Sequence record: LR745208.1
Strand: one strand, 5' to 3'
Length of the DNA stretch: 64,000 nt
The notes under the pieces were generated by a model, which ran no database searches, was not told where the DNA came from, and saw only the letters and a program-made list of their open reading frames with translations. Shown here one piece after another: positions 1 to 64,000 of the stretch. Within the stretch, counting starts at the first letter, position 1. Every line of letters begins with the position of its first letter. The position numbers and the translations under genes were made by a program.

Positions 1-1668
1 TGGGTGAACAAACACGCCATCGATGAGTTGTGGTTTCCCATCCTGCACTTTGACATTACCATCGATATTGGACTTTGTGGTAGCAATTCTGGGAATATCG
101 ATAGGACGTTGAACCCCCCTATGAAGTTGGGCCAAATCGCACAATAGCATTGATGCTGTCGGCCTCCCCGGTCTGGACGCCAACTTGTCAGCATAATCCA
201 GCAGCTCATCCCCCAGAGCCCGTCCCTCCTCTACCAGCCGCTGATTGATATAGGATGGGATAGGCAGAGGACCCAACGTGGACCGGTACACCAGCAATGA
301 CAGGTCCACCAACTTCTCGTACACCGTAATGGGGGACATGGCCTTCAGGACTGTTTCAGCCTTGGCCACCGCTGAAGGCAAATCCCGCTTGACATCCAAT
401 AGGAGTGCCAGCAACTCATTCATGAAATCAAGGTGCAAGTACTGGGATACATTGGGAATGTTCACAGCCCCCAACATAGAGACACCTTCCACAGCCTTCA
501 GGCTGTCTCGGATATGGCACTCCGTGATCTCCCCAATGAGCCTAAGGGCCTCCATGTCATACTCGATTGCCTCACTCTGGCAGATCTGGGCAAGTCTCTC
601 GGCCACCTGTTCCGGGACTACTGGCTTAACAATGAATGCCGGAGCACACCGGCTCAGGATAGTATTTCGCATCTTCTCGGGCTCAGTGGTGCAGAAGATG
701 CAGACCAAGAGCTTGTCCTGAGTGCCGGGATAATTGTCCTCCAGGGGCTTCAGGAGAGCATCCAGGGCGTCCGCAGAGAGACGGTGACAGTTCGATACCA
801 GGATAGACCCTGGGGCCCCATCCGATGTCACGAAAAAATTGTGGGTACCTCCCACGGTCACATCATAGACCATAGTGGGAATAGACTCCACTCTCAGGAC
901 CAGCCGGGCATCCCCCTTTCCCACATGTGTTGCAAGGTAGGTGTAGGCTGGGAGTCCATGGGGGTCTGGTGGATGCCCACGGAATCCTCCTAGCGAGGGG
1001 TCCGGCTCCACAAGCGTGTCATCCGCCACAAGGTCGCCCGCTTCCACCCAACCCCTGTTACTGGTGTAGAACCGGTGATTTGATGTGACGGTAAGGGTCA
1101 CTCCAGTACTGAAAGTCAATGTAAGAGTGTCTCGCACCCCCTGAGAAAACCATCCTTCTAGGGGTGCCCATACGGTCCTATCCGTCGCCAGATCCTGGGA
1201 AAGCACATACCCCTGGTACCTGGATTCAACAAGGGTCCGAATGGACACCGGCCCCTCCGTGGTGACAAGCTGGGCATCCTCAGTGAAGCACTCGTCAAAA
1301 AGGTATAGCTTCCGCTTCCCCGAGAAGGTGCTATACTGGATCTCCTCCACGATCTTACGGATGCTGTCTTTTCCGCTGTTAGTGGCCGCATCAATCTCGA
1401 AGAAGTCAGTCGAGGAGCCATTCTCTAGGAGTGACTTGCAGGAGGCACACTGGTCACAGGGGGCACCATCAACGGGCTGGCCACACAGAAGTGCCCTGGC
1501 CAGGATCCTTCCGAGGGTCGTTTTACCCGACCCAAATGGGCCCGACAACAGGTAGGATTGATGGAACCCGGCCCCAGACTTCACGTATTGCTGGAGGATC
1601 TGGATGGTGCTCTTCTGTCCCAGCACATCAGCATAGGTCCTGGGGCGAAATTTCGTGTCTAAAGACAT
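1..1668 (-). CDS. dnaX: DNA polymerase III gamma/tau clamp-loader subunit containing a mini-intein; 3' end runs off the window (not in ORF track)
   Basis: Manual translation from ATG 1668: MSLDTKFRPRTYADVLGQ, Walker A SGPFGSGKTT, Zn motif LLCG..PCDQCASC, EIDAATNSG, Walker B LYLFDE, then CHRLS..DALLKPLE..IFCTTEPEK..TILSRC. Confidence 0.93.
   Translation of the reverse strand, partial: MSLDTKFRPRTYADVLGQKSTIQILQQYVKSGAGFHQSYLLSGPFGSGKTTLGRILARALLCGQPVDGAPCDQCASCKSLLENGSSTDFFEIDAATNSGKDSIRKIVEEIQYSTFSGKRKLYLFDECFTEDAQLVTTEGPVSIRTLVESRYQGYVLSQDLATDRTVWAPLEGWFSQGVRDTLTLTFSTGVTLTVTSNHRFYTSNRGWVEAGDLVADDTLVEPDPSLGGFRGHPPDPHGLPAYTYLATHVGKGDARLVLRVESIPTMVYDVTVGGTHNFFVTSDGAPGSILVSNCHRLSADALDALLKPLEDNYPGTQDKLLVCIFCTTEPEKMRNTILSRCAPAFIVKPVVPEQVAERLAQICQSEAIEYDMEALRLIGEITECHIRDSLKAVEGVSMLGAVNIPNVSQYLHLDFMNELLALLLDVKRDLPSAVAKAETVLKAMSPITVYEKLVDLSLLVYRSTLGPLPIPSYINQRLVEEGRALGDELLDYADKLASRPGRPTASMLLCDLAQLHRGVQRPIDIPRIATTKSNIDGNVKVQDGKPQLIDGVFVHP
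790..1290 (-). mobile_element. Mini-intein (167 aa, no homing endonuclease) inside DnaX right after the Walker B DE
   Basis: Starts CFTEDAQLVT (Cys1), block B TSNHRF, block F VYDVTVGGTHNFFV, ends ILVSN followed by Cys+1. Confidence 0.9.
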
Positions 1669-1698
1669 GTGGGTATTACTCTTTTGAGTGCCAATAGA

Positions 1699-2076
1699 TC
1701 AAGTGACATACTGGTCCCCCTGGAGTCTCCAGGTTCCAAATTCCCCAGGACCAATGGTGTAGTAGACTCTCGTGACCCCTTTCTTAATCAGGGCCTGAGT
1801 GCAATTAGGGCATGGCCGGGCCATTCGCCAACCCCCGTCCGCCCCTACCCGTACCACGAACACAGTCTTTCCATGCCCCAGCTTCCGGAGCATGCGAATC
1901 TCTGCATGAGTTTCTGGGGAAGGCTGTGTGGTATAGGAATTGTGTCCATGGACCAGGACACCATCATGCCGAATACCTGTACAGGCCAGGAAGTAGTTGT
2001 ACTTAGGGGTGGAATGGCCGTTTTTCCTGCCTAGAGCAATCTTGGCAGTAGACGTGAGAATGGCGTGGGGATTCAT
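1699..2076 (-). CDS. Zn-dependent cytidine/dCMP deaminase-fold protein
   Basis: HAE (THAEIRML) and PCxxC (RPCPNC) motifs; start reassigned to MNPHAIL. Confidence 0.85.
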   Translation of the reverse strand: MNPHAILTSTAKIALGRKNGHSTPKYNYFLACTGIRHDGVLVHGHNSYTTQPSPETHAEIRMLRKLGHGKTVFVVRVGADGGWRMARPCPNCTQALIKKGVTRVYYTIGPGEFGTWRLQGDQYVT

Positions 2077-2118
2077 GTCAATCCACGTGAGAACTAGGCA
2101 CAACCACTAGTTCTTAGG

Positions 2119-2622
2119 CTAGTAGGAGAGGGGAAGAGGCAGAAAACTGGGATCCTCCCGTACTTCCTGGATCATCAGACCCCAGTCGGTATTGTGTCCT
2201 GCGGCCAGCCCATAGACGAATCCAGGGCGTTCCTCTGACACAATTCTGGTCAATGTGCGGATCACATTGACTGTGGTTTCCCACTCACTGGAACCCTCTT
2301 GACATTGAGACTGGAAGAGACGGGCTTCGGCTGTACGGAGTTTGATCTCCATAAACAGACCCCTCTCTGTATACTCCTCCAACTGGTCCACCTGAGCAAC
2401 TCGATCCCTCAGTGCCCCGATTGCCTGTTGCAGGCCTGCCATGTCCCCACGAAAGTCATACCCCTCAGGGTAAGTCTGAAGAACAGACTGACTTCTATGC
2501 CCCTGCCGATCATGACCCATTGTTGTCAGCAAGGAATCAATTCGAGAGAGAAGGGTCTCCACGTCGTGGCGAATTGCCAGCAACGTGGGGACTGTGCCAC
2601 TACGAGACTTGTTGGAAGCCAT
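2119..2622 (-). CDS. hypothetical protein
   Basis: 167-aa ORF tiling with neighbours on the minus strand. Confidence 0.6.
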   Translation of the reverse strand: MASNKSRSGTVPTLLAIRHDVETLLSRIDSLLTTMGHDRQGHRSQSVLQTYPEGYDFRGDMAGLQQAIGALRDRVAQVDQLEEYTERGLFMEIKLRTAEARLFQSQCQEGSSEWETTVNVIRTLTRIVSEERPGFVYGLAAGHNTDWGLMIQEVREDPSFLPLPLSY

Positions 2623-2660
2623 ATGGTATTATTCAACCCACCCCACATGGGGTCGTTGGC

Positions 2661-2885
2661 TTATCGATTTGTAGTCGTGAGGGAAGCCACAATCTCCTGA
2701 CAAAGAGACGGAATCAGCCTCGACAGATCGGCCGTGAAGCCAGCTGTGAGACGACGAATCATCTCATCATTGGCCCTGGCACTCTCGGTGCCCCCTCGGC
2801 GGGCCAGATTCTGCAATCGAGCGGTTGACATCTTGCGGTAGTTCTGAGTCGAATTTCGTGCTGCCATTTGGTGATTTGTCCTCAT
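2661..2885 (-). CDS. small hypothetical protein
   Basis: 74-aa ORF co-oriented with neighbours. Confidence 0.45.
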   Translation of the reverse strand: MRTNHQMAARNSTQNYRKMSTARLQNLARRGGTESARANDEMIRRLTAGFTADLSRLIPSLCQEIVASLTTTNR

Positions 2886-2965
2886 CTTGGGTTCTGTTTG
2901 GTAGAACCGGTATGAGGACCTTACACACCCAACTCCAGAAGGCAGACTGAAATCGTTCAGGTTGG

Positions 2966-3250
2966 CTACTTAGATTCTGGAGGGGTCAAGTTACCATCAA
3001 CTTTGATCTTCTCGGCGGCCACAAACTCAAACTCAAGAGGCTCGCACCAAGACTCAAACATGGCGATATACATGGGACTTATCCAAATGATGAACTCCAA
3101 CGGCTGGCTCCCCTGAGAGCCGCGTTTGGAGCTAGATACCTTGGCACCAACTCGTGTAATGGCCCGAACGAAACGGACCATATCAGGTACGGTTGGGAGG
3201 ATGAGGACCCTAAATGCGGTCATCCCGGCAGTAGAAATTACCTTGGCCAT
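2966..3250 (-). CDS. hypothetical protein
   Basis: 94-aa co-oriented ORF. Confidence 0.55.
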   Translation of the reverse strand: MAKVISTAGMTAFRVLILPTVPDMVRFVRAITRVGAKVSSSKRGSQGSQPLEFIIWISPMYIAMFESWCEPLEFEFVAAEKIKVDGNLTPPESK

Positions 3251-3286
3251 GGTCTACAGGTGGGTCCCGATAGGAACTCAACCAAC

Positions 3287-3655
3287 CTAGGCCAAACCAA
3301 TTGTTGGAGCCCGCCAGACCCGATACTCCAGGACGTGAGATAGGATGACCTGCTTCAAGTAGGAGCACCCCTCTGCAAACCCTTCGGACTGCCCAAGCAT
3401 GGCCTGCTGGACCACAGGATCCTTTATGGTATCCACAGTATCCAGCAGTTCCTTGGAAATCCTGGAAAATGTGGCATCCAGATCCATCAGGGGGACCCCC
3501 CTCCCAATATTCAACATCACGTCAAGGAGGGCTTGTGCCCTAGCCCCATAACGTGAGTTGTGTGGGCTCAGGTTGGACATCTCCAGGGCCATCTGGTATT
3601 CCAATTCGAGCGCAGCAAGGGCGGCAACTGTCATGTGGTTAGAAGGGGTCATCAT
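3287..3655 (-). CDS. hypothetical protein
   Basis: 122-aa ORF starting 6 nt after the upstream stop. Confidence 0.6.
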   Translation of the reverse strand: MMTPSNHMTVAALAALELEYQMALEMSNLSPHNSRYGARAQALLDVMLNIGRGVPLMDLDATFSRISKELLDTVDTIKDPVVQQAMLGQSEGFAEGCSYLKQVILSHVLEYRVWRAPTIGLA

Positions 3656-3660
3656 TTCAA

Positions 3661-4473
3661 TTACTCCACCAATGTCCTGACTCTGGCATACAAATCAGCG
3701 GGCAACCTCGTCCGCAGGGCCTCTTGGATACCCTTGGGGCTGTGCCGCGCTGAGAAATGGGTGAATAGCAACTCCTTGTTCTGAAACAAGTGTGCCCGCT
3801 CCACTACGTCATCCAGGTGCATATGACCCCTGGACCGAGCTTCCTTAGCGTTCAGGGTATCATCCACGAAGGAGACCTCCATGACCAGCAAATCAGCGGT
3901 ATACAGTTCCGGGTTTCGATCCAAACCCTCCACTGTGGTGTCTCCCGTGAAAGCCACTCGAAGCACCTCCACCTCCTCGGAGACCCCAACCCCACGCTTG
4001 CGTAGGGCAATGATCTCCTCGTTGGTATGGCCCTGAAACTCCAACTTGAGCTTCGTTCTCTTGTGGTAGACCTTGTAACCATAACATGGCACCCGGTGTA
4101 CCATCTCAATTGGCACTGCAACCAACCCTCCCTTGAGTGGGTACCTCTCCCCAACCGTGCAAGGAATCACGTTGGCTCGCATGGCCCCCCGGTCCAACTT
4201 CCCCATGGCGTCCAACATTCCCAACACATCCTGCCAGATCACAACAGGCACGAAGTATGTTGGGGCTGGCAACCCCCGCCCAGCCCGCCGAGCCGCATGG
4301 TAGGCCAGCGCACCGATGTGGTCCATATGGCCATGGGTTATCAGAATTGTGGGGATATGAACCGCAAATTCAGGGCATCTTCCAATGTCGAAGGCGAAAT
4401 CGGGAAACGCGATGCAGGTCTCCACCCCCGCCACCGATACCGCTGTCACAGGAAATGTCAGATCTAGTTTCAT
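3661..4473 (-). CDS. Metallo-beta-lactamase-fold ribonuclease, short tRNase Z type
   Basis: ITHGHMDHIG (HxHxDH), HRVPCYGY, exosite-like insert, AFTGDT, RGHMH, THFSARH; ATG overlaps the upstream TGA. Confidence 0.85.
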   Translation of the reverse strand: MKLDLTFPVTAVSVAGVETCIAFPDFAFDIGRCPEFAVHIPTILITHGHMDHIGALAYHAARRAGRGLPAPTYFVPVVIWQDVLGMLDAMGKLDRGAMRANVIPCTVGERYPLKGGLVAVPIEMVHRVPCYGYKVYHKRTKLKLEFQGHTNEEIIALRKRGVGVSEEVEVLRVAFTGDTTVEGLDRNPELYTADLLVMEVSFVDDTLNAKEARSRGHMHLDDVVERAHLFQNKELLFTHFSARHSPKGIQEALRTRLPADLYARVRTLVE

Positions 4474-5222
4474 CGTTGTGGACCCAGCATCAAGGCATGG
4501 AAGTGTTCCCGGCCACACTTGACCTCGAAGGTCACATCATTCGGGTGGAGTCGGTAGATTCGGTATCTGGCCACCGGCAGTCCCAAGGATTCCTCCAGCC
4601 ACGCCTTGGTGCGAGCAACAGCACCCCGCCTGCTGGGGACGATGTCCCCATTGGGGGCTGGCACGGTGACCCGGGCTGCAATTGTGATCCCAGCCAGATA
4701 GGTCGTTCCCGGCATGGGGGACTCCGGGTCCATCTGAACCACATCCCCCACATAAACCTTACAGCCTCGGAGGGTGCCACCATTTACCTGTAGTGGTTCA
4801 TATACATGACCCGACGTGTAGTCAGGGTTGTCTCCCGCCAGAGTTTCGAGGTAGGCAGTCACCAGCCCCTTACGCCCTCGCACGGTACCGATCAGGGCAT
4901 CCACCACATCCTCCGTGGTGATTGCTGCCCCCGTCCGCTCATCTCGAACCCCATCCGCTGCCAGTTGGTCAACAAGGCTCCCAGTGAACTCCCTGTTCTT
5001 CATGTTTTCTTCGAGGATACACAACGAACGCCTCACCGCATTTCGATAGCTGATTCCCGCGAGGACTAGGGCATCCACCTGATGGTTTCCACGGCGAACA
5101 CCTCGCTGTACCTCCCCCGCCAGGGTGTGTAATAGGCGAACAAAACGAGGTGACTTCCCCATAGAATCCACCAGATCCACGAGATGTGTGGCCAGCTTGG
5201 TCGAATAGGCGTTGGTCAACAT
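4470..5222 (-). CDS. hypothetical protein
   Basis: Long ORF; ATG 5222 preceded by GAGAGG RBS. Confidence 0.7.
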   Translation of the reverse strand: MLTNAYSTKLATHLVDLVDSMGKSPRFVRLLHTLAGEVQRGVRRGNHQVDALVLAGISYRNAVRRSLCILEENMKNREFTGSLVDQLAADGVRDERTGAAITTEDVVDALIGTVRGRKGLVTAYLETLAGDNPDYTSGHVYEPLQVNGGTLRGCKVYVGDVVQMDPESPMPGTTYLAGITIAARVTVPAPNGDIVPSRRGAVARTKAWLEESLGLPVARYRIYRLHPNDVTFEVKCGREHFHALMLGPQR

Positions 5223-5301
5223 GGTGTTCCTCTCTACACCCATCGGCATGAGAAACAACAATTTTACCAAAATCGTCCGAGTGGGACAAAATGCCCCGTG
5301 G

Positions 5302-5568
5302 CTAGGCTGGCTCCCGAACTCTGTCCTGGATTGCCGCTCGGATTGCATGTAGTCCCCAAAACACCGCCATCCCAGCCCACAGAGCACAGATTCTCTTGTC
5401 TGTCGACACCACAGCGAGCATCATGGCAACCATCGTCACTATGGTGTCCCCGAGAAACCTCCAGGACATGGCAATATTTCGGACGGCATGTATTGCTTGG
5501 CTGACCCCGGCATCTTTGTTGGGGTCTCGGATGGCATATACTTTTTGGGTGGGGGTAGGTTGTATCAC
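5302..5568 (-). CDS. small membrane protein (two hydrophobic segments)
   Basis: TIVTMVAMMLAVVS and ICALWAGMAVFWGLHAI. Confidence 0.5.
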   Translation of the reverse strand: MIQPTPTQKVYAIRDPNKDAGVSQAIHAVRNIAMSWRFLGDTIVTMVAMMLAVVSTDKRICALWAGMAVFWGLHAIRAAIQDRVREPA

Positions 5569-5632
5569 ACCTAGGATGACCTAGAGGCGGGTAAGCGGGA
5601 AACGAGTAGCCCAATGAGGGGCATTGGGGGGA

Positions 5633-6121
5633 TTATTCAGACTGGGTACCTATTGCGGCCTCAACATCTAGGCCAACACTTTCACTTGGCTTACCATCCT
5701 CCGACTCCTCGGGGGTGGGGCGCCAATTCCCGTGCCGCTTGAGTTCCCCCCAGTAGAAGGAAACCTCAGGGGAAGCAAGGCTGCACTTGACATCACCGTC
5801 ATCTGTCTCCGTGACATTGCAGGCACAGAGGAGGTGGTCAACCAGTGCCGACCGTTGGTCATTCGATAGGGTCAGCCACTCGTCATTGGCGATCTCAAGG
5901 ACGTACTTGTACTCACTCTTCCCGAGAATCTTGAACAGTGGACCAGCCTTGCGGGTCTTCCCCAGTACCTTCTGGCCACCTGACTTGCTGGCCTTCCCCC
6001 GGAAGATCACCGCAATCTCCTTGTCCACCAGAGCAAGGTTTGGGTGGTTGTTCGAGATATGGAACTGAACCAGCTCCATTACCTCACTGCCAGCTTCCCA
6101 GATATCACTTCCCTTTGCCAC
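5633..6121 (-). CDS. putative phage metallopeptidase-like protein
   Basis: EIANDEWLTLSNDQRSALVDHLLCAC resembles the DHELxH region of phage metallopeptidase-like proteins, with a degenerate motif. Confidence 0.6.
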   Translation of the reverse strand: MAKGSDIWEAGSEVMELVQFHISNNHPNLALVDKEIAVIFRGKASKSGGQKVLGKTRKAGPLFKILGKSEYKYVLEIANDEWLTLSNDQRSALVDHLLCACNVTETDDGDVKCSLASPEVSFYWGELKRHGNWRPTPEESEDGKPSESVGLDVEAAIGTQSE

Positions 6122-6339
6122 TAGACACCTTCCTTCTTGATGATGCCCATTTCCAGGGCCTGCTTGAGTATGTTGTAGGTCTCGATCTCCCGCTCCGTTC
6201 GGCTCTTTCGACCCAGAGCCCGTCGATACTTCTTGGGCACCAATCTCCGGATCAGTGCCCTAAACTCTGCTCGTCGGACCTGACGAGACTTCCTAGTCGC
6301 TGGGACCACGACCGGATCAACTTCTGTCTGTTCCACCAT
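6121..6339 (-). CDS. small basic hypothetical protein
   Basis: R/K-rich ORF whose stop overlaps the downstream start. Confidence 0.55.
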   Translation of the reverse strand: MVEQTEVDPVVVPATRKSRQVRRAEFRALIRRLVPKKYRRALGRKSRTEREIETYNILKQALEMGIIKKEGV

Positions 6340-6386
6340 TTGTGTCTCTCGTTTCGTTTCAAGCACTCCCAATTGGGAGGAAATAG

Positions 6387-7127
6387 TTACCTGTTGAACA
6401 CTTCTCTTACTCTCTTCAGGCCCCCCTTGTCCCAGACAACTCCGGGGTCCTTACCTGAATACCGAAAATCCAGAGCCTTGACCCCCACCCGTTGAAGCAA
6501 CCCAATAGCCCCCAGACGTGGTTTACCAGTCTGCTCATCCACCCATCCATGGATAGCCTTACGTCCCGTAGCGTCGTTGTCATAGACCATGTACACCCGG
6601 TTCGTACAGAATCGAGCCAGGAACCCAATTGTAGGTTTATCCAACCCCGCTCGGATCGTAGCTATTACTGCATCCCCCTTTGGGATCACCCAATGCAAAG
6701 CACACAAATCGAACAGACCCTCCACAATCCAGATGGACCCACCTGCCCACATCTTCTCGGCCGCCTGCGGGGCATTGATCATCACGGCATTCCATCGAGA
6801 CTCGGGAACCAAAAACTCCGTGATCCTCTTCTCAAACCTGGACCGGAACTCCACCCCAAGCAGTCTACCAGAAGGGGCAATCAAAGGAATGGCCACCATC
6901 CTATCCAATCTATCTCCATGGGACCCATACCGTTTTGTGAACTGCTCACTTGGGCATGCAGTAGAAGCTGGGACCCATTCCTTGATCCCTAGCTGACCAA
7001 TCAGTGTCGTGCTGGCCCCCCTCCCCAGAAGGTGCCCCTCACACTCCTCCGAGAGCCCCAGGGTACTCAGGTGCTCCCCCAACCACATTGCAATGGCCGA
7101 ACTCATACTGTCGTAGGTTGCCCCCAA
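6387..7127 (-). CDS. DNA primase catalytic (Toprim) domain, no N-terminal Zn finger
   Basis: IPLIAPSGRLLGVEFR, WIVEGLFD, YMVYDNDATG (DxD), KDPG. Confidence 0.8.
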   Translation of the reverse strand: MGATYDSMSSAIAMWLGEHLSTLGLSEECEGHLLGRGASTTLIGQLGIKEWVPASTACPSEQFTKRYGSHGDRLDRMVAIPLIAPSGRLLGVEFRSRFEKRITEFLVPESRWNAVMINAPQAAEKMWAGGSIWIVEGLFDLCALHWVIPKGDAVIATIRAGLDKPTIGFLARFCTNRVYMVYDNDATGRKAIHGWVDEQTGKPRLGAIGLLQRVGVKALDFRYSGKDPGVVWDKGGLKRVREVFNR

Positions 7128-7645
7128 CTCCCTAGTATTGCCAGCCCCCGCACGTCATGTATCACAAAAGCATAAGACTCCCCAAAAACCCTCACAATGC
7201 CAAATGGGGGGTCCTGTGGGACCAAAATACCAGCATAAGAGGGAACCCATTTGGCTCTTACCAGAGTTACCCCATCGGGCAACTCAATTAGGTTCCCACC
7301 AGTCAGGCCCACCACCAACTCTAAATCTCCTGCCACCCCCCTAATTACCCTCAAATAATGAAGAGCATCCAGAAGCCCTCCCTGGTCAAACAAAAAGCCA
7401 TTCCCCAATCCTTCCCGACCTGCAATCTTCTGAACAATGGCTGGGAACAAATCCTCAAACCGAGCCCCATCCTGACGGACGGCTGCTCGAACAAAGGGTT
7501 CCTGTGTTCCCATGGCCTTCTCAACCCACAGGAGACTTTTAGTTGCAGTCACTAGGTATGGGTTGGATGTTGAAGACACAGGTGTCTCAATATATAGAGG
7601 GGTGCCCTTGACCCCAGGCATCTGAACAACAGGAAGGAAGGACAT
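7103..7645 (-). CDS. hypothetical protein
   Basis: 180-aa tiling ORF. Confidence 0.6.
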   Translation of the reverse strand: MSFLPVVQMPGVKGTPLYIETPVSSTSNPYLVTATKSLLWVEKAMGTQEPFVRAAVRQDGARFEDLFPAIVQKIAGREGLGNGFLFDQGGLLDALHYLRVIRGVAGDLELVVGLTGGNLIELPDGVTLVRAKWVPSYAGILVPQDPPFGIVRVFGESYAFVIHDVRGLAILGSWGQPTTV

Positions 7646-7648
7646 GGC

Positions 7649-8155
7649 TTACAGTGTGATGTGCCACGAAGTCGTGTGGACATACACAGGATGTGGATTG
7701 GTGTAGGGCAACAAGCCCGGGATTGTGTATGAAACGGTCAGGAAGCCCGGGTCTACCATGGTGGTGGGCTCGGACTCCTCCAGATCTTCCAGGTGACTCT
7801 CTCCCAGCACCCACATGAGAGCTGAGATATCGGGATACCTGATTGCAATCTCCGCAATGGTAGAGGTAATAAGGAACCTCTTGAAGTCCTCTTTCACACC
7901 CTCTCGGGTATTACCACAATCGAAGTCTGGGCACCCAGCCGCCTTGACCAGACCCCCATGTGCCTCATCACAAGTCACAAATGAGCCATCCCCCGCTGCC
8001 AATCGACAGAACCTAATATCCCCATTCGGGGTATTGAGGATCGCATTGTTGACACAGCACTCGGGTCTCTGGGAGAGTGAGTCCCTCAGGGCCTTCTTCA
8101 GGTGCCTGAACTGCACCTGCTTCAGCTTATGTCGCACTTGCCCTTCGGTTCTCAC
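7649..8155 (-). CDS. hypothetical Cys-containing protein
   Basis: 168-aa tiling ORF with scattered Cys. Confidence 0.6.
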   Translation of the reverse strand: MRTEGQVRHKLKQVQFRHLKKALRDSLSQRPECCVNNAILNTPNGDIRFCRLAAGDGSFVTCDEAHGGLVKAAGCPDFDCGNTREGVKEDFKRFLITSTIAEIAIRYPDISALMWVLGESHLEDLEESEPTTMVDPGFLTVSYTIPGLLPYTNPHPVYVHTTSWHITL

Positions 8156-9072
8156 AGGTGCTCCTCGACAATCCTTACCACGACCTTAGGGTCCAACTTG
8201 GAGCCAGTGAGCCTAGGGCTTCCCCCAATAGTGTTGCTCCCACCCCACTGATCTACAGTACCCCCCTCGGCGTCATTCAACGCCACAAGGATGCGGGTCA
8301 TGTTGAATGGGACAAAAGGGGACATCCTCCCTATTGAGTATGTCCAGGCCCCATCCTGCCTGGGCCTGACCGCCACGAATGCTTTACAGCCATGAGCAAA
8401 CAAGGCTGTTCTGGCATGTGTTCCCGTCTCCTGAACCATCATCCAGCCCTTGCCTGAATGAAGGATGTCATACCTCAGGTCCAGGTCCACAGAGCCCCCA
8501 CTACCCGTCACATGACGCAGAATCCGATGTTCCACATCCGTGATGACCCCCACGTAGGCGGACGTCTCCCGTCGGTCCAGCTGTCCGGAGAGACGAAACC
8601 TCCGGTATGGCTCGAACACCCAGGCCAGCTCCCGTAGCACGGGAAGATCCGCCGGGTAGGGATATGCACCAGCGGTGGTGTCCAGGGCGTCCTCCATGGA
8701 GACCAGCCGATTCAGGATGGGGTTCATCACGGCCCCCGCAAGGCTAGCATGGTTCAGCAGAAACCAGGAAGTACAGACATCCTCATCACAATCATTCACC
8801 CAGACATGAGCATGAGGGCCATGCTCATTCCGGAACGTGTCGAACAAACCTTGCCGAATGGCCATTAGAACCTGACCACAGGTCGCCCGTGTGGACAGCC
8901 GATCTACCTCCGTGTGGTGGTCAAAATTGGCATAGGGACCGACCCCTGAGAACCTGGGGCCTACCCCGAGGTAGCCATCCAGACAAATGGAGTACGGAGG
9001 CTTCTGCTCACAGAAGCCTGCCCAGGTTGTTGCATGGTCACCCAGATCGACGTGTAGTGAAATATTCTTCAC
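8152..9072 (-). CDS. DHH-like phosphoesterase family protein
   Basis: CLDG, NFDHH, NDCDED, C-terminal WGGSNTIGGSPR. Confidence 0.55.
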   Translation of the reverse strand: MKNISLHVDLGDHATTWAGFCEQKPPYSICLDGYLGVGPRFSGVGPYANFDHHTEVDRLSTRATCGQVLMAIRQGLFDTFRNEHGPHAHVWVNDCDEDVCTSWFLLNHASLAGAVMNPILNRLVSMEDALDTTAGAYPYPADLPVLRELAWVFEPYRRFRLSGQLDRRETSAYVGVITDVEHRILRHVTGSGGSVDLDLRYDILHSGKGWMMVQETGTHARTALFAHGCKAFVAVRPRQDGAWTYSIGRMSPFVPFNMTRILVALNDAEGGTVDQWGGSNTIGGSPRLTGSKLDPKVVVRIVEEHL

Positions 9073-9079
9073 TACTGGG

Positions 9080-10216
9080 TTACACCTTTTGTGGTGGACA
9101 CAGTGTCTTCTTGATCCGACCCATGACTGTCTCCACTTCGGAAACCCTCAGGTGGTAATCCTGGGCCATCTGAGCCTTGGTTTTCCCAGCCAGTAGGCCC
9201 TCAAAGATCTCTACTCCACGACTTGGCCCCCGCTTCCGCAGGACTTCCCGAAAATGGTCTACGTCAGACCTTCTCACCAGGACATCCTCGGCGGTGATAT
9301 CTGAAGGGCTAGAGAAGTCAACCACACCAAAACCCTTCCCTCCCAAAGTACCAGAAACATGCTCCCTCACAGGTTCCTCTGCATGGATAGGGATCCAGGA
9401 ATCTCCCAGCTCCAGCTCCCGGTGGGTCTTGGCTCCGGTGAGGGTACGCATGGCAGCATCCGTACCCCAACCACGAATTTCCGTGCAAGCCCTCTGGTAA
9501 GACCAAATCTTGAGGACTGATGCTTGCACATCGTTCCCCTGCCGCAGGTGTTCCCCCAGGGTATCCTTGGCAATCCACCCGGCCATGATGGCTTGGATAT
9601 GATCCTCAATATTGTCCCGAGTTCGGGAATTGCTCATTTTCTTGCCTAGGTGCTGAGTCAGGGTTGGATATACCCATGCCCAGTTTTCCCTAATCCAAGC
9701 TCCGGTCAGGTTCTCTCCTCGCCGAAGCGATGGCAGAGGCTTCCGAAACTTCACCTTTTGGGAAGGGTACCAAATAGAGGCATGAGCAAGCGGGTTGATG
9801 GCCCTTGTCCCCCCCAGCAACTCCAGGGTGGTCTCCCCCTGAAGAGCTAGAAGTGCCCTTGCCAATGGGTTGATGGCGTCCACTCCACCGAGCAGGTCCA
9901 GTAGTACCTCCTGGGTCGGATCCAATACCACTGATACTTCCAGGGTGTGTCCTATCACCTGCTGAACTGGTGGAGGCACATCCAATACCGAAGGCTGGGA
10001 AACCCCCCAACCAGTGACAATTCTGGCAAGTGGATTTGTAGCCTCAGGTCCACCAAGCAGAGTCATGGCTCCCTCCATCTGGAGAGCCAGAACCTCTCGC
10101 ATGAGGGGGTTGATCGCATCTACCCCACCCAGCAAATCCAGGGTGATGTAGGAAGCATCAAGAGCAACAAGTTCAACTGGCCGAACATCCCCGGCGAGGT
10201 TAGTTGAGGAAATCAC
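9080..10216 (-). CDS. Repeat-containing protein with a C-terminal sigma-4-like HTH
   Basis: Four LLGGxxAINPL motifs in the N-terminal half; C-terminal LLAGKTKAQMAQDYHLRVSEVETVMGRIK. Confidence 0.55.
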   Translation of the reverse strand: MISSTNLAGDVRPVELVALDASYITLDLLGGVDAINPLMREVLALQMEGAMTLLGGPEATNPLARIVTGWGVSQPSVLDVPPPVQQVIGHTLEVSVVLDPTQEVLLDLLGGVDAINPLARALLALQGETTLELLGGTRAINPLAHASIWYPSQKVKFRKPLPSLRRGENLTGAWIRENWAWVYPTLTQHLGKKMSNSRTRDNIEDHIQAIMAGWIAKDTLGEHLRQGNDVQASVLKIWSYQRACTEIRGWGTDAAMRTLTGAKTHRELELGDSWIPIHAEEPVREHVSGTLGGKGFGVVDFSSPSDITAEDVLVRRSDVDHFREVLRKRGPSRGVEIFEGLLAGKTKAQMAQDYHLRVSEVETVMGRIKKTLCPPQKV

Positions 10217-10467
10217 TTGGCTTTTCTCCTGTCCCTGGGGTCTCAGACCCTTGGGTTTTTTCTATTCCAGAGACACCATACCGACGAAGTTGGCAAGAGA
10301 CAAGAAAAATCGTAACCAGTGGGATATCCGATGTTTTCTTCCGTGGCCATGGCCAAATAGGATGCCCCAAGAAGTTTCTAGAAGTCCCCTACACCATCTC
10401 CGGGCGGTTAGGATGTGAAATCAACTGGTGGACGATATTCCGGCTCTAGGCACACCCCGTTAGACCC

Positions 10468-12234
10468 ATGACTCAACACACCGCCCGCCAAGTCGTAGCA
10501 TCTCTCCCAACCGGGATCAACCTCCAACACCTTGACGTGATGGCCCGCGCCCAATTCATGGAAGGTCTGCTGGGGGCTCCTCCCTTCTCGATCTCCGGAA
10601 AAGCTCACAGTAATGCCCAGTTGCGACAAGTAATTGGGAAGATGATGCTACGAATTGATCCAGAGACGGATGCTACCACCAGCCCATGGGTTTCCATGGA
10701 GAGCCTGGGGCTGTATCGGACCGCCTGGGTCGCCGCCTCCAAGGCTGTAGCCAAGATGGGTCTCGAAGCGGAGGATGTTCTCCTGGCAGACATGGTCAAG
10801 GGAATTGGTCTTGCCAAAAATGGAAGCAAAACTGCGGATCTCACTCTCCAGAATGAGGTAGGTGAAGCTCTTGCTGAGACCAGTCACATTGGTAGCATCT
10901 TCTATGAAGTAGGCAAGCTCCTTCGGGCCAAGAAGAAGATGGTTCTATCGGGTGAAGTTGCCCTTGCTGAGATCCTCAACAAAATTGGCATGGCCGCTCG
11001 TCGTGAAGCAATGGACATTGGCCGCACCCTCATGCGCCGTCGCGTAATGGAGATGGAAAACATTGAGGAAATAGGTAAAGAAACCCTTGGGGATGCCGAT
11101 GACATCAACGCCCCCGAGTGGGAGCAGATCATCTCTCAGGTCATGGGTAACCCGGCACACCCGGCGGCCCAAGAGTTTCTCTCTTGGTTGGTTGAACAAG
11201 CCAAGCGGATGTCTAGCCCTGTAGTGGTGGAATACTTTGAGTCTCTAGCTAGAGGGGAAGACCTTGGCTGGGGAATGGACTCGGTGATTGCTGCCCGTGT
11301 AGGAGTGAATCAGACCCACCTTTCCAATGGGCGCAAGAAGTTCATTGGGGAGATATCCAAAATCCTAACCACCCAAGGTGATGATCGGTTCCCGGAGGTT
11401 GTCAATATGATGTCGGACGCATCCTTCCTTTCTGACTTGTACCGTGGCAAAATTCATGGCCGCATGGCTCGACTCAAGAAAGCTGCTGCTGAGAAGTCCC
11501 TGCGAGGTAGGGTCATCCGTCTTGCCCATGAGAACCCAGCCCTTCGACCCCACCTCCTCCCTCTCCTCAAGCAAGCGGGGGATGTAATCCCCTTCCCAGG
11601 AACCTGGAGGGGCACTCCTGGAAGCAACCCAAACTTGGTGGAGCTACCCCGTAGCCCAATGTCTATTGGGGAGACACTTGAAAACACCAAGGTTCGCGCA
11701 CAGATGTTTGCCAATACTCTTCGGGTCACGGACCTGACCGATGCAGGTAAGCGTGGCAAAAGGGTTTCCCAATTCGCCCTCTATGACCTGGACCGAGCCA
11801 AGGTCAATCAGGAAACTGCCAGCATCTTCCAGAACCTAGTGGAAGCGACCGTTGGTGGCCATGCCACATTCAGCACCCTCCTGCAAATGGCCAAGACTGT
11901 AGCGAACGAACAAGATGCCCTGGCCCCCAAGCTAGAGGTTTCTGCCCTTCGTGGTGTCGATGTGGCACCAGCAGGAGTCAAGGCACTTAGAATTCAAGGG
12001 CAGTTTGTCTCAATCCGAGCAGAGCATGATGACTTCTCGGTAGAAGACACCCACGACCAGAACAACCTGTCCACCTGCATACCAGCCATCAAAGGTGGCA
12101 AGAAGGACATCCCAGTCTTCTATCGCTGGGTCCAAGACAACCAGAGCCAGATCAAGTCCATGACCTTCCAAGAAGTCGTGGGAGCCATGCGAGGTCTTGG
12201 AATCAAATATCACCAGTACTGTGCAATGGACTGA
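10468..12234 (+). CDS. Multidomain phage protein with a sigma-like/HTH region and the LRxxVIRLA..NPALRP tag
   Basis: 588-aa ORF; DSVIAARVGVNQTHLSNGRKK is HTH-like; tag shared with the next gene. Confidence 0.6.
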   Translation: MTQHTARQVVASLPTGINLQHLDVMARAQFMEGLLGAPPFSISGKAHSNAQLRQVIGKMMLRIDPETDATTSPWVSMESLGLYRTAWVAASKAVAKMGLEAEDVLLADMVKGIGLAKNGSKTADLTLQNEVGEALAETSHIGSIFYEVGKLLRAKKKMVLSGEVALAEILNKIGMAARREAMDIGRTLMRRRVMEMENIEEIGKETLGDADDINAPEWEQIISQVMGNPAHPAAQEFLSWLVEQAKRMSSPVVVEYFESLARGEDLGWGMDSVIAARVGVNQTHLSNGRKKFIGEISKILTTQGDDRFPEVVNMMSDASFLSDLYRGKIHGRMARLKKAAAEKSLRGRVIRLAHENPALRPHLLPLLKQAGDVIPFPGTWRGTPGSNPNLVELPRSPMSIGETLENTKVRAQMFANTLRVTDLTDAGKRGKRVSQFALYDLDRAKVNQETASIFQNLVEATVGGHATFSTLLQMAKTVANEQDALAPKLEVSALRGVDVAPAGVKALRIQGQFVSIRAEHDDFSVEDTHDQNNLSTCIPAIKGGKKDIPVFYRWVQDNQSQIKSMTFQEVVGAMRGLGIKYHQYCAMD

Positions 12235-12244
12235 TGAGATACCA

Positions 12245-12619
12245 ATGACAACTCTGCGGTCCAAACTCATCCATCTAGCCCAAGAGAACCCGGCTCTCCG
12301 GCCCCAGTTGCTCCCCCTGCTCAAGGAGGCGGCACCCACTAAGGGGGTGGATGTGGCCAAGGCCATTGAGCTTGGGGCCCTAGCAGAGAGCTATCTTAAT
12401 GCCCTCCAGGCAGCACAGAAGAAGCTGAGTGTGGGACGTGACTTCTACCGTGCCTTGGAGGCATTCAAGCTCCCAGGGATGCAATCCTCTAGTAGCCCAT
12501 TCTACAGCGTGGCCCTGGTCAAGGATGGTAAGCCAGAAGATGTTGGGGATGTAGATGGGTCACTGGTTAAGATGATTCACACGCTCGAACTGGCTGTGAA
12601 AGAGCTCCAGAAGGTCTGA
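12245..12619 (+). CDS. Hypothetical protein with N-terminal LRSKLIHLAQENPALRPQLLPLLK tag
   Basis: ATG 12245 follows the upstream stop; tag nearly identical to an internal segment of the previous gene. Confidence 0.75.
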   Translation: MTTLRSKLIHLAQENPALRPQLLPLLKEAAPTKGVDVAKAIELGALAESYLNALQAAQKKLSVGRDFYRALEAFKLPGMQSSSSPFYSVALVKDGKPEDVGDVDGSLVKMIHTLELAVKELQKV

Positions 12620-12646
12620 ACCTCCCCCTGCCTTGTAAAGTGTCCC

Positions 12647-13456
12647 ATGACCTACATCAGGTGCATGGACGCCCTAGACTTCATCCAGTCCCTCCCCAAC
12701 AACTCAGTCGACCTGCTCCTCACAGACCCTCCCTTCTATGGAATTGTTGGGGATGCTTGGGACAACCAGTGGACGGATGAGAAGCAGTTTGCCAGATGGC
12801 TGTCCGACATCCTTCTAGCAGGCTTGCCCAAGCTCTCCACCACAGGATCCCTTGTGTTCTTTGGGGGGTTAGGTAAGCACAAGTCCCACCCCCTGTTCAG
12901 GATCATCACAGCACTGGAAGACGGTGGGTTCACGTACAGAAATTGGATAACTTGGCGGAAACGAAGAGCATTCGGCAAGAGCCATGATTATCTCTTTCTT
13001 AGGGAAGAAATTCTTTGGCTCTCCAAGTCCGCCGAACGTACCCAAGTCACATTTCACAAACCGTACCTGGACACCAAGAGGGGCTATGCTGGATTTGACG
13101 CCAAGTACCCAGCACACAGCGAGTTCAAGCGTGTAGGGAACGTCTTCCTCGACATCGAGGATCTTGAGTATGAAACGGTGATAGAAGACATCACTGAGCT
13201 GTTCCGTCCACAGAGGTCATGCCAAAAACCCTCCAAGCTCATGGAGAGGCTTGTTGCCACCCACTCCAACAAGGGGGACATGATCGTAGATCCCTTCTCT
13301 GGCTTCGGTTCTACAGGCATTGCAGCCGTGAAGTTGGGTCGGAGGTTCCTGGGGTCGGAAGCCATTGAGGCAGATGCCCAGAGGGCTAACCAGCGAGTCA
13401 TAGATGCCCTTCCTGTCGAAGAAGAGGGAACTGTCCTTGACCTACTAGAGGGATGA
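12647..13456 (+). CDS. Site-specific DNA methyltransferase (N6A/N4C, beta class)
   Basis: DLLLTDPPF motif IV, QKPSKLMERL, IVDPFSGFGSTG motif I. Confidence 0.92.
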   Translation: MTYIRCMDALDFIQSLPNNSVDLLLTDPPFYGIVGDAWDNQWTDEKQFARWLSDILLAGLPKLSTTGSLVFFGGLGKHKSHPLFRIITALEDGGFTYRNWITWRKRRAFGKSHDYLFLREEILWLSKSAERTQVTFHKPYLDTKRGYAGFDAKYPAHSEFKRVGNVFLDIEDLEYETVIEDITELFRPQRSCQKPSKLMERLVATHSNKGDMIVDPFSGFGSTGIAAVKLGRRFLGSEAIEADAQRANQRVIDALPVEEEGTVLDLLEG

Positions 13457-13554
13457 ATCTGCCTGCCTCTACAGGGCCTTCTCTGAAGGTGTTCTGTGGG
13501 CCGATAGCATAAATTCCAGAAAGACGAGCTTTTCCCTATCGCTCAAGTAGAGAT

Positions 13555-13932
13555 ATGGGCAACCTCGGGGAGCCAATTACACCTACAAGTACGCCAACTT
13601 CTGGTACACAACCCCAACCATATCAGGGTGATATGGATTTCCTGGAAGATTGCTGCCAATGGTTGAATGTTGTGGATGGGATCCTAACCGCACAGGCTTT
13701 AACCAAAAGCCCCCATGTCCTTGAGATCAATCTGTTCATGAGTCGGCTTTGGACCGCTTCCCCGGCCCTCTATGGGGTTGCCAAGTTTTGGATTTTCTGG
13801 CTTGGTCTCCGAATCCTCCATCGATCCACCTGTAAAGAGCCAGCTAAAGTACGTCGCCATATACTACTTGCCATAGGTGTGACCTTCATGACCATCAACA
13901 TATGGCATGCCTACATCTACCGACTCATGTAG
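13555..13932 (+). CDS. Small membrane protein (DUF5658-like)
   Basis: LNVVDGILT..LEINLFM and three hydrophobic segments. Confidence 0.55.
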   Translation: MGNLGEPITPTSTPTSGTQPQPYQGDMDFLEDCCQWLNVVDGILTAQALTKSPHVLEINLFMSRLWTASPALYGVAKFWIFWLGLRILHRSTCKEPAKVRRHILLAIGVTFMTINIWHAYIYRLM

Positions 13933-13934
13933 GA

Positions 13935-14800
13935 AGGGAATCGACTGGCTCAGGTCGAATTTCAGGTCAGGCTACCCAGTTCCGTTGGTATGGGTTCCTA
14001 GGTGCAATTTGTGTCTGAGTGACTTCCCTACCAGTCTTGTGAGCCTCTTCGGTATCCCCGAAGTTTCCACAGGGGATCTGGTGCATGGAAACCTATGGTT
14101 TCAACCCATAGTCTCCCAGTGGGGTCATCGTAGTAATACGAGTGGAACAGGAGCCAAACTCCAACAAGCCGCCACATCAGAGCAGAGTTGGTACAGTCTG
14201 ATCTCTCCAAGGGGAGAGTGGATTGAAACAAGTCTGTCACTGTCAAAGGGAACAAGAAACACAGCCCGGCGATCCTACCCGGTAGGATCAACCAGTAAGT
14301 CAGTGACTCTCCCCATGGGAGAGTGGATTGAAACATCTGAGGACCCATTCCACATCGTTGAGACTCCAGAGATGTATGTCTATGGAGTAGATGTAGGTAA
14401 TGTCTACTGTAAGGATCCTTCTGGATCCGTAGTATTAAGTCCTGGGTTCAATAGTGGTAGAAATACATCTGATACCTCAGAACGACCCTTTTAGGGAGGG
14501 TCACCACCCAAGGGAATGAGGGACAAACTCACCCCTAGTAGATCCGTCTACTGAAGTAAATCACTAACGAAATAGAGTAGTTAGTGAGAACAAGACAGAA
14601 GAAAACGTCAAGGTGAAGACCTTAGACGTAAGGGGGATCTCTTGTCCATTGCCGCCTACGGCAACTGAAACTCCTATTGAGACCTCAATACACATGGATG
14701 CAGTAGCCTACCAGTTGTCTAGTTTCAGTTCTCATCTCAAGTACAGCCAATTGGGGTCTTGGAGAATTTTCCAAGACCCCAATTCTTTGAGGAACCTACT
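13935..14800. other. Probably non-coding, hairpin-dense region (origin or structured RNA candidate)
   Basis: More than 12 inverted repeats, including a perfect 15-bp stem at 14749-14784; no convincing ORF. Confidence 0.6.
14198..14334 (+). CRISPR. Two type I-C-like CRISPR repeat units (32 nt each, 14198-14229 and 14303-14334) separated by 73 nt; no cas genes in the window
   Basis: CTGATCTCTCCAAGGGGAGAGTGGATTGAAAC and GTGACTCTCCCCATGGGAGAGTGGATTGAAAC: a stem followed by TGGATTGAAAC. Confidence 0.6.
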
Positions 14801-14802
14801 AA

Positions 14803-15129
14803 ATGGCTAGCTCCTACCAAGGTCAGTCGAGGATCAACTTCAAGAGACTGGTCACTGACTGTTGGGGACTCCTGAAGGGAAGTTCATATATGGTCTTCCC
14901 AGGAACCAAGAAGTCTCATCCCTCACAGGTGGTACTAGTACAGCCCACCAATATGACACCGGGATGGGATGGACCCTTCTGGGAAGAAGTGGTGATCCCT
15001 ACCATAAGGGATCTGATAAACCTGAACCCCCCCTTCGGTTGGGGGAGTCTGCAAGCCAAGAGTCTGACTGAAGCATATTTGAGGAGAGCCTTATTGGTAT
15101 CCTCTTGGGTAGATCGAGTAGATTGGTAA
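14803..15129 (+). CDS. hypothetical protein
   Basis: 108-aa ORF at the head of the replication block. Confidence 0.5.
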   Translation: MASSYQGQSRINFKRLVTDCWGLLKGSSYMVFPGTKKSHPSQVVLVQPTNMTPGWDGPFWEEVVIPTIRDLINLNPPFGWGSLQAKSLTEAYLRRALLVSSWVDRVDW

Positions 15130-15172
15130 CTTCCCTCCCTCCTGGGTCCTCTGGTACGGTGTAAGACCACCT

Positions 15173-15790
15173 GTGATTGCATCCTCTGTTTCCTGTCAGC
15201 TTTTTCATGGCCCTGGGTCCCAAGAACAAGCTTACTTGATAGCCAAGACCTTTGGGAAGGTGCTCCCTTTCGATGGTGGGGCACTCAAAAAGGAAGGCTG
15301 TCGGGAGCTAGTGGACCTGCTATCACAAACCCCTGTTGGAGATGGGTCTCATTCCGTTGTGGTAGGTCCTGTAGATGAGGCAGCAGCTGCTTCAACGGAT
15401 GTCCTCCTCAAGGCCATTGAAGAACTCAAGCTGGTTTACCCTGTGTTATGGGCATGGGACCTTGGAGGAGTCTCCTCCACCTTGACATCAAGGTGTCTCA
15501 CCCATTTCGCTCCAGGAGTGGACATCCGATGGGAGGGTATGATCCCAATTGCCAGAATGGTCCTCAAGGCCTACCTGGAGGGGGATTGGGTAAGCCTGAT
15601 CGAGGAGGTTAAAGACATCAAGGAACAGGACATGCTCCTCCGTGCCCTTGTAGATGTGTTGCAACCGAAGTTGGAGTCATCCACAGACCCCACTCCCTAT
15701 CTCGCCCTGTGGGGTCATCTGAGGCCCCTGTTCAGTGGGGGTACCCTGACACAGGCACGAATCCTATCAGCCTTCCTGGAGGCTAAGTGA
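15173..15790 (+). CDS. DNA polymerase III delta-prime-like clamp-loader subunit
   Basis: VVVGPVDEAAAASTDVLLKAIEE..TLTSRC resembles the HolB AAA+ core. Confidence 0.7.
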   Translation: MIASSVSCQLFHGPGSQEQAYLIAKTFGKVLPFDGGALKKEGCRELVDLLSQTPVGDGSHSVVVGPVDEAAAASTDVLLKAIEELKLVYPVLWAWDLGGVSSTLTSRCLTHFAPGVDIRWEGMIPIARMVLKAYLEGDWVSLIEEVKDIKEQDMLLRALVDVLQPKLESSTDPTPYLALWGHLRPLFSGGTLTQARILSAFLEAK

Positions 15791-17022
15791 CCATACAGAT
15801 CCTCCAAGGTAACTCCCTCGATGTTCTCAAGGGTCTACCCGATGGGTCAGTCCATTGCTGTGTGACCAGCCCACCCTATTGGGGGTTACGAAATTACAAT
15901 CATGAGAGTCAGCTAGGGCTGGAGTCCACCCCCGAAAAGTATGTGGCCAACATGGTCCAGGTGTTCCGTGAAGTACGGCGGGTGCTCCGTGAAGATGGTA
16001 CATGCTGGATTAATTTGGGTGACTCATTTTGTAGTACTGATAAGTGGGGTGGGGGAAAAAGTGGTAACAGTGGGAAACATACTGTTGTTTCGGGTACAGG
16101 TGACGTGCCCTCATGGGCTGTGCGGGCACGAAAACCATCGATTGCTGGAATCAAACCCAAGGACCTAGTGGGCATCCCATGGATGGTGGCTTTTGCCCTC
16201 CGGGCAGATGGCTGGTGGCTTCGTAGTGATATTGTGTGGCAAAAACCCAACGTTTTACCAGAATCGGTCACAGACCGTCCAACCAAATCCCACGAGTATG
16301 TGTTCCTGCTAGCCAAGTCAGCCCAATACTTCTACGACATGGATGCCGTGCGGGAGCCCTGTACAATGAAGCCCCAACGGAGGCTCACCCCCATTGAGGG
16401 GAGGCCATCTTTTGGGGGGCATCAAGCCCATACAGAAGCGGGTTACAGGACCCGAGATGAAGTGGGGGTTGATGGGCACCCTGGGGGTCGCAACCTCAGG
16501 GATGTTTGGTCAATCAATACCCGGCCCTACAAGGGTGCCCACTTTGCCACAATGCCCCCCGCATTGGTAGTGCCATGTATCAAGGCAGGGACCAGTGAGA
16601 GGGGTTGCTGCCCATCCTGTGGTGCTCCTTGGGAGCGGCAGGTGGATCGAGAGAAGATCCCAGACCGTCCCGGAAGAGTGCAGGCACGAAAAGGGGATTC
16701 CCTGGCAGATGCTCATGGCCAAGATGGACGGGCTGGTAACAGACACTCCATCCAATCGACCACCACTGGTTGGGAGCCAACCTGTACCTGTTCCCCACAG
16801 GAACCAGTCCCATGTACAGTGCTGGACCCGTTTGGGGGATCCGGGACAACTGCTGAAGTGGCTAGGTCCCTGGGACGAGACTGCATCCTTATCGAGCTCA
16901 ACCCTGACTACATAGATCTCGCTAAGATCCGGCTATATGGGGAGAGGGAACCCGAAAGGGCTGATCTTGAGGCTACCTCTGATCACGAAGGTCCATCGCT
17001 ATTGGAAATGTTGGGGATGTGA
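15787..17022 (+). CDS. Site-specific DNA methyltransferase (N4C/N6A) with a Zn-ribbon insert
   Basis: VTSPPYWG, RPTKSHEYVFLL, HFATMP, CPSC..CTC insert, VLDPFGGSGTT. Confidence 0.93.
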   Translation: MTIQILQGNSLDVLKGLPDGSVHCCVTSPPYWGLRNYNHESQLGLESTPEKYVANMVQVFREVRRVLREDGTCWINLGDSFCSTDKWGGGKSGNSGKHTVVSGTGDVPSWAVRARKPSIAGIKPKDLVGIPWMVAFALRADGWWLRSDIVWQKPNVLPESVTDRPTKSHEYVFLLAKSAQYFYDMDAVREPCTMKPQRRLTPIEGRPSFGGHQAHTEAGYRTRDEVGVDGHPGGRNLRDVWSINTRPYKGAHFATMPPALVVPCIKAGTSERGCCPSCGAPWERQVDREKIPDRPGRVQARKGDSLADAHGQDGRAGNRHSIQSTTTGWEPTCTCSPQEPVPCTVLDPFGGSGTTAEVARSLGRDCILIELNPDYIDLAKIRLYGEREPERADLEATSDHEGPSLLEMLGM

Positions 17023-17990
17023 TGTCCCAACCCTCTCTTCTACTAGTTGCGGGTACGGATGAGCACCGTCGTCGGATGTTCACGCAAGCCACCATCACCA
17101 AGTTCCAAGCAAAGGGGTATTCCATCTTCCCTGTTGATGCGGAGGACCATGACTCCATCACCAACCTGATTGCGACCACAGGGGTTCTTTTCTCTGGCAA
17201 CACATTGGCTGTAATTGCCAATGCTGACAAGCTCCTCCTGGAGGATGTATCCAGCCACATGTTGGATCCCAACCCCGCCCTGACTCTTCTGTTGGTGTCA
17301 GAGAGTGCCCAGCCCAAAGGTGAGGTTGTGTCCCAGGTTCCCAAGGCACAGACCCGTATTTTCACGCTTCCCGCCTTCTACAAGATGGAGAGTTTTGCAG
17401 CCGAGTATGCCGTGGAGGTTGCCAAGCAACATGGGATGACCCTGTCTCCGGAGATCGCCAAGGCACTGGTCCAAAAGGTTGGTTCAGACCTTGGGGTCAT
17501 CTTCTATGAGGTGGGGAAGGTTGTGCAGCTGGCAAAGGTTCTTGGGATCAACGTGATTGAGCCCATACATGTGAAAGAAGCCATGGCCCCCCTTATGGAG
17601 TTGGATGGGTCGGCCCTGGTGGCTGCCTTGGGAACCCGAAGAATTGCCCTGGTTGCGAGTGAGTTGCAGCGATACTATCAGTCGAAACGAGGGGACCCAA
17701 CCATAGAAGTGTGTGGTAAGGTGCTGTCACCGAACATCATCAAATGGCTCCAGGCAGCGCACATGCACGAGAAGGGCCTCCCAGCAGGGGCCGCAGCAAG
17801 CCGGGTGGGTGCAAACCCTTGGTATTGGGAACACAATATCCTACCTCAAGCGAGAGCCTGGGGGGTCACAGGTTGCAAGCAATTGTTGCATGTCATAGCC
17901 CGGTCTCAAGTGGCTGTCTTCGAGGGTGCCTTGAAACCATGGGGGATTCTGGAAACAGGCATTCTAAGGGCAATTCGCGTATCGTCATAG
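17019..17990 (+). CDS. DNA polymerase III delta-like clamp-loader subunit
   Basis: ALVQKVGSDLGVIFYEVGKV lid motif; about 320 aa; clustered with the HolB-like gene. Confidence 0.7.
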   Translation: MMSQPSLLLVAGTDEHRRRMFTQATITKFQAKGYSIFPVDAEDHDSITNLIATTGVLFSGNTLAVIANADKLLLEDVSSHMLDPNPALTLLLVSESAQPKGEVVSQVPKAQTRIFTLPAFYKMESFAAEYAVEVAKQHGMTLSPEIAKALVQKVGSDLGVIFYEVGKVVQLAKVLGINVIEPIHVKEAMAPLMELDGSALVAALGTRRIALVASELQRYYQSKRGDPTIEVCGKVLSPNIIKWLQAAHMHEKGLPAGAAASRVGANPWYWEHNILPQARAWGVTGCKQLLHVIARSQVAVFEGALKPWGILETGILRAIRVSS

Positions 17991-18063
17991 TCGTTTGATG
18001 GTCAATAGACCCGACTAGACACACTCTCATTCCTAGCCTTCATTCACCCAGCAGGAGACTTCC

Positions 18064-20979
18064 ATGCTCGACGGTTCTTCGTTTCCAAAAATTTCCCATC
18101 AAGATGTATCCGAGACCGGGGCACACACCCCACAGCCTGTCACAAATGTGCTCTCAATGTCCCCCGTGTTCCATCTTGGAATTGGGGACCCCCTAGATGA
18201 TGTGAAGTATGAGAAGCGACGTTGTTTGATCTCAGAGAAGAGTGGGGCGGTCGTCTTTCAGATGGATGATGTGGAGATCCCCTCAGGGTGGTCTCAATTA
18301 GCCACAGACATTGTGGCCTCAAAATACTTCCGTAAGGCCGGAGTCCCACAAGCTGACGGAACTCTTGGACCAGAGAAGTCGGTCAAGCAGGTGATTCATC
18401 GAGTAGCCTCTACGATAGCGCAAGAGGGCTTCAACCAAGGCTACTTCACTTTGGAGCAGAAGCAGGTTTTTGAGCGGGAACTGAAGTACCTGCTCGTGCA
18501 CCAATATGGGGCCTTCAACTCTCCAGTGTGGTTCAATGTTGGGATGTACCACTCCTACGGTATTGATGGCCAGGGGGGGAATTTTGCGTGGGACTTCGAG
18601 AGTGGGTCTGTGAAGAAAATGGACCGGGCCTATGTCAGGCCACAGGCATCTGCGTGCTTCATCAATCGGGTGGATGACTCTATTGATTCGATTGCAGACA
18701 GTCTCAAGGCAGAAATGCGTCTCTTCAAGTACGGGAGTGGTGTGGGGTCGGACTTCAGTGCAATCCGCTCGAAGTATGAGGTGCTATCTGGTGGGGGCTA
18801 CTCTTCGGGGTTGATGGCTTTTCTGCGTGTGTTTGATAGAGCCGCGGATTCCATGAAGTCTGGGGGGACCACACGTCGGGCGGCCAAGATGGTGATTTTG
18901 CAGGCGGACCATCCTGAGATCGAGGACTTCGTCACTTGGAAGTCCAAAGAGGAGAACAAAGCCCGGGTGCTCCTAGCTGCCGGGATTGGACTAGACGCGG
19001 ATGGAAAACCTGACTTCAACGGGGAAGCCTATGCAACCATCTCAGGCCAGAACTCAAATAACAGCGTGCGGGTCAGTGACGAGTTCATGCGGGCAGTGGA
19101 GAAGGACGAGGACTGGAACCTTCGGGCCCGTACCACAGGAGAGGTAATCAAGACCATCAAAGCCAAGGATCTCTGGCAGAAAATCTGCCAGTCAGCTTGG
19201 GAGTGTGCGGATCCAGGCCTCCAGTATGACACCACCATCAATGATTGGCACACCTGTGCAGAAACGGGCAGGATCAATGCCAGCAATCCATGTAGTGAGT
19301 TCATTTTCTTGGATAACACGAGTTGCAATTTGGCCAGCTTGAACCTGACCAAGTTCCTTAAACGGAGCGAGGATGGTAGCCTCACCTTCGATGTCAAGCT
19401 ATACCGGGAGGCCGCCCGAATCTTCATCATTGCCCAAGAGATCCTTGTGGATCTAGCTTCCTACCCGACAGAGGAAATAACCCGCAACACGCATGATTTT
19501 CGCCCCCTGGGTCTGGGATATGCGAATCTAGGAACACTGCTTATGATGCTTGGGCTGCCTTACGATTCCTACGATGGGAGGTATGTCGCCGGGGCACTCA
19601 CGGCCATCATGCACAGCAAAGCCTATGCGACGTCCGCCGAGCTAGCAAAGTTAAAGGGGGCATTCCCGAAGTACCAAACCAACTTGGTCCCAATGTCCAG
19701 GGTGGTGCAGAAGCATAGTCATGCAATTGATGACCTGACCAAAGTGCAGCCGATCAATAGTTCGAGGGCATCTCTCAAGTTTTCCTACCTGGGTAGGGCT
19801 GCTAGGGAGGATGCAGACAACATGTTGAAGCTGGGAGCCACTTATGGGTATCGCAATGCTCAAGTGACAGTCCTGGCCCCGACAGGAACAATTGGCTACC
19901 TGATGGATTGTGACACCACAGGTATTGAGCCCGACTACTCCCTCGTGAAGTACAAGAAGCTGGCAGGTGGGGGGTCTATGAAGATCGTCAACCAGTCGGT
20001 CCATCTGGCGTTACATGAGCTAGGGTATGGGGATGAGGCGGTTGATGCCATCGTGGCTCATATTGATGCGACAGGAAACGTAATGGGTGCCCCACATTTG
20101 GATGTGGATGACTATCCGGTTTTTGCTTGTGCTCAAGGGGTTCTAGCCCTTCGTCCCATGGCCCACCTGGAAATGATGGCTGCTACCCAGCCATTCCTCA
20201 GTGGGGCTATTTCCAAGACCTGCAACATGCCCAACAACTCCACCGTCGAGGAGGTATCGGAGATTTACAGGGCTGGATGGAAGCTTGGTTTGAAGGCAGT
20301 GGCCCTGTATCGAGATGGTTGCAAAGCATCCCAGCCACTTACAGACAAGAAGAAAACACCAACCACATCTCTTCCTACGGCGGTAGCAGCGGCTACTTCT
20401 GTCGTAGAAAATCGCCCCACCCGAGTTCGTCTACCCAGGCAGCGAAAGGGGTATACCCAGGAAGCCAAGATTGCAGGCCAGAAGCTGTACCTGCATACCG
20501 GTGAATACCCCAACGGTAATCTGGGGGAGATCTTCATTGACGTCTCCAAGGATGGGGCTGCTCTGCGGGCCATGTTGAACAGTTTTGCAATTGCCATCTC
20601 TGTTGGGTTGCAGCATGGAGTGCCTTTGGATACCTATGTGAACCAGTTTACATTCACCCGTTTCGAGCCAGCCGGTCCTGTTCAATTTGATGACCATATC
20701 AAGACCTGCACTTCATTGTTGGATTACATCTTCCGGCACCTTGCAGTGAGATATCTGGATCGAGAGGATCTGGCACACATTAAGCCTAGTGAGCTGGCAG
20801 CCGAACTAACGGAGGCGGAGGAGTCAGAGCCTTCCCCAGCCCCCACCAAAAGGAACTCCATTCCTCCAGCGGCCACAAGTTCCGACGCCCCCTTCTGTGA
20901 CCAATGTGGGCATTTGACGGTTCGTAATGGGACCTGTTACCGGTGTTCCAATTGTGGGAGTAGTATGGGGTGTTCTTAG
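18064..20979 (+). CDS. nrdJ: Class II (B12-dependent) ribonucleotide reductase with TSCPD domain and C-terminal Zn ribbon
   Basis: FNSPVWFNVG, QASACFI, NASNPCSEF, SCNLASLN, VLAPTGTI, AISKTCN, KAVALYRDGCK, CxxC..CxxC tail. Confidence 0.96.
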   Translation: MLDGSSFPKISHQDVSETGAHTPQPVTNVLSMSPVFHLGIGDPLDDVKYEKRRCLISEKSGAVVFQMDDVEIPSGWSQLATDIVASKYFRKAGVPQADGTLGPEKSVKQVIHRVASTIAQEGFNQGYFTLEQKQVFERELKYLLVHQYGAFNSPVWFNVGMYHSYGIDGQGGNFAWDFESGSVKKMDRAYVRPQASACFINRVDDSIDSIADSLKAEMRLFKYGSGVGSDFSAIRSKYEVLSGGGYSSGLMAFLRVFDRAADSMKSGGTTRRAAKMVILQADHPEIEDFVTWKSKEENKARVLLAAGIGLDADGKPDFNGEAYATISGQNSNNSVRVSDEFMRAVEKDEDWNLRARTTGEVIKTIKAKDLWQKICQSAWECADPGLQYDTTINDWHTCAETGRINASNPCSEFIFLDNTSCNLASLNLTKFLKRSEDGSLTFDVKLYREAARIFIIAQEILVDLASYPTEEITRNTHDFRPLGLGYANLGTLLMMLGLPYDSYDGRYVAGALTAIMHSKAYATSAELAKLKGAFPKYQTNLVPMSRVVQKHSHAIDDLTKVQPINSSRASLKFSYLGRAAREDADNMLKLGATYGYRNAQVTVLAPTGTIGYLMDCDTTGIEPDYSLVKYKKLAGGGSMKIVNQSVHLALHELGYGDEAVDAIVAHIDATGNVMGAPHLDVDDYPVFACAQGVLALRPMAHLEMMAATQPFLSGAISKTCNMPNNSTVEEVSEIYRAGWKLGLKAVALYRDGCKASQPLTDKKKTPTTSLPTAVAAATSVVENRPTRVRLPRQRKGYTQEAKIAGQKLYLHTGEYPNGNLGEIFIDVSKDGAALRAMLNSFAIAISVGLQHGVPLDTYVNQFTFTRFEPAGPVQFDDHIKTCTSLLDYIFRHLAVRYLDREDLAHIKPSELAAELTEAEESEPSPAPTKRNSIPPAATSSDAPFCDQCGHLTVRNGTCYRCSNCGSSMGCS

Positions 20980-21024
20980 GTCGATTCTCCACTCCTCTGA
21001 GGCACTTGTGGTGTAACCCATTGT

Positions 21025-21513
21025 ATGCCACTGGTGTTGGTCTTACAAGGCCTAGTCCATTGTTCTCATGAGGGACCCACTGTCGAAACAGATGGGTCCA
21101 CTCAACCAATAGACCTAACCCCCTTTGCTGGTCAGGAAGTCGTTTTCATGGCCTGCCATTTCCCCAGGGAGCCAATTCAGGCACGGTGGGGATTGGGTAG
21201 CTGTTATTGGACCCCAGTAGGCACCTGCCCGGCTGGACACCATCTGGACCCGGAGCTAATGTGCTCCTGGGCGGGGGAGGGGAAGTTAGTCCCCCATGGA
21301 CCTAATTGGTGGGCGGTGGAAACCTCCGGTGGCTTCCCACCACTCAATCAATTGGAGGGACATAATTGTAAATTGGCCATGTGTGTCAAGTCCCCAAAGG
21401 TACGGGACGAGCAGCACGTCTCCCTGGATATTGAAGGCCTCAAGCAAACCATGCAAAGTCTCAAGGATATTCAGGGAGACCTGATTGCAATGCTAGATAG
21501 GGCTAGGAAATGA
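21025..21513 (+). CDS. hypothetical protein
   Basis: 162-aa ORF overlapping the RecD2 start (ATGA). Confidence 0.6.
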   Translation: MPLVLVLQGLVHCSHEGPTVETDGSTQPIDLTPFAGQEVVFMACHFPREPIQARWGLGSCYWTPVGTCPAGHHLDPELMCSWAGEGKLVPHGPNWWAVETSGGFPPLNQLEGHNCKLAMCVKSPKVRDEQHVSLDIEGLKQTMQSLKDIQGDLIAMLDRARK

Positions 21514-24299
21514 CCGATACCTATTTTTCGGGCCGGGTCAACTCGGTCATCTTCGCCAACGAAACCAAGGCATTCTATGTTCTCCGGATGCTACTGGACG
21601 TGGAGGCGAATCCTAATCCTATTGAGGAGTGGATGGGCTCCATAGAACCCCTTGTGACGGTTTGTGGTGAGATCCCAGGGGTCCATGTTGACATTGGGGC
21701 ATGGTTTGGGTTTGAAGGGGACTGGGGAAATCATCCCAAATATGGTCGCCAGATCAAAGTTACCCGGGCCCCCGTTCTGAAGGGGGTCTGGGATGAGGAT
21801 ATGTGTGAGAAGATCCTCACCTCCCAGGGTATTGGAATTGGCATTGCAGCGAGGATACGGACACAGTTTGGGAAGACTATGGCCGAAGCTCTCACGGATG
21901 TGGCTCAGATCAGCACGGTGCCAGGACTCACGGCACTTACAGCCGAGAACATTGTTCACAAGTGGAAGATGGCAAGAGCCCATTTCCTCACGTTGGAGTT
22001 CCTTGGGGACTTAGGACTCCCCCAGGGCAAAATCAGGCATATATGGTCCACATTTGGGGACACTGCAAAGGATGTCCTGTCAGTCAATCCTTGGGCACTG
22101 GTGCAGATTGACGGTATCAGTTTTGGTGATGCTGACGCCGTTGGTATGCGGTTGGGTCTGGACTGCTCCCCTGCCAACCCTGCCCGAGTCGAAGGGGCTG
22201 TTCTTCATGCTTCGCGGGCAGCCAAGGGGTTCGGTAACCTCTACATGTCAGCGGGGGAGCTACGGGCTACTGCCTGGACCTTAGACCCCAATTTTGCCGA
22301 CAAGGACCTTGTGGCCTCCGTCAAAGCATTGGTGGGTCAGGGTCTTTTGGTAGTAGACAAAACTACCCTCCCAGGAACCATGGCAATCTATGACCCTTGG
22401 AGTTACAAGCTGGAGGACACCTCAGCCACAATTCTCAAGGAGAGAGGGCTACAGGCGGTCATATCCCCGGAAAAGTCAGCCCAGTATGTCAAGTCTCTGA
22501 TAGGGGAAGAGAACGGTCAGGCATCCTTGCGGGATGCTGGGGCCCAATACTTGGCACAGGTCGAGGCCACAGGTGGTATCACCCTATCGGAAAAACAGAA
22601 GCTTGGGGTAATCAATGCCATTACCGAGCCCATTTCGATCATCACGGGCTTACCTGGATCGGGTAAAACAACTTCACTCCGTATGGTGCTCATGCTTCTG
22701 CATGAGATGGGGGTGCACCCGTGGATGGTGGCTCCAACAGGTATCGCAGCCAAGCGTGTGGAGTCCTTGACTGGGGTTAAGGCGTACACAATCCATCGGG
22801 CATTTGGGGCAATGGGGGCAGACAGTGAGACCCGTAAGGCTACTTATGCTGGGGTGGTAGGCCAGCGGGATGAGGACTCAGCATCCTCCGACGGCTCAGG
22901 AGAGGAGTGGAAGTATGGCCCTGGAAAACCACATCCCGCCGAGATGATCGTGATTGACGAGTGTTTTCACTACAAGCAATCCATTCTAACAGAGTCGGGC
23001 TGGGAGTACATTGGGAAAGTCGTTGAGCAACGGCTACCCGTGCGGGTCTGGGCTAGAAATCCGAGTAGCGGGATGCTGGAGCTGAAACCAATTCTAAGGT
23101 ACCTAAAAAATCCCTATCCTGAGTCTGGCCTACTGAAACTAACCGTGGGGGCAAGCCATAGCTCACGGTCGGGAAGGTCTATTCGATGCACTCCAGAACA
23201 TAAGGTACTGACTCCTTCGGGGTATCAGAATGCTGGAGACTTGCGCATAGGAGACGACGTGGTTGTTAGGGGTGTTCAGCCTGACACAACAATTAGCCAA
23301 GTGTCGGGAGTTACAAAGTTTTCTCCTAAGCGTACATACAACCATGTGTATGACCTGGAAATTCAGGACCATCATAACTATGTCGCTGGGAATGTCATCG
23401 TTTCCAATTGTAGTATGGCAGATCAGCATGTGCTCTACCGGATTCTGACCTGTACCCGACCGGATGCCCGTCTGGTGTTTGTGGGGGACGCCGCTCAGCT
23501 GCCCTCTGTGGGGCCTGGGAACGTGCTTCGGGATTTGGTCGCCTCCGGGGTCTATCCAACCGTGGCACTTACGGAGATTTTCCGCCAGAATGAAGCCTCT
23601 CCCATCATCAAAGCCGCCCATGAAATTCATCGTGGGGTGGTACCCGACGCCCCAATAGGATCGAACTTCTGCCTCATAGAGGAGCATAATGAAGAGGAAA
23701 TCGCCAACAAGATCATTGTGCTAGCGGAGAAGCTCTATCAGGCACGAAAAAATTTCCAGGTCATGACCCCCCGCCATGCAGGGCCTATAGGGGTGACAGC
23801 CCTCAATGCCAGACTGAGGGAACTCCTCAACCCGAAGCAGCCCTCTCTGCAAGAGATCAAGCTGGGGAAGGATGTGTTGAGGGAGGATGACCGGATCATG
23901 GTGGTCAAAAACAACTACCAGTTAGGCATCTTCAATGGTGACACCGGGAAGATATCCAATATTGATCGGAAATCCAAGACGGTGACTATCAAGATTCATG
24001 GACCCCCAATGATTCTCGTCCAGATTCCTTTTGAGAAGTGCTACACTCTGTTGAGATTGGCCTATGCAGTTACAGTCCATCGATGTCAGGGTCAGGAGAT
24101 GGACATTGTCGTGATGCCTATCATTGATTCCTTTGCCCACCAACTACAGCGTAATCTCTTCTACACAGCGATCACCAGAGCCAAAGAGAAGGTGATCCTT
24201 ATTGGGTCACATTCTGCAATGTCCCGAGCGGTGCTCAACAATCAAGAAGATGTTAGGAACACACTGTTCCGGAACAGACTTCGAGCGAAGGTAGAGTAG
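21510..24299 (+). CDS. recD2: RecD2-like SF1B helicase containing a mini-intein
   Basis: N-terminal OB/HhH region, Walker A TGLPGSGKTT, APTGIAA, TIHR, VIDE, FVGDAAQLPSVG, EIFRQ, LAYAVTVHRCQG, YTAITRA. Confidence 0.93.
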   Translation: MTDTYFSGRVNSVIFANETKAFYVLRMLLDVEANPNPIEEWMGSIEPLVTVCGEIPGVHVDIGAWFGFEGDWGNHPKYGRQIKVTRAPVLKGVWDEDMCEKILTSQGIGIGIAARIRTQFGKTMAEALTDVAQISTVPGLTALTAENIVHKWKMARAHFLTLEFLGDLGLPQGKIRHIWSTFGDTAKDVLSVNPWALVQIDGISFGDADAVGMRLGLDCSPANPARVEGAVLHASRAAKGFGNLYMSAGELRATAWTLDPNFADKDLVASVKALVGQGLLVVDKTTLPGTMAIYDPWSYKLEDTSATILKERGLQAVISPEKSAQYVKSLIGEENGQASLRDAGAQYLAQVEATGGITLSEKQKLGVINAITEPISIITGLPGSGKTTSLRMVLMLLHEMGVHPWMVAPTGIAAKRVESLTGVKAYTIHRAFGAMGADSETRKATYAGVVGQRDEDSASSDGSGEEWKYGPGKPHPAEMIVIDECFHYKQSILTESGWEYIGKVVEQRLPVRVWARNPSSGMLELKPILRYLKNPYPESGLLKLTVGASHSSRSGRSIRCTPEHKVLTPSGYQNAGDLRIGDDVVVRGVQPDTTISQVSGVTKFSPKRTYNHVYDLEIQDHHNYVAGNVIVSNCSMADQHVLYRILTCTRPDARLVFVGDAAQLPSVGPGNVLRDLVASGVYPTVALTEIFRQNEASPIIKAAHEIHRGVVPDAPIGSNFCLIEEHNEEEIANKIIVLAEKLYQARKNFQVMTPRHAGPIGVTALNARLRELLNPKQPSLQEIKLGKDVLREDDRIMVVKNNYQLGIFNGDTGKISNIDRKSKTVTIKIHGPPMILVQIPFEKCYTLLRLAYAVTVHRCQGQEMDIVVMPIIDSFAHQLQRNLFYTAITRAKEKVILIGSHSAMSRAVLNNQEDVRNTLFRNRLRAKVE
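22962..23408 (+). mobile_element. Mini-intein (149 aa) inside RecD2 right after the Walker B DE
   Basis: CFHYKQSILT (Cys1), block B TPEHKV, block F VYDLEIQDHHNYVA, ends VIVSN followed by Cys+1. Confidence 0.92.
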
Positions 24300-24302
24300 C
24301 AC

Positions 24303-25064
24303 ATGGAAGCTTCAGGACCCTCTGACTCTGGACCCAAGGTAGATACGGAACGCCTTGAGGCCGTATACCTGACCTTGGGGGGAATGACTGTAGAACTTGA
24401 TGCTGACCCCCTGGAGCTGGGTCCCAAGCGCCTCAATGAGAAGATCGCAGAGTGCCGGGGGCACCTCTCTCGGTGTGAGAAGGTCTTCCTGGATGTTTCC
24501 CAGGATCTCCATTGGTACAAACGCCAGCAACGATATGCTACGGCTGCATTCACCCTCAAGTTTCGGGAGCTAATGACCAATGACCCGGAAGTACGGGCGG
24601 GACGCAGCGTGGCCGATCGAGATGCCACCGCCAATACCAAACTCAAGGTGGAACGAGAAGAACTAGACAAACTCTCCTTCTCTGTGGAGGACCTGGAGGC
24701 GGTTCTGATTGTCATTAGGACTAAAAGATCGGATCTCAAGGATATCCAATCCAGACTTCGGGACCAGTTGAAGGTCTGCCAGGAAGAATTGGGCCTCGGT
24801 GGACGGTGGGGCAACTCACTACCAGGAAAAAAGAGAGGGGCCCTAGAGACGGCTCGGGTAGTGTCTGAAACCCTGGACCCATCCATTGGGGATCTAATGG
24901 ACTCAGTGTTTGCGGAATCAGACCCAGCCCCGGGGGACGTACAGGAACTCCAGGGGGCCAGTTCCTATGAGGATCAACTCCTATCAGAGATTGATGGTTC
25001 AGAGACCACAATCGGGGTCCCCACACAAAATGATGACATTGACGAGATTCTCAGTCTGCTTTGA
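24303..25064 (+). CDS. Coiled-coil protein, possibly a UvsY-like recombination mediator
   Basis: Helical N-terminus, acidic tail, located between the helicase and SSB-like genes; function inferred from position only. Confidence 0.4.
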   Translation: MEASGPSDSGPKVDTERLEAVYLTLGGMTVELDADPLELGPKRLNEKIAECRGHLSRCEKVFLDVSQDLHWYKRQQRYATAAFTLKFRELMTNDPEVRAGRSVADRDATANTKLKVEREELDKLSFSVEDLEAVLIVIRTKRSDLKDIQSRLRDQLKVCQEELGLGGRWGNSLPGKKRGALETARVVSETLDPSIGDLMDSVFAESDPAPGDVQELQGASSYEDQLLSEIDGSETTIGVPTQNDDIDEILSLL

Positions 25065-25158
25065 CCAAGAAGAGTGTAAGCTACAATAAGCGGGCATGTC
25101 ACTCACAACAATCAATTGACCGACTAGCTCGTGACCACAACAACGGAGAGATAACAGC

Positions 25159-25884
25159 ATGACAACAGCAGGTAGTCTTCAGGAAATGGGTTTTGACCTC
25201 AACGATGACGGCGTTGGGTCCAAGGGTAATCGTCTCAAGCTCAAGGAAGGTGACAAGTTCCGCGTTTCCTTCGCTTGGTGGCCAGGGTTGGAAGATGGGA
25301 AGCCAGTTCTGGACTCTCCCTCCCCCAGGTTTCTTGGTGGGAAGCGTCTCTACCTAGCAGGGGTAGGGTACTTCATGGACCGCGGTCCAGAGTATGTCAA
25401 GATTGCGGGATCCCCCTCAAAGATGCAGATTGGTACCGTAATTATCAAGTGGCCAACAGATTCTTCCGGGGCCATCGACAAGGCCAAGTTCGCCAGCGGT
25501 GACTTCAAGGCAATGTCATGGATTATCTCCGGGGATAAGTATCAGAACCTCAAGACCACCAATAGTGAGTGGCCCCTGGGTAGCTACGACCTGAATATTG
25601 CGTGTACAGACACACAGTACCAGAAGATCACAATCAGCCCATGTCGGGAGAGCCTTCTCCGCAAGATCCTGGAAAAGGATCCCGTTAAGGCGGCGGCAAT
25701 TATTGCTCAGGCCAAGGCCGTGGCAGAGGGTCTCCCAGGAGAGCTGGCTCAAGACCTGACCATTGAGCAGATCCGTGCAAAACTTGCCGGTGGCCCCGTG
25801 GGTGCCCGCCCCACCGCAGGATCCGGAGCGGCCCCAGCCAGCAGCCCGGACTTTGACAACATGCTCGAAGACATCCTCAAGTAG
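25159..25884 (+). CDS. Putative single-stranded DNA-binding protein
   Basis: About 240 aa, aromatic/beta-rich core, acidic C-terminal tail (DFDNMLEDILK), strong RBS, replication context. Confidence 0.55.
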   Translation: MTTAGSLQEMGFDLNDDGVGSKGNRLKLKEGDKFRVSFAWWPGLEDGKPVLDSPSPRFLGGKRLYLAGVGYFMDRGPEYVKIAGSPSKMQIGTVIIKWPTDSSGAIDKAKFASGDFKAMSWIISGDKYQNLKTTNSEWPLGSYDLNIACTDTQYQKITISPCRESLLRKILEKDPVKAAAIIAQAKAVAEGLPGELAQDLTIEQIRAKLAGGPVGARPTAGSGAAPASSPDFDNMLEDILK

Positions 25885-25957
25885 TAGCTGTTAGGTGCCC
25901 CACCTGGGCACCATCAATCTGATGGTGCCCAGAGCCACCTGATTTCCAGGATCTGCT

Positions 25958-26674
25958 TTGACCCCTCCTGTTATTACTGAAAAAACATGCACCAAGTGTG
26001 GTGTCCTGAAGCCAATAGACTGTTTCAGCCCCGACAAAAGAGGCTCCAAGCCAGGGCATCAGGCACAATGCAAGGAATGCTACCACATGTATTATGTGGC
26101 CAACAAAGAGAAGATCAGTCTTAACTCGGCTAGATGGGCGAAAGAAAACCAGGATCGTGTTAATGCCAACCATGCAGCCTGGGTACAACGAAACCCAGAA
26201 AAGAGAAAGACTTCCAGGCTGGCCTGGGATAGAGCTAATTCAGACCACAAGGAAGCATATCGCAAAGAGCATCTAGAGGAATTTAGGGCCTACAGTAAGA
26301 AGTATCGGGAAACGAATCCAGAGAAGGTCAAGTCCAGTCATGATACCCACATGGAAGCTCATCCGGAAGCATCCGTGGTCGCCAGTCAGAAACGCCGGGC
26401 ACGACTTGAAGCTGTTGAGAACACCCTCACAAAGGGAGAGGCTAAACTGGCCTACAGAGAATCAGGAGGACTGTGTACCTACTGTGGGGAACCAGTTGGA
26501 AACAAGCGTTCCCTAGATCACATCTTCCCAATTTCGAAAGGTGGCTCTAATACATTTGAGAACGTTACCGTGGTCTGTGTATCCTGTAATTCCAAGAAGG
26601 GAAACAGAAGTGTCCTTCGTCTAGTAAGCCCCCTCTGCATACTCCTGGTGGCAACCTCCGGGGGTTTTAACTAG
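25958..26674 (+). CDS. HNH homing endonuclease
   Basis: CTKC..CKEC N-terminus; CTYCG..SLDHIFPISKGGSNTFENVTVVCVSCNSKK. Confidence 0.93.
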   Translation: MTPPVITEKTCTKCGVLKPIDCFSPDKRGSKPGHQAQCKECYHMYYVANKEKISLNSARWAKENQDRVNANHAAWVQRNPEKRKTSRLAWDRANSDHKEAYRKEHLEEFRAYSKKYRETNPEKVKSSHDTHMEAHPEASVVASQKRRARLEAVENTLTKGEAKLAYRESGGLCTYCGEPVGNKRSLDHIFPISKGGSNTFENVTVVCVSCNSKKGNRSVLRLVSPLCILLVATSGGFN

Positions 26675-26706
26675 AAGGATGTTCAATGTGCACTGTATAG
26701 TAGTGC

Positions 26707-27372
26707 ATGCTGGTTCTTGGTTTGGATCCCTCACTAACTTCGTACGGGTATAGTCTGCACAATACACAGGCATCCGCAGGAGCCGATCGATGTGTCCTGA
26801 AAGGTCAGCTGTCCACCCCTGCCTCCCAGCTATTCCTTGACAGATACATCACCTTCAGAGAATTCCTTCGATCCCTCATACAGGAACACAAGCCTGACAA
26901 GATCGGGATTGAGTCTCCCATCTTTGGGGAAATTTTTTCACCCGGAGCCTGGGGGCTGTTCCTCTACTCGAATGAAGCGTTCAAAGAGGAGAAGATGGAT
27001 GTGGTGTACTTTTCACCCCCTCAGATCAAGATGCACGCCCGCGAGAGTCTCAAGCGCCCGGATGGCTGGAAGATGATGAAGGGGGACATGGTTTCAGCAG
27101 CCAAAGAGGACACTGGTATAAAGACTAAGTGGTCCCATGATGCCGCGGATGCATTCCTTTGTGCACGTCTGGCTGGCAGGTTTTGGGAATATCTATCTGG
27201 TAGCATTTTGATTACAGACTTGACCCCCACAGAGCGTAAACTGTTCACTGAGGTCCATACGTTCTCCAAAGGCAAGAATGCAGGTCAGACTGAAAAGACG
27301 GGCATCATCTTTAGAGAGAATGAGAGGTTCTATCGTTGGTCACAGACGGTAGAGAGTGGACCCAAGAAGTGA
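26707..27372 (+). CDS. RuvC-like Holliday junction resolvase
   Basis: VLGLDPSLTSYG, KIGIESP, SHDAADA. Confidence 0.85.
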   Translation: MLVLGLDPSLTSYGYSLHNTQASAGADRCVLKGQLSTPASQLFLDRYITFREFLRSLIQEHKPDKIGIESPIFGEIFSPGAWGLFLYSNEAFKEEKMDVVYFSPPQIKMHARESLKRPDGWKMMKGDMVSAAKEDTGIKTKWSHDAADAFLCARLAGRFWEYLSGSILITDLTPTERKLFTEVHTFSKGKNAGQTEKTGIIFRENERFYRWSQTVESGPKK

Positions 27373-27397
27373 CCAATCCAAAGGACAACCCAATACC

Positions 27398-28642
27398 ATG
27401 GCAGCTGCAAAGAAGACTACGACCACCAAGGGAACCAGTGCCCTCACTCGTGCAACATCCGCTCTCACCACTCTCCTCAAGGAGGATCATGTTGTCCCCT
27501 TGAATGAGAGTCTTCTGAAGGAGTCCATGCCCCACATTCCTAGCGGGTCCATTATCGTGGACTACGCAATTGGTGGAAAGGCTAACAAGCATGGTGTTGC
27601 CCCCTGTCCGGGTTTGCCTCGGGGTCGTATCACACAGCTGTATGGGGCCAATGGGGCAGGCAAGACAACCCTAGCCCTTGCTGCCGCAGCCGCCATTTGT
27701 AAGGCTGGGGGGACCTGTGCCTACATTGACTGGGAGCATGAGGTAGAGCCCCGTTATGCAGCTACCTTGGGGGTACCCATTCAGGACGCATCTAAGTTTG
27801 TGCTGATACAGCCAGACACCCTGGAGCAGGGCATGAAGGCGATGGTCATGTACATCCGTGAGGGCGTGGACCTGATCGTACTGGACTCCGTGGGTGCCGG
27901 TGTGCCGGAGGACCTGTACAATCAGGCAGAGGACGAAGAGGGAAAGGCTTTGCGTCCGGGGATTGTGGCAGCCAAGTGGTCACAGTTTCTCCCCAAGATC
28001 AAGGGAGTGATGGCCAAGAGCAACTCAACCCTCCTGGCGATCTCACAGCTTCGCAAGACCATGGCATCCATGAATGGTGGAGGACCCGAGTCTGCCCCTC
28101 AGGGTGGGGAGGCATGGAAGTTCTACACATCGGTACGGATGTCCCTACGTGTCTTCCAGAAGGAGAAGGGCAAGCAGTTTGATCAGCTCTCGGGCAAGAT
28201 TGAGGAGAAGGTGGTAGGCACCATCGTTGTCCTGAAGCTGGATAAGTGCAAGGTCAGTGACTCTGTCAACAATGAGTTCAAGTTCTATCTCCGCTCAGGG
28301 CAGGGGATCGACAATGCCCGTTCGGTGGTGGAACTGGCTATTGCCCACAAGATCATTCAAAAGAGTGGGGCATGGTTCACGTGGCCCAATAGCCCCAAGG
28401 GGGATCTCAAGCTGTGTGGAATGGATGGCTTTCTGAAGGCGATCAATGAGGACCCCAAGGCGCTGCCAATGTTGTTTGCTCAGGTGAGCCCCAAGTTGTC
28501 GGCTGTCCCATCTGCACAGGCAATGGCTGAAGCGGAGGAAGAGATCCCAGCAATTGATGAGGATGAGCTCTTCGCAGATGTGCCGAAGACCAAGGCTGAA
28601 AAGGAAAAGAAGGAAGACCCATCGGAAGTCGAGGGGGACTAA
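27398..28642 (+). CDS. recA: RecA recombinase
   Basis: GLPRGRITQLYGANGAGKTT, IDWEH, LIVLDSVGA, ISQLR, GGEAWKFYTSVRM. Confidence 0.95.
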   Translation: MAAAKKTTTTKGTSALTRATSALTTLLKEDHVVPLNESLLKESMPHIPSGSIIVDYAIGGKANKHGVAPCPGLPRGRITQLYGANGAGKTTLALAAAAAICKAGGTCAYIDWEHEVEPRYAATLGVPIQDASKFVLIQPDTLEQGMKAMVMYIREGVDLIVLDSVGAGVPEDLYNQAEDEEGKALRPGIVAAKWSQFLPKIKGVMAKSNSTLLAISQLRKTMASMNGGGPESAPQGGEAWKFYTSVRMSLRVFQKEKGKQFDQLSGKIEEKVVGTIVVLKLDKCKVSDSVNNEFKFYLRSGQGIDNARSVVELAIAHKIIQKSGAWFTWPNSPKGDLKLCGMDGFLKAINEDPKALPMLFAQVSPKLSAVPSAQAMAEAEEEIPAIDEDELFADVPKTKAEKEKKEDPSEVEGD

Positions 28643-28646
28643 TCGA

Positions 28647-29585
28647 ATGCAACAGTATCTCGACCACCTCACCCACATTTTACAGTGTGGGGACCGGGTT
28701 GCCACCAGGGCTGTCCTTAAGTCCACGGGAAGGCCAGTGGAAGCCATTAGCGTGTTAGGATACCAGAACCGGTATGACCTGCGGGTGGGTTTCCCAGCTG
28801 TCACAACCAAAAAACTGTTCTGGAAGGGGGTGGTGGCCGAGCTACTGTGGTTCCTGGATGGAGATACAAAAGCAAAGACCCTGCAGGACCAGGGGGTCCA
28901 TATATGGGATGGTTGGGTCAAGGACAAAGAAACCACTGACTGTGGGCCAATCTACAGTCAACAGTGGCGGGCCTGGGAAGCACCCCTCAGTGAGGTCGAC
29001 CTACGGATCATGTTTGACCGGGCAAAAGAAGACGCCCCAGATGAGTATGGATTAGGGTCTTTTTTCACCTATGCCCTCAAGCATCGAACCCATAAGGTAG
29101 ACCAAATCGCCAACCTACTTGCTGGTATTGAGGCTGTGAAGGCGGACCCTAATGCCAGTATCGGAAGGCGGTTGATCGTGACCGCCTGGAACCCAGCGGA
29201 CATCGATAGGATGGGGCTTCCTGCGTGTCACTCCCTTTTTCAGATGACCGTCCGAAACGGTGGGCTCTACTGCCACATGTATCAACGGTCAGCGGACATG
29301 CTGTTGGGAGTACCCTTCAACATCGCTAACTATGCACTGTTGACACATATGGTGGCTCAAGTAACAGGCCTGGAGGCAAGAGAATTCATCCACACTTTCC
29401 ATGACAGCCATGTCTATTCAAACCATATGGAACAGGTCACAGAGCAACTCTCCCGAGAGCCACGACCCCTCCCGACCTTGAGGCTCAACCCCTCAATCAA
29501 ACGACTTGGGGACTTCAAGCTGGGTGATATTGAGCTAGTAGGCTATGACCCGCACCCCGCCATCAAGGCAGAGGTAGCAATCTAA
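28647..29585 (+). CDS. thyA: Thymidylate synthase
   Basis: FPAVTTKKL, ELLWFL, RRLIVTAWN, LPACH, YQRSADMLLGVPFN, HVYSNH. Confidence 0.96.
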   Translation: MQQYLDHLTHILQCGDRVATRAVLKSTGRPVEAISVLGYQNRYDLRVGFPAVTTKKLFWKGVVAELLWFLDGDTKAKTLQDQGVHIWDGWVKDKETTDCGPIYSQQWRAWEAPLSEVDLRIMFDRAKEDAPDEYGLGSFFTYALKHRTHKVDQIANLLAGIEAVKADPNASIGRRLIVTAWNPADIDRMGLPACHSLFQMTVRNGGLYCHMYQRSADMLLGVPFNIANYALLTHMVAQVTGLEAREFIHTFHDSHVYSNHMEQVTEQLSREPRPLPTLRLNPSIKRLGDFKLGDIELVGYDPHPAIKAEVAI

Positions 29586-29586
29586 C

Positions 29587-30954
29587 GTGACTTTCAAGGT
29601 TCGGGTACAGGATTTCCAAAGCATCGCTGACGCAGAGATTGAAGTCTCTGGCCTGACCGTGATAACAGGTGGAAATAACAGCGGAAAAACGGCATTAAAC
29701 AGGGCTATCTACGGTGCCTTCACCAACACCAAGGGCAGCTCATTCGTCCGACATGGGAAGGACAACTGTGCCGTCACTCTCACATTTGGCGATGGTAAGT
29801 CGGTCACTTGGGAGAAGGGGGCCAAGCACAACCGGTACACCCTCGATGGCAAGGTCCTCAACAAGGTGGGACAGGGGGCACCAGCGGAGCTGAGCACTTT
29901 AGGGGTGGCTCCCGTACTGGCAGCTGGGAGAGAGATATGGCCCCAATTCGCCCAACAGTTCGTCGGACAGGTGTTCCTATTGGACCAACCTGGATCCGTG
30001 TTGGCCGAGTCAATTGCGGATGTAGATCGGGTAGGGGTCCTGAACGAAGCCCTTCGAATGGCCCAATCCGATCGGAGGTCTCTGGCATCAGAACTCAAGG
30101 TGCGGCAGGGAGATATTGTTCGTCTAGAAACCCAAGAGAAGATCTTCGATGGCCTGGACAGGGCAGCCATGCTTGTCAAGGATGCCAGAGATAGCCATGC
30201 CAGGGTGAGGGTCCAACAAGATGGGTTGGCGGCCCTCCGTAAGTTGCAGGACCAGATGCACTCCCTCAAGGAGCTTCTGCATACCCTGGGGCCTGTAAAA
30301 GATCTCAAGCTACCTGAGGACAAGGCACTTCAACGTATCACCCGGGGGTTGGTAGAGGGAATAAAGCTTCGGGAAACCCGAGACTCAATTGCCTCCCTTG
30401 GAATTCTACTGGGGACCCTCACTTTGGTCAAGGCAATACAGCTACCTGGGGCTAATGTAACCCAGGACCTACTCCACACGGCAGAGGGTCTGACGAAGCT
30501 TGGGGCGATGTCAACGAATCTCAGGACACTTTCCACTACCATCAAGGCTCTGTCGCCCATCCGGGAGATCCATGTTCCACAAGAGGATGTCCTGGCTCGC
30601 CCAACAAAAATCAGTCAAGCAATTGGACTGATCTCCTCCATCCGGGACAGGATAGCCCCCCTCACCAAGCTCCTGGATCAGAGCGGTGGACATCGGAAGG
30701 TATTAGGTGAATTGTCCCTGCCCAATCCAATTCCTCTCCAGGTCCCACTGGGGGAGCTAACCACGTTCCGGCGCATTGCTGAAACGGCATCCTCCCTGTT
30801 GGGTACAGTGAAAGACCTTAGACAAGAACTTGCCCAATTGAGCAAGGGACATGAGGAATCAACCCACCAAGTCAAGGACCTACTTGGGGGTCTGGGCGAC
30901 TGCCCAGTCTGTGGGTCCCTACCAGGAACAAAATGCTCAAAGCCCTCATCCTAG
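29587..30954 (+). CDS. SbcC/Rad50-like ATPase, N-terminal half (Walker A, coiled coil, Zn hook)
   Basis: VQDFQSI, ITGGNNSGKT, Q-loop FAQQF, long coil, terminal CPVCG; no Walker B. Confidence 0.85.
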   Translation: MTFKVRVQDFQSIADAEIEVSGLTVITGGNNSGKTALNRAIYGAFTNTKGSSFVRHGKDNCAVTLTFGDGKSVTWEKGAKHNRYTLDGKVLNKVGQGAPAELSTLGVAPVLAAGREIWPQFAQQFVGQVFLLDQPGSVLAESIADVDRVGVLNEALRMAQSDRRSLASELKVRQGDIVRLETQEKIFDGLDRAAMLVKDARDSHARVRVQQDGLAALRKLQDQMHSLKELLHTLGPVKDLKLPEDKALQRITRGLVEGIKLRETRDSIASLGILLGTLTLVKAIQLPGANVTQDLLHTAEGLTKLGAMSTNLRTLSTTIKALSPIREIHVPQEDVLARPTKISQAIGLISSIRDRIAPLTKLLDQSGGHRKVLGELSLPNPIPLQVPLGELTTFRRIAETASSLLGTVKDLRQELAQLSKGHEESTHQVKDLLGGLGDCPVCGSLPGTKCSKPSS

Positions 30955-31190
30955 CCAGCTTGGCCTTTTCAACCTGTCACCAGACGGGTGTTGTAGCTCC
31001 AACAGGGGGCTGCCAGCAAGGGGCTACGACCTGTATTGACAACCGGCCCTATGCTTGTGGCAGTAACGCCTGGAGGCCCATTGGGGACTTCGCCTGCCCT
31101 GCACTCGGTGTGGGTATCATCTGCTGTCCGGCTCCGAGTGGAGTGCATGCATGTTTGCCAAGAGCCTACTGCGGAGGAATAACCCAATGA
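30933..31190 (+). CDS. Small Cys-rich secreted or lipoprotein-like protein
   Basis: Signal-like N-terminus; 9 Cys in 85 aa. Confidence 0.6.
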   Translation: MLKALILASLAFSTCHQTGVVAPTGGCQQGATTCIDNRPYACGSNAWRPIGDFACPALGVGIICCPAPSGVHACLPRAYCGGITQ

Positions 31191-31420
31191 GTGACGACAA
31201 TTTCGACGATGATGATGGTGAGATGCTGGATGCCATGGCAGCCCTCCAGGTGGCCCTGGCCGAATGTACGGAGGTAGGCCAGCTGGCACTCCTAATAGGA
31301 CTCCTGGCAGGTCTGGCCCCCGTCTATGGGCTGACCCAAGATGATGTGGTTCTGCAACTTAAGAAGGCATGGCCCCTTATGGAAAATGCCCTCGTGGTAC
31401 CCGGCGAAACGATCAACTGA
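31187..31420 (+). CDS. small acidic hypothetical protein
   Basis: ATGA overlap with the previous stop. Confidence 0.6.
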   Translation: MSDDNFDDDDGEMLDAMAALQVALAECTEVGQLALLIGLLAGLAPVYGLTQDDVVLQLKKAWPLMENALVVPGETIN

Positions 31421-31431
31421 AGGGCAGGCAC

Positions 31432-32043
31432 ATGACTGACACAGTACTTCTCGCCCAGGCCGCAGAAGGCCTTGTGGGATACCTCAAGTCCCAAATCAAC
31501 TTCACCATCTCCAACAAAGAGGATTCCCCTATCATGAAGGCAATTGCCTTGGGGATGGATCTGGCCCGTAACTTTAGTTCCTCCCTACCGACTGGGGACT
31601 CCTTCATGCAGGAGTATGCCACCACCGCCGCAACGGACATCTACCTCCCCAAGCTGGTTCGAGACAACCCCTATTACATGATATCGGTGGTCACCCATGA
31701 GGCCCAGCATGTGCTCCAATTCCAGGACACAGGGGTTGAGTTTGCGTGGTACTACCTCGTAGATAATGCGGCCCGAGCTCAGTTCGAGGCGGACGCCTAT
31801 GCCTCAGGGACTGCGGTCAGCACATGGTTGACGGGCCAACCAGGATCGGACTACATCCCAGGAATCCTTGAATCCTTGATTGTAGGCTACCATCTCAAAG
31901 CCGAGGATATCACCTACGCAGAGGCGGCGTTGCAGTCCCACATCACATCTCTGGCCGCCGGAGTCCTTACAACCCGTACTGCCCGCATGTCCATTGGCTA
32001 CCTGGAACAGAACTTCCCCCAACTGAAGGGCACCGTCGCGTGA
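31432..32043 (+). CDS. HExxH zincin-like protein
   Basis: VVTHEAQHV followed by RAQFEADAY. Confidence 0.6.
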   Translation: MTDTVLLAQAAEGLVGYLKSQINFTISNKEDSPIMKAIALGMDLARNFSSSLPTGDSFMQEYATTAATDIYLPKLVRDNPYYMISVVTHEAQHVLQFQDTGVEFAWYYLVDNAARAQFEADAYASGTAVSTWLTGQPGSDYIPGILESLIVGYHLKAEDITYAEAALQSHITSLAAGVLTTRTARMSIGYLEQNFPQLKGTVA

Positions 32044-32245
32044 GTGGAACACTTCCCGATGCAGAGAACCCTTGGGTACTTCACCGGGGGATAGCCGGGA
32101 GGTCCTCAAGGGCCTCCCCGACAACTCGGTTGATGCAGTCGTGACTGACCCCCCGTATGAGTTATCGAACGACGGTAAGGCAAGCCCCGTAAGGGTCGCG
32201 TTTGAACTCATGCTTGAGGACCTGTTCGGGTTTAGGGAAGGCTAG
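32040..32245 (+). pseudogene. Truncated, frameshifted DNA methyltransferase remnant
   Basis: GTG start gives ..PWVLHRG; after a 1-nt shift in the G5 run (32086-90) it reads DSREVLKGLPDNSVDAVVTDPPY.. and stops at 32245; motif I absent. Confidence 0.8.
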
Positions 32246-32251
32246 TCGGTC

Positions 32252-32983
32252 ATGGGTGGGGTTGCAATAAGAAACTTGGGTCCGGGTACGAAGTACCCCT
32301 GTACTAGGGATATGGCAAGACAGCAGGACAATCCACTATATTTCACTGGGAAACCATGCCCGAAGGGGCACATAACTGTTCGGTACACCTCGAACGGCGG
32401 TTGCCGAGCCTGCTTATCCCCCAAATGGGGGGCATCTTACACCCCTCTCCCTATAGGATTTCAAGAGGCACCCCTACCACCAGTCCCTTTGGGACTAAGA
32501 CTATGTAGACGGGGGCTCCATATGTTTGTGGGTCGGACTTGTGGGGAGTGCCGAAAGCAATCAAACCAGGAATGGAACAGGCTATACAAGAATGAAACCC
32601 AGGGGTTAAGGTACCTCAGATTCCGGAAGTTTGTAAGGAACCTAAGGGAAAACACACCTTGTATGGATTGTCAGTGCACCTTCCCCTGGTACGTGATGGA
32701 ATTTGACCATCGAGATGGACATAATGAGGACTATATCTCCATAGCCCGTCTTACAGGGATGGGGAATATGGACCGCCTCAAGAGGGAAATTGCCAAGTGT
32801 GATTTGGTTTGCGCCATCTGTCATAAGATTCGCACATATACACGAGCAATAGCATCTGGGAGAATGAAGGACGTTGACTTTGAGGGATTTGATTTTGACC
32901 TCCCAGTCCCTCGGGCACACCACCCCAAGAGGAAGAATCTAGACTCCAAATCAACTACCCCCCCAGCCTCCAAGAAGGACTGA
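32252..32983 (+). CDS. HNH endonuclease
   Basis: YFTGKPCPKGH..CRAC; CMDC..MEFDHRD..KCDLVCAICHKIRT. Confidence 0.85.
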   Translation: MGGVAIRNLGPGTKYPCTRDMARQQDNPLYFTGKPCPKGHITVRYTSNGGCRACLSPKWGASYTPLPIGFQEAPLPPVPLGLRLCRRGLHMFVGRTCGECRKQSNQEWNRLYKNETQGLRYLRFRKFVRNLRENTPCMDCQCTFPWYVMEFDHRDGHNEDYISIARLTGMGNMDRLKREIAKCDLVCAICHKIRTYTRAIASGRMKDVDFEGFDFDLPVPRAHHPKRKNLDSKSTTPPASKKD

Positions 32984-32988
32984 ATCCA

Positions 32989-33771
32989 ATGGCAAACCCA
33001 AACATTACCTCCCTGAACTACATCATTGACAGGTCTGGTTCCATGAACCACCTGAAGCCTGAGACGGTGGGTGCCTTCAACAAGCTCTTGGAGGACCAGA
33101 AGAAGATGCCCGGCGAGGTGATCTTCTCACTTACCCTGTTCGATGACAAGGTAGTGGCCCTTCACGACTCCATCCCCCTCAAGGATGTGCCCCCACTCAC
33201 GGAGGAGACCTATTGGGAGGGAGGTGGTGGCTGGACTGCGTTGAGGGATGCTGTAGGGATGACCACACAGCGGGTGTGGGATCGTATTGCAGCACTCCCT
33301 GATGCGGTCAAGCCCGGTAAGGTCCTGTTCACGATCATCACAGATGGTGAGGAGAACAAGTCCACAGAGTATGACACCAAGAAGCTCCTGGCCCTTGTCG
33401 AGATGGCCCGTAAGGAGTGGCAGTTCGAGTTTACCATGATTGGTGCCAACATCAATTCGATGACCACGGCTACCAACATGGGGTTCTCGGCCAGCAATGC
33501 TATCAACTTCAACGCCCAAAAGGGAGGGATGAATCAAGCCATCCGTGCCGCCAGCATTGGCACCAGGGCCTACCGGAGCCAAGGTGGTAGCTCGGTGCAG
33601 AGCTTTTATACCGCTAGTTGCAATGTGGCAGACCTGTCGGCTGACGACTCTGTTCTCGAAGCCCAGATGTTTGCTTCGATGACTAGCACTGGTACACCAG
33701 TCCCCTCGGTGATTGTGACACCTTCTCTCATCCTTCCCATTGATCCCAACATGGTGGTCAAGGACAAGTAG
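32989..33771 (+). CDS. von Willebrand factor A domain protein
   Basis: IIDRSGSM (MIDAS), TALRDA, ITDGEEN. Confidence 0.9.
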   Translation: MANPNITSLNYIIDRSGSMNHLKPETVGAFNKLLEDQKKMPGEVIFSLTLFDDKVVALHDSIPLKDVPPLTEETYWEGGGGWTALRDAVGMTTQRVWDRIAALPDAVKPGKVLFTIITDGEENKSTEYDTKKLLALVEMARKEWQFEFTMIGANINSMTTATNMGFSASNAINFNAQKGGMNQAIRAASIGTRAYRSQGGSSVQSFYTASCNVADLSADDSVLEAQMFASMTSTGTPVPSVIVTPSLILPIDPNMVVKDK

Positions 33772-33777
33772 CCCCGC

Positions 33778-34755
33778 ATGTCTGTGACTCTCATTTGGCG
33801 GACTGACCTTCACCTGTCGGACCAGACACCCCGTTCCCGCAAGGACGATTGGACATCCACGGTTCTCGGTAAGATTGCCCAAATCGGGGATCTTGCCAGG
33901 ACCATGGGGGCCCATGCAGTCCTGGACGGAGGGGATTTCTTCGACATCAAGGCCCCTGCCAGGAACTCACACGCTCTAGTCCGTCGAGCCATGGCTGCCC
34001 ATCAGGGATATCCATGTCCCGTCTACGCCAACGTGGGTAACCACGATTGTGTCTATGGGGACTACAGCTACCTCCCCCAGCAACCCCTTGGGGTGCTCTT
34101 CGAGGCAGGGACCTTCAAGAGACTGTATGATGAGCATGAGCTAGTCATCAATCAAGGTGGGGTGATGGTCAGGGTCGTGGGGGTCCCCTATCACGGGGTC
34201 AAATATGATCTGTCGCGGCTGGCCAAGATCACGCGGGGCAAGGAGGACTACCTTGTAGTAGCCGCCCACCTGCTAGCGTCCCCTACCACATCTACTATGT
34301 TCGAGTCAGAAGACGTGATCCAATACAAGGAACTGGATCAGTATCCAGCCATAGATGTAGCTATGTTTGGACACTGGCATAAGGACCAGGGGATCACCAA
34401 GACACCGGGTGGCAAGACCGTGGTGAACATTGGGTCCCTTACTCGTGGGTCCCTCTCTCAAGATGACCAAGACCGAGTGCCATCTGTGGCGGTACTCCGG
34501 TTTACCAAAGAGGGCTTGGATATCTCCAAGGTCCCGCTCCAGTACGCCCCTGCCAGTGATGTGTTTGACCTTGAGACCAAAGAGACGGAAGAACTCAAGA
34601 GCACCATGTTAGAGGAGTTCGTCGGACACCTTCAACAGGTTCTCACCCCAGGCAATAAGGTACCCCTTCGGGACATTGTAAGGGACCTACCTGATATCCC
34701 CTCTCCAGTGAGAGAAAAAGCAATGGGTTACATTGAGGCGGCCGGTGGGCGATAG
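33778..34755 (+). CDS. SbcD/Mre11-like metallophosphoesterase
   Basis: TDLH, GGDFFD, GNHD, FGHWH, NIGSL. Confidence 0.88.
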   Translation: MSVTLIWRTDLHLSDQTPRSRKDDWTSTVLGKIAQIGDLARTMGAHAVLDGGDFFDIKAPARNSHALVRRAMAAHQGYPCPVYANVGNHDCVYGDYSYLPQQPLGVLFEAGTFKRLYDEHELVINQGGVMVRVVGVPYHGVKYDLSRLAKITRGKEDYLVVAAHLLASPTTSTMFESEDVIQYKELDQYPAIDVAMFGHWHKDQGITKTPGGKTVVNIGSLTRGSLSQDDQDRVPSVAVLRFTKEGLDISKVPLQYAPASDVFDLETKETEELKSTMLEEFVGHLQQVLTPGNKVPLRDIVRDLPDIPSPVREKAMGYIEAAGGR

Positions 34756-34774
34756 TCACATGGTACAGTAGAAT

Positions 34775-35785
34775 ATGCGACGTGGGGGTAGACTGTATTT
34801 TTCTCCCTGGGAATCCTATACCGCTTGCCCTCGCAAGTTCCTTTGGAACTCGGGGTTCGGTGAAATCAACGTTGGGGGTGGACCAGGGCGCCCGAAGCCC
34901 AAGCCTGTTCCTGATTCCAGGCATGACGCCGTCATGGGACTGGTTATTGGCTCTGCCATTGAGCATCTCTACAATGATGAGTTGTACAAGACCCCTACTA
35001 CCCTGGTGAAGGAACTGGAGACCCGGGTCCGCCGAGAGTTCCAGCTAGCCCTAGGCGAGAACTTCATTGATTGGGGACGGTCCCCCCCCAAGGAGGAGTT
35101 GCTCCAAACTTGTCTTGACGGTGCTCTTGGGTTCCTCAAGACCATGAAGACCAATAAGCTCTTGGGTCCATATGCCAAGGCAGAGCTAGACATCACTACG
35201 TTTTTGGACAAGTACACCCCAATTGGTGGCCGTCCAGACATCATCATTCGGCGGGATGACACCGGGGTCGGGATCTATGATGGCAAAAATGCTAAGACCC
35301 CTGGGCGATATACCAACCCGGATCAGTTGAAGTGGTATGCCCTGTGTTTCTACTTGGCCTACCAAGTTCTCCCCAGCAAGCTGGCCTTCGTGTACTTCCG
35401 GTATCCAGAGGGAACACCCCCCAAGGACCATGATTCCACCAAGCCATGGACGGGATTGGTGGAGGTACCCGCCACCAAAGATGACTTAAAGGAACTCGCG
35501 GTCAGGATCAAGAAGACCTATCGGGCCATTGAGAATGAACAATTTGATCCCACCCCCTCTCCAACTGGGTGCAAATATTGCCCCTATGAGACGGTGTGTG
35601 ACGCTAGAATAGCCCAGAAGGCAGCCAACTCCAGACATAGGAAGTCCCTGCCAGTGGTCGGCTCCACGGAAGAGATGCTGGAAACAGCAATGGGGATTGT
35701 GGAATTTGGCTTTCAGAGCAGCAAGCCAATTGAGCCCACGGAATCGACATCGGGTCTTGTCGAACTCGATTTTTCCAAGCCCTAA
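34775..35785 (+). CDS. PD-(D/E)XK nuclease (RecB/Cas4-like) with a Cys cluster
   Basis: CPRK, GRPDII..IYDGK, QLKWYA, CKYCPY..C. Confidence 0.88.
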   Translation: MRRGGRLYFSPWESYTACPRKFLWNSGFGEINVGGGPGRPKPKPVPDSRHDAVMGLVIGSAIEHLYNDELYKTPTTLVKELETRVRREFQLALGENFIDWGRSPPKEELLQTCLDGALGFLKTMKTNKLLGPYAKAELDITTFLDKYTPIGGRPDIIIRRDDTGVGIYDGKNAKTPGRYTNPDQLKWYALCFYLAYQVLPSKLAFVYFRYPEGTPPKDHDSTKPWTGLVEVPATKDDLKELAVRIKKTYRAIENEQFDPTPSPTGCKYCPYETVCDARIAQKAANSRHRKSLPVVGSTEEMLETAMGIVEFGFQSSKPIEPTESTSGLVELDFSKP

Positions 35786-35801
35786 ACAGTGTAAGGGATT
35801 C

Positions 35802-36086
35802 ATGGCCACCAACAGTGAACTCAAGGCTCGCCTTGACGCCGGTGTCAAGAAGCGTGATGAGCTGGCACAGAAGATCCAGCGCATTCTAGGTCGTATTGAG
35901 GAAGCCGAGAGGTCTTTGGCTGTACTCCACGAGGAGTGCAAGGCCAAGAACATTGACCCCAATAGGATTGACGAAGTGATTGCCAAGCTGGAGAAATCCT
36001 TGGCAGACTCTATTACCCAACTCGAAACCCAACTCAGTGATGCCGAAAAGGCTCTCGAACCGTTCAGCTCAACAGGAATCAAGTAA
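35802..36086 (+). CDS. Small coiled-coil protein
   Basis: 94 aa, heptad pattern throughout. Confidence 0.75.
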   Translation: MATNSELKARLDAGVKKRDELAQKIQRILGRIEEAERSLAVLHEECKAKNIDPNRIDEVIAKLEKSLADSITQLETQLSDAEKALEPFSSTGIK

Positions 36087-36088
36087 AC

Positions 36089-37222
36089 ATGACAACACTC
36101 GAAATCAATAGCTCCGATCTAGCAACCGCTCTCAAGGTCTGTGGGATCACAGTATCCGCAGGAAGTGAGCTGACCTCACACTATGTGTTCCGGGCCGTGG
36201 ATGGGAGACTGGAAGTCCTCTCGTATGACGGGCACACCTTCTCGTCATGCCCAGTGGCCAATGCCATGGTGCCTGAGGACAGCACCTTCACGATTGAGGC
36301 CAAGAGGGTGAAGCACCTGCTGGATGCTATTGGGATCAATCAGGTGATGAAGGTCAACCATGGGGGGGGAGAGACAACCATCACATCCCCCATGGGCAAG
36401 AACATCTTCTCCTCGCTGGATGCAGCGGCATTCCCCTTCTGGGACACCCTGCTGAAGGATGCCAAGCCTACTGCATCGGTCATGGCAGAGAGTCTCCTGA
36501 ATGCTTTCACCCATGCCAAGATGTTCGTCTACGAGCAAGAGGCCAAGGCCCCCCACCTGTGTGTGGCGGAATTCCGTGGTGGGTGTCTTTACTCAACCGA
36601 CCAGATGGCCGTGTCGATCATCAAGGTCAATGAGATGGATAATGCCACCCTCCGGGTCCATGGCCCGGACCTGCCCAAGCTCATTGCCTTCCTCTCTAAT
36701 GCAGGGGACGGGACCATTGAGGTTCTAGAAAGTGAGCGGGCATCCTTCCTCCGTCGTGGGGATGGGGCAGTGTTCGGTGAGACCGTGTTCCAGCATAAGT
36801 TCCCAGACATCCATGTGGACTGGTCGTTGGAAGATGACCGGTGGTGGGAACTCAATATCAAGGACATCCAGTCCGCAGTGGCCTTCCTGGCAGCAGGAGC
36901 TAAGTGGGAGGATGATTGCCTCCAGCTGACGCAAAGCACCACTACAGAAGTGGTACTCTCGATGACGTCGGTGAGTGGCAAGCCACTTACTGTTCCACTC
37001 AAGCTCCAGGACTCTGGGGTGCGCGGTGGTGGTACCTTGAGTGAGGATCCCCTGCATTTTGCCATGTCCAGCCAATACCTTCTTCGGATGCTCAAGGGAA
37101 ACACCAAGGACAACGTTCGTCTCGGGGTGAGCAAAAAGGGTGGTGGGGGATGGGTCCGTGCTCGGACAGACCGTGCCAAGGACTCCTATCTGACCACGGT
37201 TGCATGGCGGAAGAGCGCCTAA
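36089..37222 (+). CDS. dnaN: DNA polymerase III beta sliding clamp-like protein
   Basis: 377 aa, three-domain pattern (LEVLSYDG, AAAFP, LYSTD, HKFPD, FAMSSQYL); next to other replisome genes. Confidence 0.75.
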   Translation: MTTLEINSSDLATALKVCGITVSAGSELTSHYVFRAVDGRLEVLSYDGHTFSSCPVANAMVPEDSTFTIEAKRVKHLLDAIGINQVMKVNHGGGETTITSPMGKNIFSSLDAAAFPFWDTLLKDAKPTASVMAESLLNAFTHAKMFVYEQEAKAPHLCVAEFRGGCLYSTDQMAVSIIKVNEMDNATLRVHGPDLPKLIAFLSNAGDGTIEVLESERASFLRRGDGAVFGETVFQHKFPDIHVDWSLEDDRWWELNIKDIQSAVAFLAAGAKWEDDCLQLTQSTTTEVVLSMTSVSGKPLTVPLKLQDSGVRGGGTLSEDPLHFAMSSQYLLRMLKGNTKDNVRLGVSKKGGGGWVRARTDRAKDSYLTTVAWRKSA

Positions 37223-37858
37223 TTGAGTTCTGAAGAGCGCCTGGGATCACTCACGGAGGCGGTGCAACTGGCTCAGGGGCGACGGGAAGAGGTCCGTCGC
37301 TCCCTGGCTGACGCCAAGAGCACCGCTTTGCAGATTGAGAATGACATTCAGGTGCTCGACCACGTGACCGCCCTTCTCCGTACCTTAGTGGATGCAGAGA
37401 TTACTGAGGGGGTCAAAGCCATTGAGGTTCTTCAATCCGAGGGTGTCAGGGCTGTGTTCACGGATCAGGACATCCAGGTTCGAGCGGATGTGGAGGTTTC
37501 AAGGGGAAAGGTCAATGTTTCCCTGATTACCTCCCAGCGAAAAGAGAATGGGGATCTCATCGAAGGGATGAGCCTGGACGGATTTGGGGGGGCTGTAACG
37601 ACGGTACAGTCAATACTGCTCAGGCTGGCTCTCATTTTTCGTAGGGGGCTCAGGCCGGTACTGTTCTTGGATGAGACCCTTCCTGCTTTCGATGACAAGT
37701 ATGTACACAACATGGCAGCCTTTTTGAAGGTACTGTGTCATCGGATGGGGGTGGACATTCTGCTCGTCACCCACAACCCCACGTTGGTAGATGCTGGGGA
37801 TCGGGCATACAGGATTAAGAAAGACAGTGGGGCAGCAACGTTTCAACGGATATTCTAA
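37223..37858 (+). CDS. SbcC/Rad50-like ATPase, C-terminal half
   Basis: Short coil, signature-like DGFGGA, Walker B LFLDE, D-loop AFD, H-loop LVTH; no Walker A. Confidence 0.85.
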   Translation: MSSEERLGSLTEAVQLAQGRREEVRRSLADAKSTALQIENDIQVLDHVTALLRTLVDAEITEGVKAIEVLQSEGVRAVFTDQDIQVRADVEVSRGKVNVSLITSQRKENGDLIEGMSLDGFGGAVTTVQSILLRLALIFRRGLRPVLFLDETLPAFDDKYVHNMAAFLKVLCHRMGVDILLVTHNPTLVDAGDRAYRIKKDSGAATFQRIF

Positions 37859-37872
37859 GAGAGGGATCAGAC

Positions 37873-38271
37873 ATGAAGGGCATTTGGTATCGTTATTTGG
37901 CAGCGGTCATGCTGGTAGGATGTGTGGCAGTCAACCGTGACTGTGCCTCTTGCATGGCCGAGAACTGGGTGGTGGTGCAACTGGACTTGTTTGGTAACCC
38001 CTTCCGATGCTGGGAATTACAGAACGTTGGAATTGTCAATGAGGACAAATCTGACGGCATCTTCTGGCAAGACACCAATAACCTTGTCCACATTTCCGGC
38101 GCCTACAATCGTGTCCAGGTCGTTAACCGACACTGGGACGAAGCCTTCCAAGCCTTGGGCCTTACACAGGCTCGATGCCGTGAAATTCGACAGACAGTTC
38201 GTGACGTGAATCCACCACCAGCCTCCCCCCAACAACCAGAAAGTCGACCCTCCTATGCAGACCATCAGTAG
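37873..38271 (+). CDS. putative lipoprotein
   Basis: Lipobox-like MLVGC after a hydrophobic signal. Confidence 0.55.
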   Translation: MKGIWYRYLAAVMLVGCVAVNRDCASCMAENWVVVQLDLFGNPFRCWELQNVGIVNEDKSDGIFWQDTNNLVHISGAYNRVQVVNRHWDEAFQALGLTQARCREIRQTVRDVNPPPASPQQPESRPSYADHQ

Positions 38272-38665
38272 CACGCCCCAACAAACCATTCTAGGAACCG
38301 TGGAGCTGGCGGACATTCCCGAGCGTGTCAAGGGAAACACTCCCAAGGAACAGACCCTCAATAACAATGGCACCCTGGGACCGATTGAGCCCCTTGAGGT
38401 GACCAAGCCTTTGGCAGTAGGGGATGTGCGCCTGATTGCCACGAAGTCCAAGCTCATGCAGTTGGATGACACGGAGAAGCAGCTCCTATTCTTCCAGATG
38501 CGGTCAGGTAACCGGGCGTCACGTCGGGCAGCCATGAAGAGGTTCCGTAAGCTGGGGATCACCGTTTTGGTGGGAATGCCACCCGTAGCAGGCGGCGAGG
38601 CTGCCACAAAGGAACCCGATGATGCCCCCACGGGAGTGGCCCCAGAAGTAACAACAGAGCCTTAG
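38255..38665 (+). CDS. hypothetical protein
   Basis: 136-aa tiling ORF. Confidence 0.55.
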   Translation: MQTISSTPQQTILGTVELADIPERVKGNTPKEQTLNNNGTLGPIEPLEVTKPLAVGDVRLIATKSKLMQLDDTEKQLLFFQMRSGNRASRRAAMKRFRKLGITVLVGMPPVAGGEAATKEPDDAPTGVAPEVTTEP

Positions 38666-38667
38666 AC

Positions 38668-38923
38668 ATGTATTCACCGCCTAAGAGTCAGGAATTGGTG
38701 GTGCTACTTCGAATACATTGTCAGGGCAGGGTTTTCGATGGCTATATGGACTGGGATGACTGCAGTAGCCTGGATACCATCGGGAATTCGTCCCTATGCC
38801 TGAAGTGCCTTGAGGATGAAATCAAGTCTCTCCAAGTGAAGATAGAAGCAAAGGCACTGGAACTCAAACCTCTTCAGGATTCCCTGACCCTGTACACCAA
38901 GGCTTTGGAGGACCATCAATTCC
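38668..38923 (+). pseudogene. 5' part of a phage gene interrupted by the IS607-like composite; 3' part at 41286-41317
   Basis: Joining CC 38922-23 to CC 41284-85 restores ..EDHQFLENGGLEAVA-stop. Confidence 0.75.
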
Positions 38924-38935
38924 GTTATCCAAAGC

Positions 38936-39727
38936 TTACGCATTTATCCCACCCGTTGAGGTAGGATACATGCAGTTTGGTGCTTGCCCAACCGGCAGTT
39001 TCGTTGGTTCCTCAGGGATCCAACCAGAGCTTCCAGGACAGCAAGCTGACACGGGGTAACTCCCCGTCAGTTTCTTTAGGTTAAGAGCCGCATTCAGGTC
39101 CCTATCTATCGTGAAATCACAACTAGGACACCTGAACACTCGGTCCGATAAGGTAAGAGCTTGGTTAACCTGCCCACACTTGGAACAGGTCTTACTCGAC
39201 GGGAAGAACCGGTCTGCTCGAATGAGTTGACCACCAGACCAAGCTACCTTGTAGGTTATCTGTCGGTGGAACTCCCCCAATCCAGCATCCGATAGGGCTT
39301 TGGAGAGCTTCCGGTTCTTCATCATTCCTGAGATATTGAGGGACTCAATCACAACAACTCTAGCCTGCTTGGTTATCGCAGAGGTAGCTTTGTGGATTGT
39401 ATCCTTCCTGATATTGCTGACTCGATAATGCTGCCTTGCTAGTTTGGCAGCTGCCTTCTTCCTGTTGTTCGATCCTTTTACCTTACGTGACACCGATTTG
39501 CTGAGTTGACGGAGCTTCTTCTCCGCTGCCTTGAGTGCTTTCGGGTTCTCAAACACCTCTCCATCACTCGTTACCGCCAAACTCTTGATCCCTACGTCCA
39601 CCCCAATGACGTGATTGGGAAGTACTCCAAGGATTGGTTGGTCCATCTCGACCTGAACCGATACAAACCACCTACCTGCTCGTTCGGAAACGGTAGCCTT
39701 GAGGATCCTTCCAATGGTTGGGGTGTA
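38936..39727 (-). pseudogene. tnpB: 5'-truncated TnpB (tnpB1): RuvC and Zn finger kept, N-terminal lobe lost
   Basis: YTPTIGRILKATVSERAGRWFVSVQVE, VIGVDVGIK, VVIESLN, CSKC..CPSC, DRDLNAALNL. Confidence 0.88.
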
Positions 39728-39738
39728 CCGTTGACAAT

Positions 39739-41175
39739 CTATACGTGTTTATCCCGTGAGGGACGAACGGGTATCGGTTGTTTTGAAGCTATGCGGGTTC
39801 TGATCTTCTCAGTAACGTCACAGTAAGCTCCGGGCTCATCGGTGTGAGCTCCAACTAACAGGGATCTCGGTGATCTGAACCGCAAGCGGTGCCTTTCATC
39901 CAAGATCGCTTTCACCGATTTCGGTGGGGTCTTTAGGTTGATGTGTTTTTCCTCAGAACGTCTGAGCACATTCAACCCCCCAACGAAATCTGCATGACTC
40001 TTTCTGCCACAACTCTGGCAGACAAACTTTACTCCCCTACGGTTACTCCGGGAAACGAAATGACACGAAGGACACTCCTGACTCGTATAAGCCGGATTCA
40101 CCTTGAGGGTGACGGCCTTCCTCTCCAAGCTCGATTGGAGAGCCCTGTAGGCAAACCTTTTTGATCCTGGTGCACTGGAAAGATCCAAATCCTCAACCAC
40201 AAAGGTCGTGTTTGGGTGGCTCTTGACGAGCTGGTTGGCTATCGTGTTCGTTGCCGTCTTGATCTGGCCGGAGAGCCTCCGCTCTAAGGCCCAAAGGCGT
40301 CTGGAGTCCTCCAGGAACCCTTGTCGTTTCCTATTAGCTCGGGCCGTATCTACCCGCTTCTTCAGTCGGTTGAACTTGGCTTTGAATCGTTGACCGTAGA
40401 GGGTTCCACTTGAGGTTGCTGCCAACACATTCAAGCCAACATCAATCCCCAACTTGCCAGCCGAACCATCGAGAACCGGATCTTCTGACTTCTCAGAGAA
40501 TTGGAAGGTCCAATGACCGTCTGGGCGCTTCGCGGCCAGGACGGTCAGCTGGACATCCTTGCGTTTACGAAGAAAGGGGGACTCTTTGAGGGGAAGGAAG
40601 ATGGTTTTGTAGCGAGTCAGGGAGGAGAATTTGAGCCACCAACCGTGAAAATGAGATGCTCCGGATTCCCTGAATGTGCAAGTCATCTCCGTGAATCGCA
40701 GGGGGAATCGTTCACTGATGGTTGGGGGATTCCCGACAATTTCTGGATCCCAAACCCAAGACCAATACAAGTCAACGAGTTCTTGAGAGATCGTCCCCTT
40801 CCCGAATTTCCCTCCGTGGGTCAGCCGGTACTTCCCAATTGTGTAGAGCTGAAGGGCATCAAGATCGTTGTAGGTTCCGTCTTCCTTAAGACCCGTGATC
40901 TTGGCCTTGAGGGTTCGACCGTAAACTCCGTTGACCCAACCATGAACCAACTCGACTGCTTGAGCTTGAGCATTTTTGACCAATTGGGAAGAGAGTGTCT
41001 CTGAGGTTGGGAAGTAGGATTTCCGACCTGAGGGGAGGACGTTGAAGATTCGGTTGGATACCATGAGGGTGACACACGATTGGACGTACTGGATATGCTC
41101 CGCATGGAGTAAGTCTAGTTGGTGAACCTTCCCCGAATTGGTTTCGGGGTCCAATAATGTGATCCTGGCCTTCAT
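39739..41175 (-). CDS. tnpB: Full-length TnpB-like RNA-guided endonuclease (tnpB2)
   Basis: LGIDVG, VVEDLD, AYTSQECPSC..CQSC, HADFVGGLN; D-E-D triad intact. Confidence 0.9.
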   Translation of the reverse strand: MKARITLLDPETNSGKVHQLDLLHAEHIQYVQSCVTLMVSNRIFNVLPSGRKSYFPTSETLSSQLVKNAQAQAVELVHGWVNGVYGRTLKAKITGLKEDGTYNDLDALQLYTIGKYRLTHGGKFGKGTISQELVDLYWSWVWDPEIVGNPPTISERFPLRFTEMTCTFRESGASHFHGWWLKFSSLTRYKTIFLPLKESPFLRKRKDVQLTVLAAKRPDGHWTFQFSEKSEDPVLDGSAGKLGIDVGLNVLAATSSGTLYGQRFKAKFNRLKKRVDTARANRKRQGFLEDSRRLWALERRLSGQIKTATNTIANQLVKSHPNTTFVVEDLDLSSAPGSKRFAYRALQSSLERKAVTLKVNPAYTSQECPSCHFVSRSNRRGVKFVCQSCGRKSHADFVGGLNVLRRSEEKHINLKTPPKSVKAILDERHRLRFRSPRSLLVGAHTDEPGAYCDVTEKIRTRIASKQPIPVRPSRDKHV

Positions 41176-41313
41176 GTCTCTACAGTTAAGGGTAAGCTAT
41201 AAGGTAGGTATTGAGGGTCAGGTACGATTCCACCTGTGGTCAAATGAGGATAATTGAGGATATTATGGTGTACTGTTGACAACCCTAGAGAATGGTGGTC
41301 TTGAAGCGGTCGC

Positions 41314-41865
41314 CTAACTTAGATACGCCACAGCTTCAATTCCTCCAGTATCTGTTGCAGAAGACCAGTGGAAGGCTAGCATAGAATTGAAGATGTCCAC
41401 TGGCCGGAAGGGGTCCTCTTCATTCATGATGGCCAAATCTAGAGTAATCCGACCCTCAGGGGCCTTCACATCGAATGCCTGGACGGCTTCTCCCAACTCA
41501 AGGCCATTGTCGGCCAGGGTATCAGCGATGGCTGCCAGGGCCTGACCAGTAGACCGGAACCTGGAATTGCCATCCAGACCAGCCCTAAGAAGACTTTGGT
41601 TGGTGTCACGGCGGACCTTAGGGTCTAGCTTGGCCGACCCAGCAACCTTGGGGGTGGCGGCCCCCTCCAGAAGGTGCCTGAAGGCGACCTTCTCGGCACT
41701 GGCTTCCTTGCCCTTCCCATTGCCATCGAAGTACTCATCCTTGTGGCAATGGTCACTTTCAGGGGTTTTTCGGCAGAACCGGCTCCAGGCTATTGCCCAC
41801 GCCTTATCTTCAGGCATCCCCTGGTCTTTTCCTTCTTGGACATAGCGATCAACGTCAGCTGGCAT
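41314..41865 (-). CDS. hypothetical phage protein
   Basis: 183 aa; contains EKVAFRHL and PKVAG tags. Confidence 0.7.
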   Translation of the reverse strand: MPADVDRYVQEGKDQGMPEDKAWAIAWSRFCRKTPESDHCHKDEYFDGNGKGKEASAEKVAFRHLLEGAATPKVAGSAKLDPKVRRDTNQSLLRAGLDGNSRFRSTGQALAAIADTLADNGLELGEAVQAFDVKAPEGRITLDLAIMNEEDPFRPVDIFNSMLAFHWSSATDTGGIEAVAYLS

Positions 41866-41916
41866 GGTGGTACCTGTGGCAGGCTATAGAGAGCCTATTA
41901 GGCCCCCAATACCAGA

Positions 41917-43281
41917 ATGCCCCCCCAGACCCTTGTTGACCGGTACCTGTCCCTCCGGGTAGCTGGTCGTTACCTATCTGCGATGGACGTGGCATTTGAT
42001 GCCGCCACCATTGAGAACCTCCGCAAAGACTTCTTGACCCTGTTGAAAAATGTGGATCGGGTGAAGACCTACCAGGACCTTGAGAAGCTCCACAGTGGGG
42101 TCAAAGTCTGGCGGGAATACTATGATACTACGGTCAAAGGCATCCTCAAGAATCTGACAGTCAATATCCGGATGTGGTTAGGTGGGTCCACGGAATGGCG
42201 AAAGTGGGAAGTTGATAAGGTTGATGGATGGGTTAAGAGTTGGGAAAAGGATATTCGCAAGGGATACTGGGGTCTCTACTCAGCGTTGGGTTCAATGCCA
42301 TATGAGTATCCGGCGGCCATTATTGACAAGTGGCGGGGTTATCGAGATATTTCCCAAGAACAGGCCCAAGCAACCAGTTTGGAGCAATGGGAGAGTGGGA
42401 AAAAGAAGTGGGCAGATAGGGTCAAGCGAGAAGCCCGTGAGGCATGGGATGCTCTTGGAGGTTACCAGAAGTGGATAGATAGCCGAGAGGGTATCACTCC
42501 CACCAGAGAGGAACAGCAAAGTTACACCCAGAGAATTGAAGGGTTTGATGTAACCCTGCACCCGGGTCAACGCGGTGACTCCCATATTGAGCCTCTCAAA
42601 GAGGGTCTCAAGATCTATCGGGCCAGAGCCTCTAAGGTCTTCCCTTTGTTGCTTGGGTCGGCCAAACTACCATTTGATTTTGACTCTGACCAGTGCAACT
42701 CCCTAGATGTTGGAGGTACCTACGAGAGGGACCATATCAATGTCTGTGTGGTCACTGGGGGGCCAAAAGCGTACGCTCATGTATTTGCCCATGAGATGGG
42801 GCACCATGTCTACAAGGTGTATCTGTCTGAACAGGACAAACGCTTCTGGGTAACCGCTCTTAAACAAGACCTGGGTACCCTGGATCTCAGATCTCTACTG
42901 GATGTCTGGAAAGATGGGGAGCGATTCTTTAGCTGGTTCGAGAGAATGGCTCTTGTGGACCCCATCCTTGCCTTACAGGTTGAAGGCATGGAGCGTGAGT
43001 ACGGGTGGTCCACCAAAGAGGACATCCGGGAGTTTGCTGAGCAGCATGGCTGGACCACCCAAGTCCCCTCCCATCCCATCACTGGATACGCCACCAAGAA
43101 CCCCGAGGAGGCCTTCTGTGAGGCTGTAGGGATGCTGGTTGCCTACGGCCCCAGGGCCGTTCACCAACAGGTTCTGTCCTGGCTGGAGACTATCCTCCCC
43201 GGGGAAATCCGGGTAGCCTCTGCCTTCAACCGATTTCAACCGATATCTGGACTAGCAGATGAAGTCCCCATCCTTCGCTGA
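41917..43281 (+). CDS. HExxH metallopeptidase-like protein (zincin / lethal-factor-like C-terminus)
   Basis: HVFAHEMGHHV and TGYATKNPEEAFCE. Confidence 0.7.
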   Translation: MPPQTLVDRYLSLRVAGRYLSAMDVAFDAATIENLRKDFLTLLKNVDRVKTYQDLEKLHSGVKVWREYYDTTVKGILKNLTVNIRMWLGGSTEWRKWEVDKVDGWVKSWEKDIRKGYWGLYSALGSMPYEYPAAIIDKWRGYRDISQEQAQATSLEQWESGKKKWADRVKREAREAWDALGGYQKWIDSREGITPTREEQQSYTQRIEGFDVTLHPGQRGDSHIEPLKEGLKIYRARASKVFPLLLGSAKLPFDFDSDQCNSLDVGGTYERDHINVCVVTGGPKAYAHVFAHEMGHHVYKVYLSEQDKRFWVTALKQDLGTLDLRSLLDVWKDGERFFSWFERMALVDPILALQVEGMEREYGWSTKEDIREFAEQHGWTTQVPSHPITGYATKNPEEAFCEAVGMLVAYGPRAVHQQVLSWLETILPGEIRVASAFNRFQPISGLADEVPILR

Positions 43282-43306
43282 GGCCTACCGGCTGGCAACG
43301 GATGAA

Positions 43307-43603
43307 CTAGAGTGCTAGGTACAGCCCCGTCTCATCCTCTATCAGGGAGCGCAGCCCGTCTGCATACACATCCGAGTGACTAGAGACTTCCGTCACGTTG
43401 GTCCCGTGGATCCTATTGAAGACCACCGTGTAGGTGTCTGTAGGGTCAAGGGTGACAGCAATGCAATTGCTCCGGTTCTTCGCCTTGGCCGTGAACTTGA
43501 ACCGAAGTCCGTTGCCACAGTCGAGAAACAGCTTGGCTCCGATCATGGCCGTGAGACGGTTGGAACTGCCGAGCTGGGCGAGGATTGTTGTTGCGATGGT
43601 CAT
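43307..43603 (-). CDS. conserved-looking small phage protein
   Basis: MTIATTILAQLG..AMIGAK..DTYTVVF..DVYADGLRSLIEDETGLYL. Confidence 0.7.
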   Translation of the reverse strand: MTIATTILAQLGSSNRLTAMIGAKLFLDCGNGLRFKFTAKAKNRSNCIAVTLDPTDTYTVVFNRIHGTNVTEVSSHSDVYADGLRSLIEDETGLYLAL

Positions 43604-43607
43604 ACAT

Positions 43608-43692
43608 CCTATCGGCACGAGGGGGCAATTTTTTAGGGAAATCTGGCCCGTCCGTCGATTTCCCTAAAAATTGTCTCCCTGGTACCGATAGG
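43608..43692. promoter_or_regulatory. Back-to-back copies of a putative phage promoter motif between divergent genes
   Basis: GATTTCCCTAAAAA(A)TTG..CCC..GT(A/G)CCGATAGG on both strands, each 5-20 nt before an ATG. Confidence 0.65.
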
Positions 43693-43711
43693 GGGTGTAG
43701 GAGATATCACC

Positions 43712-45169
43712 ATGGGCTGGTTCGAAGTCAACAAGCAAGGTCTCGCCAAGCTCTTGGATCAACGGGGGAAGTCCTTCGCGGTGTTCGAGCTGATCCAGAA
43801 CGCCTGGGATGAGAACACCACCAAGGTGGATGTCACCCTCACCCCTGTGCCGAACCGGGCGGAAGCGGAGCTGGTAGTGGTCGATGATAACCCTGATGGG
43901 TTCAGGGATCTGTCCCATGCCTTCACGCTCTTCGCCGAGAGCACCAAGAAGGATGACCCCTCGAAGCGTGGGCGCTTCAACCTGGGAGAGAAGCTGGTCC
44001 TGGCCCTGTGCCGCGAGGCAAAGATCGTGTCCACCACGGGAGGCTTCGAGTTCAACGAGAACGGGGAACGCCGCACCCTCCGGGAGCGAACCACACATGG
44101 GTCCACTTTCCGGGGACTGATCCGGATGACTCGGGCAGAGTATGCAGAGGTGTGTAATGAGGTCCTGCGCCTCCTCCCTCCCCAGCACATTGCTACCACT
44201 TTCAACGAGGGCCCCCTTCTGACCAGGAAGCCCCTGGCCAGCTTCAAGGTTACACTGCCCACGGTCTCCGCTGATGGGGAAGGTATCCTCCGTCCCTCCA
44301 AGCGACAGACGGATGTCCATGTCTATGACCCCAAGCCGGGTGATGCACCCACCCTCTACGAGATGGGGATCCCGGTGGTTGAAACGGGAGATAAATGGGA
44401 TATCGACATCCAGCAGAAAATCCCACTCAACATGGACCGGGACAATGTGACCCCTTCCTACCTGAGGGTACTGCGAACTGCTGTGCTCAATGAGATGCAC
44501 GGGTTCCTGGCTGAGACCGATTCCAGTGCTACCTGGGTGGCGGATGCTCTGGCGAGTCCTGATGTGAGCCGGGGGGCGGTCAAGCAGGTGGTTCAGGGTC
44601 GCTTCGGTGAGAAGGCTGCCATTTATGACCCGACTGACACGGAGGCCAACAAGCGGCTGGTGTCTGAGGGATACAACTTGATCCCCGGTGGGTCCTTCAC
44701 ACGCGAACAGTGGGTCAATATCAAGCTGGCGGGGGTTGCCCTGCCCGCGGGGCAACTCTCCCCCTCAGCCAAGCCTTACACCTCTGGAGGGGCCCCCCTG
44801 ACGCTCTTGGACCCATCAAAGTGGACCCCCGGGATCCAGAACACGGTGGCCTATGCCGAGTGGTTGGGGCACAAGTTGCTGCGACGTCAGATCACGGTGA
44901 GGGTCGTCTGTGACGTGGGGTGGCCCTTCGGGGCTACCTTCGGGCCGAGTGGGGTGCTCACCCTGAATCTGGGACGCTTGGGGCACGCATGGTTCAACAA
45001 GGGCCCCTGCGTGGATGTGGACGAGCTGATCATTCATGAGTTTGGGCACAATGAATGCCCCGATCACCTCAGTACGGATTACTATGATGCCCTCTGTAAG
45101 CTCGGGGCAAAACTGGCGGATCTGGCTCGACGGGAGCCCTCGGCATTCGATCAGTTCAAGGCCAGCTAA
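43712..45169 (+). CDS. GHKL (HATPase_c/Hsp90-like) ATPase with a C-terminal HExxH domain
   Basis: FELIQNAWDE, VVDDNPDGF, RGRFNLGEK, HGSTF; LIIHEFGH. Confidence 0.8.
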   Translation: MGWFEVNKQGLAKLLDQRGKSFAVFELIQNAWDENTTKVDVTLTPVPNRAEAELVVVDDNPDGFRDLSHAFTLFAESTKKDDPSKRGRFNLGEKLVLALCREAKIVSTTGGFEFNENGERRTLRERTTHGSTFRGLIRMTRAEYAEVCNEVLRLLPPQHIATTFNEGPLLTRKPLASFKVTLPTVSADGEGILRPSKRQTDVHVYDPKPGDAPTLYEMGIPVVETGDKWDIDIQQKIPLNMDRDNVTPSYLRVLRTAVLNEMHGFLAETDSSATWVADALASPDVSRGAVKQVVQGRFGEKAAIYDPTDTEANKRLVSEGYNLIPGGSFTREQWVNIKLAGVALPAGQLSPSAKPYTSGGAPLTLLDPSKWTPGIQNTVAYAEWLGHKLLRRQITVRVVCDVGWPFGATFGPSGVLTLNLGRLGHAWFNKGPCVDVDELIIHEFGHNECPDHLSTDYYDALCKLGAKLADLARREPSAFDQFKAS

Positions 45170-45177
45170 CTCCCAAC

Positions 45178-46206
45178 ATGAACACACCCCACACACTACT
45201 GAACAGGGAATCATTTCGTGCGAAGGTTTTCGCTCGGGATGGGCACCGTTGTGTCATGTGTGGGAACCCTGGTGTGGATGCTCACCACATTCTTGATCGA
45301 TCTCTCTGGGGTGATGGTGGATACTACCTAGCCAACGGGGCCACTGTTTGTGGTCCCTGTCACATACTGGCCGAGCAGACCCTCATCTCATGTGAGGCGC
45401 TGCGAACTAGGTGTGGTATCACAGACATAATACTCCCTGAGCACCTCGATGTGGACCAAACCTGGGACAAATGGGCCAACCCAGTACTGCCCGACGGCAC
45501 CCGGCTGCAAGGGGAATTGTTCGAGGATGAATCCCTTCAGCGAACACTAGAACCCGTCCTGCACCTGTTTGAACAGCGAGGCAAGGTCAAGTACCCAAGA
45601 ACCTTCCACCTGCCTTGGAGCCCGGGGGCTACTAACGATGACCGGGTCCTGACTGATTTGAGTTCATTCGAGGGACAGCAGGTCGTGGTTACGACTAAGA
45701 TGGATGGGGAAAATCATACCTTCTACAGGGAGGGGCTACATGCCCGGTCTCTGGACTCCGGCCCCCACCCATCACGGGACCGGATCAAAGCCCTGTGGGC
45801 GAACGTCCAACATGAGATCCCCAAAGGCTGGAGGATTTGTGGCGAGAATGTCTACGCCAAGCACTCAATCCAATACCGGAACCTTCCTGGGTACTTCCTA
45901 GTCTTCTCGATTTGGGATGAAAAGAACGAGTGCCTCCCCTGGGAAGAGACTGCCCTGTGGGCGGGGCTGCTCGATCTCCCCACCGTTCCGGTTCTCTACC
46001 AGGGGATATGGGACGAGAGGTTGATCCGGGGCCTCTACCAGGACCAATTTGAAGGCAACCCTATGGAGGGCTACGTGGTCCGCCTCGCTGGTTTTTTCCC
46101 CTTCCGTAAATTCCGTACCTCAGTTGCCAAGTTCGTTCGTGCTAACCATGTTCAAACCAACAAACATTGGATGACACAACCAGTCATCCCCAACCTCCTT
46201 CGATGA
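45178..46206 (+). CDS. HNH domain fused to an Rnl2-like RNA ligase
   Basis: RDGHRCVMCG..DAHHI..NGATVCGPCH; motif I TTKMDGEN, ICGEN, LVFSIWD, EGYVVR, AKFVR. Confidence 0.85.
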   Translation: MNTPHTLLNRESFRAKVFARDGHRCVMCGNPGVDAHHILDRSLWGDGGYYLANGATVCGPCHILAEQTLISCEALRTRCGITDIILPEHLDVDQTWDKWANPVLPDGTRLQGELFEDESLQRTLEPVLHLFEQRGKVKYPRTFHLPWSPGATNDDRVLTDLSSFEGQQVVVTTKMDGENHTFYREGLHARSLDSGPHPSRDRIKALWANVQHEIPKGWRICGENVYAKHSIQYRNLPGYFLVFSIWDEKNECLPWEETALWAGLLDLPTVPVLYQGIWDERLIRGLYQDQFEGNPMEGYVVRLAGFFPFRKFRTSVAKFVRANHVQTNKHWMTQPVIPNLLR

Positions 46207-46224
46207 AAGAGCGTAACTTGAACC

Positions 46225-46608
46225 ATGATTCCCAAGACTGCGGATGAGAGATTGATTGACCTTGAGACCCTGCTTCATGCCGGAAAAATGCCCTCTGATG
46301 CCGAGATGCTGTGGGCGGTAAGGTACTGCCGAGCAATGCACGAAAGGAAGACCACCACCCCCGATGAGCGAAAGGTCAAGGCCCTTCAAGAGTTGTTTGC
46401 GGAAGCAGAACGGCAGCATGGCTTGGATGCCTTGTCAGACAAGGAGTTGGTGGTCATGGTAATCGAGACATGGTGGGGGCACATGGACTCCCACAGTAAA
46501 GAGTCCACCCTACTGGACAACCTGTTGACGCGCCTTGATCGGGCCGGTGGGGGTCCCATCAAGGCGGATGAAGAGCCCCCAGCCACCTTTTTGGGAGATG
46601 TGTCCTGA
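46225..46608 (+). CDS. hypothetical protein
   Basis: 127-aa tiling ORF. Confidence 0.6.
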   Translation: MIPKTADERLIDLETLLHAGKMPSDAEMLWAVRYCRAMHERKTTTPDERKVKALQELFAEAERQHGLDALSDKELVVMVIETWWGHMDSHSKESTLLDNLLTRLDRAGGGPIKADEEPPATFLGDVS

Positions 46609-46621
46609 CCAGAGGAGATTG

Positions 46622-47104
46622 ATGATGCAATACGATTCAATTGAGCAAATGTTCGACGGGATTGAGCAGGGCACCAAGGAAGCCAATGAGAGGGTCCTGC
46701 CTTTTCAACGGGAGATGAAGGTGGGGGACCATTTCCTCCGGGCTACACAGGGATTCGTGGTCTACGGTGAGGTCATCAGCCCCTTCTCGTTCTATGATGA
46801 GTGCCGAGCCAAAGGCACCTTCAATGAAGAGCTGGCACAGGAGGAACAGTGGGAAAAGAACATGCGGGCTGAACCTCACATGAAGTACTACCTGTTCACT
46901 CGTGGCTACTCAAATCCAATGTGCATGGAGGGCGAACTAGGGGACACCCATGCCAGTGACATGCAGGTCAAGATCACCAAAGAGGCTTTTGAGGAGGCCA
47001 AGAGACTTGGCTGGCCCAGAGACCCTCAGGTAATCACAGGATTGCTGTTGCGGTTCGGTCCCTGTACACCCACCGTAACGGAACTGATTGGTGGCGGTGG
47101 TTGA
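46622..47104 (+). CDS. hypothetical protein
   Basis: ATG with AGGAG RBS. Confidence 0.65.
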   Translation: MMQYDSIEQMFDGIEQGTKEANERVLPFQREMKVGDHFLRATQGFVVYGEVISPFSFYDECRAKGTFNEELAQEEQWEKNMRAEPHMKYYLFTRGYSNPMCMEGELGDTHASDMQVKITKEAFEEAKRLGWPRDPQVITGLLLRFGPCTPTVTELIGGGG

Positions 47105-47385
47105 GTTCTGGCCCACCCAATCCCGTTGAGATCGCCAGGGCCATCCATGAGGGGTCCATGGGGGACCGGTCCTACATTGATGGGTTCTGGGTGGCCCAGC
47201 AACTCACCCTGGCATTCACAGAGCTTGGGTGGGTGCAGGTCGAGGACTGGAAGGAACCATTTTCCCAACACTCCACCAAACTCCGGTACCAGGACCGTGA
47301 AGTAGTCATCTGTGCCTATGGGGACCTGTCACACGCCACAATCAACATCGATGTTGAAGTGTTTCGTGTCAAGTCCAATACCTAG
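47101..47385 (+). CDS. hypothetical protein
   Basis: Start overlaps the previous stop. Confidence 0.5.
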   Translation: MSSGPPNPVEIARAIHEGSMGDRSYIDGFWVAQQLTLAFTELGWVQVEDWKEPFSQHSTKLRYQDREVVICAYGDLSHATINIDVEVFRVKSNT

Positions 47386-47406
47386 CCTTTAATCCGCTCT
47401 TGGGCG

Positions 47407-47703
47407 GTGAACTCTCCCACCATTTATTTCGTCCAGGCCCAGCCCCCGTATGGGCCTGTCAAGATCGGATACACCCGTCGGGGAGCCCCTGTGCGGGTAG
47501 CTGAAGGGCAGACCTTCTCAGCCGACGAGATCACCATCCTGGCAGAGACCTATGGGACCATGGAGGATGAGGCTAAGCTCCATCGGGTGTTTGCCCCTCT
47601 GCGGATACGTGGGGAGTGGTTTGCACATGGGGAAATTTTGGCTGAGCTAATCTTACACTTGCTAGAAGGATACTCCCTTCAAACGTGGCTTGATGGTGTG
47701 TAA
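47407..47703 (+). CDS. GIY-YIG-like (T5orf172/MUG113) protein
   Basis: IYFVQ..PVKIGYT..EAKLHRVF..RIRGEWF. Confidence 0.85.
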   Translation: MNSPTIYFVQAQPPYGPVKIGYTRRGAPVRVAEGQTFSADEITILAETYGTMEDEAKLHRVFAPLRIRGEWFAHGEILAELILHLLEGYSLQTWLDGV

Positions 47704-48182
47704 TGAGACTCAGGATGACGGATTCAACATCTCTTCCCAAGTCGAATGGTGGTACCCGCTGCAAGGTCTGCAAGAGGTCCATGGAGATTTGCCGCCTGGA
47801 CCTTTCACCTTGCTCTCGATGTGAACAAGCGATCGTCAAGTGCGTTGAGGGGACTCATCAGCAATCAATCTTCTGCCAAGCCCATGCGGCAGCCCTGCCA
47901 CCCGTCAAGAAGGGCTTCACGCGCTGCCCAGATGCTATAGCCTCCATGTGTGAAGAAGTGGGAGCACCCTTCGAGGTCCACCCTTCTGGGTTGCCGATCG
48001 GGGGAGGGGAACAGATCCAAAACCATGCCTCTTTTGCGGCAAAGATCCGGAACGAGGTATGGGCCCCACCTGAGGTCCTCGCCATTATCCAAGCGGATCG
48101 CTCTCTGGGTGATCGAAAAGCTGCTTTGAAACGATTTGCGGAATGGTGGGCACGCGAGCATGCCTTGGGACTGGTAGGGTGA
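47703..48182 (+). CDS. hypothetical protein with an N-terminal Cys cluster
   Basis: CKVC..CSRC..C..H. Confidence 0.55.
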   Translation: MRLRMTDSTSLPKSNGGTRCKVCKRSMEICRLDLSPCSRCEQAIVKCVEGTHQQSIFCQAHAAALPPVKKGFTRCPDAIASMCEEVGAPFEVHPSGLPIGGGEQIQNHASFAAKIRNEVWAPPEVLAIIQADRSLGDRKAALKRFAEWWAREHALGLVG

Positions 48183-48241
48183 GCTAACGGTGCTGGATGG
48201 GTGCCTTAAAACGTATCAAACGTATCAAACGGAGATCACCC

Positions 48242-48412
48242 ATGACAAATATCAAAGTAGGCCGGTACCAGGATCCCCAGGCAGTTGGCTATGCGGGATG
48301 GATTGAAGATGAGGAAAAGACGTGGATCGCCTTCATAGACCTTGAAGGCAAGCCAACGTTCTGGCTCAATAGAGAAGATAAGGGCGGCGTAACAAACGCC
48401 AATCCAGGTTAG
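48242..48412 (+). CDS. small hypothetical protein
   Basis: GGAG RBS before MTNIKVGRY. Confidence 0.55.
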   Translation: MTNIKVGRYQDPQAVGYAGWIEDEEKTWIAFIDLEGKPTFWLNREDKGGVTNANPG

Positions 48413-48630
48413 GGAACGCGCCGGGGTCTAGTGACTTTGGACGGATCCACGTCCACGAGAATGAGATGGAGGATCTCACTCTCACGGCATATGTCCTCAC
48501 GGGTAGCAGATGGTTCCCATCGGCGCATCTCTGCCAGGACATCGAGGCTTGAGGGGATGGGGTTGGCATACCCCAGCTCCCGGTTCTTGAGATAGGCCAG
48601 TCTCCAGGCGTCTGCAACTGAAGCCATCAT
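48409..48630 (-). CDS. small hypothetical protein
   Basis: ATG overlaps the amidase stop. Confidence 0.5.
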   Translation of the reverse strand: MMASVADAWRLAYLKNRELGYANPIPSSLDVLAEMRRWEPSATREDICRESEILHLILVDVDPSKVTRPRRVP

Positions 48631-49400
48631 GGTCTCCGGACCCAGATCCCATCGACGAAACCCTTCGCCTTCAGGGCATTGACGACCCTGGGGCCAGCTA
48701 CTCCATCTCTGGATGCTAGAGGAAACCCCAGAAACTTCTGGCGATCTTTCCATGCAGCTAGGTCCATCCCTAGTTGCATGTCGAATCTCTCATAGCTAGC
48801 AGCTACAAGGGCATCCATCACAAGATCCCCAGGATCCCCGCGTCCACGATTAGTGGTTTGGTCCCTATGGCCCACTACCCCTACTACGTCCAGGCCCCCG
48901 TGAACCAATCGGTCAATGGGTTTGCCTGCATAGGCCATAGGAATCTGTCGTTGAATGCCAAGACGGGCTGTCAGCCAATCACACAGGTGGACCACTGTAT
49001 CAATCTGACCTTGGAATAGACTGCCATCGGACCCTTGTACAATCTCAATTCCTACGGTCACTGCATTCACGCTGGTGGCATGCCATGTTTGCTCGGTGAT
49101 TAGATCCGATGTTTGGATGACGGTTCCATCTGCGTCTACCAGCAAATGGGAGGATGCATACTCCGGAACACGGTTCCAGTACTTGATGTTAGCGAGGGCA
49201 CCACCGGCATTACCTACGCCAGGGTGTACTGCTTGTGGGTACTTGCCATGGGTGGTGTGGAGGACAATCCCCCGGACCCACATCCCCTGTGGACGAGGAC
49301 CACGGTCAGATGGACCCATCCGATACTGCGGGTCATCGTGCCAAGATTTGGACACAAACCTTGGCGTGGTCTCTTCTTTGCCTTTTAGGATCAGGGCCAT
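48627..49400 (-). CDS. N-acetylmuramoyl-L-alanine amidase (Amidase_2), probable endolysin
   Basis: IVLHTT, ASSHLLVDADG, TWHA, VGIEI, VVGHRD..DPG. Confidence 0.9.
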   Translation of the reverse strand: MALILKGKEETTPRFVSKSWHDDPQYRMGPSDRGPRPQGMWVRGIVLHTTHGKYPQAVHPGVGNAGGALANIKYWNRVPEYASSHLLVDADGTVIQTSDLITEQTWHATSVNAVTVGIEIVQGSDGSLFQGQIDTVVHLCDWLTARLGIQRQIPMAYAGKPIDRLVHGGLDVVGVVGHRDQTTNRGRGDPGDLVMDALVAASYERFDMQLGMDLAAWKDRQKFLGFPLASRDGVAGPRVVNALKAKGFVDGIWVRRP

Positions 49401-49448
49401 TTTGAGGCCTCCCTGACCTTGTGGTGAGTATAGCCACCTTAGACGGGG

Positions 49449-51887
49449 CTATATGGGGCTAAGTTTCTGGCCCCGAGGGGGCATGAATGTTGAAAAGGGT
49501 ATACCCGTAAGCGGGTCTAAATCCGAACCGGCCATTATACCACCTGTGGCTACACCGGGAGAGACCAACTTCACCGATTGGGTCCCAGAGAGAATTGCAT
49601 TTCCCGTAATAGCACGAAGGGTTATGTCGGTTTGTGCTGTAATAGAGGCACTGCCAGTGGATACCGTTGCCGAGTGGTTGCCCGTGCCAATGGTCTCGGT
49701 CAACCCACTATTGGAGTCCACCTCAACGGAATTGGTACCAGCACGACACTTCCACTTTCCTTGGTTGGTCTCATAGGTGAGGTTACCGATGGTGACTGTG
49801 GTGACCGTATCCCCCTGTGTAAACTCCTCCGAACGTCCTCCGAAGGTCACTCGATACCTGTCAACCACTCCACCATCCCCGCCCGTTAGGGGGGTGGCAG
49901 AAAACGTGGTGTCACGAGAAGGTCCGGTGGAGGGGTCACTATTCTCGGGTCCACCAATGTTGATTGTCTCTCGGCCCGACACGATAACATTGTGAACCTG
50001 GGTTGTGAGAGAGACCTGTTGACCAGAACGAATGGACACAAGGTTTTGTGCACTGACATTGACCGTTCCAGCATTGGTCAGATTGATCTCAGGCGCATGG
50101 ATATTGATCTGAGCATTAGACTGAACAGCCACCCCTTGGGACCCATCAATCAACACGCTAGGTGAGGAAGTACCTGATATGGAATTTGGGGCAGCTTCTC
50201 TGGCACCAGCCCCCGTATCGATCGCACCACTACCTTGAATGACTACGGCCCCCGTGGAGGACCCCAAGTTCAGGCCCACATTCCCGGGGCCCGCAGCACC
50301 GTTGATCCGAATCCCACTGCGAAGGTCTAGAGATAGAACTCCCCCGATGGTGAGGTTCAGGTCACTGGCAGTGGCAATCTCTCCTGAGATGGGTCCACCA
50401 CCAAGGTATGCCTTGAATCTCCCATCCTTAGTGAAAGACGTGAATGAGGATGTGGTGGTCCCATTGGGTCCCGTGATGGGGGAGACAATCCGAAACAGGT
50501 AGGCCGCATGGTCCCGAAGGTTGGAGCCAATGCCAGACACCATCCCTGGAGACACCTCACCCTCATCGGTCAGTATCCGGGGCTTGAGGGGTATCCCGTA
50601 GAGGTCTCTGCCCAGGTAAGAGAAGGCATCATTACCAACCACGGACCCCATGACCCACTCAATGAACGGCTGGGTCCCTGTACCGAGAGGGTTTCCATCT
50701 GATGGAGATTGGGTAGGGAGACGCTCTGCATCAAATCCATCCGTTTGTTCTGTAACAGGTAGGATGCCTTTGGACGTGTGGGTAACCTCAATGCGATACT
50801 CTGTGAGGGCATCAGGGGGAACTGTGTTCTCTCCGTTGAGGGCGGAGGCAATGGCATTGTCCGGTAGTCCAGAAGAATTGATGCCCACACGATAGAGGGC
50901 TTTGCCGCCATAGATGGTATTGGAGGACCCCCCTGGAAGGGTGCTTTCTACTCGGGACCCATTCGAGTCTACATAGCTCCCCCATTGCAGGAAGTCAAAA
51001 GGGTCCAGCCTGTTCGAGATCGCAATGTTGTCTGGCTGTGCCTCAAAAGTCGACTGGGACTCCCCCTGCCCACGGCGGAAGATCATGCCTGGGGTCAAGA
51101 ACCCATTTGGGTAAAGCGGGTTGGCCCCCAGGGCAGCCCCATTCCTAGGGGACCCATCTCCGGTCGTCTGTCGGGGGGCATCCCAATAAACCCCATCACT
51201 GAACATCGTGGAGGGCAGGAGACGGGCCTCCCGCTGGACCATGCCAGCATAGACCCTGGCCCCAGCCATTGCGTGAAACTGTTGGAGAGACCGAAAGACA
51301 ATGGCTTGGTCTTCGTCCCGTAAACGAATCTCATTAGCCCGTCGGTTGGTAATGAGCACTCCCTCATCTAGCAGGATATCACTTCCCTGTGAGGATGACA
51401 GGAACACGTTGCCAGGGCCCAGGTGGCGCATCTTGAAGCGCACACGATCCATGGTCCCTGAGTTTACCGCCCGATCTCTCGGGGTGTCCATACCCTCCCC
51501 TTGCTCCATGGGCTGGTGTGGAATCCACTCATGGCCCATCCATGGGGCAGCTGGCATCCAAGCTAAAATGATAGGGGTCCTGGCGGACGCTGTACCTGCA
51601 CTCTCGCGAGCAGCCCATCCAACGACACAGATGTCCCCACGTTCTGGAAGGGACCCTAGGAAATGCCTCTTCCCACCACCGGGCAGGGTAATGTCTACTC
51701 CAGTGTACTCATAGATATCTTGCTCCCCAGTGAGCACCACAAGGGTACACTTGAGCTCCTCGTACTGGACCTCTTTGACCCTTGCCATGGATATAGCAAG
51801 GGTGGCCCAGTTTCTAGAAGGGTTGGAGGCGGCTGCCTGGGACTTCATCCCAAGCCGCATTGCAGAGTTGGACAGCGTGTCGGCCAT
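49449..51887 (-). CDS. Baseplate hub / central spike protein (gp5/Vgr-like)
   Basis: N-terminal OB-like segment (LPERGDICVVG), T/G/S-rich beta-helix C-terminus, PAAR-like tail. Confidence 0.65.
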   Translation of the reverse strand: MADTLSNSAMRLGMKSQAAASNPSRNWATLAISMARVKEVQYEELKCTLVVLTGEQDIYEYTGVDITLPGGGKRHFLGSLPERGDICVVGWAARESAGTASARTPIILAWMPAAPWMGHEWIPHQPMEQGEGMDTPRDRAVNSGTMDRVRFKMRHLGPGNVFLSSSQGSDILLDEGVLITNRRANEIRLRDEDQAIVFRSLQQFHAMAGARVYAGMVQREARLLPSTMFSDGVYWDAPRQTTGDGSPRNGAALGANPLYPNGFLTPGMIFRRGQGESQSTFEAQPDNIAISNRLDPFDFLQWGSYVDSNGSRVESTLPGGSSNTIYGGKALYRVGINSSGLPDNAIASALNGENTVPPDALTEYRIEVTHTSKGILPVTEQTDGFDAERLPTQSPSDGNPLGTGTQPFIEWVMGSVVGNDAFSYLGRDLYGIPLKPRILTDEGEVSPGMVSGIGSNLRDHAAYLFRIVSPITGPNGTTTSSFTSFTKDGRFKAYLGGGPISGEIATASDLNLTIGGVLSLDLRSGIRINGAAGPGNVGLNLGSSTGAVVIQGSGAIDTGAGAREAAPNSISGTSSPSVLIDGSQGVAVQSNAQINIHAPEINLTNAGTVNVSAQNLVSIRSGQQVSLTTQVHNVIVSGRETINIGGPENSDPSTGPSRDTTFSATPLTGGDGGVVDRYRVTFGGRSEEFTQGDTVTTVTIGNLTYETNQGKWKCRAGTNSVEVDSNSGLTETIGTGNHSATVSTGSASITAQTDITLRAITGNAILSGTQSVKLVSPGVATGGIMAGSDLDPLTGIPFSTFMPPRGQKLSPI

Positions 51888-51924
51888 GTACTACACCTTA
51901 CCGACAGGCTTAATAGTCAGGGGA

Positions 51925-53310
51925 CTAGCACTTGGGGGCTGGCGGGTCCTCAATAAGCTCAATCTCTTCTTCGGATGCCAGAAAATCTGCACTGGTCCTC
52001 ACCATTGCTGTATCCCATGCTAGGATCTCCTGAACCGATGGGTCAACGTTGGCAAGCTTGGGCTTCAGTTTGTGTGTCATGAGATCCCCCAACTTACCTG
52101 CAAATTCTTGAATGTCCTCATCCCCCAGCTTGGCAACCAACTTGAGAACTACAATGAGGGCTTCCACGTCCCCTCGCACATCCAAGAAGATTGGCTGAGA
52201 ATTACCAGATACAGAGGCAATGGACATCAGGATCTCATTGACCTTCTTTGCTGCAATCTGGCTGTTCAAGGCAATCTTCCCAGTTGAAGCCAGCTTGGTA
52301 GCTACAGGTGCCTTGGGGGCTGCATCCAGGAGCATTGCCGAGTAGGCACACTTCGCCGCCTTAGCATGTTTGCCAAGGAAGCCAGCAACCCTCTCATGCT
52401 GACCCTCGTGGCGAGCAAACAGATCCCCCGCAATCAGTCCTGCCTCATGGTGGAGTTCCGAGCAGGCAGTCAGTCCAAGCTTGGCCGTCTTCTCACCGAA
52501 CCCATAAAGGCCTGACCGCTTGCCAGCGGTCTTGTTCATGGTGGCCAGGGGGCCAATACCCTCCATGGCCTTAAGGATCATTGATCCAGCCTTGTCCCCC
52601 CGTCGGGCCACATGCTCGGTCAGGAATGAGGGGGACTCCTCATCCTTCGCATACAGGTCCTTGGCAATCTTCGTGGCTGCCTTGGCGAGACGGTTTGTAC
52701 CTGCCACACAAGCAGATTCGGTGGCTTTGGTCGAGCCGTATAGGCCAGAGGCTGCGGTCTTCTCAAGGGCATCATGGACAGCCTTTTTGGCCATTTCATC
52801 CTTGAGCTTCTTGACTGACTCCGGGGGGTCCTTGACGTTATCCTGAAGTTCCTCAGGGAGGTCAGAAAGGGGAACGGGTTTGTCCTTCTCGAAGCGGGAC
52901 TCCTTCGCAGCCTCATCTTCGGCCGCACCCTTGAAGTTGTCCTTGTGCTCCTCGTTCTGCTTCTTCCACTCGGCCGCATCCTCTTCAGTCATGTTGGTCG
53001 TCGGGTCGGCGGGTTTGTCCTTTTCGAATCTAGCCACCTTGGATTCTTCATCAATGGCAGCCGTGTAGTCAGCGGCCGTGAGGAGAATGGATGCTCGGAT
53101 CTCTGTTTTGAGGTCACGAACCTCATTCAGGGTCATTGCCTTCTTGGCCATCTCTTCCTTGAGCTTCTTGACTGACTCCGGGGGGTCCTTGACGTTATCC
53201 TGTAGCTCTTGAGGAAGGTCAGAAAGTGGAACATTCTCGCCACGTTCAAACTTGGATTCTTTGCCCTGAAGGGCATCCTCATAGTCACACGCTTTTATTA
53301 GGTACGTCAT
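51925..53310 (-). CDS. Repeat-containing, probably virion-associated protein
   Basis: RFE(R/K)..VPLSDLP.ELQDNVKDPPESVKKLK.EMAKKA twice, SGLYG twice, several KTA/KLA tags. Confidence 0.65.
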   Translation of the reverse strand: MTYLIKACDYEDALQGKESKFERGENVPLSDLPQELQDNVKDPPESVKKLKEEMAKKAMTLNEVRDLKTEIRASILLTAADYTAAIDEESKVARFEKDKPADPTTNMTEEDAAEWKKQNEEHKDNFKGAAEDEAAKESRFEKDKPVPLSDLPEELQDNVKDPPESVKKLKDEMAKKAVHDALEKTAASGLYGSTKATESACVAGTNRLAKAATKIAKDLYAKDEESPSFLTEHVARRGDKAGSMILKAMEGIGPLATMNKTAGKRSGLYGFGEKTAKLGLTACSELHHEAGLIAGDLFARHEGQHERVAGFLGKHAKAAKCAYSAMLLDAAPKAPVATKLASTGKIALNSQIAAKKVNEILMSIASVSGNSQPIFLDVRGDVEALIVVLKLVAKLGDEDIQEFAGKLGDLMTHKLKPKLANVDPSVQEILAWDTAMVRTSADFLASEEEIELIEDPPAPKC

Positions 53311-53930
53311 TGGTCGTCTACTGCTCCGTAATCACGTCGGGTCATAAGAGGCTGTGTCGATTGGCTTTCTATTTTGTCCAGGAACCGTCTGGCCACTGTA
53401 CCGGCCATGTTGAGGCTGGCCACTACCTGACGGCCATCGGGGGTGACCTCACGCTCAATGGCCATTGCTGGCCTTCTCAAACGCATTGACGTGCCAACAG
53501 GCTCATACCACAAGTCATAGAATTCTTCCTCTGGAACGATCCTGGTGGTCTTGGATGGGTTAGCAATGTTGGGGTCCATCACATGAACCAAGAGCCCCTT
53601 GGGCCCCTCTTGCACATCGTATATTACCGAGGCATGTGACCAAGATTTCCCAGGAAATGTCCAACTAAAGAGAACCGGGGTACCCCTGTCCGTCCAGTTT
53701 TTCACCATACAAAGGGTCGCTGGTGACACCAGACTTCCCCGTCCACCCAGGTACTGCACTGTAGCTAGGATGCCCTCCCAACTCGCCCCTGACATAGGGG
53801 AAGACTTCAAGACATTTTGGATGTCTTCCTCAGAAAAGTTCTTTCCAAGGGCATGGAAACAGGACGCAAGACTTGCAGAGCAGCATGAAAATTGACTCTG
53901 TTGAGAAATGTGGCTTACATTGGCGGACAC
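53307..53930 (-). CDS. Papain-like cysteine peptidase (C39-like)
   Basis: QQSQFSCCSAS, SHASVI, VMDPN. Confidence 0.8.
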   Translation of the reverse strand: MSANVSHISQQSQFSCCSASLASCFHALGKNFSEEDIQNVLKSSPMSGASWEGILATVQYLGGRGSLVSPATLCMVKNWTDRGTPVLFSWTFPGKSWSHASVIYDVQEGPKGLLVHVMDPNIANPSKTTRIVPEEEFYDLWYEPVGTSMRLRRPAMAIEREVTPDGRQVVASLNMAGTVARRFLDKIESQSTQPLMTRRDYGAVDDQ

Positions 53931-54376
53931 GTGTCACCCCCAAGGTTCTTTCGGCTTCTGGATGTGGTAATGCCTAGTCTGTGCCTCTCATATTGAACAA
54001 TCATTCGTGTTACTCCTAGTTTTGTTGCAAGAGCTTGATCCGTCTCTTTCCCAAGAGGGACTAGGGACCAGTCAATTACATGCTGTTGGCTCTGGAAAGA
54101 GGGGACCCCCTCTGACGACGTGCAATTCTTCCGGACTGTGTGATTAGATACCCCTAGACGTTTAGCAACAGTCCTATCGGTCTCAGTTCCTAACCCCACC
54201 ATTTTCCAGTCACTGGCCTTGGTCTCCCGGGGGAAGGTGCCCACCGAGGGGATTCCTAGTTTTTGGCGTGCTTTGCCCACCAGCCGCCTATCCACGCCCA
54301 ACCTATCCGCAATCCTCTGGTCAGGCTCGGTCCCCAGGCCCACGTTCTCCCAGTCAATGTTCTTCCCTACCGACAT
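53915..54376 (-). CDS. Protein of three tandem HTH-like repeats
   Basis: (I/S)DW..V.LG.E.D..(I/V/L)A..LGV x3. Confidence 0.75.
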   Translation of the reverse strand: MSVGKNIDWENVGLGTEPDQRIADRLGVDRRLVGKARQKLGIPSVGTFPRETKASDWKMVGLGTETDRTVAKRLGVSNHTVRKNCTSSEGVPSFQSQQHVIDWSLVPLGKETDQALATKLGVTRMIVQYERHRLGITTSRSRKNLGGDTCPPM

Positions 54377-54494
54377 GTGGTCCAATCCCTTACAGCTTCT
54401 CGTGCCTGATACACAACTGTCTCCACCCAAAGGAAGACAACCGCCCCCGAAAAAAGGGCGGCGACGAGGAGTTTGGCTAAGGCTATGATGAGAT

Positions 54495-57269
54495 TCATCC
54501 GCCCCACGCCCCAACCCCACGTTGGTAGACTTCGGCGATCTGAGCCGCACTCAGAATGACATCATCAGCCCACACGTCCTGATACTTCCCGGGTGCCAGT
54601 TCGGCCGCATCAGCAGCAACGCCGTGTCCACTAACACCCCACGGACCAGGGTCGACCCCGTAGTCTATTGTTTGTGGACCACCGACGGTACCGGTGATGG
54701 CGAACACCCCATTCACGTAACCATCGATTGTGCCTGTTGCTCCGTTCCATACAAGCGCGAGCATCGTCAATTCATTGCGTTGTGACATTGGAACCAGTGC
54801 TGTTACAGTGAGACGCAGCCCGCCTCCATAAGCTACGCCAAATTCGATACTACCAGAGTTGGCATTTGTCATATAGATAGACAAGGCGGCGAACGGAGAT
54901 ATCCAGGCACCATTGCTGTACGCCTTGCTGACAATTGCACTCCATCCCTGAAGGGTGTATGGTGTAAACCATACAATCAGAGTTGATGCGACCGTACCTA
55001 CTTGGCCGAGTGCACCATACGCTTTTTGCGCGTTTGCTCCCACTTGTGCGAGGCATGTTTCACCATCCCACTGCGAGGGTTCGCCAAGTCGATTCGGCAC
55101 GGCAACTGTGAGATCGTTTCCCACAAGCGTGCCGGTGTTCACAACCGTCACCGCACCATTCGCTTCTGTGAAGTGCCAATGGAGTTTGCCCACACTCGGA
55201 TAGACTGGCCGTCGGTTGTAGCGCACTGGCCTCCAATCGGTGCCATTGCTCTCGTACAAGACACTGTTGCGCACGTTTCCGGGATCGGCGACCAGATAGA
55301 AGTTACCGGCAAGCCCTCCGGCCGCTCCCGGGGCAGGTCGAGCTGCATAGGTGCCCACCGTGACCCCACCTGACGACACCGCCCATAGAGGGGCTACCCC
55401 CACCCCCTGACCCGTGAGGACCTCCCCAAGGGCACCAGCCGGAAGTCGAACCCAGTTTACCCCATTGAAGTAAAGCAGGTCACCGGTTGTCTGAGCCGCT
55501 ATCGACAGATCCTGTGGCAGAGCAGGGGCAGAGAACGTGGGGGCCACCCCTACCCCATTATCCGTTAGGACCTGTCCAGCACCACTTGGAGCTAGCCGGT
55601 TCCAGTCGGTCCCATCGAAAGTAAGTAGGTCACCTAGAGTTTGGCCAGTAATTGCAAAAGGTCCGCCGAACGGCTCCCAGGCGGCCGTTCCACTATTCCA
55701 CGTTGCTAGTACCCCGCTACCGGCCCCCAGCACCCCATTGACGTTTGCTCCGTCTGTGACCCATACTAGAACACCTGAATTGGTGGGGGGCTGGAGTGAG
55801 GCAGTTTGAATGCCTCCAAGGAATACTCCCGAGTCTGCCAGCAGGGTACCCCCACCACTGAGAACCATAACATCCGCTGCGGCATTGATGGTTTTCAGAT
55901 ACCCATGGATGTAGAGGGTGGTACCAGCCGCACTAGACACAATTTGATGGTTGAGTGCCCCATTGAGGGTAACCGACATGTTGGTTAAGTTGAGGGTGGC
56001 AGTATTGTTCGTCAGAGCCCGTCCACGCAGGGAACAGTCCACTAATGTGGCACTACTGTTGGCCACATTTAGGTAGATACTGGCATGGGTATCAGGTGCA
56101 CTGAAGTTACAATGCTCGGCATCCAAGCTGCATCTTGCATCCCCCGCGAAGGCATGTTGGGCGGTAGCCCCATCACGGGTACTTAGGCCCACAGACCGGA
56201 GGATAAAAGAGGCCCCAGTGTCAAAATTCCCTACAGCTGGGGATCCTGGGGTCTGGGCAAAGACATAGACATTGCGAAGTATGACCGTAGATGTGGTGGC
56301 AACCCCAACCCCATTAAGGAGGGTGCCCATAAGCAGCAGGTTCTCTAGAACAATAGAACCACTGGTTGCCAAAATGGTGATGTCACCAGTAATGATGCAT
56401 GTGCGAGGATCCATTGGTCCACGGAGGGACAGCCCAAGAGGCAAAGTTCCAGTCCAGGTATAGTTCCCCTCCAGCAGATGAATCGTGGCTGATGTATGCC
56501 CATCCACGATGTACTGGGCTACCGCTGCCGCAATCGTTGCAAACTGGGGGCTGCTTAATATTGACCCCGTGCCAGGACCAGAACTAGGATCCCCAACCAC
56601 GTAGAAGGGTAGCTTGTAGGTGCTGGTGTGTAGGTCCTCCCAGATATACGCGGCGCCGTTGTACAAACAAACAGAGGGCTCAAACCCAGGGGCACCAGAT
56701 GTGTTCCAATAGTATTTGCCTAGGTATTCCAGGCTAGGGAAGGGTTTATTGTCAACCGTATCAGACCAAGCCGTTACATGCCACTCTGGCAAACCGGTTG
56801 CCCCCACCCGGAATACTCGACCCTGGCTTCCAAGAGGCAATCGTTGGGATGTGGTGGGACCACGAACAAGAAGATCCCCTTTGGTGGTGAGTTTAGACTC
56901 TGGTATCGCCCCCAGTGTTGCGGCATCGAGAATGGACCATGTACCATCCCCTTTTAGGTAGCTACCACGATTGGTCACCAACGGCTGAGGAACCAGCCCC
57001 CGCTGCCCATCCCCAGTGGGGGTAGACCCACGGAGGGTGGACCCTATGGGGGTGAGGCTCAGGACAGACCCAGAAACAAAAGCGGCTGTTACCGTTCCCT
57101 TGAGTAGGGCCGTGTTTAGTGACCCATACTCGAAAGACTTCTGAGTATCCTCAGTGTAGAGGTACTCAGCTACTCCCCCAGGGGACAATGGCACAGATTC
57201 AAGAATATCTGTGAAGGACACATTGGAACTGGATGTGTTGGTAACTCGAAGGGTTAGACCGCGGCTCAT
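54495..57269 (-). CDS. Tail fibre / receptor-binding protein with a C-terminal LamG (ConA-like) domain
   Basis: GDLL..G..W.RL..G repeats, beta-helix-like middle, LHWHFTE..LALVWNG..YVNG..LSAAQIAEVY. Confidence 0.75.
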   Translation of the reverse strand: MSRGLTLRVTNTSSSNVSFTDILESVPLSPGGVAEYLYTEDTQKSFEYGSLNTALLKGTVTAAFVSGSVLSLTPIGSTLRGSTPTGDGQRGLVPQPLVTNRGSYLKGDGTWSILDAATLGAIPESKLTTKGDLLVRGPTTSQRLPLGSQGRVFRVGATGLPEWHVTAWSDTVDNKPFPSLEYLGKYYWNTSGAPGFEPSVCLYNGAAYIWEDLHTSTYKLPFYVVGDPSSGPGTGSILSSPQFATIAAAVAQYIVDGHTSATIHLLEGNYTWTGTLPLGLSLRGPMDPRTCIITGDITILATSGSIVLENLLLMGTLLNGVGVATTSTVILRNVYVFAQTPGSPAVGNFDTGASFILRSVGLSTRDGATAQHAFAGDARCSLDAEHCNFSAPDTHASIYLNVANSSATLVDCSLRGRALTNNTATLNLTNMSVTLNGALNHQIVSSAAGTTLYIHGYLKTINAAADVMVLSGGGTLLADSGVFLGGIQTASLQPPTNSGVLVWVTDGANVNGVLGAGSGVLATWNSGTAAWEPFGGPFAITGQTLGDLLTFDGTDWNRLAPSGAGQVLTDNGVGVAPTFSAPALPQDLSIAAQTTGDLLYFNGVNWVRLPAGALGEVLTGQGVGVAPLWAVSSGGVTVGTYAARPAPGAAGGLAGNFYLVADPGNVRNSVLYESNGTDWRPVRYNRRPVYPSVGKLHWHFTEANGAVTVVNTGTLVGNDLTVAVPNRLGEPSQWDGETCLAQVGANAQKAYGALGQVGTVASTLIVWFTPYTLQGWSAIVSKAYSNGAWISPFAALSIYMTNANSGSIEFGVAYGGGLRLTVTALVPMSQRNELTMLALVWNGATGTIDGYVNGVFAITGTVGGPQTIDYGVDPGPWGVSGHGVAADAAELAPGKYQDVWADDVILSAAQIAEVYQRGVGAWGG

Positions 57270-57302
57270 TGATAAGGGGAAGACTATGCACGGAATATCT
57301 AC

Positions 57303-58850
57303 CTACCTGGAAATCAACACCTCAGTGAGTAGGATCTGACAGGCAACAGAGACTGCTGATCTCAAAGCTTGGACAACTACTCCTGTAGAATCAACAAGTT
57401 GGGGGGGATCGAGGAAATTCCTCCAGGATCCTGACAAAGGGTCCCAACCCACCCATGGGTCCTCAGACCGAACGGAGAGGACCACATTGGGGGCCACCCC
57501 CTCCCTGGTGGCCAGGGCCGACAAGGGTTTCTTCAACGCCTGAGCCAGGACTGTTCCACCCAATTGGGTTTGCAGCTCAGGAATGTAGCTGGCATATTGG
57601 AACGCTCTCCCTGCCCCAGGAACCACCCCTGAGGAAAGGCATGCCTGCACGGCATGGAGTGTATCCTCAGCACGGGACCTCCTATCCTGGGCCTCCTGGG
57701 CAGTATACCCACCGATTTTTAGGGTGCACAGCCCACCATCCAATGCAGACGCCCGCTCATGGCTCCGGTCCCGGTCATACTCAAAAGACGTGGTTTCCGC
57801 CTGGGCCATCAGGGCTAGTACCCGTGCATCAATCCGTTGGGAGATTACATCATCCATATAGGAAAAGATCTCAGTTTTGCTTTTACTGACAGTGGCTTTC
57901 CTGGCATACCCCAACCAAGAGGCATCGAACTTGGTCAGGTCCATCCCGGATGCCGGGCTGACTACCGAGGCATTGGTAACTGCGGCAATGTCCTCCAACC
58001 AATCGTCCAGCCCTTGTGGGGGTCCAGAGTAGGATATCGCCACACAAGGTAGGACACCCTTGTTGTGGTTCAGAAGAATTGTGGTCAGGGCGTCCCCATA
58101 GAGTCTGTGGCAGAACAGCACGAGTCCCCGTCCGGGCCACTGGGAGGCTTCCTCCATCAAGGACTGAACGTGTTGGAAGGTGCTCAGGGGGTGGGCCACC
58201 GTAGCGACAAGGGGGCCCTCTAGTTCCCGCTCCCCTTTTCCATCCTGGGGGGCCATACCGTGGGCGCACCAGCCCTGGTCTAGGACTAACCCATCCCGGA
58301 CTTCAGTCTCGATTCCTACCCCCTCCCCAGCCTTGAGGAGGATGGTTCCGTTCTCCCCCACCCGTTCGATGGCTCCGACAATACTGGATGCCACAAGGTC
58401 ATCTCCATGCGCTGCCATGAGGGCCACTCTGTGGAGGATCTCAGGGGTTGGATCTCGCACGAGTTGTAGGATTTGTGCCTCAACCAGGGGAAGCCCCTCC
58501 CGTATCCCCCGGACAATGCCAACAGGATCCCATGACACGGGGGAGTAATGGGCCAAGGCGGCTTCGAGTATGGCTCCCACCAGAATGAGGGTGGTGGTGG
58601 TCCCATCCCCAGATGTGTCATCCGTCTTAGACGATGCCGAGCGGGCCAGGGACACCCCTATTCGTCTGAGATCCCCGAACTGCATTTCTCTGGCGAGGGC
58701 CGCTCCGTCAGTTGTTACCAACGGATTCCCCAGCTTGTCCACGATTACCTTTCCACCATTGGGTCCATATGTCACCGAGACCAGTTTTGCTAGGTCGGAG
58801 ACCCCACGGTACAGTGCCCGTAAGGCCGGTCTGCCACTTGTTATACGCAC
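57303..58850 (-). CDS. groEL: Divergent GroEL-like chaperonin
   Basis: VTYGPNG, VTTDG, GDGTTT, GVVPGAG; no GGM tail. Confidence 0.9.
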   Translation of the reverse strand: MRITSGRPALRALYRGVSDLAKLVSVTYGPNGGKVIVDKLGNPLVTTDGAALAREMQFGDLRRIGVSLARSASSKTDDTSGDGTTTTLILVGAILEAALAHYSPVSWDPVGIVRGIREGLPLVEAQILQLVRDPTPEILHRVALMAAHGDDLVASSIVGAIERVGENGTILLKAGEGVGIETEVRDGLVLDQGWCAHGMAPQDGKGERELEGPLVATVAHPLSTFQHVQSLMEEASQWPGRGLVLFCHRLYGDALTTILLNHNKGVLPCVAISYSGPPQGLDDWLEDIAAVTNASVVSPASGMDLTKFDASWLGYARKATVSKSKTEIFSYMDDVISQRIDARVLALMAQAETTSFEYDRDRSHERASALDGGLCTLKIGGYTAQEAQDRRSRAEDTLHAVQACLSSGVVPGAGRAFQYASYIPELQTQLGGTVLAQALKKPLSALATREGVAPNVVLSVRSEDPWVGWDPLSGSWRNFLDPPQLVDSTGVVVQALRSAVSVACQILLTEVLISR

Positions 58851-58887
58851 AGCTTACTTTACCAATGGTACAGTGGTTTAGGTCCAT

Positions 58888-59688
58888 TTGGCTCGCCGAC
58901 GTAAGCTATCCCCAGCCCAGCAGAAGGCAGAGGCCCGGTTCAAGGAACTGGGAAAAGGAGCTGTGGGGGCCTTGCAATCCACCAAACGGGATCATTCACT
59001 ACAAGCCTTCCTGAACAATCGTGGGAACAGGGGCTATGACTTCTGGGTCCTTCATGGGGTCAGCTATCTGTCAGGTGTACCAGACCGGTACATTCAGGGG
59101 GTTTATGAGGGCAAGACCCTTTACCGTGGAGGGGTCTTCCCCCACATTTTCAAAGCCCATATGGACGGCACCTACCTGAGTCCCGAGGGGGTCATGTGTC
59201 TCCTGTGGGCATCTCTGGAGCCAAGACACCTCTACACCGCCGTCACCTACGTGCGGGCCTTCACGCGGCGCTATGGGTGGGACCCACATTTGCCAAGGGT
59301 CCCATATACGCAGATGGCCATGAAAGCCATTGGGGAGATCTTATTGGCCAATGCTGAAGGATGGGAGATAGGGGTTACTGAGGAGGAAAGGCTTCAGAGT
59401 GAAAAGGGTTGTGCCCGACAAATGCGAAAACTGGGGTGGTCCTTGGATGACTACGACCCCAGGACCCTGTTGGGTAAGGTGTTCTGGGAGACCCTTCACG
59501 CCCAAGCCAGGGAAAAGTTTAGTCCTCCTGAGCGGGCACCGGAAGAAAACCTTACGGTGGTCACACGCAAGTGGCCAAAAGGGTTCCTGGCAGGAAGACA
59601 AAAGTTGGGGTTGACTACCCCAGAGGAGGGTGCCCCCACTTTTGACCCAAGGAGACTCAAGAGACGTAGCCGACGGAATACTACCTGA
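58888..59688 (+). CDS. hypothetical basic protein
   Basis: 266-aa ORF divergent from groEL. Confidence 0.6.
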   Translation: MARRRKLSPAQQKAEARFKELGKGAVGALQSTKRDHSLQAFLNNRGNRGYDFWVLHGVSYLSGVPDRYIQGVYEGKTLYRGGVFPHIFKAHMDGTYLSPEGVMCLLWASLEPRHLYTAVTYVRAFTRRYGWDPHLPRVPYTQMAMKAIGEILLANAEGWEIGVTEEERLQSEKGCARQMRKLGWSLDDYDPRTLLGKVFWETLHAQAREKFSPPERAPEENLTVVTRKWPKGFLAGRQKLGLTTPEEGAPTFDPRRLKRRSRRNTT

Positions 59689-60166
59689 GCCGCTGACTCA
59701 ACAGGTAAATGGCCGTTTCATGGGAGTTGGCTGTTGCCATGAGAAAATCGTCCATCCCCAGAGAGAGGACCCCGTCAGCCTTCATGGATTCATATACCTC
59801 ACGGAGCATGGCTTGGAGTTGCTGCTCCATGAGCAATGCCCTGCTATAGATACTTGATGAATAGCCATATCCATCGTCAGAGGTTGGGTGCAGGCTCAGG
59901 AATTTGCCAGATGCTAGAATGAGCTTCTCATCGGTCAGGGCCATGTGCCCATAGATGGAGATGATCTTCTCAGCCAGGGTATCAATTTCCACCGGCATGC
60001 TTGAGTACAATTTTTCGAATAGCAAATGATCCCCATATTGGGGGATACCCTGAACTCGCCAATGTGACGCCCAATGAGATAAGTAGGTGGTACGGAGAGC
60101 AGCTAGAAGCTCAACCAGGGGGGTCAAGCCAACGGTATCATTGCTAGGTGACCACGGATAGTCCAT
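59681..60166 (-). CDS. Ferritin/Dps-like protein
   Basis: HWASHWRVQG..DHLLFEKLY..EIDTLAEKI, HETAIYLL. Confidence 0.75.
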   Translation of the reverse strand: MDYPWSPSNDTVGLTPLVELLAALRTTYLSHWASHWRVQGIPQYGDHLLFEKLYSSMPVEIDTLAEKIISIYGHMALTDEKLILASGKFLSLHPTSDDGYGYSSSIYSRALLMEQQLQAMLREVYESMKADGVLSLGMDDFLMATANSHETAIYLLSQRLR

Positions 60167-60208
60167 GTCGACCGGTGTCCATAGCCTACCTAACGGTGGG
60201 TCCCAACC

Positions 60209-60709
60209 TCATCTATTGCGGACTTGGGCCCGATGGTAATTCCAAGTCAATTCCTCACCTGCCCGGATATTCCTAAGTGCTCGGAACTCGATGCAGGAGA
60301 TCCCTTGGCGAAGGACACACACGATATTGGGTTCCCGACCTGTCATCTCGACAGCATCCAGGTTGTACAGGAGCCCCTCCCCAGAGATGATGCACCGTTG
60401 CCCATCGAGCCATGGGAACAGATACCTGTTTAGGACTGGCATGGTGAGGGATAGTTTGGTCTCCTCAACAGGCAGGGGCATCACCCAGCACCGTTCAATG
60501 GTCTCCCCCAGCACGATGTCCCTACGGGCCATGACCCCCCTACCCCTATCGGCAGACACCCACTTGGAAACAAGAGGCCACCCATCGGGGGGGATGGGTA
60601 CCGATGATTTGAGGCAAGCAGCACAGACCAGAGGAGCTTTTTCCTGGGGGCCATTCTTGGAGATTGGCTGTGTGAGCCCACAGTCGGGGCAGATCGCTGG
60701 CTTGGTCAT
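60209..60709 (-). CDS. SET-domain protein with an N-terminal Zn ribbon
   Basis: CPDC..CAAC; GRGVMARRDI..GETI, YN....EPN, FRALRNIRAGEELTWNY. Confidence 0.88.
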   Translation of the reverse strand: MTKPAICPDCGLTQPISKNGPQEKAPLVCAACLKSSVPIPPDGWPLVSKWVSADRGRGVMARRDIVLGETIERCWVMPLPVEETKLSLTMPVLNRYLFPWLDGQRCIISGEGLLYNLDAVEMTGREPNIVCVLRQGISCIEFRALRNIRAGEELTWNYHRAQVRNR

Positions 60710-60759
60710 GTTTGTTTCAATCCACTCCCTTTAGGGGGGAGACGAGGTACCATACCGGG

Positions 60760-60945
60760 TTACAAATTCTTCCCTAGGTCGAAAAGAACCTTGGCCCAAT
60801 GGGAATCCAGCTTCTCATCCCGGTCCCGAATGGCTCTCACTTGATAGAAAAGCTCCAGGTCAGTCGGTGACAGCTTCTCCTCCCTCTTCTCAATCCGTCC
60901 AATCCATCGGTCGGCCTTGTCATTCGAGAACTTGATCTCTGGCAT
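60760..60945 (-). CDS. small hypothetical protein
   Basis: MPEIKFSNDK..; Shine-Dalgarno-like AAGGG upstream. Confidence 0.5.
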   Translation of the reverse strand: MPEIKFSNDKADRWIGRIEKREEKLSPTDLELFYQVRAIRDRDEKLDSHWAKVLFDLGKNL

Positions 60946-60971
60946 TCCCCTTGAGTTCCTTGTCTGATGTA

Positions 60972-61249
60972 CTATACCGGTTTCAAGCCACTTCCCGGAC
61001 GGAATGGTTGATCGCTGCCCCACACCTTGGGGAACTCACGAATACGAAGGTCCTCAGGCCACTCTTCTGGGTTGGCTCCTGAGGGATCTTTGGCAACCTG
61101 ACGTGCCCATGGGGCCCCCATCTGCTTCACAAAGGGGCCACCCCAAACTGACGACACTCACGGAGGTAGGCCTCGTAGGGCTGATCTCCATACTCCTGAT
61201 CCCCATGGGCCTGGACGGCAAACTGGCGGGCTTTTTCCTTCATACTCAT
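60972..61249 (-). pseudogene. Chimeric remnant: HD-hydrolase (Mesh1/SpoT-like) N-terminus joined to a DUF5131-like C-terminus, frameshifted
   Basis: MKEKARQFAVQAHGDQEYGDQPY, then CRQFGVAP / FVKQMG..GANPEEWPEDLRIREFP across a 1-nt shift near 61134-37. Confidence 0.6.
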
Positions 61250-61250
61250 T

Positions 61251-61523
61251 TTACTCTTGGGCCGTCCACCAGCGTTGGCATTCATCACACGCTTCGACAC
61301 GCACATTACTGGCGTGACCACATTCACGGGGGGGTGGTACCTCAGTTGTTGGTACCCACCCATGTGGCTTACGGGTCACCCGCATCACTCGTGTGATGTT
61401 CGCCCGCTCATGTAATGCCCGCATCTCACGGATGCAGGCATGCTCCTTGAGGGCTGCTGTGTCAGGAAGGTCCACCCATCCGCGTTGCGCGTCGCACCAC
61501 TGCACGATGTAGTATCGGGACAT
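61251..61523 (-). CDS. small hypothetical protein with a C-terminal Zn-finger-like motif
   Basis: CGH..CDEC; GGAG RBS and promoter motif upstream. Confidence 0.6.
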   Translation of the reverse strand: MSRYYIVQWCDAQRGWVDLPDTAALKEHACIREMRALHERANITRVMRVTRKPHGWVPTTEVPPPRECGHASNVRVEACDECQRWWTAQE

Positions 61524-61545
61524 GCTTCTCCTTCTCCCTTACCCC

Positions 61546-61580
61546 CCATCGGCACGGGAGACCCAATTTTTAGCAGAATC
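61546..61580 (-). promoter_or_regulatory. Third copy of the putative promoter motif
   Basis: Minus strand GATTCTGCTAAAAATTGGGTCTCCCGTGCCGATGG, 22 nt before ATG 61523. Confidence 0.6.
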
Positions 61581-61583
61581 GTT

Positions 61584-62033
61584 CTAACGACGGAAGGCAG
61601 GGGGGAGGGGCTGACCTGTACGGGTGTGGAGAAGTTCAATGATCCTGAGGGTGCGGACCACGTATGGTATGCGATAATCCTCGCGTGGCAACCTGCACAT
61701 GCCCGACCGGAACCGGCTGACCGCCCCCTCCCAAGTGTGGCAAACCTCGAAGGACCGGGCCAGGATGTGGGCAGCGGTGTTGGGGGTGCCCGCCGTGTGC
61801 CGGTGATGCCGGTCAACTGGGGCACCCCACCCACCAGCCTCCCCTGCATCACATCCAAGGTGGGTTTCTGAAAATCCAACAACTAACAGAACTGATGGTG
61901 GGATGTTGTTTCTCTCCGCGGCATCCGTGGCAAGTTGCACTACCTCAGTTTGCCTTCGTTCCAGGCAGGAACGGGCTGGAGATGTGGGAAACATTGAGAA
62001 AAGAGCCATGAAGAGCAGGTAGGTAGGTGTCAT
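61584..62033 (-). CDS. Lytic transglycosylase (SLT)-like secreted protein
   Basis: Signal peptide; AAERNNIPPSVLLVVGFSETHLG (catalytic Glu), AAHILA..WEGAVSRFRSG. Confidence 0.65.
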   Translation of the reverse strand: MTPTYLLFMALFSMFPTSPARSCLERRQTEVVQLATDAAERNNIPPSVLLVVGFSETHLGCDAGEAGGWGAPVDRHHRHTAGTPNTAAHILARSFEVCHTWEGAVSRFRSGMCRLPREDYRIPYVVRTLRIIELLHTRTGQPLPPAFRR

Positions 62034-62140
62034 AGGGACATGCTACCGAGGCAACCTGGAGTTGCCGGGCGGAAATCGACTCAATGCGTTAGAGGTGAAT
62101 TTAGTGGACAGCCGATGTTTGGGGGAGTAACTGTCTCACC

Positions 62141-63307
62141 ATGGAAGAACTCAAAGGGATCAACGTCCCGGTTAAGATTTGGGCACCCATCGCAGAGGTG
62201 GAGTCGGAGGCCCTCACCCAGTTGAGAAAAGTCTCAGCCCTCCCATGGGTTTATCATCATGTGGCTGTCATGGCCGACGTGCATGTCGGCAAAGGGGCGA
62301 CCATAGGTAGCGTGATCGCCATGCGGGATGCTGTGAGCCCAGCTGCTGTGGGCGTGGATATTGGTTGTGGGATGGCAGCCATCCCTACCAACCTGTTCGC
62401 GAAGGACCTGCCCGACAACCTGGAAGCTATTCTCTCCGCTTTGGAGGAAGCAATTCCCCAGAGTTTCAATGGGCATTCCGAGGTCTCTGGACTGGCAAAG
62501 GACTGGGATGGCTGGACTCGGTTCAACACACTTACACCCAAGGTGCAAGACCTCTGGAGTAAGGCCAGAGTGCAGATGGGCACCCTAGGAGCTGGCAACC
62601 ATTTCTGGGAGATTTGCCTCGATACAGATCAGAAAGTGTGGCTTATGTTGCACAGTGGTTCCCGCAACATTGGTAAGACACTTGCTGAGATTCACATTGA
62701 GAAGGCCAAGAAGCTAACCCACAATGAGAGGATCATTGATCGTGACTTGGCAGTATTCCTTGCTGGCACCAAGGAGATGGACCAATACAGAAATGACTTA
62801 TTTTGGGCACAGGACTATGCCTTGAAGAGCCGAGAGGTGATGCTTCACCTAGGGATCAAGGTGTTGCAAAAGTACCTCCCAACACTGACTGTATCTCTTA
62901 AGGAAATGATTGCCTGTCACCACAACTATGTGGCCGAGGAGGTCCATTTTGGAGAGCGGGTCTTCATTACCCGAAAAGGGGCCATCTATGCTGGGGAGGG
63001 GGCCATGGGGATTATTCCCGGAGCCATGGGTGGTAAGTCTTACATTGTTCGGGGCAAAGGAAACCCTGAGTCCTTCAACTCTGCCTCTCATGGGGCAGGA
63101 CGTAAGATGAGTCGGAGCCAAGCTAAGAAAAACTTCACAGTGGCTGACCTCATCAAGTCCACAGAAGGTGTCTGTTGCCGGAAGGATGCGGGGGTCCTTG
63201 ACGAAATTAAGGACTCCTACAAGGACTTGGACAGTGTCATGGCCAACCAAACCGATCTTGTCAATATTGTGACTGAGCTCCGCGGCATTCTTTGTATGAA
63301 GGGGTAG
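62141..63307 (+). CDS. rtcB: RtcB-family RNA ligase
   Basis: MADVHVG, VGVDIGCG, GTLGAGNHF, MLHSGSR, CHHNY, RKGA, IPGAMG, SHGAGR. Confidence 0.96.
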   Translation: MEELKGINVPVKIWAPIAEVESEALTQLRKVSALPWVYHHVAVMADVHVGKGATIGSVIAMRDAVSPAAVGVDIGCGMAAIPTNLFAKDLPDNLEAILSALEEAIPQSFNGHSEVSGLAKDWDGWTRFNTLTPKVQDLWSKARVQMGTLGAGNHFWEICLDTDQKVWLMLHSGSRNIGKTLAEIHIEKAKKLTHNERIIDRDLAVFLAGTKEMDQYRNDLFWAQDYALKSREVMLHLGIKVLQKYLPTLTVSLKEMIACHHNYVAEEVHFGERVFITRKGAIYAGEGAMGIIPGAMGGKSYIVRGKGNPESFNSASHGAGRKMSRSQAKKNFTVADLIKSTEGVCCRKDAGVLDEIKDSYKDLDSVMANQTDLVNIVTELRGILCMKG

Positions 63308-63308
63308 G

Positions 63309-64000
63309 CTCGGTAAGAAGGGACGGCTTGTGGTGGAGCTGGGCATCATCGATAGGCATCTGCTGGAATCCTTCCAAAAGTTAGTTCCTGTATACTCTTC
63401 TCTGAGCGAGCGCACCAGGAACACCAACTTCAAAAAGGCGTCAACTTCAGTGTCCTGGAAGGTTTTTGACATGGGCTTCCGCCAGACGTTATTTGACCTG
63501 GGCCTTCCAGTGGGGAAGAAGAGCAAACTAATAGGACTCCCCAAGGCTCCTTTCATCAAGAGAGATTTCTTCCGGGGGCTCATTGATGGGGATGGCTCCG
63601 TGGGGATTACAAGTCAGGGGCTGCCCTTCGTGTCACATGGAGGGTCCAGTCCAGAGATCGCACAGGCCCTCATAGGGTTCGTGAGAGACGTTACCGGGGC
63701 AGAGAAGACATGCTCTCCCAACAAACGGGATGGGGCCTATAACGTCTCGGCATACAAGGAACTTGCTCAGGTCCTGGCAGCTGAGCTGTACTACCCGGGT
63801 TGCCTTGCCCTTGAACGAAAAAGACAGTCCTCCCTCTTGGTCCAAGAATGGAAAAGGCCGGAAGGCATGGTTCGCAAGTGGTGGCCTGTTCGTTCATGGG
63901 GACCAGCTGAAGATGACATCGTGCTCACCCACTCCATTTCTGAAGCCATGGAAATCCTGGGGCGCTCTAAGTCGAGTGTGGGGGTTGTCAACAGTACACC
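63309..64000 (+). pseudogene. 5'-truncated LAGLIDADG homing endonuclease, open to the window edge
   Basis: KGRLVVEL.., DFFRGLIDGDGSVG (second motif); first motif missing, in-frame TGA at 63297; possibly interrupted at about 63982 by an IS end. Confidence 0.75.

Follow-up and report, generated by a model that had tools for sequence, protein, structure and literature searches.

A conserved peptide tag on unrelated proteins of huge phages, a possible docking module for a common phage assembly

Introduction

Phage T4 packages Alt, an ADP-ribosyltransferase (ART), and a set of internal proteins by means of N-terminal targeting sequences (PMC9026906). These capsid-targeting sequences (CTS) have ∼10 residues and are removed by gp21 at an L/I-x-E site, and the cargo, which comprises the ADP-ribosyltransferase and anti-defence proteins, is ejected with the DNA (PMC9026906). 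In the polyvalent and MuF-fused proteins, a conserved delivery part is combined with variable effectors, and both packaging and injection have been inferred for these proteins (Iyer et al. 2017, PMC5512222). Encapsulins and BMCs rely on short N- or C-terminal peptides, helical or linear and joined by poorly conserved linkers, which bind the interior of the shell (PMC4594438, PMC8346489). The encapsulin shell itself has the HK97 fold.

The scaffolding protein of phage P22 docks onto the inner side of the coat protein through a small, basic, C-terminal helix-turn-helix. In carboxysomes, proteins of the CsoS2/CcmM type are disordered and charged and contain short binding peptides in repeated copies, through which cargo and shell are linked. 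Hardly any huge phages have been cultivated, and functions have been assigned to only a minority of their genes.

Here, we analysed a stretch of 64,000 nucleotides from sequence record LR745208.1 (the window), which is part of a 485-kb virus record, and followed a short peptide found in two of its ORFs through this genome, its relatives and sequence databases.

Results and discussion

A peptide tag in 11 proteins of one genome

A reading of the window made from its letters alone (the sequence-only reading) had reported a 26-residue peptide common to two unrelated proteins. The peptide is indeed present at the positions reported, and BLASTP aligns only this stretch of the two proteins (19 of 28 residues identical, E 2e-10). 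Copy 1 (SLRGRVIRLAHENPALRPHLLPLLKQA; 11497..11577, plus strand) lies inside an ORF of 588 aa (10468..12234, plus strand), in which the tag at residues 344-370 stands between an all-alpha N-domain (1-343) and an unrelated C-terminal domain (371-588). Copy 2 (TLRSKLIHLAQENPALRPQLLPLLKEA; 12251..12331, plus strand) is N-terminal and opens an ORF of 124 aa, P0001 (12245..12619, plus strand), whose cargo part of 95 aa belongs to no known family. The start of P0001 is most likely the ATG at 12245 (MTTLRSKL..., 124 aa), rather than the TTG at 12197, so that the tag runs from residue 3.

A motif search over the proteome had been suggested together with this observation. Our profile search returned exactly 11 copies in the 485-kb genome, all of them clean and far beyond chance (E ≤ 4e-15, the next best match having an E-value of 0.2). 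Ten copies begin 1-3 residues past an ATG, and the one in the 588-aa ORF is the only internal copy of the genome. The cargo parts of the tagged proteins in this genome have no pairwise similarity. When the proteome was compared all against all, the tag family was the sole short-motif cluster with more than two members, the other four being single pairs. The peptide IFYEVGK, considered as a further tag, was set aside because it reflects only a short local similarity between two ORFs.

The tag has the consensus TLRSKLIRLAHENPALRPQLLPLLKEA, a length of 24-27 residues and a core of ∼24 residues (LRxxxIRLAHxNPxLRxxLLPLL). Nine columns are invariant (L2, R3, A10, P14, R17 and L20-L23), and conservation extends to R8 and K25 as well as R3 and R17. 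Among the copies, 26 of 26 third codon positions vary, and identity is 71% at the nucleotide level vs 78% at the amino-acid level. Saturated third codon positions in a conserved peptide point to selection on the peptide and not to a DNA repeat; on this codon evidence, the tag is kept by selection at the protein level.

No family of Pfam-A 2025 or NCBIfam 20 was common to the 68, 79 or 88 tagged proteins scanned, the tag copies of this genome had no match in PHROGs v4, and the tag profile gave chance matches only against PDB sequences (best E 0.41). A description of such a tag was not found in the literature searched. The upstream regions of the tagged and structural genes did not contain a strong enriched 8-mer that would indicate a common promoter.

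Distribution of the tag among huge phages

The related huge phages have genomes of 266-536 kb and a major capsid protein that is 75-94% identical. Five large relatives, three of them complete, carry 6-11 tag copies per genome, and searching the relatives turned up 100 copies, spread over 55 six-kb loci. A wider profile search detected the tag in 4,103 representative proteins (clusters), 682 of them at E ≤ 1e-10. The genomes of 185,579 species yielded only two matches, both on short MAG contigs. Cellular genomes and the sequences of Pfam, NCBIfam, PHROGs and the PDB are essentially devoid of the tag. The carrier phages are uncultivated.

Tags resemble each other more within a genome (similarity 0.739) than between genomes (0.658), a difference that was reached in none of 2000 permutations. 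Greater likeness within a genome would be expected if the tags co-evolve with a partner encoded by the same genome; old intragenomic shuffling could be an alternative source of it.

Position and multiplicity of the tag

The 104 distinct copies comprise 76 N-terminal ones, 9 at the very C-terminus, 14 internal ones and 5 of ambiguous position; gene starts in the relatives were set by a nearest-start-codon rule, so that a few of the 'N-terminal' copies may be internal or C-terminal. Some proteins have a tag at both ends, and others carry 2-7 tags in a charged 'beads-on-a-string' architecture. All of the top 150 representatives have 2-5 tags (38 with a tag at each end), and their linkers contain 15.5% K and 11.2% E. 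The charged multi-tag proteins look like scaffolds.

Predicted structure and the family of the 588-aa protein

The tag is predicted to form a helix-break-helix (helix-Pro-kink-helix). A natural protein of 63 aa with two tags was modelled by single-sequence AF2 as a compact four-helix bundle (pLDDT 85, pTM 0.63), the structural matches of which are generic (Z 4.3-6.2). From these models, we propose that the tag is a small autonomous helix-Pro-kink-helix module.

In the family of the 588-aa protein, all 12 aligned members have the tag after the N-domain, where it is the most conserved stretch, and one member terminates directly after it. The ORF has no Pfam or PHROG match. In its AF2 model, the N-domain has a pLDDT of 70-90, and the tag corresponds to the end of a helix at 329-355 and a helix at 357-371; a Foldseek search of the model against the PDB gave nothing at E ≤ 0.001. 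Residues 231-317 bear a weak likeness to sigma region 4 (VIA-align, Z 3.4-4.3), and these region-4-like helices lend weak structural support to the 'sigma-like' character that had been ascribed to the protein. Residues 510-588 gave weak ferredoxin-like matches (VIA-align). The family was also considered as a universal hub and rejected, since the full-length protein occurs in only one of the five large relatives. The 124-aa protein gave no usable lead in the ESM Atlas. Both tagged window genes sit amid methylase and replication genes, and the window also encodes a clamp loader and a chaperonin.

Proteins that carry the tag

The cargo falls into the families ART-PolyVal, RelA_SpoT, 2H-SAK, RNA_ligase, pentapeptide, WGR, DUF2958 and DUF5710. 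Where the cargo can be identified, its domains resemble those of conflict effectors (ART-PolyVal, RelA/SpoT, 2H phosphoesterase, RNA ligase, pentapeptide repeat and WGR). These families overlap with the effector domains of polyvalent proteins, for which packaging and injection have been inferred (Iyer et al. 2017, PMC5512222), with which they share ART-PolyVal, RelA/SpoT and 2H phosphoesterase. However, polyvalent proteins unite many effectors (2-15 domains) in one giant polypeptide or place them on a MuF head domain of ∼100-300 aa, whereas tagged effectors are separate small proteins with a tag of 27 aa, most of them with one identifiable domain each.

Orthologues with and without the tag were found. 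The RNA ligase of the window (45178..46206, plus strand) is untagged, and its orthologue L048:1209-2366 from a relative, at 52% identity, has the tag as a C-terminal extension. ART-PolyVal orthologues likewise occur in both states, and the copy of this genome bears a second short motif, [KR]VAxR[HYF]L, in the place of the tag. The sequence-only reading had seen in the tag a modular address for diverse cargo, modelled on T4. Its general part agrees with a label that is independent of position, sits on unrelated proteins, is selected as a peptide and is present on some orthologues only; the T4-like propeptide is not supported (see below), and a zincin, which it had named among the cargo, was not seen.

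Genome context

Head genes were located through a neighbourhood look-up and PHROGs; Terminase_6N, Terminase_6C, Phage_capsid, Peptidase_S78 and Peptidase_S77, searched in this genome, gave no match. The major head protein (317910-318782 of the genome) is of the HK97 type (phrog_2522, 2e-47); the major capsid protein has 291 aa and is not phiKZ-like. Proteins of 422 aa and 228 aa are also encoded in the head module. Between the genes for the head-maturation protease (phrog_18299, 2e-10) and the major head protein lies the tagged gene P0002; another tagged gene follows 6 kb downstream. In the relative G002, four tagged genes are located in the head module. Four of the six genomes have no tagged gene there, and in the present genome 9 of the 11, both window genes among them, lie outside it. 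Taken with the effector-like cargo and the scaffold-like multi-tag proteins, the tagged genes in the head module favour the capsid as a plausible destination of the tag.

A docking module for a common assembly

The tag exists as a modular, conserved peptide whose distribution is established and whose cargo is identified in part. Our preferred reading, to which we give a probability of roughly 0.45, is that of a modular docking peptide, or 'sticker', by which cargo is brought into one shared assembly of the phage; the prohead core or the interior of the capsid is the most likely candidate. We infer that the tags bind one common partner. This partner would be multivalent. It could be a site in the procapsid interior or on the scaffold, or further copies of the tag, with two hairpins packing into a four-helix bundle; the two possibilities may also be combined. 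Multi-tag proteins, with 2-7 copies and long disordered linkers rich in K, E and D, would act as scaffold or cross-linker, and single-tag proteins, such as the ADP-ribosyltransferase, RelA/SpoT, 2H phosphoesterase, RNA ligase, pentapeptide-repeat and WGR proteins and the sigma-like 588-aa protein, would be recruited into this assembly. If the assembly is the prohead core, as seems most likely, the cargo would end up inside the capsid and be delivered along with the DNA. The capsid as the destination is speculative, and so is any statement on whether the tag is cleaved off.

The CTS of T4 (IPI-III, Alt propeptide), which directs proteins into the prohead core, is likewise a short peptide on unrelated proteins, and a tag on an ADP-ribosyltransferase parallels Alt. 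Like the peptides of encapsulins and BMCs, the tag is a short peptide at a protein terminus, from which a variable linker leads to diverse, unrelated cargo. Those systems, however, are cellular organelles with another consensus (the tag, TLRSKLIRLAHENPALRPQLLPLLKEA, bears no resemblance to, for example, the GSL-type CLP), whereas the shell in the present case would be a capsid filled with the genome. As in the P22 scaffolding protein, a helix-turn-helix is predicted, in this case with conserved R3, R8, R17 and K25, and the charged multi-tag proteins are scaffold-like; but the P22 domain is found on one protein, whereas the tag is spread over many cargos and has no sequence similarity to any PDB chain. 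The proteins with 2-7 tags also resemble CsoS2/CcmM in architecture, although there is no homology and the organelle is different.

If the docking reading is right, the tag would sort more than 4,000 protein clusters, among them ADP-ribosyltransferases and alarmone synthetase-like, RNA-repair and DNA-mimic-like proteins, into one functional class. Should the destination be the capsid, this class would list, from sequence, the proteins that are delivered together with the DNA when infection begins, and the tag would be the second natural portable packaging signal after T4, one that works from either terminus and is a candidate tool to load foreign proteins into capsids. Should it lie elsewhere, the tag would still define a new system of multivalent assembly in cells infected by phages.

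Alternative explanations

The same docking module may have a cytoplasmic destination, where the tagged proteins would gather, in stickers-and-spacers fashion, in a factory for replication, transcription or RNA repair, in a condensate or in a compartment. The BMC encapsulation peptides are reported to drive condensation (PMC12339742), and the best tag matches are multi-tag, disordered and charged, with two tags predicted to pack together. The majority of tagged genes are outside the head module, and the RNA ligase, the 2H phosphoesterases, the sigma-like protein and the DNA-mimic-like pentapeptide cargo act on nucleic acids in the cell. A cytoplasmic factory would suit the RNA-repair enzymes and the sigma-like protein just as well as the capsid. 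We nevertheless consider this destination unlikely, given that tagged genes are found within the head module in two genomes, that the major capsid protein is not phiKZ-like and that effector-type cargo such as ART is classically virion-borne. Less probable still is a binding motif for a single phage or host enzyme hub, such as a sliding clamp, an RNA polymerase, a chaperonin or a protease adaptor (which would make the tag a degron). The T4 late sigma factor and its co-activator bind the clamp through terminal motifs, one tag carrier is sigma-like, and the clamp loader and chaperonin of the window would fit; clamp-binding and ClpX-recognition motifs likewise occur at either end of unrelated proteins, and the tag is terminal or internal, independent of position. 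Yet such linear motifs are much shorter than 24 conserved residues with a predicted fold, it makes no sense for the clients of a hub to consist almost entirely of tags (up to 7 copies) and charged linkers, and by inspection the tag misfits the QLxLF/QLxLxL clamp consensus.

Two further readings are much weaker. The tag could be a leader or propeptide removed by a peptidase, either a bacteriocin-type double-glycine leader cut by the C39-like peptidase of the window or, as the sequence-only reading had suggested as one option, a T4-type sequence cut by the head protease. Most copies are N-terminal (76/104) and mostly have A-A/G at positions 27-28, a head-maturation protease gene is present, and L24-K25-E26 fits the T4 L/I-x-E site (PMC9026906) in 28 of these 76 copies. 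The remaining N-terminal copies, however, have T, A, K, Q or S instead of Glu at position 26 (the putative P1), the residues that follow are variable, and a conserved cleavage site is not seen after the tag in the 76 copies. A search with PF03420 gave no match, and neither did its positive controls. The 9 C-terminal and 14 internal copies and the proteins with 2-7 of them also speak against a T4-like N-terminal propeptide; with 24-27 residues, a predicted fold and no sequence similarity to the CTS, the tag falls outside the strictly N-terminal sequences of ∼10 residues of the T4 type. Double-glycine leaders end in GG, GA or GS and are cut by a C39 domain on an ABC exporter. The tag has no conserved GG, the C39 Pfam matches of the C39-like ORF in the window (53307-53930) do not reach the gathering score, an ABC exporter was not seen adjoining it, and the cargo, unlike bacteriocins, has up to hundreds of residues. 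Processing of either kind appears very improbable to us. Finally, the tag could lack a common function and have been left behind by a DNA segment that was duplicated or mobile, or the similarity could be due to chance. As judged from the sequences, this is effectively refuted by the copy count, by synonymous sites that are saturated while the peptide is conserved, by the nine invariant columns and clean E-values, and by the occurrence in 4,103 protein clusters and many genomes; we give it a negligible chance.

Other recurrent peptides

A list of (K/R)(V/T/L)A motifs in other ORFs, also part of the sequence-only reading, is too loose as written, but a stricter core, [KR]VAxR[HYF][LF], is real and includes two of the listed peptides, EKVAFRHL and LRVAGRYL. 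It has 9 matches in the rough proteome vs 0.07 expected, with none of 300 shuffles reaching 9 and no match for the reversed pattern, a statistic that is somewhat inflated since the pattern was defined after seeing examples. The loci of the relatives contain 18 matches vs 0 for the control, mostly at protein termini. LRVAGRYL (41953..41976, plus strand) lies 12 residues from the start of ORF 41917-43281 (454 aa), and EKVAFRHL (41671..41694, minus strand) lies inside ORF 41314-41865 (183 aa); TVARRFL (53379..53399, minus strand), which the C39-like ORF has 23 residues before its C-end, is a near miss. In the relatives G001-G005, short-motif genes adjoin a gene that is conserved and located a few kb downstream of the capsid gene, and the short-motif gene 326796-327530 of this genome (G000) comes after the same conserved gene.

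The [KR]VAxR[HYF]L motif can take the place of the tag on the same cargo and may be part of the same address system. It is tempting, if somewhat doubtful, to extend the docking reading to a clade of huge phages with an address code readable from sequence (hairpin sticker and [KR]VAxR[HYF]L), in which disordered multi-sticker proteins would build a protein body, as scaffold or condensate, in the prohead and dozens of single-sticker counter-defence enzymes would be loaded and injected. The ejected proteome of uncultivated huge phages could then be read from sequence, in more than 4,000 clusters.

The heptamer RQVVASL does occur in both the 588-aa protein (10486..10506, plus strand) and the C39-like ORF (53412..53432, minus strand), its only two copies in the genome, with dissimilar flanks. 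In residue-shuffled proteomes of the window, at least one 7-mer was shared in 45% of trials; we take the heptamer for a chance match and not a tag, and the C39-like peptidase is therefore not supported as cargo of the tag. EKTAAS, NKTAG and TKLAS are part of an internal repeat within one ORF.

A portable peptide in a huge-phage genome

The sequence-only reading had noted that two proteins of the window share a 26-aa peptide. Both copies are indeed present, one at residues 344-370 of the 588-aa ORF (10468-12234, plus strand; peptide at 11497-11577, SLRGRVIRLAHENPALRPHLLPLLKQA) and the other in the next ORF (12251-12331, TLRSKLIHLAQENPALRPQLLPLLKEA), and when the two proteins are compared by BLASTP, nothing but that stretch aligns (19/28 identical, E 2e-10). 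The second protein most likely comprises 124 aa from an ATG at 12245 (MTTLRSKL...), with the tag at its extreme N-terminus, and not 140 aa from a TTG at 12197. Both genes are located among methylase and replication genes. The window spans positions 230169-294168 on the minus strand of one 485,040-bp contig, hereafter G000, which is an IMG/VR virus record (JGI Ga0209518_1000006) with a CheckV completeness of 92%; contigs near-identical to it are found in a groundwater metagenome. An exact 126-bp direct repeat at the contig ends (9-134 and 484915-485040) points to an assembly that is circular or terminally redundant, though the record is classed as 'linear'.

A six-frame profile search of G000 revealed exactly 11 tag copies at E ≤ 4.4e-15, the next match having an E of 0.2. 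Ten of them begin 1-3 residues past an ATG, the sole internal copy being that of the 588-aa ORF. The cargo, i.e. the protein part attached to the tag, extends over 65-322 aa downstream of it. No significant pairwise similarity was detected among these cargo parts (best E 0.056), and Pfam and PHROG assigned them no family but for one match to an unknown PHROG. When the rough 577-gene proteome of G000 was compared all against all, no short-motif cluster except the tag had more than two members.

Conservation and distribution of the tag

Across the 11 copies of G000, all 26 third codon positions (26/26) are variable, the mean identity is 71% for nucleotides versus 78% for amino acids, and the codon differences comprise 599 synonymous versus 313 non-synonymous changes. 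Conservation acts on the peptide and not on the DNA, and selection acts on the tag as a protein. Nine columns show no variation (L2, R3, A10, P14, R17, L20, L21, P22 and L23). Tags are more alike within a genome than between genomes (identity of 0.739 versus 0.658; 0/2000 label permutations reach the within-genome value), and genome-specific consensus residues are seen. This likeness would fit co-evolution with a genome-encoded partner, and old intragenomic shuffling could also produce it.

Scanning IMG/VR yielded 55 loci of 6 kb each from ∼35 large viral contigs (≤536 kb), with 100 tag copies. Five relatives with large genomes (266-536 kb), of which three are complete with terminal repeats, carry 6-11 copies apiece and share 75-94% identity with G000 in the major head protein. 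Among 185,579 prokaryote species (one genome each), two matches were found, both on short MAG contigs, and HMMER, run against 1.84 billion representative proteins, returned 4,103 matches at E ≤ 0.001, including 682 at E ≤ 1e-10. The tag is thus a modular, position-independent peptide shared, within one phage clade, by thousands of proteins that are otherwise unrelated. Models of Pfam-A, NCBIfam and PHROG do not cover it, nor does any PDB sequence, and our literature search found no description of it. Portable targeting peptides are a known kind of element; this family, its size, the use of both termini, the multi-copy proteins and the companion short motif (see below) appear to be undescribed.

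Position and multiplicity

Of 104 distinct tag copies, 76 are N-terminal, 9 extreme C-terminal (protein end ≤12 residues from the tag), 14 internal and 5 ambiguous. In five of the nine C-terminal copies, the protein ends 1-3 residues past LLPLL, and since these copies delimit the tag, its core spans ∼24-25 residues. Each of the best 150 of the 4,103 representative matches holds 2-5 tags by a strict count, with up to 7 matched stretches, and 38 of the 150 are tagged at both ends. In the same 150 proteins, the linkers between tags (median 158 aa) are composed of 15.5% K, 11.2% E and 8.1% D, and are therefore charged and probably disordered. One natural protein of 63 aa consists of two tags back to back. 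Single-sequence structure prediction gave four helices (pLDDT 85, pTM 0.63), and the model matches generic four-helix bundles over its full length (Z 4.3-6.2), a weak hint that two tag hairpins could pack together.

Cargo proteins

The majority of cargo belongs to no known family. The families recognized are ART-PolyVal (two proteins above Pfam's cut-off, with the tag at 2-28 followed by the ART), RelA_SpoT (three), 2H-SAK phosphoesterase (three), RNA_ligase (with the tag extending the C-terminus), Pentapeptide repeat (tagged at both ends), WGR (six), DUF2958 (three), DUF5710 (two), DUF7717 (three) and YdcK/bactofilin-type solenoids. Several of these are effector domains of the phage 'polyvalent proteins', which have been inferred to be packaged and injected (Iyer et al. 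2017, PMC5512222).

Sequence comparisons indicate that the tag is gained and lost on the same cargo. The RNA ligase of the window (45178-46206) lacks the tag, and a 52%-identical orthologue is tagged. Two tagged ARTs are 63-65% identical to an ART of G000 (G000 209853-210704), which has IKVAFRHLLQGAKT in the tag's place (N-terminus MAHENGP...IKVAFRHLLQGAKT); this N-terminus looks like a decayed or shortened tag. Within G000 209437-210704, a region that also includes this ART-PolyVal homologue, a tagged 149-aa gene overlaps its start by 34 nt.

Two further modules recur in tagged proteins of relatives (L026:4801-5613, L036:2989-3579, L057:1531-3075, L062:2998-5220 and L054:2992-3549, all 6-kb loci): a stretch directly after the tag, (M/L)EFxTxEAL(K/R)KYLKEHPxADKSxHxV, and, at the C-terminus, the Cys-containing motif G.GY...G.CYYETGD.ADRCYVT..GGPGGQ, to which the C-terminal extension seen in the 588-aa family is related.

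The 588-aa protein

In all members of this family (12/12), the tag lies right after a conserved all-alpha domain of ∼340 aa and is the best-conserved stretch. One member stops at the tag and others continue into the Cys-containing extension; the copy of the window has a different C-terminal domain of 218 aa. Only one of five relatives has the full-length protein, so the family is not found throughout the clade. As modelled by AF2 (mean pLDDT 60, N-domain 70-90), the tag comprises a helix end, then a break at N-P and another helix. A weak resemblance to sigma-factor region 4 (Z 3.4-4.3) is seen at residues 231-317, so the protein may be 'sigma-like'. Part of the N-domain (10825-10947, plus strand) is similar to the ORF at 17019-17987 (17421-17543, plus strand) over 41 residues around GxIFYEVGK (39% identity, pairwise E 5e-05). 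The divergent 378-aa ORF (9080-10216, minus strand) has four LLGGxxAxNPLA(R/H) copies and an HTH-like C-terminal stretch, and gave no Pfam or PHROG match.

A companion short motif

Shorter recurrent tags had also been proposed. RQVVASL is attributable to chance, because it has only two copies in G000 (588-aa ORF and C39-like ORF) with unrelated flanks, and 45% of trials with shuffled proteomes also yield a shared 7-mer. From the remaining list, EKTAAS, NKTAG and TKLAS turned out to be an internal repeat of the ORF at 51925-53310 (minus strand), and the strict core [KR]VAxR[HYF][LF] held up: the G000 proteome has 9 matches versus 0.07 expected, no shuffle exceeds 1 and the reversed pattern gives 0, and relatives' loci have 18 versus 0. 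The pattern was defined after seeing examples, which somewhat inflates the enrichment; it is nonetheless supported by the controls with the reversed pattern and with independent loci.

The carriers are unrelated proteins, and the motif (extended consensus S-A-x-R-V-A-S-R-F/Y/H-L-x-A-K/R) mostly lies near either terminus; in relatives, six copies are 5-15 residues from the start and five 2-6 from the C-end. Sites are at 41953-41976 (plus), 41671-41694 (minus) and, as a near miss (TVARRFL), 53379-53399 (minus) in the window, in the G000 ART-PolyVal orthologue, where the motif replaces the 27-aa tag, and in relatives' loci L023, L034, L046, L064, L073, L076, L077, L095, L109, L112 and L148. In the five large relatives, short-motif genes adjoin a conserved gene that lies downstream of the capsid gene at a distance of a few kb, and in G000 a short-motif gene comes after that same conserved gene.

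The 461-aa ORF at 51925-53310, beside the C39-like gene, contains recurring K-T/L-A...GLYG units. A relative's 115-aa protein (L049:1910-2254), which bears the long tag at both ends, has a core with 57% identity to residues 17-62 of this ORF.

Possible link to the head module and proposed function

PHROG scans placed the head genes at 307-319 kb of G000, in the order portal protein (1e-33), head-maturation protease (474 aa, 2e-10), an unknown 422-aa protein, the tagged protein P0002 (134 aa), an unknown 228-aa protein and major head protein (291 aa, 2e-47). Another tagged gene follows 6 kb downstream. Five relatives keep the order of protease, 422-aa, 228-aa and capsid genes. The link between tag and head module is suggestive and not consistent, because the module holds four tagged genes in one relative (G002) and none in the four others. 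A 1229-aa gene after the capsid gene contains LAGLIDADG domains.

Modular, position-independent, selected as protein and present on thousands of unrelated proteins, the tag has the pattern that marks a docking or address element. Like encapsulation peptides of encapsulins and microcompartments, it is used at either terminus with variable linkers (PMC4594438). Like the T4 CTS on Alt (PMC9026906), it is attached to an ART, and other tagged cargo are likewise effector-type enzymes. Moreover, the charged multi-tag proteins look like scaffolds or cross-linkers. Based on these three likenesses we tentatively favour, with a probability of about 0.45, that the tag recruits cargo into the prohead core or capsid interior, in line with the capsid-loading part of the sequence-only reading. 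The main rival, in which the same stickers would build a non-capsid assembly, seems less likely. The tag is very probably neither an N-terminal propeptide cleaved as in T4 nor a double-glycine leader cut by the C39-like peptidase.

Other genes in the window

Large auxiliary gene sets are typical of huge phages, and the window encodes a class II ribonucleotide reductase (18064-20979), RecA (27356-28642), the RNA ligase, a Cpn60/TCP-1-type chaperonin (57303-58850) and RtcB (62141-63307). A RecD2-like helicase gene (21510-24299, plus) and a clamp-loader gene (DNA pol III delta'-like; 1-1668, minus) each carry an intein/HINT insertion. A TnpB/Cas12f-like gene (OrfB_IS605 and TNB domain) is located at 39739-41175 (minus), with one or more additional copies flanking the head module.
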